DNA from: Octopus bimaculoides
Lineage: Eukaryota
DNA length: 64,000 nucleotides
Reading direction: 5' to 3'
Assembly: GCF_001194135.2 (NCBI RefSeq)
Contig: NC_069006.1
Location: forward strand, 6,077,411 to 6,141,410
Below the pieces are notes generated by a model. The model did not search any database. It had not been told where the DNA came from and worked only from the letters and a program-made list of their open reading frames with translations. Positions 1 through 64,000 of the stretch are shown piece by piece. Numbering within the stretch: position 1 is the first letter of the stretch; every line of letters starts with the position of its first letter. A program made the translations under genes and the position numbers.

Positions 1-41
<41 letters not shown>

Positions 42-164
42 TGTGTGTGCCTGTGTGTAAGTAAATGGCCAAAACAAACTTCACCAGTTGCTATATTTTC
101 TGTAGCTATGTACAAGTGTGTATGTAAGTATGTATGTATGTATTCATATGCATAAATGTGTATA

Positions 165-197
<33 letters not shown>

Positions 198-341
198 GCA
201 TACATGCACACAAAACACATATACACACAGACATACATATACACACAGATACATATATACACACATACACACACATATATATGTGAGTGTATCATCTTAT
301 TCTTGTCTGAATTTGACTGCGTTTGTCATCAATTCTGTCTT

Positions 342-347
342 TTTATT
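342..347 (-). promoter_or_regulatory. Possible CAMTA polyadenylation signal (AATAAA)
   Basis: tttatt on the plus strand ~200 nt past the stop codon; the real 3' UTR may extend beyond the window. Confidence 0.25.
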
Positions 348-545
348 GTTGTCTTCCTCATCATTTCACTCTTCTTTCTGTTTCTTCTTCATCTCTTTTT
401 CTTGCTCTTCCTCTTCACTCTTACTCCCCCCTCCTCTGCCTCTTCTTCTTCTTCCTCCGCCTCTTCCTCTTCTTCTTTTTTTTTCTCTTTTGTTTACAAT
501 TAAGTTATGTACACACTGCAGACTTTACAGGTCACCTCAAGTCCT

Positions 546-753
546 TCAAGTTGTCGTGGAGGTGGTGTTGGTGTTGGTGGCGCTGGTGCTGGTACTGGCT
601 GTAGTTTGATCTCTCTCTTCAGACGTTGCTAACACATGGGCTTTCTGTTCCTCTATCTGACCCTCGATGTCTGACGTCAAGGGACTCACATCAACGTCGA
701 CTACATCACCGTCGGCAGTTTGGACTTCTCCGTTGTTTAGGTCGGATGGTGAA
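546..753 (-). CDS. CAMTA: CAMTA terminal coding exon ([24 protein letters not shown]...TSTTT*)
   Basis: Acceptor gattcttcag|T; open in phase 2 for 68 codons to TGA at 548-546; acidic then Thr/Ser-rich. Confidence 0.8.
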
Positions 754-3700
754 CTGAAGAATCAGAAACAATACAAAGCGGTTATATAACAGGGGAGGAA
801 AAAAAACTGCTCAAAATCTATTGCAAAAAATCAATAAATATTGGATATTGATGTAAAATAGAAAAATAATTATTAAAACCAAAAAAACATGAAAAGCTAA
901 AATGAAGAAGTGAAGAAAATATTTACTTTTGAATATGTAAAGTTCATATTTTTCAATAATTTTAGAAAAGGAAAACAATTAATTGACACAGGTGTGGCTG
1001 TCTGGTAAGAAGCTTGTTTCTCAACCACATGGTTCTCGGTTCAGTGTCACTGCATGGCACCTTGGGCAAGTGTTTTCTACTATAACCTCAGGCTGACTGA
1101 AGCCGTCAGAGTGAATTTAGTAGACAGAAACAGAAAGTGTGTGTGTCTCTGTGTTGCCCTCTACCACTTAACAACTAGTCTTGATGTGTTGACATCTCTA
1201 TAACTTAACAGTTTGGCAAAAGAGACTGATAGAATAAGCATTAGGCTTTAAAAGAAAAAAAGGACTGGTAGTGGGTGGTGTCGATTCATTGACTAATAAT
1301 TCTCCAAGGTAGTGCCCCAGCGTGGCCACAGTCAAATGATTGAAACAAGTAAAAAGATAAACGATAACAGTTAATTAGAATTAATAATTAAGTCAAAATC
1401 CTTCGTTAAAGATGTTTAGAAATGGATGTAAGAGTTTCTACACTTTTATTTGGTCTGCTAGAAACATCAGTCAAATCATACTGCAACATCTATAAAAAGG
1501 AAGGACACATCAGGTAATGTAGTCCAAGATATACTAATTCTAATAGAAATAAAAAGCAAAGATGGGGTCGTCATCATCATTTAATGCTAGTTTTCTATGC
1601 TGGCATGGGTTGGGCAGGATACGATGAGCCACAAGTCTGCTTTGGCATAGTTTCTATGACTGGTTGCCCTTCTTAATGTCAACCACTTTACAGTGTGCAT
1701 TTTCCCCCTAATATACAGACATTAAAGGGGTTGGCAAGTAACATGCAAATTTTTGCTCAGTCAACAACCATGACAGATATTTTGTTGAGAAAAAATATTG
1801 AAAATTCTGGTACCTTTTTAATGATACCAGTATGTAGTGTGGCTGGCTGGCTGGTTGGATGGATGGACGGAACTAGCAGGTCCAGTCTGACTTTTGGTGG
1901 TTGACAGAACAGCTGCAACCAGTGAATATTTGCCACTATTTTTGTTAAGAGTTCAATATCAGGAGATGTTGAACTGATGATAATCTACCCAATGTCCTTC
2001 CATACAATCCATCTACCAAATTTCTACTCACAAGGCTTTGGTCAACCCAAGGTTAAAGAGAAAATGTTTGCTAGAAGGTGCTGTGCAGTAGGATCAAACC
2101 TAGAAACAGGTGGTTGTGAAGTAAACTGCTTGACAATGCTTTCTGTCCTCAAGGAGCACAAAGTTTTGATAGAAAAGCCACTGACATTTTCTGCTATGAT
2201 TCCCATGGATTTATGGACAGAAGTTCTAAATGTTTGGTAAACTGACCTAAAATGCTGCAAAAGAGTAGCACCAACGAGGATATCTTAATATAAAACACAT
2301 GCATAAATATCAAGAATCATCAAGAGAGAAAGTGACTGAAATGGGAAGTTGTGATGAACATGCCTTTCTTAGTGATGGTAGTGAAGTGACTGTAGATGAA
2401 GAAAAAAAAGTAGGTTACAGACTCAATAGGATTTGAATCTGTCACTCACTGCACTGTTGTGTCAGCCAAAAAAGGTGTCACCACTCAACACCTTTATTAA
2501 TGCAGGTCTCTTGCTCATGGAATAATTGTTCTGATAACTTTGAGAGGAATGATTTTCTGATGTCACACATAATAATACTATTGGAGATATCTACTTTACT
2601 CCCAGTTGTCCATCAGAGAGATTTTGAATTCCAGCTCTGCTATCCGAAGGAACCCACCTCAGTTACACAATGCTCCTACATCAACCATAAAGACAACTGT
2701 ACTTCTTCAGGGCACTCAAAGACAGTCCTACCAAGACCATCCAGCTTATGTTATACCTCTTTCTAACACTTTGGGGTGAAGTTGATTTTTTAAAAAATAG
2801 CTTTATCAGAAAAGAAAGATAAGGACTGATGAGCTGAGTGCAAGGGGCCAAATTTGGTGAGGGAATAGGGTGAACAAGTGCATTAGCCTTGGATAGGAAA
2901 CCTTTTTACAACTGAGCCCTGTAGTGGTGGTTAACTAGGAGACAGATTATGGAGGAACAGTGAGAACTTTGTGGAAGATTCAATTAAAAAAGAGAGCACT
3001 GGAAAATCAGGACAAAATATTGACAATGGCCATGTCACATTGACTGCACCAGTTCTTGTCCAATCACCAAAGTTAAGCAATGTTGAGCCTTGTTAGTACT
3101 TAGATGGGTGACTAGTTGGGAAACCAAGGTGCTGTAAGCATCTCCCTTTAAGGGTAGATGTGGCTGTGTCATAAGAAGTTTGCTTCACAACCACATAGTT
3201 CTGGGTTCAATTGCTGTGTGTAGCATCTTGGGTATGTCTTCTGCTAAAGCTGAGATTGACCAAAGCCTTGTGAGTGGATTTGGTAGATAGAAGCTGACAG
3301 AAGCCCATTGTATCTATGTGTATGTGTTTGACCCCTACCACTGGTTGACAACCAGTGTAGGTTTGTTTATGTCCCTGAATCTTAGCAAAAGAGACCAATA
3401 GAATAAGTACCAGGCTTGAAACAAAAAGAACTGGGTTTGGTTTGTTCAACTAAACCCATCAAGGTGGTGCTGCAGCATGGCTGCAATCCAACAAGTGAAA
3501 CAAGTAAAAGATGAAAGATAAAAGAAGGTCTTTGAGAGCCGGAGCTGGAGACAGCTGCGGCATTTGTTGAAGTTTGGCAAATGGGGAAGAGAAGAGAGAG
3601 GAAGCAGCAATGCATGCATTAGAATGCGACATAAATGATGTGCATAGTTGCAATGGGAGTGAGATTGACATGCCGGGGTGGGGGGATTGGTTGTGGAAAG

Positions 3701-3916
3701 AGCCAAGGAAAACGAGAGAAACACATAAAAAAGAATATTACAACATTGAGAGCAAAAATAATAAAAACAACAACAGCTAAAAGAGTGGAATAAAGAGAGA
3801 AGCATATATAGATGTACTAGGACATTAGGGGTGTGTGTGTGTGTGTATACATACACATGCACATAAATGTATGTAAATATATATGCATTCATATATATGT
3901 GGGTGTATATATGTGT

Positions 3917-3964
<48 letters not shown>

Positions 3965-3998
3965 GTATGTGCATTCCAATGTGTGTATATATGTATAT

Positions 3999-4043
<45 letters not shown>

Positions 4044-5460
4044 TATATATTGATATGGGTGTATATACATATGTAGGTGAGTGTATATGTGTGTGTTGGG
4101 CCTCTAACTCCTTATGAAATAATAGGTACAGCACTGTGAAAAACACCAGGATTTGGACAATTTAAGCCTGACAAAGGTAATTGATGTCCAAGTGTGAACC
4201 CAACCAATTCCTTCTCGAGAGAGAAAGAATTAGGGAAGAGGAATGAAATGCAAAGTGGACCCCAGAGGAATTTGAACTCACACACATGTATATGTCAAAG
4301 TATCAAAGTTTCCTTTGAGAGAGAAGCACCATTTGTTGTAGCTACTTGACTGCACCCCACTATAAAAAAGTCACGTGCCCTCACCTCTCTGCTAGTTTTG
4401 CAGCTATGCTGAGGTAACACTTTCTGTCATATCATTCTATAACTGATCCAGTTAAGACCTATCTCATGACTTTGTGACAGACCCTGTTAGTTTTGGCATC
4501 TGGTCTGCTTCCTGTTTGTAAGGAAGTCTTGAAAAAGTATCTGGAGTTGTGAAGCTAAAGCCTGTTCATATGATTTTTAAGCAAATTATTAGAAAGCCCT
4601 CAGGGCATCAGGTTTCAGTTTAGGAACATCTCATCTATGATTGATATCACATCTTCCTCCTTTATGCCGATGTAATCAATAATTACTGGTGTCTATAGAG
4701 ACCAGTACGTATCTGCATATGTCCTACTGGCGAGGTGAAAACACTTCTAAATTCTTTTCTACTCTAGGCACAAGGCCCGAAATTTTTGAGGAGGGGGCCA
4801 ATCGATTAGATCGACTCCAATACGCAACTGGTACTTAATTTATTGACCTCAAAAGAATGAAAGGCAAAGTCGACTTCGGCAGAATCTGAACTCAGAATGT
4901 ACTTCTAAATTGGTCCATCAATGTTTCATATACTGCTTTGGAGTCTGCAGTCCATGAATTATCTTCTTGGCATGAGGACCTCTTATTCTGTATTAAACCA
5001 GAGCTGAACATCTTGAAAATTTGCCAAAGATTTTAAAGGGTTCACCTTTATATTTCCTTCAATCCAAGTTTCTTTTTCTGCTCTTGCCTTTTTAGGAAAG
5101 TCTTTAATTTTATTTTCTATTTCTGGGAGTGGTCTTTTTTTTTTGTGAAGATATTTTTCAGTCCTTCAGTTGACCATTTAAGCGATATGAAGTTTTTATT
5201 TTACACCACGCAACAATTTGGGTTTTTGCCTGGAAATTATATTTTTGTGTATCCCAGCTTCTCAGTTTGGGTCAAATTTAATTAATTTATTTATTTGGAT
5301 GTGTGTGTGCATGTACATATATATTTCATGAAGGACTAATGTCCCAAAAGTTAGGGCTCCTTCCCTTCCTTCATTTAAGTATTAGACAAAGAAAACTTTT
5401 GTTATATCTTGTCCTGTGCTGTCTTTTTCCTTTTTATTTATTACATTTACAACATATATC

Positions 5461-5497
<37 letters not shown>

Positions 5498-5942
5498 NNN
5501 NNNNNNNNNNNNNNNNNNNNNNNNNNNNNNNNNNNNNNNNNNNNNNNNNNNNNNNNNNNNNNNNNNNNNNNNNNNNNNNNNNNNNNNNNNNNNNNNNNNN
5601 NNNNNNNATACATGTATGTACATATATGTGTATGCAAACGTGTGTGTGTGTGTGTGTGTGTCTTGTGCATAGGTGCATGTGTGTATGTGTGTTTATATGC
5701 CAAGTGCAAGATGACCAGAATTACTACCTGTCCAAATGTTGCAGCAGCTGCTGCTGCCGCTGCAACATTCGGTGGTGCAGCTCCTGCAGCAGTGAGGTTA
5801 TTAGCACTGACCTGATGGGAACGGATTAGTTTCCATAGTTCTCTGCACCAGGCAGATGGAAGGCAGGAAGCAAAGAAAGTGAGACACATTTTAGGTTAAA
5901 CAGAAACATTTATCACATAACACTACGACTAGCAAATATCAT

Positions 5943-5987
<45 letters not shown>

Positions 5988-6252
5988 GTTGCATTATATA
6001 TATATTCCTCCTACTAACATGGAATGAAAACTTCTTATGATAGCATGAAATTATAACATTATCACTAAAGTTTTAGCCATGATTAGCACAAGCGAAACTG
6101 GTAGACTATGTAAATATATTATTTCATAAAATGTGAATATATATATATGTATATATTTTGTCCGACATAAAATTTCTGTACATTTTGTTTGTTTTTATGT
6201 TTTTTACTACAATTCACCATGTAGGAAAAATGTTTTTACTGGACCTTTTCAC

Positions 6253-6289
<37 letters not shown>

Positions 6290-6568
6290 NNNNNNNNNNN
6301 NNNNNNNNNNNNNNNNNNNNNNNNNNNNNNNNNNNNNNNNNNNNNNNNNNNNNNNNNNNNNNNNNNNNNNNNNNNNNNNNNNNNNNNNNNNNNNNNNNNN
6401 NNNNNNNNNNNNNNNNNNNNNNNNNNNNNNNNNNNNNNNNNNNNNNNNNNNNNNNNNNNNNNNNNNNNNNNNNNNNNNNNNNNNNNNNNNNNNNNNNNNN
6501 NNNNNNNNNNNNNNNNNNNNNNNNNNNNNNNNNNNNNNNNNNNNNNNNNNNNNNNNNNNNNNNNNNNN

Positions 6569-6608
<40 letters not shown>

Positions 6609-7061
6609 CATTTTGATGATGACCACAAGTGTGAAACTAGTTGTTACAATGTCTTCTATAGAAAATATGAGACAAATATATATCTACACATTTCAGTGTA
6701 TATCATATATCAACATTATTCTCCCCATCACTTAATGTCCATTTCTCATGCTGCTATGATTTGGAGAGGCTGCCACATTTGAGGTTCAGCATAATTTTGA
6801 GTGGGCTGCTCATTTAGATGGTTCAGAAGGCTACATCTTAGTCACAGGATTCCTACTGAAGACACAAGGCCTAAGATTTTGGGGGAGGGGACTAGTCAAT
6901 TACATCAACCCCAGTGTTTCACTGGTACTTAATTTATCAACCCCAAAAGGAAGAAAGGTAAAGTCGACCTCGGTGGAATTTGAACTCAGAACATAGCAAC
7001 AGTGAAATACTACTAAGCACTTCATCCAACATGCTAATGATTCTGCCATCTCGCCTTCTTC

Positions 7062-7112
<51 letters not shown>

Positions 7113-9008
7113 CTTATAACATTAATTCTATGGTTAGAGCTAATCATCCTCACTCCTTTAACTTAGACTCCTATTTAGCAACTCCACCTTACCCCTACCC
7201 CCTCTCTTCTGCCTTCCATGCTATGTTCCTTTTGTCTTATATATTTGATGTCCAGTGAATCTATGCTTGTCGTTACACCAATAGCATCACCAATGTCCAT
7301 GGTACACCAAGTGTCTCCTTTTCATCTTCTAAAGATAATTTGTCATCACACATGATTAATTACTATCTAATCCTATCACATGAAGATAATGGAGTAACGG
7401 AGCTTCATAATTCACCTCTCCCTCTTCCTCATCACTATCAGTATTTGCTACATTATGTCAAGATGGAATGGTCAGGCAGTGCCATGTGTGAATGACATTA
7501 ACATCCTAAGATACAGTCCAAACACTTCACTTCACTTCTACTCCTCTGTTCCTCACCGTTCTTTGTTTTAGACCATGACCACCTCAGAGTAATTCATCTG
7601 AGTCAATGAAGGAGCTGCTACAGGATTGTCGGATCTGCAAGACATAGCAGCCAAACTATTCTGTCTTGAACAAGAAAGGACACATATAGTAGATATACTA
7701 TATAGGGAAAAACAGAGAAGCTGGTCATGGTTGCATCATGTTTGATTGTAGGTCTGATACCTGACATGTCTATCAGTTTAGTCATGTCTGTTGTCTGTAG
7801 AAACCAGGGGCCTCCACATAGAAAACCCAACACATCTTGCATCATTACACATTTGTTGATTTTGGTGAGTTTCATTACTATGGAGTACAGTGTTACCTGT
7901 ACATACTGCCGCCTCAGCATACAATCTCATAAACTATCACCTGTACTTATTAGTATCTGAGCACACAATTATTATTTTGCAAGAAGCAGAATTCCTTCTG
8001 GGTTTTTCCTGGGTCAGCCATGTTCTGAACTTCTTCTAGCCAAAGCCCTTAAACCAAAGACATTACCTAATGCTGTCCCCTAATTTGTTAACTTTTCAAA
8101 ACCATAGCAACAGTCTAATACAATGGTTCTCAACCTTTTTAATATCCAGGTCAGATTCCAAACCTGTATTTTTTTAGGGAGCCATACCAGAAAAAGTAAA
8201 ACACAAGTCAATTAAAAAAAAGTTTATCATATTTATAGAGGGAGGACTGCCAGGGGACACTGAAAGGATGCTTGAGGGCCATGTGCATCCCTCAAAGCCA
8301 CGATTGAGGAGTTTGTGTTACATAAAGAAGTTTCAATGTTTTGGTTGTGTCTGGGGAGAGTCATCCTCTTTTCGTGCCTCATAATTTAACACACTCACCG
8401 GTAAAATTATTTCTAAATTTTTACTAATTTTCCTAAAATCTTCGTTGCATCTTGCAACTTTTTCAATAGTCAAAACTATTGAAAAGGTTGCAAGACGTAA
8501 TGGAAATTTTAGAAAAATAAAAGAGAAATAAGTGGAAATTTTACTGGTGAGTGTGTTAAATTATAAAGGCACCAAAAGAGAATGACTCTCCCCAGACACA
8601 ACAAAATATGCTTCAACACATGAACTCACATAAAGAATCTTGCAAACCAAATCCCAAAACGAAATTTCAATGTTTCTATTTCTATTTATTTGGCTCCCTC
8701 CTCTCTGCTTCTGTGTCTATCTTTCTACCTTTGTCACTCAGAATGACAAACAGACAAATTCACCTCTTTCTTCATGTGTTACTATCTTAACCATTATTAG
8801 TCCTAACTGCTATATAATCCACTGTTATAAACTACTTTCTTTTCCTTCTCTAGTAAAGACCTTTATTAGAAACTCGGTCGCCAATGACCATCCTGACAAT
8901 CCAGCCACATACACTTGTCTTGCTTTACTTCTCAGTTCATATTAATACATCTAAATTAATCTACCTTCACCTAAATTGCCTTCCTACATCAGTAAATGTG
9001 TGTGTACA

Positions 9009-9059
<51 letters not shown>

Positions 9060-10688
9060 TAGTCCATGGGTCTGTATTAGTATTAGTCTACTTCAACACA
9101 AAACAAACAATAAACAAAACAAACAAAAGAACAATGATCTGACTAGAACCACAAGGAACGGAGATGAAGAAGTAATTAATTTTTACCTTTCGTTTGCTTC
9201 ATTGACTAATTGAGATAGTTGGCTGCCATCCAACTCCTCAGGCTGCTTCCGTTGATAATGGCTCCTGGTTGGAAGAAGAGGAGAAAGAAAATTAAACAAT
9301 GATAAAATAATATAAATAAAAAGAAGAGTAAAACAGGATATGTGAAAGTAAACACACCAGGTTGATACTGTTGTTAAGTAACCCTCATCAATTCTGCCCC
9401 AACGGATCTCTTTTATGAAGGCAACCAACCAAAAAGTAATGCGTGACCCCATAGGTCTTCGAAACTTGTTTGTCAGTTTCATCTGTTGATAGTTAGTGAG
9501 GCCATCCTAGAGCAATCAGGGCATGTTGGATCTCGTTTTCTATACACACTTTTCATACAAGTTCAAAAAGTGTCAGTTGGTAACTGCAGTGGAGACTGAT
9601 AAACTAGAAATAAGACTTGGTTCTTTGCAACCCCATCAAATCAGAGCAGTTAGAAAGCAACCTAACAAAGAATCACCTTCATCATCATCACCGTCGTCGT
9701 CATAGTTTTAACGTCCAGTTCTCTATGCCTGCATGAGTCAGATGGAATTCCTTGAGGCAGATATTCTATGGCCATATGCCCTTCTTGTCACCAACCTCTT
9801 TACAGAATGTACTAGGTACTTTGTTTCATGGCACCAATACTAGGGACATCACCAAGTAACTTGCAAGACAGGACCCCTAGACAAAGTGGGGGTGCTATCA
9901 TCACACACATGCGCACACACACACATGCGCACACACACACACATGCGCATGAACACACACACAACAAGTGTCTTTCACTTTTCATCAACCAAATTCACTA
10001 ACAAAGCTTTGCTTGGCCTGAGGCTATAGTAAAAACTCTTGTCTAAGGTGCTATGGAGTGAGACTGAACTTGAGACCATGTGGTCGGGAAGCAAACTTCT
10101 TACCAAACTCACACAACTTTATTTGATAAAAACTTGTTGTGTGTTAATGTGAGTTTTCCATATTGGTTAACTGACAAATTAAAATTATTCTTAAAAAAGA
10201 AACCAATCAGCCTCACCTAAATCTTTGTTGAATGATGACAGATGTGTTACGGCTTTTCTTGAGACGCTCTGGTTCTTTGTAGCTGCGATACTGATTTTGA
10301 ATGGATGCATCCGTCTCACTCCGCGACTTCTTGTACCGCTTCTGTGCATAGTAACTGCGGAACTGACTTTGGATTAGTACAGCCGCTTGTGTCATTTTCT
10401 TGAAGTATGCATACTGGAGAGGAAGAGAGAGAGAGGGACAAGGAAACGGTCTTTAGTTGGTGATTTGTTCTCAAATGAAAAGATTTTGTTCTTCAAACTG
10501 GAAGTTATAAATCTTCATCTTAATTTATAATTAATCATAATAAATAATGCAACTTCATCACTAAATAAAACAGATGTTAAGGTAGCTAATAGGGTCACTA
10601 TGTACTTACTTGGACTACTAGAAATAATAACCAGATCTCCTCAAAAGACAACTTACTGTCCTCCTAAATGAGGACATATTGGACCATG

Positions 10689-10730
<42 letters not shown>

Positions 10731-12085
10731 ATGGTCATGCTTGGAAGGTCTCTGGTTATATGTCTGCTCAGCCTTGGTTAATCTGAAGCTAAACATCATC
10801 ATCATATTTATATCCTTTCCTTCATTCATTATCTGTTCTTCTGCTCGCAGCCAAGTGAGTAGGCAGTGTTAAGTGCCTCATTCAGAGCAGAGAGTAATAT
10901 AATAAGCTCTTCAATATCTGTTATATAAACAGCTTTGAAGAAACTCATACAAAAATCTAGGCAAAAAGTAGCAGATACAGTTTATCCCTTTGTTACCATA
11001 TTTCTGTTGGAATACACATCCTCTGTTTCGATTAATTTTGAAAATACTGAAGGATCTAGTACAATAACTTCATCATTATTAAACTGGTGTTTGGAATAGA
11101 AATTAACCCGAAATTTTGATGGCAAGTTTTAATATAGATCACTTCAACCCTTTTCCATGAAATACAAAGCCTTTGTTTCAATTAATTTTGAAAATACTGC
11201 AAAAAGTAGCAAAGTAACTTTGTTGTTATTAAGCAGCTGTTTTTTTTTAAAATAAAATTTTGAAGACAAATTTTATTTTAGATCACTTGTTTGTTTCTTA
11301 GAAGCAGAGGTAGTCTTAGGCAGGTCGACATCAAAATTGTTGGCACGCCATCGTCAGATGAAATGAGAATAAGTTCACCACAACCAAATAAAACAGATGC
11401 AGGAACAAGAAAGAGAGGGGAAATAGATTTTGTTTATTCCAGGAAAGCCTTGCTGGCCCCAATCTATCTGCCCCTTGTCTTCTTATTTTTCAGCAATCTG
11501 ACTATGATCATGATATCTGAGAAACTTGTCGCAAACATCTCAATGTCTAATTCAAGACCTACAATGTTGCTGTAGATGGTGACAAGTAGAGATAGTATTG
11601 GTGGTTGTCGATTGGATAGCCATCATCATCATCATTTAGTGCTCGTTTTCTGTACTGGCATCGCTTGGATGGTTTGACATGATCCAGTGAGCCACAGGGC
11701 TGTGCTGAGTGCCATTGTCAGCTTTCAGATGGCTTCTATGACAGGATTCTCTGTCTAATGCCAAACCACTTTACAGAGTGTAAAAGGATGCTTTCTCATG
11801 CCACTGGCACAAGAAACAGGATTTACTAAAGGTAAATATTTGAAGCTGAAGAATGAGACAAAGGTAATTCCTGGAAAAGATAGGGTCCCTGACCAAAAAC
11901 GTAAATGATAAAGTAGACTTTGTGGAAATTTGAACTCAGAACGTAAAGGGATACGACTATAAAAATACTGCAAAGCATTGTCAGAGGCTCAACTGATTCT
12001 TATTGTGCCAGTTCACAAAAACGCATCACTGAAAGGCAAAACAAATAATTTTGTGAGAGAGAGAAAGAAAGAGAGATGGAGAGAG

Positions 12086-12140
<55 letters not shown>

Positions 12141-15100
12141 NNNNNNNNNNNNNNNNNNNNNNNNNNNNNNNNNNNNNNNNNNNNNNNNNNNNNNNNNNNN
12201 NNNNNNNNNNNNNNNNNNNNNNNNNNNNNNNNNNNNNNNNNNNNNNNNNNNNNNNNNNNNNNNNNNNNNNNNNNNNNNNNNNNNNNNNNNNNNNNNNNNN
12301 NNNNNNNNNNNNNNNNNNNNNNNNNNNNNNNNNNNNNNNNNNNNNNNNNNNNNNNNNNNNNNNNNNNNNNNNNNNNNNNNNNNNNNNNNNNNNNNNNNNN
12401 NNNNNNNNNNNNNNNNNNNNNNNNNNNNNNNNNNNNNNNNNNNNNNNNNNNNNNNNNNNNNNNNNNNNNNNNNNNNNNNNNNNNNNNNNNNNNNNNNNNN
12501 NNNNNNNNNNNNNNNNNNNNNNNNNNNNNNNNNNNNNNNNNNNNNNNNNNNNNNNNNNNNNNNNNNNNNNNNNNNNNNNNNNNNNNNNNNNNNNNNNNNN
12601 NNNNNNNNNNNNNNNNNNNNNNNNNNNNNNNNNNNNNNNNNNNAGAGAGAGGGTAGTCGCCCCCACCTGCTTATATCGGCGGTAGTAACTTTGGATGAGG
12701 ATGGCTGCTTCTATTTCTTTTTGCCTCTGCTGCAGTAACTGCTGCTTATCTCTATACTGTCGATATGCATTTTGGATCACTTTGGCCGCTTCGTACAGCT
12801 TTCGTTGCTCCTGATCTGCAACAACAAAACATCACCCAACACGGTTAGAGAAGACAATCACAAGAGGCTGCAGAGTAAAAGCAGGGTTGGTCTTCATCTC
12901 AATAAATCATGTAGGACTTAAGCTATATGAACAGTGCCGTTTAGTCAACTACTTGTGTGCCATAAATCTGGTCAATCTATGTTCACCTAGAGCTATACTC
13001 CAACAACAAACCCCTGATCTATCAAGAGCTGAGAAAATATTTGATATATTTGACATATGTATGTATGTATGTATGTATGTATATGTATGTATGTATGCAT
13101 GTGTATGTATGTATGTATGCATGTGTATGTATGTATGTATATGTATGTATGTATGTATGTATATGTATGTATGTATGTATGTATGTGTATGTATGTATGT
13201 ATGTGTATGTATGTATGTATGTATATGTATGTATGTATGCATATGTATGTATGTATACACACATATGTATATACATTTATATACACATACATATATATAT
13301 GCTCACATATGTACACAGACAGACGGACATACAATGAAATATTCTTTTCTACTCTAGGCACAAGGCCTGAAATTTTAGGGGAGGGGCCAGTCGATTAGAT
13401 CGACTCCAGTACGCAACTGGTACTTAATTTATCGACCCCGAAAGGATGAAAGGTAAAGTTGACCTCGGTGGAATTTGAGCTCAGAACACGAAGACAGACA
13501 AAATACCATTAAGCATTTCGCCCAGCGTGCTACACACAATGAAATATTGAGAGAAAAGCAGATTCCCTGTTAAATTTTTCTGTCAGTCTGCACTTTGGAG
13601 GACAATTAGAGTACAAAATCCATTATTTGTGAGCGGCATCTGACTGTCAAACATTTGTCATTCTGAGTGTTAGCAAGTAAGAACAGATTTTGAAAACAAA
13701 CAATTGAATGAATATTATATACATATATATATATATATATATATAGATACCTGATAATGTTAGCTGAGAGAAGTCCTTCTCCATGTACGTTGCTGGAGCA
13801 TTGAAGTACTCTGTAAAATCAGCAGTTGTAGGTGGTGGAGAATCTATCTGGAAATATGGACTATAAGGACTGGGTAGACAGGTGGAGTCTGGACTGACTG
13901 ATGAGGCAGGAGTACCCAGATCATTATAACTGAAAGCCAAATGGTTAGATTCATCATACAAACACCGGAAAACAGATTCTCTTTCAAAAGATGAAATCTA
14001 TAAACAACTGTAACAAATATAGCTGAGAAACTACCACCCATTATTCCATAAGTCTTTATTCCATTAACCATTACCTTCCATGTTCTATCTTTTACTTGTT
14101 TCAGTCACGAGATTATGGCCATGCTGGGGTACTGCTCTGAAGAATTGTTAGTGGAATAAATTGACCCCAGGACTCATTTGTTTCTTAAGCTCGGTACTTA
14201 TTGTATTAGTCTCTTTCACTGAACTGCTATGTTATGGGGACATAAACACACCAACACTGGTTGTCAAGTGGTGGTGAGAGTCAAATACAGACACAAACAC
14301 ACAAACATGTGATTGGCTTCTTTCAGTTTCCGGCTACCAAATCCACTCACAGCCTGAGGCTAAAATAGAAGAAACTTGCCCAAGGTGCTATGCAGTGGGA
14401 CTGAACCCGGAACCGTGAAGCTGAGATCAATTAGAAAGGTGTAATTAGCCAGAGATGTTGCTATGGTGACTGTAAGCTGATTAAATCCAGCATGGTGGTC
14501 TGGGGGAATTGTAAGAGTTACTGTACAGAATACATTGTAGTACTTGTAATTCTTTGTAGTTTGAGTTCAAATCTTGCCATGGGTTACCAGCTGCCATAGA
14601 TGGGACTGGAATCTCACCAGGTACATAGCCACAGTTAATGGTGGATAACCTTGGAGCAATGCTTGACACTGAACTGGCTGAGAGGAGACGATACGAGATG
14701 GCGATGCTGTGTATATGTATGAATGTGTGCACATTTGCCTGATAGATGGAAAAAGAAAGAAGCCTGTCATTTATGTATGTGTGTGTGTGTTAGTTGTAAA
14801 TGGCTGTCACTGTCACACTAATACTGCCATTCATTTTCAACAGTCTGCAAGAATTTGTGTGCCAATGGGGAAATATTACCTCACTTGGAACTGCCTAAAT
14901 AAACTCTGTCTGACCCATGCTAGCTTGGAAAAGTGGACATTAAAATTGTGATCACACACACACACACACACACACAGACGATGTTAGGAAGGGCGTCCTT
15001 GGCATTAGGAAGAACATCCTGTTATAGAAACCATGCTAAAGCTGACATGGAACATAACAAAGCTTTGTGACTCACCAGACCCCGGCAGACCATTCAACCC

Positions 15101-18100
15101 ATGCCAGCTGGGAAAAGCAAATGCATGATGATGATGATGAGGAGGAGGAGGAGGAGGATGTATGTATGTTTGCATGTATGGTCTCTTCTGCTTTAAATAT
15201 TTTCAATTCTTCCTCTGAGAAAGGAGCTGGTTTCCAACAAAGATACAGAGTTCCATCATTGCAATGTAGATAACAAAACAATGTCACATTTTAAACTCAA
15301 GAAATGCCTTACACATTTTTGTTGTTGCACTTACAGCTTGTATTTGCAATATGTGAGTTAATTAATTGATGAATTTCTTTTTCTGAAAACCCCAGCTTAT
15401 GCAGATTGTCCCTTGGGCATTGAATGTATGTATGCACCCACACAATGGGCTTCTATAATGTGGGATTGAACCTGAAACGACGTGGTTGTAAAGTGAATTT
15501 CTTAACCTTAGACCCATGCCCAAGAGAATGATGACATAAGTACCTGTTGTGTACTGGGGTTAATGTGATCAACTAGCCCCAAATTTCAGGCCTTGTGCCC
15601 ATAATAGAAAGACTTGCTATTATTATAAACAACCAGCAGTGGAATGTCTCGTGACATACCAGTAAGATGGTAGGGATTAAATGTTCTCATGATTCCACCA
15701 ATGAAGCACCTTACCAAGAAAATGGAAGCAAAAGTAAAAGAAACGTTGTTGAAAGAGACTTACCGATAATCTTCAAATGAAAGACCATCACCAAGTGGGG
15801 TAGATATTCCAGAATCTTCCCCGTAAGATGATGCGATTGGAGAGTTCTGTGAGGCTAGGGAGCTATGAGAGCTGCTGCGCTCGCGACATATTTGCTCTGT
15901 TTCAGCAGTAGAATCCTCCCGGCTCGGGGAAGATTTTATACGTTCAGGCATAGCATCAATGATTTGACGTGCTAAAGTGACCATATGTTTCTTTGCTTCT
16001 TCGCTGCCATCTTCGCCCACAATTGTTCGCTTCTCATGCACTTTCAGTTCGTCATCGGAAGGTATGCGTTCTCCATCTAGAAGGGGACTTTCCCCTTGAT
16101 GGGATGATAGCTCATCTGAAGAAACAAACAATTACTAATTAATATGTAACCACAAATATTCGTTTATTTTTTACATTAAGAACAACTTCAAAAGGAATGA
16201 ATTAGCACCAAATACAAATAGATTCCTTAGGTTTTATTCCAACATGAATTCTTCATCAAATGTCAAATTTTTACTTTGAGTTTAAGCTATGGCTTTGAAT
16301 CTGCCCAGGGTTATCTCTTTTCAGTATTTCCCATGGGGTGGAGGCGCAATGGCCCAGTGGTTAAGGCAGTGGTCTCGTGGTCATAGGATCGCAGTTTCAA
16401 TTCCCAGACCAGGCGTTGTGAGTGTTTATTGAGCGAAAACACCTAAAGCTCCACAAGGCTCCGGCAGGGGATGGTGGCGAACCCTGCTGTACTCTTTCAC
16501 CACAACTTTCTCTCACTCTTACTTCCTGTTTCTGTTGTGCCTGTAATTCAAAGGGTCAGTCTTGTCACAGTGTCACACTGAATATCCCTGAGAACTACGT
16601 TAAGGGTACACGTGTCTGTGGAGTACTCAGCCACTTGCACGTTAATTTCACGAGCAGGCTGTTCCATTGATCGGATCAACTGGAACTCTCGACATCGTAA
16701 GCGACAGAGTTCCAACACCCCATTTCCCATGGTAGAAGGCCAAAGAGTTAGAAATGTGCATCTGGGAATCCAATAGTGGGAAGTACTGGGCATAAATGGT
16801 GTTTTTACACCATTTACCATAAGTGAGAATTTTTTCTCCATGGTAACTGCAGTGAATTTGCCTTTAGAAGTTAAAATATGTCACAAACATAATTCAACTA
16901 ACATACAGTTCATTTATTCCCAATCACTAATGGGTACTGATGTTGCTATATTGTTAACCAAATAATGTATATCCATCACTACTTAGTACAGAATTAAATA
17001 AACAAACAAATAGATAAACAAACAAATAAATAAATAGATAAAAAGAGTAATATCAGACAACTGTTTTCTATCAATAACTTAACAACAGATTCCCAGAATA
17101 AAATATCACCTGTTTGTCTTCACTGACAATTTAACACTTTCATGATGATGGACTTAGTTACAACTATATTTAAATCTTTTAATTACTTTTCATTATAATT
17201 AAGACTCTAGTTAGTGGAGGTTAGTAAAATATACATAACATAATATTTTGATTGTTGCTGTTGTTGTCAGTCCTTAATTAGTTCTGATTAACTTAATCTA
17301 TAATTAGAGATCTCTAATTAGAGACTACATTATCTGAAATGTCCTTTTCATAAATCAATAAAACTGAGTTAGATTTAGCTGCTATTTCTAGTAGACAGAG
17401 TGTCAATATATTTTTGATGCTTATAACTGCTAAGTTACAAGGACATAAACATGCCAACACCTGTTGTCAAGCAGTGGTGCGGAACAGACACAGATAAAGA
17501 GACACACACACATACATACACATACACCAAACCCACTCACAAGGCTTTAAGCACCTCGGCCAGCATGCAACCGATTCTGCCAGCTCACTTAAGGAGTTCA
17601 GTTAAATAAGGATATTACAAAAGCCTTACCTGTATCCATGGAGAACAGCAGATGGTTGTCAGAGCTCTGTCTTCTAGGGCCTCTGATCATTATTGAGTCA
17701 GTTGAAGACAGATGTTCTGTCCCCAGGGAGGTATCTGTGTGCATGAGCATGTCCGGAATTTGGTTGGAAGAATCCATTCCTTGTGAGGAAGCAGAGAGTA
17801 GGGGTTGTTGTTGTTGTGCTGTTTTGAAGAAACTGGACAGGTGTGGTTCAGATATAGATTCCCGCACCGGTTTATGGTAAGTGTCGGAGAGGAGGTTGTT
17901 CCGCTCCACAGAGGTTCGTTTGGGGGACACAAAGTCAACAGAGTAACGTTTGTTAGATTTCTGCTGGGGAGATGTACTGTTACTTCTGCTGCCGCCACCG
18001 CCGCTGCCGCCGCCACCACCACCACCACCACCACCACCACCACCACCACTGCTGCTGCCACTACTGTTGTTGCTGCTGCTGCTGCTGGTGGTGCTGCTGC

Positions 18101-19511
18101 CCAAGCACTGTTCACTCATCCTTCGCACCAGCTTACTGTTGCCCGGATATGGCGGGGGAGGGGGTGGTGGTGGTGGAGGAGCCAAAGGAGGGGAAGATGT
18201 CCCGGCGAAAAGGCTGTCGTTGCCGGAATCATCGGAGGTTGTGGAAATTGCTGAAGGAAATGTGTTTGATTGTTCACAAGCAATCACCCCTGAACTTGAC
18301 ACCGTATTCACGTTGTCAGGGGCAAGGAATGTATCACTAATGGTACTTGAAACTTCACCACTGCCACCAGAAGGTTCCACCGTGTCAGGCACACTGATTG
18401 TAGTCCGAGGAGTGAGTGCCTTCTGGTTGTTGTGGGTCTGCTCTAACAACTCAATGCAGTTGGCCAGGTTGTGGTGGCCATGATGCCGGGCTGCTGTCAA
18501 GGGTAGTATCCCATCCTTGTTGCAGACCTTCAACGGGCCTCTGTTCCAATGATAAAGTGTCTGAGCAGCTTCTGTGTAACCTTTTGCACAAGCCCACATC
18601 TGAAATGTACAGGACAAACAACGAAAGAGGATCAGAAGGGAGAATGATGACGATCACCATTATGATGACAAGGGTTTCAGAGATGCAAGACATAAGATAC
18701 AATAGACGGATGGTGTCTAATTTACTAAATTAAAAATCGTGATATTTATCGTTATCTATTTTATCATTTCTGAGGAAGTAAAAAAAAAAAAGAAAACAAA
18801 AAAAAAAACGGTAACTGCACAGGAGTCCATCATAAGTATGCCTGTATACATATGCATGTGTGTGTGTATGTGGACAGCAGAACATGTACAATCTGTGGAA
18901 GGGTGTTCCACTCAGTCGGAGGATTGAAAAGGCACGTGGAAGGAGTTCATACTGTGGCACTGGTTCCCTTTGCCAGCAAGCACAGCTGTGCATTATGCAA
19001 TAGAATGTGCAAATGTTTGGCAGGACTCAAGAGTCATACAAGGGCCTGACATTGCATCACTGATGACTCATTTCAGTGATTCTGTCTAGGAATGGCTTGG
19101 CTCGTATACGAGAAAGCACCTGCTATGTATGTCCTATGTATGTATGTATGTGTGTGTGTATGTGTGTGTGTGCATGCATGCATGTATGCATCTATGTATG
19201 TATGCATGTATGTATGTTTGTATGTATGCATGTATGCCTGTATGTGTGATTGCTTGTTTCCATGAGTCTTTGTATGACATCATTCAAGTAATGGAGATGT
19301 CAACTTCACATCTCCAGTGGCTGGGCAGTTTCGACACGAGACAACTGGTTGAATGAAAATATCTTAAATGAGGTGCAGGTAAGGGTTAGTGACAGGAAGA
19401 GCATTCAGCTGTAGAATACTAGCTTAAAAAACTCATGCAACCCCTGTCACCATGAAAAATAAACAAATACATCTGAAAACAATTTTTATAAATGTGAGAG
19501 TGTGCATGCAT

Positions 19512-19556
<45 letters not shown>

Positions 19557-22500
19557 TGGGTAAACCCTTGTGTTCTGAGAGTGTTGCTATACTCTGTCTC
19601 CGGATGCAAGAGTTGATGTCACACCAGGCAGTGTAGCATCCCTGAAGGTGTTTTGGTCTCTTTTCCATTGTGACACCAGAGCTACCTGGAGCCATCCACC
19701 AATGCAGGTGCCAAAACTCCGGCACAGCGGCCCAAGCTTTGGCAAGTGAGATGTATACACATAGAGAGAGATATATTCTTACCAGTGGCGTACAAGAATA
19801 ATCATCGACATTGTGGGCATCTACTTCATATTCTAGCACAAGGCTGGGATTCTCTGATCTGAAAGAAACAACAAAATATCATTTATTAATTTAAATAACC
19901 AGTGACCACCACCCCTGCCTCTCGCACCGTAAATAATAACAGCAGCATGAATCAAGGAGAGAAGCCCCTATATGGTCATACATCCTGCTAGTAAAACTAA
20001 ATTCCCCTCAAATTACACCTTACGGTCATAAATAATTAAAGGACATATTAGTTTAATTCTAAGTATCCCTCAGAAGACAGACAGGATGGTGATAGATGGA
20101 AAGGTTTTAATGAAGGTTGAATTAGGGTTGAACAACAACAACAACAGGTTAATTAGTAAGCTCCCATTAAATTTCTTATCACATGTGACTTAATTACATT
20201 CTCCTCTGACAAACTCCAACCAATGGGAACTACATGTATTCTTAGTTGTCTGATAGTTGACTGAGGTCTTTTGGGGTGAACGAGGTATTTACGCACATCG
20301 TCTCAAAGGAGAAGCCAGTCTCCAAGATAAAATCCAACAAAGCTGTGTTCATATGTGAGTGTGCGGTTCGAGGAAATGGATGGAGGTTAGGTTGGTGTTT
20401 GGTCTCCTTCCAGCTCTGATTTGCCTGATCAGAGCTGAGATGAGACACTTGCTCAAGGTACTGCACTGTGGGACTGAACCCAAAACCATATGGCTGGTAA
20501 GCAAGCTTTTTAACCACACAGTCATGCCTGCATCTATATGAAAGAAGTTTATCCACCATATGAGGATTTTAAACAAAAGAAGCACCATACGGCTGCATGT
20601 CTGTCGGTATATTTAATATAAATAACCAAGGTGAAGATGGGTTAATTAAGACGGTGTCTTGATCAGCCACATGTATTCAATTATTAACAGAGAAAATAAC
20701 AAAAATGTGTGCGATTGTGTGTGTATGTACAAGGATACATATGTGTGTGTGAATGTACTTGAATATGTCTATGTGTACCAGAAAATATGTGTGTGTGCAT
20801 GTGTATTAAGTTTCCAATCTGATTAGTCACAGTCAAGAGAAATTTGTTCGTCTACAACAAAAAAAAAACACTGTGTATCATATCTTGTTCACACTGTTCT
20901 AGAGAGGGAAATTTAGTAAACCTGAGTGAGGTTAGTATTAGAGATACTGTTACATTACATAATGGCTAAAATATGATATTTGCCTGAAGCTGTGGACTTG
21001 AAATAGCTCACTGGCAACAAGATTTACAGAAAAAAAAAATGCTTTTTTTTCTTTGTTAGTTGCTACATTAACTTGTATCAGAACTGTGTAAGAACTAAGA
21101 ACAGGATTTACAGACACAAATAGTTGGAGCAGCTGTATTAGTGAGTATGGGAACTAAGTTAAAACTGAGGACAGGATTTACAGAGAGAAATATTACTTGT
21201 AGTAGTTATGTTAATCTGTAGCAGAGCTATATATAAAATATGAACAAAATTTACTGACTGGGAGGAGCAGCCAATATTATGCTGTTTGGATGTGAAAGGT
21301 TGAAGGAAAAGGAATAACAAGTTTGTTGCAGGAATATTTAATCCAGGTCACTGTATTCAATGCAAAAAAGCAACTCAAGAATATGAAGGCAGTTTGCTAG
21401 AATATTATTGAAGTCATAAAAAAATCTGACCATTCAAGGCTTTGTGTGGAACTGGATATAATAACAACAGTTTCATCTTTGGTGCACTTTTCCTGATAAA
21501 GATCAGCACTATGTATTCGGTGCATTTTAGCCACTATGGGGAGGTGGCAGACGTTAGACCAGACAAGAAATAGCAGTCAGCAGACAGTAGAAGAACCAGC
21601 AGCAGGCCAGAGTGCTGTTACAACATAAAAACAATGGACAGTGGCAGCAGTAACACATAGTAACCAGCTAACATTAAGGAACTCGTGATAGGGACTACTA
21701 CCATACTTAGTCCAAGAACAATAAGCTTTGAACAATGCCATTCTTTGCTTTTGGTAGGAATGACGACATTTTTGTTTATGATAAAAATATTGTTTTTTCA
21801 TGAAAACTCTCTAACAAATTTCATTGTTCTTTATTGTGATCGGTTAATATTTGAATATTACCTCCAATGGATAAGGCTTCTAATAACTTCAGCATAACCA
21901 AGTGCTCCAGCTAGATGCAACAAAGTCATACCCCCAGGGCCGGCCTTGGGGAAGACATCGTTATTGGCCCAGGGCAGTCGGGACAATGTCATTATATGCT
22001 GTACCAGGCGCCATTCAAAGTCATTGCTTTGTTGAGAATTCTGTGGCTAAAATGAAAAACAAAAAATTATTTCCTGCAGACATTAAAGACACAAATGATA
22101 ATTAACCAGATACACAAATGAGAGTTAATTAGGAGCAGTAATTAGAGTTAAAATGAAATTTCAGAAGTGAATTGCTTATTAAAGGTTATGATCCTTCCTT
22201 TGAAAATAAAAGTTGGTTTTAATTATTTAATATTTATCTGATCAATAATCTCTCTCTGAAGGCATTGCAGCAAAGAGAAGTTCAAAGAACTACCTTTGTT
22301 TCAGGAAACAGAGCTATTTCCACTAGAGAGAAAATATTGGTGAAGTTTGCATCGAAAAACTTCATAAGAGATAACTTCACAATATCATTTCTCATAAAGT
22401 CCCTTCTGAAAGGAAACTTAGATGTCTAATCTCCTTAAGAATGAGATTAAAGAAAAGTTTTAAGAAGAAATGGGAGAGGGGAACCGTACAATTGTTGCCT

Positions 22501-24996
22501 TCTCCCTCGAAACTGTTTCAGAGAAAAAGGTTGGTACATCATTTCTATAAGAAGGTTTTACACAGGGAAAAATCAATTAGATTCCTGTTATACAATGAAT
22601 TGGTAATTATAGTCCATCTCAGCAACAACTAACGATTTTCTGATGCTTTCTCACAGATTAAAATCCAACTTCATTGAGAAATGGTAGAACACATTCTTAA
22701 AGTGGATTATTCTCTTCTCTTTAATAAATAATTCAATTAAAACTGCAGACAGTGGCCACATAAGTTTACTAATGTACAGCTATAAAAGCTACTGTTACAA
22801 CACAATCAACCAACTTAATAATGTAGCTTCGTCAATATTCCTGGAACGTAACTGATTGATAAACTTCAACTTGCAGTCATTAATGTAATACCTCAGTATT
22901 ATATTATAATACTTTGCAAGCTGGCATAATTGCTAGAACAGTGGCAAAATACTTAGGGCCATTTCATATGTCTCTACGTTCTGAGTTCAAATCCCACTGA
23001 GGTCGACTTTGCCTTTCATCTGTTCAGGGTCAATAAAATAAGTATCAGTTGAATACTGGGGTTGAATTAATCAACATATGCGCTCCTCTAAGACTGCTGG
23101 CTGTGTGTCCAAATTTGAAATCGTAATTATTGTAATACCTTGATATCATCAGTCTATCATATGGGAGCCCCTTTTCACTAAATTCTAACTTATAATAGTT
23201 CAAACTAAAATTTAGCTTTCTTTTGTCTGGTGGCTCAGTCAAAGAGGAAAATGTTGTACCTGTGAATGTTGTATGATTTCTGAGAGTGGTGGAGGGCAAG
23301 GGTGGACTACTCACATTTCACAAGTCACAAGCTCTAATAAGGAGACCCTATGGTCAGGTAGTGGTGTTAAATCTAATTGCAGATTAGCTCTATCCCTCAT
23401 CCCACCTCACAAATAGCCACAGTCCACCTGATATATTTCCACAATGTTTCCTTACACTGAATTTCACTCCTACCAAAACTTCAGTCAACCTGAGGCCAAG
23501 GGAGATAACCAAAAAGTAAAGGTCAAAGAGCTGCAATGGTGGGATTGACCCCCAAACCATATGACTATGCAATCAACACAACCAGGCCAGCAGCCCCAGA
23601 AAAAAATACTTATTTCACTCATCTCACTGCCCTTCAAGTAGTAAATGGTTGAATGTAATTAGGGGATCAACCCTTTATACCCTTAAGATGAACAATATAA
23701 AAAACAGACATTAAGTGATGATGATGATGATAATGATGATGGAGGGTATCTGTAAAAGACCTACTTGTTCACTGGGGATTTCATTTTGGGTACATGTATT
23801 CAGTCGTTTCTCTAATTGCTCCAAACGTTCTAAGACCATCAGTCGTAATTGGTCTTCTGCAGAAATAAGAAACGACAACTAATTAGTACAATGACATTTA
23901 ATTACCATAGTGGAAAGTATCAAAAATTAATTGGTTGATGTAAAAGAGAGAGAGAGAGCCAAACTATCATTGCAAATTAGAGTTAATCAACAACAATGTT
24001 TTATGGGGCTGAAAACCTGATCTTTTCTGAAAAAATATACCAAATCAGCGTTTACTGTTAAAGGGTCAGTCTGTGTTTTGGTCACTCACTGTTTGATCAT
24101 TAAAAATTAGACATTGACACTGAATTTCAAATACTGAGGTATACACATACGCACACACGTATAATTAATAAACATCATTATTTAATGATATTAAAAGCGA
24201 TGTGTTTCTTGATTGGAATCAATATTACCTATCTCAGTGGTTCTTCACTGGTGTCCAGATAAGATTTTGTTGCTAAATTTATGGGAGATAAATTGGATAC
24301 ACTTCACAATACACTAAAGTTTTTAATAATTTTTTATATAATTCCTAATAATATTTAATTATAAAAGTATCTTTTATATACCGAATGGAGGCGGGGTGGG
24401 GGGCAGAGAGTCTACCTGAGTAAGACATGAATCAAAGGGGTCCATATATTGGTATCAAAGAAGTACAATAAATAAGGCATCACACACACACTACGGTTCT
24501 AGTTTATGGATATTTCAATATGCAGTGTTGCAATGTGCCTCTGGTTATGATGACATTAAACTGGAGTTCTTCAAAGGTTTTATACCAATGTGAGGATTAT
24601 TTCTACAAACTCATTACATTCTGAGTTCAAATCCTGCTGAGGTCAGCTTTGCCTGTCATTCTTTTGGGGTTGATAGAATAAAGTACCAGTCATGTATTGG
24701 AGTTAATGTAATTGACTTAACCCCAACCCTAAATCTGCTAGCCTTGTGTCAAAATTTGAAGCAATTATTAAAGGCACTGAGCTGGCGGCAGAATTGTTAA
24801 CATGCCGGACGAAATGCTAAGAAGCATTTCTTTATGTTATACATTCTGAGTTCAAATTCTACTGAAGTTGAATTTGCCTTTCATTCATTCAGGGTCAATG
24901 AAATATGTACCAGTTGGGCACTGGGGATGATGTAACTGACTTGATCCACATCCAAAATTATTCACCTTCTGCCAAAAATATGAAACCATTATCATA

Positions 24997-25031
<35 letters not shown>

Positions 25032-25718
25032 CATTATGAAGACAGCAAGCTGGCAGAATCATTAGCACACGGTGAAATGCTTAGCGGTATTTCGCCCATC
25101 ACTACGTTCTGAGTTCAAATTCCGCTGAGGTCAACTTTGCCTTTCATCCTTTCGGGGTCGATAAATTAAGTACCAGTCAAGTACTGGGGTTGATGTGATC
25201 AACTAGTCCCCCACCTGACAAAAATTCAGATCTTGTGCCTATAGTAGAAAAGATTATTATTAAGGTGGGAATCTGGCAGAATCATTAGCACGCCAGGTGA
25301 AATGCTTAATGGCATTTCGTCCATCTTCGCATTCTGAGTTCAAATCTGCAGAGGTTGACTTTGCCTTCATCCTTTCAGGGCTGATAAATTAAGTACCAGT
25401 GAAACACTGGGGGTGATNNNNNNNNNNNNNNNNNNNNNNNNNNNNNNNNNNNNNNNNNNNNNNNNNNNNNNNNNNNNNNNNNNNNNNNNNNNNNNNNNNN
25501 NNNNNNNNNNNNNNNNNNGAAACGTTAGCACGCTGGGCGAAATGCTTAGCGGTATTTCGTCTGCTGCTACGTTCTGAGTTCAAATTCCGCTGAGGTCGAC
25601 TTTGCCTTTCATCCTTTCGGGGGTCGATAAATTAAGTACCAGTCAAGTACTGGAATCGATCTAATCGACTGGCCCCACTTCCCCAAAAATTTCAGGCCTT
25701 GTGCCTAGAGCAGAAAAG

Positions 25719-25754
<36 letters not shown>

Positions 25755-26017
25755 TTTATTATGATTAAGGCACTGAGCTGGCAGAATCGTTAGCATGCAA
25801 AATGCCAAGCAGCAACATTTTATCCATCTGTATGTTCTGAGATCAAATTCTGTTGAGGCCAACATTGCTTTCATCTTTTTGAGGGTGGATAAAATGAGTA
25901 CCAGTCGAGCACTGGGGTTGATGTAATCAGCAAGCCCACCCACCCCAAGGTTTCAGGCCTTGTGCTTACAATAGAATAACTTATTATTACTATTATTATT
26001 GCTGTTGTTATTACTGT

Positions 26018-26105
<88 letters not shown>

Positions 26106-26739
26106 TCCTTTTTTAGCTTTTGACTGGAATATGCTAAGCTGATTGCATGGCAAAATGAAAGGGGTGGTGATAGGGTGGAAATGGTAAGTTTACAACTGAC
26201 GCCAAAAGAATTGATTAAAATCTGTGTGTGTGTGTGTGTTTTGTAATCAGTGATATGGAGAGAAAATAGATAATACTTTAGAAAAACAAAACAAAAAAAA
26301 GATTGAAAGAAATATAAAAAAAACAACAACAAACAAAATCAAAACTGAACCAGACTAAAAAGTCTCAGAGAATTCTTTGAGTTGTATGTCTGGCTGTTTG
26401 AGTAAAATATCACTTGTGGTGTGTCTTTTTTCTTCTTGAAAATTACAATCAATTATTCAAATATACCACATCGACAGAGGCTTAAAACATGGAAGGAAAA
26501 TGAAAGCAAACAAATGGAAAAAAGCTTTTATTTATTATTCTAAATTTTCTTCTTCTTCTTCTTCTTCTTTTATTCTGCAACCTCTCCATCACTACCAACC
26601 CCCTCCCCTTTTTTGTTTGTTTCTTTTTTAAAACTTTTCCTTACATCTTTCCTCTCTGTCTGATAACATCATAACTTACATTTGGTAATACATGCAAGCA
26701 TACATGTGTATGTACGTATATACATAGACACACATGTAT

Positions 26740-26784
<45 letters not shown>

Positions 26785-27908
26785 TGTATATTTTTATATT
26801 AGAGCCTTACTTCAAGAGGAGTAAACATGAACAGTTAGAGAGAAAGAGAGGGAAAACTCACATGGAAACATCTATGTGGCCATTGGAGATGCAAGAAATA
26901 GCAGCCAAGTATCACACATACCTCACCCTCATTCATTGAGCTCAGTATAGCTATGAAGGGTAATTGACTTTACCAAGATTTGGGGTTCAAAATCTGTGAG
27001 ATGCTACTCTGCAACAGATGCGACTCATTTTTGGCTCAATGGAATCAAGCAAAGTGGAATGAAGTGCCTTGCTGAAGATACTCCATTCAATGTACTGCCT
27101 GGCCTGGGAATGGAACTCACAACCTTACACTTGTGTGTCTGTCAGCTGAGCCACAAAGCCAGGCACCTTCATTGCACTTTAACATCTTAATAAAGAACAA
27201 GTTTATTTTTCTACTTTTCATTTGTTTTAGTCATTCGACTGTGGCCATGCTGGGGCACTGCCTTGAAGAATTTTTAGTTGAATGAATCGACCCCCAAGAC
27301 TAACTTTTTTTTGTAAGCTTGGTACTTATTCTATCAGTCTCTTTTGTTGAACCGCTAAGTTACAGGGACGTAAACACACCAACGCCATTTGTCAAGTAGT
27401 GGTGGTGGTGGGACAAACTGACACACACACACACACACATCATGGGCTTCTTTCGGTTTCCATCTACCAAATCCACTCACCAGATTTTGGTCAGCCTGAA
27501 GCTATAGTAGACAACATTTGCCCAAGGTTCCACATGGCAGGACTGAACCCTGAACCATGTGGCTGGGAAGCAAACTTCTTACCACACAGCCACACCTGCC
27601 TGGAGAAGGAAATTAAAGAAAAAGTGGTCATGGCTAAAACAGCTTTGACCTTGGACTAAACAACAACAATAACAACGAAGAAAGGAGGAGAGAAAGGGAG
27701 AGTTTCTATAAAATGGTTCAACTTGTTATAGAGTAAGGGTCAGCTCTTCTTTGACCTTTCATGGAGCACAGATGAATGTTGCTTCCATTAACTACGGGAG
27801 GAGGGGCAGTGGTTATGATAGTTTGGATAGTTAACTTGATATCAAATTTACACAACAAGAGTTGGCTACAGTTGTACAACATCAACAACAAAAACACTTG
27901 AAGGTCAT

Positions 27909-27939
<31 letters not shown>

Positions 27940-30900
27940 AAAAAAAACAATGGTTTTTGAGCATTAACATGTTAACTGCCACATGTATCAACAGTGGTTC
28001 ATTGCAAACATCACATAGCCACTGGTGGTAAGTTTTCATAATCTGAGGAAATATTTTATTCTATACCTTTGACATGGTTTCAAGGATATTTAAATAATAT
28101 GAATGCTAAATATTAAAGTTTAATTATGAAATATTGTAGAAATGCAAACCAAATTCCATTTGCTTGTAATTAAACAGTATGCTGTGTGACCAGAAATATA
28201 TAGCATCACTAGTAAGTTCCGGTAACAGGCTGTGGCAGTTAACATGTTAAACTTCAAGCTCAGATGAACAAATTAAACAAAATACAAGACGATGATGGTG
28301 GTGGTGGTGGTAGTGATATTAAATTAAAATGTGAACAACAACAACAATGACAATAAATCCATGTTCTCACCGTCAACAGAGAACCAGTCCTGCTGGCTCT
28401 GGGAGGACTGCTGCTTTTCTCTCGCTTTATATTCAAAAAGTACTGTGGTTGATATGATGTAGTGTTCACTTTGGACATGTAAAGTTACAAGACCTGGGGG
28501 TTCATGTGCTACAAAGAAACAAATATAAACATAATATAAATAATATCACTGAACCAACTGCGGGGCTCTGATTTGATAGCTCTACCTGTTAGAAATAGTC
28601 ACTAAATCTCCCTCAAATTACACCTTATCGTCTTGAATATAAAAACAATATTTTAGATAATGTAGTCCAAATTGGCATTAAAAATACATAATGATTATTG
28701 CTGGAGTACCAGTGATCAAAAGTAAGAAAAAGTTAGGGTAATTGAAATTAACCACTTTAGGTATACTCAACCCATGGTTGAAATGGGACCGTGTTATACA
28801 CTCTTGTGGGTGTATAATGGTCACAATGTGCAATGTGAGATGTAATGGGACACTAATAGAATATTGTATCTCCTCTTTTTCTTAGTTTAATTGTGAACAG
28901 ATTCAGGGGTTTTGGAGGGAACCACAAGATGGGCAAAAATGTGGGTTTTACTTATTTTGGGAAAAAACTAATTTTTTTTTATAAATTGTTTTACCCAGAA
29001 GATGTTTAATCAACAAGGGTAGCTGATTGGGTAATTAAGGTGGTTCTTAATTATGGTTAATTAAGGTGTCTTTAGTAGAGTCTATCATATCTTTTATATT
29101 TTACTTGTTTCAGTCATTAGACTGTGGTCATGCTGGATCACTGCTTTGAAGAATTTTAATTGAACGATTTGAGCCCAGTACTTGTTATTTTTTTTGTAAA
29201 GCCTAGTACTTATTCTATCAGTCTCTTTTGCTGAACTGCTTCGTTATGAGGATGTAAACACATTAACACCAGTTGTCAAGCAGTGATGGGAGACAAACAC
29301 AGACACAAAGACACACACTCATAAATATATATATATGTGTGTGTGTGTGTGTTTCTGTCTACCAAATCCACTCACAAGGCTTTGGTTGGCCTGAGGCTAT
29401 AGTAGAAGACACTTGTCCAAGGTGTCCTGCAGTGGGACTGGACTCAGAACCATGTGGCTAGGAAACAAACTTCTTACTACACAGCCTCCATCTAGTGCTT
29501 AAGGTTATCAGAATGTTTACAATTTCAGAAAAGATTTCAGTGCTTGGTTGAAACGGTTTGCAGAAAGTTATTTCCTCAGATCAGTAAACTAGCCATATCT
29601 GACCCAGATATTCTACCTGTTTTATGTTAAAACTAACCAGATCTGGCCTCTCACACCAACTCTACAATGTCATTCTGAAAATAATAAACAATCATGCCAT
29701 TGAAATCTTGAAACTATGAGATAATGCAGGATTAATTAAAAAAATGTGAATAAATAAGCATTACATTTGACAGAATTTAAATGTGAAAGGGTTAAATATA
29801 AAATAAAATAAAAAGAAAGAAATATTTTTGTTAGCTAAAAAATAAAGTAATATAAAAAACATATATTTGTAGGTTGAATATAAAAATAATATAAAACAAA
29901 ACATAATTTTGTAAATGTTTTAAACAGCAAAAACTTCCAAACGCCTGCTTTTTTTACTATCATCAAAAACATGCTGTTTAATTTATTAATGTGAATTTAA
30001 TTAGTTAGTATGCTGTTAATTAGTATGCAGGAGTGACCAACTTAATTCAAAAAAATCAAGAGAAAAAATATATTCAAAAATTTTATTTTTCTATTCATTT
30101 ATTGGTTGTTTTGTGCCAAGGTGGTGCAAGAGTAAAACAAAAAAGTGCCAACAAGAGTCTCTCTCTTGTCTTTTAGTGTTACCTGGAGACTTTCATAGAA
30201 TTAATGTCAATGTCTTTTTGACACAACCAAAACATGTTCAATATTCCTAATAAACAATCCCAAACCACCTTTCATTGAAATCTGTCGATATTTATTGATT
30301 AAAAACTATCACTAATTCATACCTGCCATCATTTAGAAAAATATATAATCGATCAACTCAGCCATAAAAAAAAAAAAACAGGAAAAGTAGCAGAATAAAA
30401 AAAAGGGAGAAGAAAAAAATCCATGCCGTATCCATTGGGAGAGGTTATATTCTGCCAAGTTTCAAAGGAGTAGCAAATGTGATTATGAATTAAAATAATT
30501 AAAACAAAACAATTTTAATAAAGCTTATTAGTTGACTGAGCAGACACGAGCAGACATGTTGTGAAAATAGTTTCATTCTCTTCTTTTTTGTTGCATGTCA
30601 TCTGGTGAAAAACCATTCAACTGTCTATCATGAATTCAAACACACACACACACACACACACACACATACCATCACTCTGTCCAGTCTCTAACTCACAGCT
30701 ATACTATGTCTCCTCTCTCTGTCCTTTCTACCATACTGTAAAGGCCTCTGCTCCTCGTAGTAACTAACTCATATTATCTCTCCTTCTCCACCATCACCTT
30801 AAGCTCTGAAGCCTCCTTATGCACTACATCAGCCTCTCTCTCTCTCTTTCACCAGTGCTCCTCTAACCCTCTCTCTCTCTCTCTCATCCTTCCCCTCTCA

Positions 30901-33844
30901 TCACTTTTTCCTGCACCGTCAGTCATCCTCTATCACCCCCTTACCTCCTCCATCACTGGTCATCCCGCCACCCCTTACACCCATCCTTCAAACCCAACTG
31001 ATTCTTTACAGCTGCCACCTATTTTCCACTCTTGCAACTTTCACCCACCCACACACCCAGTTTGTCTGTCCTCACTCACTTCAACTCCCCTCATACCTTT
31101 AGGGACCACTTCAGATGCCCTCAGCATCACTATTATTATTTCTTTCCATCTCCACTCAATCACCCCCAACTATTTCTTCAAAAATACGAGCAGTCATGTT
31201 GCTCCTCTCCATTAAGAAACCTGTTCAGCTCTGGACCCTTCTCTCATACTTTTACTCCCCATTTCCTTGTATAATGCTGCCCTTCTTTGGGGGGTTCACA
31301 GTCTTGCAAGCCCCTTGGCAGCTTCACCTGGAACAGTGTGTAAAGTGGTTGGCATTAGGAAAGGCTTTGAGCTGTAGAGACCATGCCACAAGAGATGACT
31401 GGAAAATGATGCAATCCTCAGACTCATCAGATTCTGTTGAACCATCCAACTCATCATACAGTATGCAAAATAGGCATTAAATGACGACGACGATGACAAT
31501 GATGATGATGATGATTGTCATCATCATCATCGTCATAACCATTTGTTTTCCATGCTGGCAAGGGTTGGACAGTTTAACAGCACCAGGTTCCACAGACTGT
31601 TTTGGCATGGTTTCTACACCTGGATGCCTTTCCTAAAACCAAGCATTTTACAGAGTGTACTGGGTGCTTCTAATGTGGCACCAGCACTGACAGAGTCACC
31701 ATGTACCTTGCAAGACAACTGAGGGGAAGGAGAAGTATTGAGGAGGTGTGGCTTTGTGCCAGTTGATGAGAGATTAGAACTATAGATGGAACAATTATAA
31801 ATGTCTTGCTGTAGAGTAGATACATGGATGGCCCATATTTTAATATGTATTTCCCAGGTACCAGGTATGCGTTTAACATGTAAATTAGTCTACTTAACAG
31901 TGTTACACCACTAAACTTAGAGGCTGTTTAAGCAATGTTGGTTCGTGGATGGTTAATGGGTTGGATGTGGCACTGAAAAAGGAGCAATAACTCTTGCAGT
32001 ATTCATATACACCCATCACCTATTTTTCTATCTTCAGAGGTAATGACCAAGGCCTTTGGCATTATGTCATACTTGAAAAGAAGACCCATCAAGCCAAGCA
32101 AAATCGCAGTCATGGCAGATACCAGTGTCACGCAAATGGCACCCCTTACATTCTCAGAGTGGTTGGCGTTAGCAAGGGCATTCAGCCATAGAAAACTGTG
32201 CCAAATCACACTGGAATCTGGTGTAGCTTTCCAGCATGCCAGCCTGGTCAAAATATCCAACCCATGCCAGAATGGACAACGGACGTTAAATGATGATGAT
32301 GATGATGATGATCACATTGTTTACATAAATGTATACCTATATGAAACATCATAACTTTCAATGCTTGCTCTAAATTCTGTAGAAAATCTGTAGAGAATAA
32401 CTTAAAAGTGATTAAATTGCACGGCTAACACAAAAAGTAGGACGACAGAGCATCGACTGTTTAATATTTTTGGTGGTATATTAAGGTTGCAAAATGAAAC
32501 GCAGTGTCCCTACAAGCAAAGAAGGACAAAAAGAGGCAACGAGGCATTTTTATTATTTTTTCATTGTCAGAAAGTTACCAAAGTGATTGAAACACTGAAA
32601 AACAATGGAAGCAAGCAGGCAGAATTGTAAGAACATCAGAAAAAAAAATGCTTTGTGACTTTTCTTCAGGCTCCTTACCAACTGAGTTCAAATCTAGCTG
32701 AGGTTAATTTTGTCTTTCATCCCTCCAGGGGCCAGTAAAATAAAGTACTAATCTAGCACTGAGATCAGTGGTATCAAACAACATCCCCACTCACCACACT
32801 TAAAACTGCAGGCCATGGGCCTAAATCAGAAATTGCTATCACAGTTCAAAGAATTTACCAAAAAAAACAGGAGAGAAATGAGTTTTTGAGATGATAAGAC
32901 AACAAACCTGGCGCAAAGCAACGTAAAACTCCTGGTTGAACAAGAAGGGCTGGTACACTGATTCCACCAAATACACAGCTATAGGAACAACTTGTAGAAA
33001 ACCAAGGCCCTGTCACAAGAACCTTGGTACTGCCCTGTTAAGAGAAAAACAAGAATTATTCAGCAATGCTATTACGATTACACACAGTCATTTTTACTCT
33101 CTGTACTTCCCTGTTATCGACAGCCAAGTTTTTTTTATTTACTTAAGGGTTCTTTTATATTACACTTGTTCCAATCTGTGGACTGTGGCTATGCTGGGGC
33201 ACCACTTCAAAGAGCTTTAGTGGAACAAATCCATTTATTTTTCTAAAGCCTGGTACTTATTCTATTGGTATCTTTTAGCTGCACTGCTAAGTTACAGGGA
33301 TGTGAACAAACCAACACCAGTTGTCACGTGGTTATGGGGGACAAACACAATGACACACACACACACACATGGTAGGCTTCTTTCAGTTTCTGCCTACCAA
33401 GTCCACTCACAAGGGTTTGGTCAGCTTGAGACTATAATAGGAGGTACTTACCAAAGGTACCAAGGAGTGGGACTGAACTCAAGATCACATGGTTGGGAAG
33501 TAAGCCTCTTAATCACTCAGCCACACCTATAAACTATTTCACTTGTGTAACAGTTAATTGACAGACTTTCAGAATGGCTGCTACTACTTCATGAAGAAAG
33601 AAAAGGACAAGAAACTGAGGAACCGTTTTCCTTCTGTGAAAAAACTCTTTTACTTGTTTCAGCCATTTGACTGCGGCCATGCTGGAGCACTGCCTTTAAT
33701 TGAGCAAATCAACCCCATGACTTATTCTTTGTAAGCCTAGTACTTATTGTATCGGTCTCTTTTGCCGAATCGCTAAGTAACGGGGATGTAAACACACCAG
33801 CATCGGTTGTCAAGCGATGTTGGGGGGGACAAACACAGACACAC

Positions 33845-33877
<33 letters not shown>

Positions 33878-36800
33878 CAACGGGCTTTTTGCAGTTTCCG
33901 TCTATCAAATCCACTCGTCCAATCTTTTTTTACATTTTTACCCAAACAATTGGCTGCCAATAACAAAACAATATCTTACTTTTACTGTAGCACAAAAAAT
34001 ATATTTTAATTTTTAGAGAGGATTTAAAATTTAATCCACAGGGTTTATGAACTGGTATATGCCTAAGTATGAACATAAACATGTATTTGATGCTAGAAAT
34101 ATACCATTGTCTGCTTCAGTTTTGGTAAAGATTCAATAATTTCTTTTTTAGTCATCTTTATATATGACCACCACAGACTAAAATGGAATTGTGAAACCAA
34201 TGATACACCTCTTGAAAGGATTCAACTGACAAAAAGAAACTCCGTCTCTGACATGACCACTGTAGGTCAATGTTCAACAAATGTATTATGTCTGTTTGAA
34301 AGAGTCTCTGTTTTGAAAGAGACACCAAATCTTCATATTACATCCAACCATCTAAATGATAGGAATGATGCATTAGATATACAAGCTTGTATTTTCAATG
34401 CATATATAGTATATGATGATATCAGAGCTTGTAGTAAAGCTGGGATAGTGATGGCAGGAACATCATCATCATCATGATCGTTTAACGTCCGCTTTCCATG
34501 CTGGCATGGGTTGGATGATTTGACTGAGGACTGGTGAACCAGATGGCTACACCAGGCTCCAATCTGATTTGGCAGAGCTTCTACAGCTGGATGCCCTTCC
34601 TAACGCCAACAACTCCAAGAATGTAGTAGGTACTTTTACGTGCCACCAGCACGAAGGTCAGTCATAAGGTACTGGCAATGGCCACGCTCAAAATGGTGTA
34701 TTTTGCGTGCCACCTGCACAGGAGCCAGTCCAGCGGTACTGGCAATGAACTCGCTCGAATGTCTTTTCAAGTGCCAGGAAGGCACCGAAGATAATAGGCT
34801 GCTATGATTAGGGCTGCTTTGGGTCAAAATAACCACAGCAAATATTTCAAGTAAAGCTTTGAAAGGGGGAAAAAAAAAGTCACCTACCTCTGTATAGGAC
34901 CACTCTGGGCAAAAATCTGTAATTGGTGCTTGTTCAGAATTTGAGTGCGATTCTGTAGATTGCGAGATGCTTGAATCTGGTAGAATGGTATGCTGGGATT
35001 GTGACGATGGTTGCCCTTGCTGTCCCCCTGAATTGTGATGTGTCTGTGACTGCCCAGCCTGTTGTGTATGATGGTGTTGATGAGGATGAGTTTGTGGCTG
35101 CTGCTGCTGTGGCTGAGATTGTTGTTGTTGTTGTTGCTGTTGTTGCTCTTCCTGTTGTGCTGGATTTTGTTGCTGCGTTGTTCGCTGAGAGTCTAAACAG
35201 CTGGCGCAAGTGATGAAGTCACGGCTAATGCTATCAAATGTAGAATGATCAGATGAAGACGGGTTCATATTGGAATAAAGTTTCTCCAGATCGGGCAGAT
35301 CCAGAATGTCAAGGCTATCCAAACTGAGATCATTGTTCTGAAGAGAAGCAGTATTGAGAGTTAGGTTATCACAGTTAGTCAGGTCAGTGGAGACATCTTT
35401 GGAGTCCATAGAAGTGGAAGCGAAATCTGATGCCGAAGAAACTGTTGCCTGAAGGGTTTTTTGGACATCGTCATGAGAGAGATGGAAAGCAGGAGAGAAT
35501 ATGTTCATGGGTTCAGTCTTAATGTTGATTTCTTTTGGAACATCTTTCGAAGTATGACCCGTTTCTGAGATTTCTGTTGCCATAGGAACAGGTAACATCG
35601 CCCTATTAGAAGTGGAGTGCGTAATCGCGGAACTGGTTGAACTGGTGCTTCCTGGCTCGACTTTAATTTCTGTTCCCAAAGTGTGTGCCGATGTTCCTAA
35701 GGTGGGCTGTATGGCCGAACCGACCGGCTGTCCAGTGCTGGACATGGGTTGTTGGTTTGTCATGGAGTTCGAAATGATAGAGAGGGGGTTTGTGGTTTGG
35801 CCACTTACAATGAGTAAGCTGTTGCTGCCTTGGATGTTTGCAAAGTTAAAAATGACCGGAGTAGAGGGAGGCACAACATCCGTAGAAGTAGATGTCGAAG
35901 AGTCCGTGACACTAGTGGACGGTGTTGTAGTAATGAGCATACTTTCACTCACTGGTGCTGTTGTCGCTACTCCTGCTGCTGCCGCTGCTGCTGCCGCCGC
36001 TGCCGCCGCTGCCGCTCGGTTGGCCCGATTTCTCTGCAGCAATGAGACCAACCTGAAAAAGGAAGAAGGACAAGGAACTTGTTTACTTTCATCCTTCATC
36101 TATTTACATTGCCCTTATTATGTTTTACCACCCAGGACCCAACTCCATCAAAGTGAAACCCTTGCTGCCTTGCAATAGCTCGTGTATCTCAATGACCCTG
36201 AGAGCTATGCCAGTGGAGTGCAAGCTCATGGTAGGGCCTCACGTGCTGGACAGGTCAAAGGACAGAAGCCAGATTAATTTGGTTGACCACTTGCCAGAGG
36301 TAAAAGTGGGTTTGCATAAGGGGTCAACAACCCTAACTAGAAAAATGCAAAGTTACAGATGCATCAGTGGCAATTCAAAAACCAACAAGATATGGAAGAA
36401 GATCTTCCTTTGGGTCACGAGAGGAGATAGCTAGGCTACACTTTAAGGACAGCCCAGAACTGAGAATAGAGGAGAAAAGTGAACAATGGCCTATGCTCTA
36501 TACAGGGCCAGATTAAGACCTATAGAGGCCCCAATGCACTTAAAAGGTTTTGGTGTCCCCATATATATGTAATTCAAAATATGAACCATAATAAACCATA
36601 AAATGAATTTTTATTTCTCAAAATGAAACAAAACTAAGAGAAAGATGGAAAATAATGTTTAGTTTTGTATACTTCTCCTCTATTTATATTTGAAATGCTT
36701 TCTCCAACTCTTTTTTTGATTGTAAAGCCTTTGATAAAATCTTTGAAATTAGTTTTATATAACACATCTGCTTCTATGCTTAGTAGAAATAAGACATCCT

Positions 36801-37367
36801 GAATTTTATTTAACAAGTTTAAAGTGTATTTCTTTTGTGCCATAAACCATTTACCATTTCTGTGATGCTCCCACTTTCCTTTCCCTTGATGCCCTAAGCA
36901 TGTGCTTATTTTGCTCAATGGTTAATCCAGCACTGGCTCCATAGGAGGCAAAGGGCTTCAATAAATATGCAAACATCAAGGAGCCACATTAACCATATTT
37001 CCTTTTGGGATGTCAACCATTCTAGAATCGCTCCTTCCCTGCCTCACAAACATATTTCTTGCACACGGCAACGTTCCGATTGGATAGAAACGACATCAAT
37101 ATCAACAGTGTCAAAGGACACAGAACCCTCTTTAAACCCTCTTTAAACCCCCTAAAAAAAGTAGCACCTTTACCTGCCATGGTCGTTGCTGCTGTTACTA
37201 TTGACACTTCCTGTCGTCGGTTCAACTCCTTTGGGCGAAATCTTACAGCATTTGGAATGCAGGCAGTTTTTATCACAGGAGATGTCACATTTGTGGTTGC
37301 GAGATTTAACACGTTTCTCTTGGTATTCGATTAAGTGTTGAACAATAGCTTCAACTGTGTCTTGGAT
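546..37367 (-). CDS. CAMTA: Calmodulin-binding transcription activator (CAMTA), 5'-partial: join of 37367-37174, 36052-34888, 33034-32908, 28508-28371, 23856-23765, 22046-21862, 19858-19783, 18599-17630, 16115-15764, 13929-13751, 12815-12667, 10413-10217, 9264-9187, 753-546
   Basis: Manual splicing gives one open frame (4110 nt, 1369 aa plus stop); every intron is GT-AG with matching phase. Domain order TIG ([23 protein letters not shown]), [10 protein letters not shown] coil, ankyrin ([13 protein letters not shown]; CTPLMWACAKG), [15 protein letters not shown] and [19 protein letters not shown] followed by IQ motifs is diagnostic of animal CAMTA. Confidence 0.95.
989..1356 (+). mobile_element. 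Family-A SINE (tRNA-like head, internal GT repeat, ends gaaacaagtaaaa)
   Basis: Shared blocks gtggctgt.tggtaagaag, ggttcagt, gccccagc.tggccacagtc. Further copies at ~3165, 14085, 27205, 29100, 33165, 33650, 40042, 57975, 59478 and 61435. Confidence 0.8.
4400..5270 (-). mobile_element. Old RTE-like LINE remnant interrupted by a SINE
   Basis: Minus strand reads [15 protein letters not shown] (RTE ORF2-like AKEEWIEE motif); many stops. Confidence 0.45.
4754..4900 (-). mobile_element. 5'-truncated family-B SINE with 11-bp TSD
   Basis: acttctaaatt at both 4743-4753 and 4901-4911. Confidence 0.85.
5728..5842 (-). CDS. CAMTA: Candidate CAMTA cassette exon with two donors (31 nt, 5842-5812; or 115 nt, 5842-5728)
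   Basis: Pyrimidine-rich acceptor ...ctggtgcag|A is open in the phase 2 left by exon 9264-9187. Donors CAG|gtcagt and CAG|gtagta are both phase 0. GC-rich island with a GCA poly-Ala tract in an otherwise AT-rich intron. Confidence 0.62.
6849..7057 (-). mobile_element. Family-B SINE, full length
   Basis: Same unit; abuts (AAT)n at ~7062-7090. Confidence 0.8.
8121..8326. mobile_element. Degenerate hAT/Charlie-like MITE
   Basis: Left end caatggttctcaacct resembles CAGTGGTTCTCAACCT; the right end is degenerate. Confidence 0.35.
8339..8606. mobile_element. Fully palindromic fold-back MITE (~268 bp)
   Basis: Arms pair from ttgtgtctggggagagtcat / atgactctccccagacacaa inward to a 4-nt loop (caaa, 8471-8474), with an A/T-rich mismatched middle. 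Confidence 0.85.
9187..9264 (-). CDS. CAMTA: CAMTA exon [25 protein letters not shown]
   Basis: Long polypyrimidine acceptor ...cttccaaccag|G, donor AG|gtaaaa; 78 nt, phase 2 to 2. Completes the last IQ-like motif. Confidence 0.85.
10217..10413 (-). CDS. CAMTA: CAMTA exon: IQ motifs 3-5 ([22 protein letters not shown]...IIQQRF)
   Basis: Acceptor cctctccag|TAT, donor AG|gtgagg; 197 nt, phase 0 to 2. Confidence 0.94.
10981..11290. repeat. Two tandem diverged copies of a ~170-bp AT-rich repeat (probable MITE left ends)
   Basis: Blocks aatac..tttgtttcaattaattttgaaaatactg..taactt..ttattaa..aaattttga..tagatcactt occur twice. Confidence 0.55.
12667..12815 (-). CDS. CAMTA: CAMTA exon: IQ motifs 1-2 ([21 protein letters not shown]...[14 protein letters not shown])
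   Basis: Acceptor ttgttgcag|AT, donor CAG|gtgggg; 149 nt, phase 1 to 0. Confidence 0.95.
13057..13260. repeat. (TATG)n compound microsatellite
   Basis: Directly visible; sits ~240 bp upstream of the IQ1-2 exon acceptor. Confidence 0.95.
13341..13535 (-). mobile_element. Family-B SINE
   Basis: attcttttctactctaggcacaaggcc...cgaccccgaaaggatgaaagg...gagctcagaac. Confidence 0.8.
13751..13929 (-). CDS. CAMTA: CAMTA exon [10 protein letters not shown]...[10 protein letters not shown]
   Basis: Acceptor ggctttcag|T is the well-formed site matching phase 2; donor G|gtatct; 179 nt, phase 2 to 1. Confidence 0.9.
15764..16115 (-). CDS. CAMTA: CAMTA exon containing [17 protein letters not shown]
   Basis: Acceptor tttcttcag|AT, donor CG|gtaagt; 352 nt, phase 1 to 2. 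Confidence 0.93.
16335..16717 (+). mobile_element. tRNA-derived SINE, near full length
   Basis: A-box tggcccagtgg (16350-16360) and B-box-like gtttcaattcc (16394-16404), followed by a GC-richer body ending ...gacagagttccaaca. Confidence 0.72.
17630..18599 (-). CDS. CAMTA: CAMTA exon: ankyrin repeats followed by poly-Pro/poly-Ser/poly-Gly low-complexity region
   Basis: Acceptor catttcag|ATG, donor G|gtaagg; 970 nt, phase 0 to 1. Starts [18 protein letters not shown]...[19 protein letters not shown]. Confidence 0.94.
18875..19235 (+). mobile_element. 3' end of an RTE-type LINE with two C2H2-like zinc fingers and a (TATG)n tail
   Basis: [22 protein letters not shown] and [20 protein letters not shown], a short 3' UTR, then (TATG)-type repeats. 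No splice context or upstream start. Confidence 0.62.
19783..19858 (-). CDS. CAMTA: CAMTA exon: ankyrin linker ([25 protein letters not shown])
   Basis: Acceptor tttctttcag|A, donor CTG|gtaaga; 76 nt, phase 2 to 0. Confidence 0.94.
21862..22046 (-). CDS. CAMTA: CAMTA exon: first ankyrin repeat (...FEWRLV...[24 protein letters not shown])
   Basis: Acceptor tttcattttag|CCA, donor AG|gtaata; 185 nt, phase 0 to 2. Confidence 0.94.
23765..23856 (-). CDS. CAMTA: CAMTA exon: coiled segment [31 protein letters not shown]
   Basis: Acceptor atttctgcag|AA, donor CAA|gtaggt; 92 nt, phase 1 to 0. Contains the conserved LERLEQ motif. Confidence 0.93.
24600..25975 (+). mobile_element. Head-to-tail array of six ~215-bp SINE copies (family B) separated by (ATT)n
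   Basis: Repeated unit gctggcagaatc..ttagc...ctgagttcaaattc...tttgcctttcatcctttc...aagtaccag...ccttgtgcct at ~24600, 24771, 25040, 25262, 25519 and 25766; gap at 25418-25518. Confidence 0.88.
27205..27600 (-). mobile_element. Family-A SINE
   Basis: Reverse complement of the same blocks. Confidence 0.78.
27964..28250. mobile_element. piggyBac-type MITE (279 bp plus TTAA TSD)
   Basis: ttaacatgttaactgccaca (27964-27983) is the exact reverse complement of 28231-28250; both ends are TTAA. Confidence 0.82.
28371..28508 (-). CDS. CAMTA: CAMTA exon: end of TIG ([12 protein letters not shown]...LFEYKAREK...QQDWFSVD)
   Basis: Acceptor tttctttgtag|CA, donor G|gtgaga; 138 nt, phase 1 to 1. Confidence 0.93.
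29100..29487 (-). mobile_element. Family-A SINE
   Basis: Reverse complement of the same blocks. Confidence 0.78.
32908..33034 (-). CDS. CAMTA: CAMTA exon: TIG/IPT core ([42 protein letters not shown])
   Basis: Acceptor ctcttaacag|GGC, donor G|gtttgt; 127 nt, phase 0 to 1. Not in the ORF track; found by reading the minus strand. Confidence 0.95.
34463..34770 (-). mobile_element. Family-C SINE (aggaagggcatccagc core, (GAT)n tail)
   Basis: catcatcatc...tttaacgtccgctttccatgctggcatgggttgg...gctggatgcccttcctaacgccaac. Further copies at ~1570, 9690, 11625, 14940, 31290, 31520, 32040, 41375, 45040, 49100, 53200, 58308 and 60738. Confidence 0.82.
34888..36052 (-). CDS. CAMTA: CAMTA large exon: poly-Ala, Ser/Thr-rich, poly-Gln activation region and start of TIG domain
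   Basis: Acceptor cttccttttttcag|G, donor GAG|gtaggt; 1165 nt, phase 2 to 0. Ends [12 protein letters not shown]. Confidence 0.93.
36120..36480 (+). mobile_element. RTE-like LINE 5' remnant
   Basis: ggggtcaacaaccctaactagaaaaa resembles the RTE 5' motif GGGGCTAACAACCCCACCCTGTAAAA (recalled). Confidence 0.35.
36503..36935. mobile_element. hAT-type MITE (433 bp)
   Basis: TIRs cagggccagattaa / ttaatccagcactg (11/14 match); 8-bp TSD gctctata vs gctccata (7/8). Confidence 0.8.
37174..37367 (-). CDS. CAMTA: CAMTA exon: linker just after the CG-1 domain ([27 protein letters not shown]...[12 protein letters not shown]...NDHG)
   Basis: Acceptor tttcccccccag|ATC, donor AG|gtaaag; 194 nt, phase 0 to 2. 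Resembles the vertebrate CAMTA1 segment EQLVQQILDSHQ...RTHNC...RIISPKVEP (recalled). Confidence 0.88.
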
Positions 37368-38252
37368 CTGGGGGGGAAACAAAACAAAAAAAGAACAAAG
37401 GAAACCCAATCAGTTAAAAAAAAACAACAAAAAACAAAACAAAACGAAACTCCAGATATTTTATTGAATTCAAATTCTGATGATTGATGAATATCTTTAC
37501 ATGAAACTCTCAACAATAATGAATCCATAGCAGTAGCAACAACAACAATAAAAAAAACAAAAAACAAAAGCAGTTGACTTCAATGGAAGCATCAAAGGAG
37601 ATCAGACAATGAAAATCTAAGAGATAAAGGATATTTGCAATTAAGAAAAACAAGATACAATCTTTTTATATTTTTCTATGTTTTCTTCTCGTCAAACATT
37701 TTAACATTTCCTCTTTCCAACCTCTTCTTTTGTTTTTTGTTTTTTTCTCCTCCTCCCTCTGTTTCTTTGCTTCTCCTCCTCCTTCAACCATGCACCCCCC
37801 ACCCCAAATCCATCCTCCCACCACCACCACCACCACCACCACCTCAGTCATGCTTATCTTTTCTTCTTACTCAGTCTTTTATGTTCCTTCATGTCTTATC
37901 TCAGATGTTGTTCCATTTTCCAATGGGTTCCTTGTGACATTTTGATCAATTAGAATCTGACACAGTCATCACCGTCATCATCATCATCATCATCATCATC
38001 ATTATAGTCGTCATCACTATGGTAATGATGATGATAACCATCATAATCATAACTGCCATGCCAACGTCATACCATCATTGCCACACCACCACCACTGTCA
38101 TCATCATCATCATCAAGAACAGACCAGCAATAAGAAGATAGCAACACTGCTGTTGCTTTACACCATTGAATAACATCATCATCGTCATCATCATCATCAC
38201 CACACCCACCACCTTAACCATCATTTATGCCACCACTAATCATCATCTAGAA

Positions 38253-38466
38253 CAAACAACATCCCCACTAACCACACTTAAAACTGCAGGCCATGGGCCT
38301 AAATCAGAAATTGCTATCACAGTTCAAAGAATTTACCAAAAAAAAACAGGAGAGAAATGAGTTTTTGAGATGATAAGACGACAAACTTGGCGCAAAGCAA
38401 CGTAAAACTCCTGGTTGAACAAGAAGGGCTGGTACACTGATTCCACCAAATACACAGCTATAGGAA
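38253..38466 (-). pseudogene. Near-identical duplicate of 32775-32987 (3' 71+ nt of the TIG exon plus its donor and ~130 nt of intron)
   Basis: Direct alignment by eye: 214 vs 213 bp, 3 substitutions and 1 extra A in an A-run; same orientation as the source. Confidence 0.93.
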
Positions 38467-38879
38467 AAGACTTGTTATGAGAAGATAACAACAATCGTTT
38501 TATACCATTAAACCACATCACCTATCAACACCATGTATGTTTCAAGACTCCCTATTCTCTATGTTTACAGGGCAAAAGCTCATAGTTGATTCATTTGATC
38601 CTAGTTTATTATTAGTATTGTTTTGAGTGCAGAAATATGAATGACCTCAACGAGACACGAAACATGATGAATTTCTAGAAACGAGGGATTTTCTGCAATG
38701 GTTTGAGTGGGTATGTTGGTATAATGGTAGCACACTTCTTATGGAAACAGAGAGGTGTGGGTCTGAGTCCCATGAGTACGGAAAGCCCACTTTTCTCCAT
38801 TGAGGGCTTTTATGCCCCAATATTAGACTATCTTCTTTAGTCAGTGCACAGTGAACACTTTTAAGCTTTAAGCTTCTGA

Positions 38880-38924
<45 letters not shown>

Positions 38925-38926
<2 letters not shown>

Positions 38927-39226
38927 GGTAATGTAAAAGGAGAAAGGGCTCTATACCCCTTTCTTATTTTTTCTGACCAGGCTCCCGCGGTTTTATGGGT
39001 TTTTCCACGTGTAACCTTTCCTTTTTCGAAGCGCCTCCCCCTTTGGGAGTTCTACTTATTTATTTATCTATTTATTCATTATATCTTTCTCCGTTTTCTG
39101 CCTCTGTTTAGACGAACTTTCCTACCTTTTCGGACAAAACCCATTGTAACCTTCGTCCTGTCTTTGTCTTTAGATGTTTTTAATTGATATTAGCCCTTGT
39201 GGCCAATAAAACGAATTAATTATTAN
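38925..39226 (+). mobile_element. Probable LINE 3' UTR ending in AATAAA, running into a gap
   Basis: Pyrimidine-rich tract ending ...cccttgtggccAATAAA (39205-39210); begins right after (TTA)n. Confidence 0.35.
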
Positions 39227-40010
39227 NNNNNNNNNNNNNNNNNNNNNNNNNNNNNNNNNNNNNNNNNNNNNNNNNNNNNNNNNNNNNNNNNNNNNNNNNN
39301 NNNNNNNNNNNNNNNNNNNNNNNNNNNNNNNNNNNNNNNNNNNNNNNNNNNNNNNNNNNNNNNNNNNNNNNNNNNNNNNNNNNNNNNNNNNNNNNNNNNN
39401 NNNNNNNNNNNNNNNNNNNNNNNNNNNNNNNNNNNNNNNNNNNNNNNNNNNNNNNNNNNNNNNNNNNNNNNNNNNNNNNNNNNNNNNNNNNNNNNNNNNN
39501 NNNNNNNNNNNNNNNNNNNNNNNNNNNNNNNNNNNNNNNNNNNNNNNNNNNNNNNNNNNNNNNNNNNNNNNNNNNNNNNNNNNNNNNNNNNNNNNNNNNN
39601 NNNNNNNNNNNNNNNNNNNNNNNNNNNNNNNNNNNNNNNNNNNNNNNNNNNNNNNNNNNNNNNNNNNNNNNNNNNNNNNNNNNNNNNNNNNNNNNNNNNN
39701 NNNNNNNNNNNNNNNNNNNNNNNNNNNNNNNNNNNNNNNNNNNNNNNNNNNNNNNNNNNNNNNNNNNNNNNNNNNNNNNNNNNNNNNNNNNNNNNNNNNN
39801 NNNNNNNNNNNNNNNNNNNNNNNNNNNNNNNNNNNNNNNNNNNNNNNNNNNNNNNNNNNNNNNNNNNNNNNNNNNNNNNNNNNNNNNNNNNNNNNNNNNN
39901 NNNNNNNNNNNNNNNNNNNNNNNNNNNNNNNNNNNNNNNNNNNNNNNNNNNNNNNNNNNNNNNNNNNNNNNNNTATATATACACACAGAGACACACACAG
40001 ACACACACAG

Positions 40011-40041
<31 letters not shown>

Positions 40042-40043
<2 letters not shown>

Positions 40044-40505
40044 GGCATGGCTGTGTGGTAAGAAGTTTGTTTCCCAACCACATGGTTCCAGGTTCAGTCC
40101 CATTGCATGGCATCTTGGGCAACTGTCTTCCACTATAGCTGACCAAAGACTCGTGAATGAATTTGGTTGGCTGAAACTGGAAGAAGCCCCATTGTGTATA
40201 TATATATATATATAAAAACACAATATGTGTGTGTGTGTGTGTGTGTTTGTGTTTGTTCCCCACCACTGTTTGACAAATGGTGTTGGTGTGTTTATGTCCC
40301 CATAACTTAGCGGTTCAGCAAAAGAATCTGATAGGATAAGTACTAAGCTTAGCAGAAAAATTAAGTCCTGGGGTTGATTCATTCAGCGAAAATTCTTCAA
40401 GACATTGCCCCAGCATGGCCACAGTTTAATGACTGAAACAAGTAAAAGATGTTGATAGATAGATAGATAGATAGATGGATAGATAGATAGATAGATAGAT
40501 AGATG

Positions 40506-40604
<99 letters not shown>

Positions 40605-40625
40605 GGATAGATAGATAGATAGATA
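40042..40625 (+). mobile_element. Family-A SINE with expanded (GATA)n tail
   Basis: Full body 40042-40450 runs directly into ~170 bp of (GATA)n. Confidence 0.82.
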
Positions 40626-41374
40626 TGTAGGTAGGTAGGTAAGTAGCAGATAACTAGATTGNNNNNNNNNNNNNNNNNNNNNNNNNNNNNNNNNNNNNNN
40701 NNNNNNNNNNNNNNNNNNNNNNNNNNNNNNNNNNNNNNNNNNNNNNNNNNNNNNNNNNNNNNNNNNNNNNNNNNNNNNNNNNNNNNNNNNNNNNNNNNNN
40801 NNNNNNNNNNNNNNNNNNNNNNNNNNNNNNNNNNNNNNNNNNNNNNNNNNNNNNNNNNNNNNNNNNNNNNNNNNNNNNNNNNNNNNNNNNNNNNNNNNNN
40901 NNNNNNNNNNNNNNNNNNNNNNNNNNNNNNNNNNNNNNNNNNNNNNNNNNNNNNNNNNNNNNNNNNNNNNNNNNNNNNNNNNNNNNNNNNNNNNNNNNNN
41001 NNNNNNNNNNNNNNNNNNNNNNNNNNNNNNNNNNNNNNNNNNNNNNNNNNNNNNNNNNNNNNNNNNNNNNNNNNNNNNNNNNNNNNNNNNNNNNNNNNNN
41101 NNNNNNNNNNNNNNNNNNNNNNNNNNNNNNNNNNNNNNNNNNNNNNNNNNNNNNNNNNNNNNNNNNNNNNNNNNNNNNNNNNNNNNNNNNNNNNNNNNNN
41201 NNNNNNNNNNNNNNNNNNNNNNNNNNNNNNNNNNNNNNNNNNNNNNNNNNNNNNNNNNNNNNNNNNNNNNNNNNNNNNNNNNNNNNNNNNNNNNNNNNNN
41301 NNNNNNNNATATATATATAATTTTCTTTTTTTAAAAAGAAATTTAAAGTGCCTATGTGATAATGGTAAAGCTAC

Positions 41375-41646
41375 TTTTGGGCCTCCTGTGCCTGTGGCAT
41401 GTAAAAAGCACCATCTGAATGTGGCTGATGCTAGTACTCCCTGACGGGCCCCCATGCTGGTGGCACATAAAAAGCACCCACTACACTCTTGGAGTGGTTG
41501 GCGTTAGGAAGGGCATCCAGCTGTAGAAACATTGCCAGATCAGATTGGAGCCTGGTGCAGCCTTCTGGCTCTCCAGACCTCAGTTAAATAGTCCAACCCA
41601 TGCCAGCATGGAAAGCGGACGTTAAATGACGATCATGATGATGATG
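41375..41646 (+). mobile_element. Family-C SINE
   Basis: ...ggagtggttggcgttaggaagggcatccagctgtagaaac...gcatggaaagcggacgttaaatgac, then (GAT)n. Confidence 0.82.
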
Positions 41647-43559
41647 ATATATTATATGTATGTGTGTATATATGTTTGTGTGTGCATGTTTTTGTTTCTG
41701 CAGTTATTCTGATGTTGTAGAAAGAATCAGCAGTGTGGGGTCTGAAAACATCTGGGGTTTTGACAGTGACTGGCACAATGTGATAGCAGCCCCGGTGAGG
41801 CTCCTGTATGAACTGAAGAGAAACTTTGCTGCTGCTGCTGCTTCAGTAATCTGGCAATATTTAATGATGATAAAACAGTTCTACTTTACTTGGAAAAATT
41901 ATCTTAATTCTCTTAAACCCCAGACCTAAAAGAACCTACCACACTACATATAACCCCACTCTGACCTGCAGGTCAGCTGTGTCCTCTCTGGGCCTTTTCC
42001 ACTGCTACTGTAATGGCCTCTGCTCCGAGGATTTGATTGGACTTAGGCTGTCTCTGCTCAGTCACTCTCATCTTCCTCATCCCTCCCTCATCTCCCCCAT
42101 CACTGCATTCTCCCTCACCAGTTCCACCCAGTCCTTCCTTCCTTAGGTATCATCCCTCTGGAACTCCCTCCTGGTTCGGGTCTTTTTTGCAGGCGTTGAT
42201 TTACAAATGTTCAACAAGAATATTAATAACATCAATCTCAGTGAACAAAGGCTATGGGCATGGGCCCCTTCATCAGCATCCAGCAAACGAAAATAATAAC
42301 AAACATATACAACACTGTGAGTCTGTGTATAGTGTAGCTATTAGAGAGGTAGTGAGAGAGAGAGAGGGAGGAAAGAGAGGATGGAATGAGAGAGGGGAGA
42401 GAGAGAGAGAGAGAGTGGAGTGAAACAAAGAACAAAAAAGAAGAAATGAAGGAAGAAAGAAGATTGAAAATGAAAGTAGAGAGAAATATTGTCAAGAAGA
42501 AGGAAATGAAAGAATAAGAGAGAGAGAGAGAGAGANNNNNNNNNNNNNNNNNNNNNNNNNNNNNNNNNNNNNNNNNNNNNNNNNNNNNNNNNNNNNNNNN
42601 NNNNNNNNNNNNNNNNNNNNNNNNNNNNNNNNNNNNNNNNNNNNNNNNNNNNNNNNNNNNNNNNNNNNNNNNNNNNNNNNNNNNNNNNNNNNNNNNNNNN
42701 NNNNNNNNNNNNNNNNNNNNNNNNNNNNNNNNNNNNNNNNNNNNNNNNNNNNNNNNNNNNNNNNNNNNNNNNNNNNNNNNNNNNNNNNNNNNNNNNNNNN
42801 NNNNNNNNNNNNNNNNNNNNNNNNNNNNNNNNNNNNNNNNNNNNNNNNNNNNNNNNNNNNNNNNNNNNNNNNNNNNNNNNNNNNNNNNNNNNNNNNNNNN
42901 NNNNNNNNNNNNNNNNNNNNNNNNNNNNNNNNNNNNNNNNNNNNNNNNNNNNNNNNNNNNNNNNNNNNNNNNNNNNNNNNNNNNNNNNNNNNNNNNNNNN
43001 NNNNNNNNNNNNNNNNNNNNNNNNNNNNNNNNNNNNNNNNNNNNNNNNNNNNNNNNNNNNNNNNNNNNNNNNNNNNNNNNNNNNNNNNNNNNNNNNNNNN
43101 NNNNNNNNNNNNNNNNNNNNNNNNNNNNNNNNNNNNNNNNNNNNNNNNNNNNNNNNNNNNNNNNNNNNNNNNNNNNNNNNNNNNNNNNNNNNNNNNNNNN
43201 NNNNNNNNNNNNNNNNNNNNNNNNNNNNNNNNNNNNNNNNNNNNNNNNNNNNNNNNNNNNNNNNNNNNNNNNNNNNNNNNNGTGTGTGTGTGTGTGTGTG
43301 TGAGACTGTGTGGGAAATGGTGAGCAACTGGCACAAGTGTTTTTGCTTTCATAGAGTCTTTCATGGTTTTTTTTTTTTTGGAGAGGGGTACAGGGTGTTT
43401 GTAATTCAGACAAAAATACATGAGAAATAAAAGCAAAAACAAAATAAAATCTAAAGTAAAACAAAAACAAAAAAAACTAAGTAAATGTTTTCTTCAAAAT
43501 AATTTTCCAATAATATTAATAATAATAATAATGATACTAGAAATAATAGCAAATATTTT

Positions 43560-43980
43560 GCTCAATAACATGGCTTGTTCCTTAGGAGCTGACGATATAA
43601 GAAGCTTTGATCATAAGCAGGGGTAGTTGGGGAGCATCATAGTCATGTGTTGAGACAAATTCTTTGGGGTTTGAGTAATTCACCTCTGGAAACACCAGGG
43701 GTTTCGTTAATCATCCTTAAACGACCCTTATTCAGGGACCTTTTGAGCAGGATGGGCTACTCAACCTGAAGAAAATTCTAACTGGGCCCCCCCTTGTAAG
43801 CTCATGCGCTGTTTATCTTGATATGAGATCACCATGTCACGCACATACGGTTGTGATGGATGTGCCTGGTGTACCCTTATCAGACGGGTAGTCATGATGG
43901 GTATACTGGGCTTTGTATATTTGTACCTCAGTGTCAGTTTGATGGCAGGCACTGCTCTCTCACTCAATAATAATGATAAT
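43560..43980 (+). mobile_element. 3' end of a non-LTR element with an (AAT)n tail
   Basis: GC-richer block inserted after an AAT run and ending ...ctctctcactcaataataatgataat; family not identified. Confidence 0.45.
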
Positions 43981-45332
43981 CCTTTCTAGTAAAGGCACAA
44001 GGCCTGAAATTTGGTGAGAGGGGACTAGTTGATTATATCGACCCCAGTGTGTAACTCTTGGTGGAATTTGAACTGAGAATGTAAAGACAGACGAAATGGT
44101 ATTAAGCATCTTGTCAGGCATGCTAACCATTCTGTCAGCTCAGTATTATAATAATATAATAGAATATTAACAATAAGAGCATTTCTTTATCTGCCTCATC
44201 ATACTGAAAGAAGAGAGAAAGCAACACTGAGTGAGAGAAGGTGACAATATTATTGTCACCTTTTCCTCGCTTCCTAATAATTACTAAATAATTACTAAAT
44301 ATAAACGAGTCTGTCACCAACAGAAGGCAATAGCTAGTGTAATCAGGTATAAAAAATACATTAGAAAACTCACTCCCTCTCTCTTCAACAAGAACCATGC
44401 CAGATGTCAACGATACTTGAAATAAGAAAGAAAGAAAGACATGACTTTCTATGGGAAATTCTAAAATTCTCAGGACTTGTACAGACTTTCGACTAACAAT
44501 CAATATTTATTGATTTTTTAAATTTATTTATTTATTTATGTACATATATATTTTATTGTTAATATCTTATGTAATCTAATATTGCGTATGGAAACTAACC
44601 AATATTATATCCAGTCTCGGCAGCAAGTTCTATGCCGGCTGATATCGAAACTATTCTTGTAGCAGAATACAAAACTTAAGACAATATCACTGATGAAGAG
44701 AACATTGTGGTTGCACGGTGAGAAGTTTGCATTCCAACCACATGATTGACCGGAGGCTATAGTAGAGGACACTTGCGATGCAGTGGGACTGGGCCCAGAA
44801 CCATGTGGTTGGGAAGGAAACTTCTTGCCACACATCCACACCTATAATAAGTTGAATTTGGGTTAGGGTTAGGGTTAGGGGATGGAAAAAAGATATGTAT
44901 ATTTTCACTATTTATTGTTACATTTTAAAATTTAGAATAGCTTTCTAAAATGCTATAATGTTTAATATATATATATATAGCACCCGTGAAATCATAATGG
45001 TGGCTCTTGCCAGTAGCATGATCTTCAAATGTTGGGCCTCATGGAGGTGACAGGTGACTCAGACCTTTGGGAACATGGTGTGCTTGAGAAGGGTCACCAA
45101 GCCAAGTGAAATCATAGTCACGGCTGTTGCCAGTGTCATGTAAATAGTACCCATGCTGGTGGCACAGAAAAAGCACCCATTACACTCTTGGAATGGTTGG
45201 CATTAGGAAGGGCAACCAGCCATAGAAACCATGCCAAATCAGACTGGAACTTGATGCAGCTCTCTGGCTTACCAGTTCCAGTCAAACAGTCCAATCCATG
45301 CCAGCATAGAAAGCAGACATTAAATGATGATG

Positions 45333-45377
<45 letters not shown>

Positions 45378-45519
45378 TTGTTGTTTTATCAAGATACTCT
45401 GGCATCTAGTTGTCAGGTCAGTGATCTCATCACAGGTTAGCGAGATCTGCTACTGGTACCATGGAAACCAGTACCACCAGTCCATGGTCAAGTGGTCAGT
45501 GACTAAACTGGTTCCCCTA

Positions 45520-45680
45520 CTTGAATAGCTTGCTACTCTTGTGAGGAGGATGTCTGGCTACCCCAGCAGGATGAGTTCCTTGTTGGCCAACGGTCATCCA
45601 GGAGGGGAAGGTAATGGCAAACCATTCCAATATCTTTGCTGACGAAACACTCTGAGAAAGTCAGAAGGAAATAATGTGAT
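45520..45680 (+). mobile_element. RTE-associated 5' motif fragment
   Basis: ggaggggaaggtaatggcaaaccattccaatatctttgct resembles the RTE/BovA-type GAAGGCAATGGCAAACCAC motif. Confidence 0.4.

Positions 45681-64000: not shown

Follow-up and report, generated by a model that had tools for sequence, protein, structure and literature searches.

The CAMTA locus and its 31-nt cassette

The window (the whole 64,000-nt stretch of Octopus bimaculoides DNA analysed here) carries on its minus strand the end of a CAMTA gene, and the closest matches to this gene are mollusc CAMTAs. CAMTA proteins link calcium/calmodulin signals to transcription, and CAMTA1 is tied to cerebellar function and to neurodevelopmental disease. 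The exon at 9264-9187 comes after ...IIQQRFR and aligns with ...QQRFRSHYQRK... of mollusc CAMTAs. This exon is the one after the IQ region; between it and the terminal exon lies a small unit that is entered through a phase-2 split codon. The features are given below as read on the minus strand, with exon boundaries marked by a slash.

Upstream exon, 9264-9187, minus strand: 78 nt, ccaaccag/GAGCC...GAAAG/gtaaaa; it encodes (R) and 25 further residues, and at its AG/gt end a codon is split after two bases (phase 2).
Cassette, 5842-5812, minus strand: exactly 31 nt, AGAACTATGGAAACTAATCCGTTCCCATCAG, in the context ggtgcag/AGAACTATGGAAACTAATCCGTTCCCATCAG/gtcagtg.
Cassette 3′ splice-site region, 5843-5888, minus strand: pyrimidine-rich tract with four UGC in the final 40 nt, AG-free for 78 nt before the acceptor AG.
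Cassette 5′ splice site gtcagtg, 5805-5811, minus strand: donor ranked 6 of the 444 GTs of the intron, with the same letters in a related genome.
Candidate exon extension or regulatory intron segment, 5725-5811, minus strand: open frame to a weak donor CAG/gta at 5728/5727.
Last exon, coding part, 546-753, minus strand: begins at 753 after ttcttcag/ and is open in two frames.

Direct reading of the minus strand confirmed that exon 9264-9187 ends in phase 2, as the first-pass annotation had claimed, and the 31-nt unit that it had proposed (tgcag/../gtcagt, open in phase 2 and leaving in phase 0) was found to be correct base for base. In the cassette, AG + A gives the R that completes the split codon, 10 more residues follow and the exit is in phase 0; the residue at the split codon is thus R with the cassette and S without it. 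The core of the peptide, ELWKLI, has the form hydrophobic-Trp-[DEKN]-hydrophobic, and the cassette is not a repeat copy. Because its length is 3n+1, inclusion shifts the frame in which the last exon is read.

Two predicted tails from one last exon

The upstream exon ends two bases into a codon, and the tail of the protein would depend on what is joined to it. If the cassette were spliced in, 11 more residues beginning with the split-codon R would be followed by 15 codons of the last exon in frame 0 and the stop TGA at 708-706, giving a strongly basic end of 26 residues, cassette included (K+R 9, D+E 1), which carries the conserved hydrophobic-Trp motif. If the cassette were skipped, AG + T would give S and the same last exon would be read one base out of step (+1 frame) for 68 codons, ending ...TSTTT before the TGA at 548-546; this end of 69 residues, with the split Ser counted, is acidic and Ser/Thr-rich (K+R 2, D+E 13, S+T 24). 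The probability of a 68-codon open frame in the last exon by chance is ∼0.05, and the start of the skip tail, SSPSDLNN, resembles those of the bivalve skip tails SSPPDQSN (oyster) and SSNPEEN (scallop). The earlier reading of the last exon as open in two frames, with these two stops, was borne out. Because both stops lie inside the terminal exon that begins at 753, neither isoform is expected to be a target of nonsense-mediated decay (NMD) under the exon-junction rule; the NMD escape that had been proposed for the inclusion stop follows from this rule, assuming no further intron in the 3′-UTR.

Conservation in a related genome

We compared the locus with a 20-kb locus fetched from one related genome (L001), the last exon lying outside the fetched segment. 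When this was searched by blastn against positions 1-20000 of the window, a single match was returned, at 5888-5805 with 84% identity, which covers the cassette and its acceptor region. Within the cassette only 3 of 31 positions differed, all of them third-position synonymous changes, and both splice sites (tgcag/ and /gtcagtg) were identical in the two genomes. The neighbouring constitutive exon, with its orthologue at ∼6638-6715 and its cag/G...AG/gt boundaries kept, differed at 16 of 78 positions. The cassette is thus more conserved at the nucleotide level than its constitutive neighbour, which is typical of regulated exons.

Cassettes in other phyla and the age of the frame switch

To compare the cassette with those of other animals, we obtained full-length CAMTAs by an exhaustive representative protein search, and built a peptide matrix from three bivalve cassettes (DVWKIVHLRR, ELWKFVHVRR and DLWNFLHVHR). 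Scored with this matrix, the octopus cassette peptide came out top among the 7,956 positions of the intron and also among the ∼118,000 of the whole window, both strands included, and the top match coincided exactly with the AG/GT-bounded unit in the required frame. With a matrix of non-mollusc cassettes, the octopus exon was outside the top five in the intron. Since this second matrix gave no significant score, the case for homology across phyla is built on position, phase, length class and the Trp core.

We then asked whether the isoform tails of one species can be one DNA read in two frames after an insert of 31 or 28 nt. This frame-consistency test also served to infer cassette lengths in other taxa, that of the fly being taken from the published sequence. 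After a 31-nt insert, the tails fitted the two-frame reading at 21/21 codons in Argopecten, 16/16 in Branchiostoma and 11/11 in Myxocyprinus, and after a 28-nt insert at 81/81 codons in the mosquito Uranotaenia and 41/41 in the scorpion Centruroides; random peptide pairs never gave more than five two-frame codons in 20,000 trials. The Potamilus/Sinanodonta pair, for which the automatic anchor was unsuccessful, was back-translated by hand only and had one mismatch. The tail that follows the cassette in Ostrea isoform X1 was ruled out by the same test as a second frame of the skip tail, and resembles read-through of the cassette donor.

The phase-2 position, the 3n+1 length and the hydrophobic-W motif recur in amphioxus, a hemichordate, echinoderms, chelicerates, crustaceans and insects, and the starfish version is 24 nt long and in frame. 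Trp-core cassettes were found in amphioxus (VLWDYRSVFL), the hemichordate (NIWDMKERL), sea cucumber (PCWDFIHY), scorpion (IWDYLHGKV), fly (IWDGNLAIV) and bivalve (DVWKIVHLRR). The junction residue switches between R and S in octopus, scallop, amphioxus and fish, and between N and K in arthropods. On our preferred reading, the octopus cassette is the orthologue of the 31-nt cassettes of bivalves, amphioxus and vertebrates and of the 28-nt Camta cassettes of arthropods. Because orthologous cassettes would then be present in bivalve, amphioxus, vertebrate and arthropod CAMTA genes, the frame-switch device probably dates to the bilaterian ancestor.

The first-pass annotation had left the likeness to vertebrates as either ancient or convergent, and the recurrence of position, length and motif across phyla favours the former. 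A convergent origin would mean that the exon is real, but that independent 3n+1 exons arose in the same intron in protostomes and deuterostomes. The peptide similarity between the mollusc cassettes and vertebrate PLVDHRLYKR is indeed slight, the vertebrate peptides being without Trp; moreover, the cassette is 28 nt long in arthropods, 31 nt in other lineages and 24 nt, in frame, in a starfish, and a published comparison of flies with mammals makes a case for high microexon turnover with convergence (PMC8797185). However, the cassette everywhere sits right after the post-IQ exon, is entered in phase 2 and follows one frame-switch logic, and the intermediate taxa (amphioxus, hemichordate, sea cucumber, scorpion, fly and bivalve) bridge the two ends through the hydrophobic-W-[DEKN]-hydrophobic core, so that we regard convergence as unlikely. 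The fullest form of the ancient reading is a single event in the bilaterian ancestor, a 3n+1 toggle of a dual-coded terminal exon that would have been kept for more than half a billion years, with neural-biased inclusion, in molluscs, arthropods, echinoderms, hemichordates, cephalochordates and vertebrates; we give this about even chances.

Probable alternative use of the cassette

The exon might also be real but constitutive in octopus, which would then always make the short basic tail and leave the long acidic frame untranslated. This would suit the strong conservation seen in the exon and at its splice sites, and an acceptor and a donor that are good for the intron, but the last exon has its 68-codon open frame at +1, which begins like the bivalve skip tails, and conservation of the cassette above that of its constitutive neighbour also speaks for regulation. 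Moreover, the annotations of scallop, oyster, amphioxus, fish, mosquito and scorpion include both isoforms, transcript-length Logan contigs contain the skip form in scallop and scorpion, and the fly orthologue is demonstrably alternative. Constitutive use in octopus is therefore quite improbable in our estimation. Among the returns of two protein searches there was no cephalopod transcript with either junction: a search with the skip-form C-terminus returned short fragments only, with no cephalopod CAMTA, and a composite search for spliced or genomic cassette peptides returned one genomic ORF and no transcript. Alternative use remains our preferred reading, and presumably both isoforms are made in octopus.

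Splice signals and the extent of the exon

Splice sites across the 8,433-nt intron were scored with a crude splice-site matrix. The cassette acceptor ranked 3 of 484 AGs and its donor 6 of 444 GTs, and they form the sole pair at those thresholds; by chance ∼0.4 such acceptor/donor pairs are expected, and ∼0.08 that are also 3n+1 and open. Because of this last expectation, the splice signals alone are only suggestive of a cassette. A chance pseudo-exon, with the acidic tail made through 9187 to 753 as the sole real C-terminus, would be permitted by these statistics, but given the first rank among ∼118,000 positions with an independent bivalve matrix, the only conserved island in 20 kb of comparison with its synonymous-only changes and identical splice sites, and the orthologous cassettes at the same phase-2 position in many phyla, its probability is negligible.

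Past 5812 the frame stays open for 28 residues to a second CAG/gta at 5728/5727, a feature absent from the first-pass annotation, which would give an exon of 115 nt, also 3n+1. A GCAGC/GCTGC hairpin lies at ∼5769-5735, 3′ of the cassette, with z of -4.2 in the window; the corresponding z in the related genome was -0.6, which is not significant, and a conserved hairpin is not claimed.

The functional unit could accordingly be longer than 31 nt, either as the 115-nt exon or as an alternative terminal exon made by read-through of the donor, with the 31-nt form minor or absent. The frame is open to the CAG/gta in both genomes, where the exon to this second donor measures 115 nt (window) and 91 nt (related genome), both 3n+1; the block CATTTGGACAGGTA (5738-5725) is conserved within an otherwise unalignable intron; and isoform X1 of Ostrea edulis as well as two fish models read through the cassette donor (...HVRR/VGNHG... 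and ...LFKR/VSAA...). Against this, the second donor scored 0.41 versus 5.58 for gtcagt and is gtacta in the related genome, the peptide between the donors is of low complexity and poorly conserved, length changes in GCN repeats naturally come in threes, and scallop, amphioxus and fish have a cassette of exactly 31 nt. A longer unit is thus very unlikely, and since the 115-nt exon would make the same frame switch, it would change the detail and not the principle.

We conclude that the 31-nt unit is in all likelihood a true CAMTA exon, small and deeply conserved. We hold with good confidence that 5842-5812 represents a genuine, conserved penultimate coding microexon, most likely used alternatively, and both the cassette-exon reading and the dual-coding last exon of the first-pass annotation gained support from independent comparative evidence. 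The two tails would presumably differ in function. One could speculate that the basic tail serves nuclear targeting or the binding of calmodulin or a partner, and the acidic tail activation.

Possible regulation of inclusion

In Rbfox-regulated exons, (U)GCAUG within a few hundred nucleotides enhances inclusion when downstream and represses it when upstream. A scan of the window gave no GCAUG within ∼900 nt of the cassette, where a 110-nt gap of N at 5607-5498 covers 205-314 nt downstream; in the related genome, TGCATG lies 219 nt past the cassette and 198 nt before it.

Neural microexons that depend on the eMIC domain (Srrm234/SRRM4) are short exons whose acceptor is preceded by nearby UGC motifs, an extended pyrimidine tract and a long stretch free of AG (PMC8797185), and the octopus cassette has the same architecture: its 3′ splice-site region agrees in the window with the sequence criteria of that study. 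Within 40 nt of the acceptor there are four UGC motifs in the window and three in the related genome, and the AG-free zone before the acceptor is 78 and 70 nt, respectively; an AG with four TGC in the 40 nt upstream occurs just 4 times among the 483 AGs of the intron. Such microexons are classically 3-27 nt long and the octopus cassette is 31 nt, which is outside this range, just above a limit of ≤30 nt and inside the ≤51-nt definition of PMC4317164. The fly and mouse programmes are reported to have four eMIC exons in common, none of them in Camta (PMC8797185). Inclusion of the cassette may be neural-enriched in octopus, as the fly and rat cases (see below) and this UGC-rich 3′ splice-site region would suggest.

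Significance

Between flies and mammals, neural microexon programmes are reported to be almost completely rewired, with only four shared positions (PMC8797185). Against this background, a frame-switch microexon that kept its place in octopus, scallop, fly, amphioxus and fish alike would stand out as a rare exception, and its conservation argues for distinct, selected functions of both C-termini. If it does go back to a single ancestral event, few dual-coding regions that depend on alternative splicing would be older, and it would also be among the very few alternative microexons common to flies, cephalopods and mammals. This event seems not to have been described as such: our literature search returned nothing relevant on dual coding of CAMTA1 or on a 31-nt Camta1 exon, and we did not find deep conservation of the CAMTA cassette described in the literature searched. 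An octopus annotation with the acidic tail alone would miss a conserved isoform. For cephalopod neurobiology, the cassette offers a splice switch of ancient origin, probably neural, in a transcription factor that responds to calcium.

Comparison with known systems

The closest sequence relatives are the bivalve CAMTA RefSeq isoforms (Argopecten irradians X1-X8, Ostrea edulis X1-X4 and unionid models), which are automatic annotations and not described findings. Their cassettes (R-DVWKIVHLRR, S-ELWKFVHVRR and G-DLWNFLHVHR) are like that of octopus, and as predicted for octopus, inclusion leads to a short basic tail (LQPRGKQHSLRQHSAGGIRH or VPNRCKHHTHRRMSPRH, each followed by a stop) and skipping to a long acidic tail rich in Ser, Thr and Pro. 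Unlike octopus, the scallop has an additional 24-nt exon (DLLKFRRE) after the cassette, and a search of the intron at 5811-754 gave no convincing counterpart.

In Drosophila melanogaster, the 28-nt Camta microexon ME672 (chr2R:9477219-9477246, CATTTGGGATGGCAATTTGGCGATTGTG) is alternatively spliced and more included in heads by RT-PCR (PMC8042270). Its place in the gene, directly after ...RKIQQFMRQSKN, is the same, and it too has a phase-2 split codon and a 3n+1 length. It encodes N-IWDGNLAIV with the hydrophobic-Trp motif of the octopus cassette, differing in length (28 versus 31 nt). The text of PMC8042270, as far as it could be searched, does not discuss a frame switch in Camta or homology to other phyla. 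In a mosquito and a scorpion, the 28-nt equivalent changes the frame in which a long, dual-coded last exon is read, and the two arthropod tails are both long (KLQRERA... versus ...RTSRKREAG...), unlike the long acidic and short basic pair predicted for octopus.

The vertebrate CAMTA1 cassette, which follows the ...SSLLTKKQDQAARKIMRFLRRCRH exon and is an Rbfox1-regulated event (PMC12713644, PMC6715404), matches that of octopus in its length of exactly 31 nt, in its phases (2 on entry, 0 on exit) and in the switch between S and R. The last exon is read in two frames, as SERIEKGQGT-stop and RVKELKKAKEL..., and the skipped form is the one common to the paralogue CAMTA2. The tail of sturgeon CAMTA1 reads ...RCRHSPLMDHRLYKRSERIEKGQGT, and those of Myxocyprinus, ...RCRH/SPLMDHRLFKR/GERIEKGQGT and ...RCRH/RAKELRKAKEHESTAESPVAV, fit one exon in two frames with a 31-nt insert. 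In a study of Rbfox1 targets, the RT-PCR primers for rat Camta1 lie on either side of the cassette (PMC12713644), and the reverse primer reads AGTGAAAGAATTGAAAAAGGCCAAGG, which corresponds to both frames. Thus the statement in the first-pass annotation that human CAMTA1 has two tails from a 31-nt cassette holds in substance, the human sequences being supported only through the near-identical fish sequences and the rat primers. A mouse 'Camta1 microexon' (PMC12868881) was not equated with the 31-nt cassette, as a 3-27-nt definition is used there. Unlike octopus, the vertebrate cassette PLVDHRLYKR is without Trp, and the vertebrate tails are both short (∼21 residues) and mixed, neither being acidic. 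Hence the suggested switch between acidic and basic tails stands for molluscs and fails for vertebrates, and on these sequences the contrast appears to be a mollusc feature.

A survey of dual coding in human genes describes how a frame-shifting splice event upstream gives two C-termini from one terminal exon, with the ancient cases reported as concentrated in genes with neural roles (bioRxiv 10.64898/2026.05.28.727796; PMC13160074); the main texts of the two papers do not mention CAMTA1. In that survey the oldest cases reach back to jawed vertebrates, whereas the CAMTA device would span protostomes and deuterostomes.

Structure of the probable cassette and of the doubly open last exon

The 3′ part of the CAMTA gene lies on the minus strand of a draft window (N gaps include 12643-12141, 6568-6290 and 5607-5498), and its ankyrin, IQ and C-terminal exons are readable in stop-to-stop frames. 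Re-reading of the window sequence bore out every coordinate of the first-pass annotation, which had proposed a 31-nt cassette that switches the reading frame of the last exon:

9264-9187, minus strand: exon before the cassette, 78 nt, ccaaccag/GAGCC...GAAAG/gtaaaa
5842-5812, minus strand: cassette, exactly 31 nt, ggtgcag/AGAACTATGGAAACTAATCCGTTCCCATCAG/gtcagtg
from 753, minus strand: last exon, ttcttcag/TTCACC...

Exon 9264-9187 encodes (R) plus 25 residues, and the AG at its 3′ end forms bases 1-2 of a split codon. The cassette is open in this incoming phase, where AG+A gives R followed by 10 residues, and exits at a codon boundary. Inclusion would add these 11 residues and have the terminal exon read in frame 0, giving a short, strongly basic protein end (26 residues, 15 of them from the last exon; K+R 9, D+E 1; stop 708-706). 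Skipping would place the terminal exon in frame +1 and give a long acidic Ser/Thr-rich end (69 residues ending ...TSTTT; K+R 2, D+E 13, S+T 24; stop 548-546). By the exon-junction rule, a stop in the terminal exon is not expected to elicit NMD; because both stops lie there, neither isoform is a predicted NMD target, assuming no 3′-UTR intron, in line with the escape anticipated from the sequence. Further upstream, the 503-nt gap 12643-12141 starts directly after ...SYYRRYKQ, beside the IQ exon beginning near 12831, and the reading after the gap (VGATTLSL) differs from that of a related Logan ORF, P0005 (VSLKDLRQ...), so we regard the end and donor of the IQ exon as unreliably assembled.

Splice signals and peptide evidence

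Of the 484 AGs in the 8,433-nt intron, a simple splice-site matrix placed the cassette acceptor 3rd, and of its 444 GTs it placed the donor 6th; they were the sole pair at those thresholds within 200 nt of each other. Chance would supply ∼0.4 pairs of this kind, or ∼0.08 once an open 3n+1 unit is also required, so splice signals alone leave the question of the cassette unsettled. The unit does not belong to a repeat. Evidence independent of splice-site scores came from proteins. When 1.84 billion representative proteins were searched exhaustively with the inclusion-form C-terminus, full-length animal CAMTAs were recovered, and cluster look-ups gave named isoforms, among them those of bivalves.

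Bivalve CAMTA C-termini with and without the cassette
Argopecten irradians X5, included: ...SETGD/R-DVWKIVHLRR/LQPRGKQHSLRQHSAGGIRH, stop
Argopecten irradians X3/X4, skipped: ...SETGD/SSNPEENSTVSDSTPPEASDTEK...
Ostrea edulis X1/X4, included: ...PDSNE/S-ELWKFVHVRR...
Ostrea edulis X2, skipped: ...PDSNE/SSPPDQSNTISDTK...
Potamilus model P0038, included: ...TPEG/DLWNFLHVHR/VPNRCKHHTHRRMSPRH, stop
Sinanodonta model P0182, skipped: ...TPEG/SPTDASTTHTEECPQDTEK...

A scoring matrix built solely from the three bivalve 10-mers placed the octopus 10-mer first among 7,956 intron positions and first among ∼118,000 positions of the whole window on both strands. Thus the top-scoring peptide of the entire 64 kb coincides exactly with the AG/GT-bounded unit and is in the frame of the upstream exon. 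In scallop an extra microexon, DLLKFRRE (24 nt, in frame), separates the cassette from the last exon (P0185, P0187-P0189; X1, X2, X6, X7); a search of window 5811-754 gave no counterpart. A third, very short bivalve C-terminus leaves the same junction (P0190, Argopecten X8, ...SETGD/RIS, stop; P0039, Ostrea X3, ...PDSNE/RIVMH, stop), which suggests an additional alternative terminal exon or acceptor.

Conservation in a related genome

The genomic reading frame spanning the cassette, used as query, matched a single ORF, P0227, from a 68-kb ENA contig; the corresponding 20.5-kb CAMTA locus (L001) comes from the one other species in the comparison. It carries the orthologue of exon 9264-9187, with identical boundaries (cag/G...AG/gt), 3.4 kb upstream of the cassette. 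In blastn against window 1-20000, L001 gave a single match (window 5888-5805, 84% identity), and the remaining intron was too diverged to align. Three of the 31 cassette bases are changed (CTA>CTT, ATC>ATT, CAT>CAC), all third-position and synonymous; 16 of 78 differ in the neighbouring constitutive exon. The acceptor tgcag/ and donor /gtcagtg, the AG/GT pair whose loss had been named beforehand as evidence against the cassette, are identical in this one genome. A conserved island with synonymous-only change and conserved flanking intron is the usual mark of a regulated coding exon, and the pattern in these two sequences fits it.

Constitutive inclusion was weighed against alternative use. The 68-codon second frame of the last exon is open (chance ∼0.05), with a start resembling that of the bivalve skip tails; many other species have both isoforms in annotations or assemblies; and the cassette is better conserved in nucleotide sequence than its constitutive neighbour. 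Hence the octopus cassette is most likely used alternatively.

Past the 31-nt donor the frame remains open as far as a second CAG/gta at 5728/5727 (window 5811-5725, minus strand; L001 10169-10230). Use of that site would lengthen the exon to 115 nt in the window and to 91 nt in L001, each 3n+1. A 14-nt block, CATTTGGACAGGTA (5738-5725), is conserved in L001 amid otherwise unalignable intron. We treat this segment as minor because the second donor is weak (score 0.41 versus 5.58 for the 31-nt donor), the peptide between the donors is low-complexity and poorly conserved, and orthologous exons are exactly 31 nt. It could serve as a little-used second donor or as a splicing regulatory element; the predicted frame switch is unchanged whichever donor is used. 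A 17-bp GCAGC/GCUGC hairpin lies at ∼5769-5735 (minus strand), 45-80 nt downstream of the cassette (146-nt fold z-score -4.2); its L001 counterpart is only a short stem (z -0.6).

The frame switch across animals

For isoform pairs from the same species, we asked whether a single nucleotide sequence could yield the two tails when read in frame 0 (after the insert) and in frame +1. Random peptide pairs reached at most 5 consistent codons in 20,000 trials.

Codons consistent with both tails, and insert length
Argopecten (scallop): 21/21, 31 nt
Branchiostoma (amphioxus): 16/16, 31 nt
Myxocyprinus (fish): 11/11, 31 nt
Uranotaenia (mosquito): 81/81, 28 nt
Centruroides (scorpion): 41/41, 28 nt
Homalodisca/Graphocephala (two leafhopper genera): 36, 28 nt

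A split codon in phase 2 predicts a junction residue that changes with the splice choice; it alternates between R and S in octopus, scallop, amphioxus and fish, and between N and K in arthropods. The cassettes, the octopus 10-mer included, have a hydrophobic-Trp-[DEKN]-hydrophobic core in common (scallop DVWKIVHLRR, amphioxus VLWDYRSVFL, hemichordate NIWDMKERL, sea cucumber PCWDFIHY-stop, scorpion IWDYLHGKV, Limulus VWDLLHGRV, mosquito TWDEQMTNL); unlike these, the vertebrate cassette, PL[VM]DHRL[YF]KR, lacks Trp. Judged from these protein pairs, the frame switch is general in CAMTA. Of the two origins first considered, ancient and convergent, the cross-phylum phase 2, the frame-switch pairs and the Trp core favour the former, and on present evidence the cassette is probably ancient, not convergent. 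The proposed acidic-versus-basic contrast held for octopus and bivalve tails and is mollusc-specific. Together, the bivalve matrix, the L001 island and the two-frame isoform pairs support the cassette-exon reading of the first-pass annotation.

The device is remodelled within echinoderms: the starfish Acanthaster planci (P0214 X1, P0097 X2) has a 24-nt in-frame exon, HFWNVPSG, without a frame switch, and the sea cucumber cassette bears its own stop (RPCWDFIHY-stop). No clear cassette was seen in two cnidarian CAMTA models.

Regulation and comparison with known systems

The 3′ splice-site region contains four UGC motifs in 40 nt, a level reached by only 4 of 483 intron AGs, together with a pyrimidine tract and a 78-nt stretch free of AG. 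In L001 the UGC motifs number three and the AG-free stretch spans 70 nt. Both regions resemble those of eMIC/Srrm234-dependent neural microexons of flies and mammals, for which such features are reported (PMC8797185). No GCAUG was found near the cassette in the window, where the N gap 5607-5498 interrupts the downstream intron; L001 has the Rbfox motif TGCATG 198 nt upstream and 219 nt downstream (∼10388), the latter at a position in or beside that 110-nt gap.

In Drosophila, Camta ME672 is a catalogued 28-nt alternative exon, CATTTGGGATGGCAATTTGGCGATTGTG, included more in heads than in bodies by RT-PCR (PMC8042270); its phase-2 reading, N-IWDGNLAIV, indicates that it is the same cassette as in octopus. 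Splicing of rat Camta1 was examined as a target of Rbfox1 with a forward primer in ...SSLLTKKQ... and a reverse primer whose complement, AGTGAAAGAATTGAAAAAGGCCAAGG, opens the dual-coded last exon (PMC12713644); the two frames of this stretch read RVKELKKAK and SERIEKGQG. Camta1 has also been the positive control in work on Rbfox1 binding (PMC6715404). The human CAMTA1 tails cited in the first-pass annotation have near-exact matches in sturgeon and salmonid entries (...RCRHSPLMDHRL[YF]KRSERIEKGQGT) and in a fish isoform pair. Given the 3′-site features, the fly head enrichment and the rat Rbfox1 link, our best guess is that inclusion of the octopus cassette would be neural-biased.

PMC12868881 describes a mouse 'Camta1 microexon' with microexons defined as 3-27 nt, so this may be another exon. 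A fly-mouse comparison of eMIC-dependent exons lists four shared positions only (spg, EndoB, unc-13 and unc-104), Camta not among them (PMC8797185), and our literature search found no description of cross-phylum conservation of the cassette. In the text of a 2026 survey of dual-coding exons, the oldest cases are dated to jawed vertebrates and CAMTA is not mentioned (bioRxiv 10.64898/2026.05.28.727796; PMC13160074). Published work already covers the fly and rat cassettes, and the bivalve isoforms are annotated; that the frame-switch device is conserved across Bilateria appears to have gone unremarked, which lifts the finding above routine interest.

What the first reader, a model, noticed from the sequence alone, without database searches (positions are those of the whole stretch)
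38253..38466. Recent partial copy of the TIG exon with a newly formed 3' splice site: candidate poison exon
Seen: a 214-bp copy (~98% identical) of 32775-32987 sits ~5.5 kb away, in the intron upstream of the first visible exon. It keeps the donor GT (CCAA|gtttgt versus CCAG|gtttgt in the source). Its new left junction reads tcttttcctatag|, so a formerly exon-internal AG now has a pyrimidine tract. The result is a 71-nt pseudo-exon (38457-38387). Inference: inclusion between the CG-1 exons and exon 37367 shifts the frame and stops at 37333-37331. That would cause NMD, or a protein with only the DNA-binding domain (potential dominant negative). No TE ends flank the copy, which suggests templated repair or template switching.
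Basis: partly seen in the sequence, partly recalled or inferred. Interest (0 to 1): 0.74.

Follow-up and report, generated by a model that had tools for sequence, protein, structure and literature searches.

The report
Partial exon copy in CAMTA intron
A 223-bp piece of a CAMTA gene (the end of one coding exon plus the start of the following intron) has been copied into an upstream intron of the same gene; the copy is real in the sequence, but its splice signals are weaker than every real site in the gene, so it is most likely a harmless repair scar and not a regulatory "poison exon".

Summary
Positions 38253-38475 copy 32775-32995 in the same orientation (217/223 identical). This is the only pair of at least 80 bp at 90% identity or more in the 64-kb window, and both members lie in one gap-free contig. 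The gene, on the minus strand, is a CAMTA homologue. The copy carries the last 88 nt of the first TIG exon plus 133 nt of intron, including an old SINE fragment. It sits 1 kb upstream of exon A (37367-37174), in an intron of more than 26 kb. An outgroup locus shows that 32.9 kb is the source.

The "new" acceptor is inherited exon sequence and scores the same in the source. The donor lost its -1 G. Both sites score below all 10 real acceptors and 9 real donors of this gene. The visible intron holds 235 equal-or-better AG..GT decoy pairs. There is no target-site duplication, poly(A) or TE terminus.

Best reading: a young templated insertion made by break repair or template switching, silent in splicing. 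No transcript or read data could be tested.

The parts
38253..38475 (-). The copy: 223 bp. In gene sense it is 88 nt of the 3' part of the TIG exon, then the donor, then 134 nt of intron-derived sequence.
   Evidence: blastn 97.3% over 223 columns; pairwise alignment; list of differences
32775..32995 (-). The source segment: exon C positions 32995-32908 plus intron 32907-32775.
   Evidence: The outgroup L001 has its only TIG exon at this relative position, downstream of exon B.
38387..38457 (-).
   Evidence: Coordinates verified. PWM scores: acceptor 0.60, donor -1.41.
38337..38410 (-). An alternative 74-nt AG..GT pair inside the copy that scores better (acceptor 3.31, donor 1.48). It also shifts the frame. 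The source carries near-identical sequence over this stretch, so the same pair should be present there; no exon of the gene model uses it.
   Evidence: Local scan
37954..38252 (.). Degenerate (ATC)n/(ACC)n microsatellite-rich tract that abuts the intron-side end of the copy.
   Evidence: TRF rows 37966-38052, 38098-38115 and 38174-38199; sequence
32611..32835 (+). Old SINE of the (ATT)n-tailed family, antisense to the gene. The breakpoint at 32775 lies inside it, so only its last ~60 nt were copied.
   Evidence: Window self-blast; multiple alignment with copies at 25.0-25.7 kb and 56.9-57.3 kb
37174..37367 (-). CAMTA exon A (194 nt, starts in phase 0: [18 protein letters not shown]...), the first coding exon downstream of the copy.
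   Evidence: Translation and splice sites; tblastn with P0003 and P0010
37331..37333 (-). The TAA reached if a 71-nt (or 74-nt) pseudo-exon is spliced in before exon A.
34888..36052 (-). CAMTA exon B (1165 nt, low-complexity linker ending ...[12 protein letters not shown]).
   Evidence: 75% identical to P0001; blastn to L001
32908..33034 (-). CAMTA exon C, the first TIG/IPT exon (127 nt, [11 protein letters not shown]...LRCFAP). Its donor CAG|gtttgt is the weakest real donor found in the gene.
   Evidence: Pfam PF01833 E=1.3e-8

Best explanation
This is a real, evolutionarily young, non-transposon 'templated insertion'. A 223-bp stretch spanning the exon C / intron boundary of the CAMTA gene was copied, in the same orientation, into a break 5.48 kb away in the large upstream intron, at the edge of an (ATC)n-rich tract.

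Shown here: the copy itself, its polarity, its breakpoints (one inside an exon, one inside an old SINE), and the absence of a target-site duplication, a poly(A) tail and TE termini.

Inferred: the mechanism. It was either double-strand-break repair using a nearby ectopic template, or replication template switching (the FoSTeS/MMBIR type). The template was either the DNA in cis or the gene's own unspliced pre-mRNA, as in class-2 templated sequence insertions.

The copy lacks exon C's strong acceptor. It retains only an internal AG with a mediocre pyrimidine tract, plus a donor that was already the weakest in the gene and has since lost its -1 G. It therefore most likely behaves like the hundreds of other intronic decoy AG..GT pairs: it is ignored by the spliceosome or included only at noise level. 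It is selectively neutral.
For: The identity and uniqueness of the pair. Both copies are in one gap-free contig with unique flanks. The outgroup has a single TIG exon, downstream of exon B. The breakpoint lies inside a SINE, not at its end. There is no TSD above chance: the longest shared 5-mers equal the chance mode. No homology extends beyond the breakpoints: 466/2000 and 298/500 shuffles do as well. Acceptor score is 0.60 against 1.9-12.6 for the real sites, and donor score is -1.41 against 1.7-5.2. There are 235 equal-or-better decoy pairs in 23.1 kb of the same intron. The class definitions for templated insertions come from PMC5110952.
Against: No reads, no second assembly of the same species, and no empty site were available. 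As a result neither the reality of the insertion nor the junction microhomology could be examined. The splice scoring uses a simple PWM with generic metazoan frequencies recalled from the literature; it is neither MaxEnt nor a species-specific model. The pseudo-exon body comes from a constitutive exon and may carry splicing enhancers that a site-only score ignores. The weakest real acceptor of the gene (1.87) is not far above the candidate (0.60). DNA and RNA templates cannot be told apart.
Confidence: 0.7

Rival explanations
1. Assembly artefact. In a heavily gapped short-read scaffold, a gap next to the (ATC)n tract was filled with reads from the source region 5.5 kb away, for example through mate pairs or the other haplotype.
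For: There are 12 N-runs in 64 kb, and the nearest is 750 bp from the copy. The copy abuts a microsatellite tract that is hard to assemble. The 5.5-kb distance is in the range of mate-pair inserts (own knowledge).
Against: Source and copy lie in the same gap-free 13.7-kb contig, with unique sequence on both sides of the copy. They differ at 6 positions (2.7%), which a recruited-read artefact would not produce. No other such duplicate exists in the window.
Confidence: 0.1
2. Functional poison exon. The 71-nt pseudo-exon is spliced in between the CG-1 exons and exon A in a regulated way. This gives an NMD target or a protein with only the CG-1 domain.
For: An AG and a GT are present 71 nt apart. 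The frame shifts, and the TAA at 37333-37331 lies 157 nt upstream of the next junction, with at least 10 junctions downstream. The exon body derives from a real exon.
Against: Both sites are weaker than all real sites of the gene. The acceptor is no better than the same AG in the source exon. The donor lost its -1 G. There are 235 equal-or-better decoys in the same intron. The copy is lineage-specific and about 2-3% diverged, with no counterpart in the 10 kb of L001 upstream of exon B, whereas regulated poison exons are typically conserved (own knowledge). There is no transcript evidence.
Confidence: 0.04
3. Remnant of a tandem duplication. The 5,478-bp unit 32775-38252 (exons A, B and C) was duplicated head to tail. 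Nearly all of the second unit was then deleted, leaving its first 223 bp.
For: The copy starts exactly one unit length after the source start, so the left end of the copy directly follows 38252, which is the geometry of a tandem duplication.
Against: It needs two events. The intermediate would duplicate 1,486 nt of coding exons (lengths), which is not a multiple of 3 and so shifts the frame. No trace of the rest of the second unit remains beyond 38475.
Confidence: 0.06
4. Retrotransposon-mediated copy. A LINE reverse transcriptase that primes on (GAT)n-type tails copied a fragment of unspliced CAMTA pre-mRNA (template switch or trans-mobilisation). This would leave the copy followed, in gene sense, by a (GAT)n-rich tail.
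For: In gene sense the copy is directly followed by GAT/GGT-rich sequence. One SINE family in the window ends in (GAT)n, for example 32247-32312. The copy has the gene's orientation.
Against: There is no TSD above chance. The 'tail' is 300 bp long, highly degenerate and interrupted by unique sequence, whereas the copy is 97% intact, so the tract looks older than the insertion. No TE body lies between the copy and the tract.
Confidence: 0.05

Closest known systems
Class 2 templated sequence insertions (TSI/TSIP; Onozawa & Aplan, PMC5110952)
   Same: A short (about 0.2 kb) patch copied from elsewhere in the genome. The donor locus is retained. There is no target-site duplication and no poly(A), and the template is often transcribed or intronic sequence.
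   Different: Here the donor is only 5.5 kb away, in the same gene and the same orientation, which fits DNA template switching in cis equally well. The NHEJ features at the junctions (microhomology, untemplated bases) cannot be scored without the empty site. The RNA origin proposed for human class 2 events is untested here.
Replication template-switch insertions (FoSTeS/MMBIR-type templated insertions, e.g. PMC8421209)
   Same: A local template within a few kb, non-TE breakpoints, and mismatches concentrated at one end of the insert (2 of the 6 differences lie in the last 9 nt).
   Different: Those are mostly described as somatic or pathogenic events and are often shorter or complex. No microhomology could be demonstrated here.
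Poison (NMD-coupled) cassette exons
   Same: In silico, inclusion would shift the frame and place a stop more than 50 nt upstream of an exon junction.
   Different: Both splice sites are weak, there is no conservation and no transcript evidence. Known regulated poison exons are usually old and highly conserved (own knowledge).
Intronic pseudo-exons / decoy splice-site pairs (e.g. PMC2095810, PMC1934990 for background)
   Same: An AG..GT pair of exon-like length in a long intron, with sub-threshold sites. It is one of 235 comparable pairs in this intron.
   Different: Its body derives from a genuine exon of the same gene, so it may carry enhancer motifs that ordinary decoys lack.
Tandem exon duplication giving mutually exclusive or extra exons
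   Same: Intragenic duplication of exon sequence.
   Different: The duplication is partial (88 of 127 nt, without the acceptor) and not tandem. It is placed two exons upstream and would be read out of frame.

Membership tests
Poison exon (NMD-coupled cassette exon) | Functional 3' and 5' splice sites flanking the exon | tested here: inconclusive
   An AG and a GT are present, but the PWM scores (0.60 and -1.41) are below all 10 real acceptors and 9 real donors of the gene, and 235 decoys are equal or better. The scoring model is generic.
Poison exon (NMD-coupled cassette exon) | Inclusion introduces a premature stop upstream of a downstream exon junction | tested here: met
   TAA at 37333-37331, 157 nt before the exon A/B junction. 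At least 10 further exons lie downstream.
Poison exon (NMD-coupled cassette exon) | Observed inclusion in transcripts, stabilised when NMD is blocked | not testable with these tools
   No RNA data exist for this species. The exact-ORF look-ups and a positive control all returned nothing.
Poison exon (NMD-coupled cassette exon) | Evolutionary conservation of the exon and its flanks | tested here: not met
   No second TIG-like fragment occurs in the 10 kb upstream of exon B in the related locus L001. The copy is only 2.7% diverged from its source, so it is lineage-specific.
Class 1 TSIP / LINE-mediated retrocopy | Target-site duplication of at least 5 bp at both junctions | tested here: not met
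   The longest k-mer shared by the flanks is 5 nt, not at the junctions, and equals the chance mode.
Class 1 TSIP / LINE-mediated retrocopy | Untemplated poly(A) (or element-specific) tail at the 3' end | tested here: not met
   There is no A-run. The adjacent GAT-rich tract is 300 bp, degenerate and interrupted.
Class 2 TSI (DSB-repair patch) | Donor sequence retained, with no TSD and no poly(A) | tested here: met
   The source is intact at 32775-32995. No TSD or tail was found.
Class 2 TSI (DSB-repair patch) | NHEJ-type junctions (microhomology, microdeletion, untemplated bases) | not testable with these tools
   This needs the pre-insertion (empty) allele. The only related locus is too diverged for intron alignment.
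Class 2 TSI (DSB-repair patch) | RNA template | not testable with these tools
   The copy contains an unspliced exon-intron boundary, which is compatible with either pre-mRNA or DNA.
Transposable-element insertion or transduction | Copy bounded by element termini | tested here: not met
   One breakpoint lies inside exon C. The other lies inside a SINE, about 60 nt from its 3' end.
Tandem exon duplication | Whole exon with both splice sites, adjacent to the parent exon | tested here: not met
   Only 88 of the 127 exon nucleotides were copied, and the acceptor is absent. The copy lies two exons upstream.
CAMTA gene (host gene identity) | TIG/IPT domain followed by ankyrin and IQ regions, collinear with CAMTA proteins | tested here: met
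   Pfam TIG PF01833, E=1.3e-8. tblastn of six full-length CAMTA-like proteins maps 12 collinear exons from 37367 to 10216. The CG-1 domain is not in the window.

The most novel reading that the evidence does not exclude
A gene has seeded its own upstream intron with a fragment of one of its exons, possibly through repair templated by its own nascent pre-mRNA. The resulting exon-derived pseudo-exon (38457-38387 or 38410-38337) is spliced in at a low but real level. That would be the very first step in the birth of an NMD-coupled or truncating (CG-1-only) CAMTA isoform.
Probability: 0.05. Interest if true: 0.5.

Novelty: new member of a known kind. Interest (0 to 1): 0.15.

Why it matters
As it stands this is an ordinary small structural variant inside an intron. 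It is useful as a clean, datable example of non-TE templated insertion in what appears to be a mollusc genome (inferred only from the closest protein relatives and the repeat content; the organism was not identified here), and as a presence/absence marker. It would matter more if transcripts showed that the exon-derived fragment is spliced in. That would document how a frame-breaking cassette exon can arise in one step from a gene's own sequence. Nothing found here supports that step.

Tried and rejected
(1) Independent confirmation of the junctions. I ran exact look-ups of the two ORFs that span the junctions (38333-38521 on the minus strand, 38166-38360 on the plus strand). Both returned nothing. 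The positive control, the 487-aa exon-B ORF, also returned nothing, so this species is simply absent from the collection and the test is uninformative.

(2) Presence/absence in a relative. The only related genomic locus, L001 (ENA ERZ21867824), is 77-82% identical in exons. Its introns cannot be aligned, and exon A is not within 10 kb upstream of exon B there. It serves only as an outgroup for polarity. L002 and L003 are 2-kb contigs covering only exon B.

(3) Homology beyond the breakpoints and residual SINE body at the target. Neither was significant. An 'ACTAATC..TCTAG' resemblance in the left flanks is at chance level.

(4) Target-site duplication: none above chance.

(5) CG-1 exons upstream of the copy. 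A recalled human CG-1 probe and six full-length CAMTA proteins found none in 38476-64000.

(6) The idea that two substitutions clustering near the donor show selection against splicing was rejected. Only one falls in the 9-nt motif, and P is about 0.15 for at least 1 of 4.

(7) Recursive splice site was rejected. The acceptor is followed by CTGTGT, not GT.

(8) A literature search for a CAMTA poison exon found nothing relevant.

Full report
OBSERVATION. The sequence at 38253-38466 is, as claimed, a near-identical direct copy of 32775-32987. The repeat finder reports two in-register blocks of 99% and 98% identity, separated by a 1-nt length difference in a homopolymer run. Gapped blastn extends the match to 38253-38475 against 32775-32995: 223 columns, 97.3%, E=1e-103. 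Base by base there are four substitutions (32792C/38270A, 32901A/38380G, 32908C/38387T, 32988C/38467A) and two single-base insertions in the copy (38338, 38469). A megablast of the window against itself finds no other non-low-complexity pair of at least 80 bp at 90% identity or more. All SINE pairs are 89% or less. So this is a distinct, young event and not an assembly habit. The window is a gapped scaffold with 12 N-runs. Source and copy nevertheless lie in one uninterrupted contig (25519-39225), and the copy has unique sequence on both sides.

HOST GENE. On the minus strand the window carries a CAMTA homologue. I defined three exons:
- exon A, 37367-37174 (194 nt, phase-0 start, [18 protein letters not shown]...);
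- exon B, 36052-34888 (1165 nt, low-complexity linker ending [12 protein letters not shown]);
- exon C, 33034-32908 (127 nt, [11 protein letters not shown]...LRCFAP).

Pfam calls TIG/IPT on exons C and D (E=1.3e-8). P0003, an intron-free fragment from a distant relative, supports the A-B-C joins. Six full-length CAMTA-like proteins from the representative search map twelve collinear exons from 37367 down to 10216. Upstream of exon A they hit nothing except the copy itself. A CG-1 probe also finds nothing.

POLARITY. A related genomic locus, L001 (ENA ERZ21867824, contig ctg113424l; exons 77-82% identical), has one TIG exon only, downstream of exon B. So 32.9 kb is the parent and 38.3 kb the derivative. 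In the three-way alignment the outgroup has G at donor -1 and 'CAAGCTGTTCCTATAG' inside the exon. The copy's CAA|gt and 'TCTTTTCC' are therefore derived states.

ANATOMY OF THE UNIT. In gene sense the copy starts 39 nt into exon C. It runs through the last 88 exon nucleotides and the donor, and ends 133 nt into the intron. The last ~60 nt of that intron stretch are the 3' end of an old SINE, of an (ATT)n-tailed family, lying antisense to the gene. Alignment with five other copies shows that the breakpoint at 32775 lies inside the element and not at its edge. At the target, the intron-side end abuts a 300-bp degenerate (ATC)n/(ACC)n tract, and the exon-side end abuts unique sequence. No homology continues beyond either breakpoint (466/2000 and 298/500 shuffles score as well). 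There is no target-site duplication above chance, no A-tail and no TE terminus.

Part of the copied material is TE-derived, however, and the target is next to a microsatellite.

THE SPLICE-SITE CLAIM. The coordinates and arithmetic are correct. The AG is at 38459-38458 and the GT at 38386-38385, giving a 71-nt exon. With the phase-0 junction that exon A requires, the reading is [35 protein letters not shown], with TAA at 37333-37331, 157 nt before the A/B junction.

The acceptor, however, is not created by the junction. The homology runs through it, and the same AG in the source exon is preceded by 'TTCTACAAGTTGTTCCTATAG'.

I scored sites with a simple position weight matrix. Its frequencies are approximate metazoan values that I recalled from the literature; they are not species-specific and this is not MaxEnt. 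On this matrix the copy's acceptor and the same AG in the source both score 0.60. The donor drops from 1.74 (already the weakest real donor in the gene) to -1.41, because of the derived -1 G>A change.

I then defined seven more junctions from contiguous protein alignments. The real acceptors (n=10) score 1.87-12.6 and the real donors (n=9) score 1.74-5.20. The candidate is below all of them on both sides. In the 23.1 kb of non-N intron visible upstream of exon A, 116 AGs and 278 GTs score at least as well. They form 235 AG..GT pairs of 50-250 nt (101 distinct acceptors) that equal or beat the candidate on both sites. Even within the copy, another pair (38410-38337, 74 nt, scores 3.31 and 1.48) is better. 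Because the source sequence is near-identical over this stretch, the same pair should be present there, and no exon of the gene model uses it.

On site strength alone the pseudo-exon is an ordinary decoy. What the copy lacks is exon C's strong acceptor (11.5). The one feature that could favour it, enhancer content inherited from a real exon, could not be measured.

MECHANISM. Several features exclude a TE insertion or transduction, and also a class-1 (LINE-type) templated insertion as defined in PMC5110952. These are the breakpoints inside an exon and inside a SINE, the absence of a TSD and a tail, and the retained donor locus. The event fits a class-2-like patch at a double-strand break, or a replication template switch to a site 5.5 kb away in cis. 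The same orientation and the unspliced exon-intron boundary allow either DNA or the gene's own pre-mRNA as template, and I cannot separate these.

Two of the six differences lie in the last 9 nt at the exon-side end. This is compatible with error-prone synthesis at a junction, but it is not proof.

A tandem duplication of the 5,478-bp unit followed by deletion has the right geometry. It needs two events, though, and a frame-breaking intermediate: the three exons total 1,486 nt.

A (GAT)n-primed retrocopy is conceivable, because the copy is followed in gene sense by GAT-rich sequence and one local SINE family has (GAT)n tails. That tract, however, is long, degenerate and interrupted, so it looks older than the 97%-intact insert.

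Divergence of about 1.8% in substitutions implies an age of the order of a few million years under typical metazoan neutral rates. This is my rough inference, and no rate is known for this species.

WHAT COULD NOT BE DONE. No reads, transcripts or conspecific assemblies were reachable. Exact look-ups of junction-spanning ORFs and of a control ORF all returned nothing, so they say nothing either way. The related locus is too diverged to provide an empty site.

VERDICT. The origin inference (templated repair or template switch, not a TE) is reasonable. The 'newly formed 3' splice site' is incorrect, and the 'poison exon' reading has a low prior. This is a new instance of a known kind of small structural change and is of low general interest unless transcripts show inclusion.

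Noticed in passing
window 54789-55379 (+): A 197-aa open frame with a GIY-YIG nuclease domain (Pfam PF01541, E=6e-7) inside the large CAMTA intron. It is probably the endonuclease part of a Penelope-like or other retroelement remnant.
   Followed up: partly
window 56238-56537 (+): A 100-aa open frame (…ILWDFDFQIDKVLEHRRPDIV…) that resembles the C-terminal region of invertebrate non-LTR reverse-transcriptase ORFs, from memory. It has no Pfam hit.
   Followed up: partly
window 24600-25716 and 56900-57330: Clusters of an (ATT)n-tailed SINE family. At least five copies are spaced about 240 bp apart at 24.6-25.7 kb, next to the gap at 25418-25518, and two are at 56.9-57.3 kb on the other strand.
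   Followed up: partly
window 32125-32312, 34458-34637, 41460-41648, 45159-45337, 60880-61002: A second SINE family ending in (GAT)n, in both orientations and 76-89% alike. It includes an inverted pair at 34461-34637 / 41470-41646 (89%) that brackets exons A and B and the copy.
   Followed up: no
window 32900-32908 vs L001 15615-15624: The donor of the TIG exon is CAG|gtttgt here, the weakest real donor found in the gene, but CTG|gtaagt in the related species.
   Followed up: partly
L001 1-10041: In the related species, exon A is not found within 10 kb upstream of exon B, whereas the two are 1.1 kb apart in the window. Either the intron sizes differ greatly or exon A has diverged.
   Followed up: no
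window 34888-36052: Exon B carries a 14-residue poly-Ala run and long Gln-rich runs. It is only about 75% identical to the related species at protein level, whereas the TIG exon is 97.6% identical.
   Followed up: no
window 12141-12643 and eleven other N-runs: There are twelve assembly gaps (10-748 N). One begins 24 bp from the end of IQ-region exon K (12815-12667), and two flank a (GATA)n array at 40454-40650.
   Followed up: no
window 38880-38925: A perfect (ATT)15 lies 400 bp from the copy. This is the tail type of the local SINE family, but no recognisable SINE body lies next to it.
   Followed up: no
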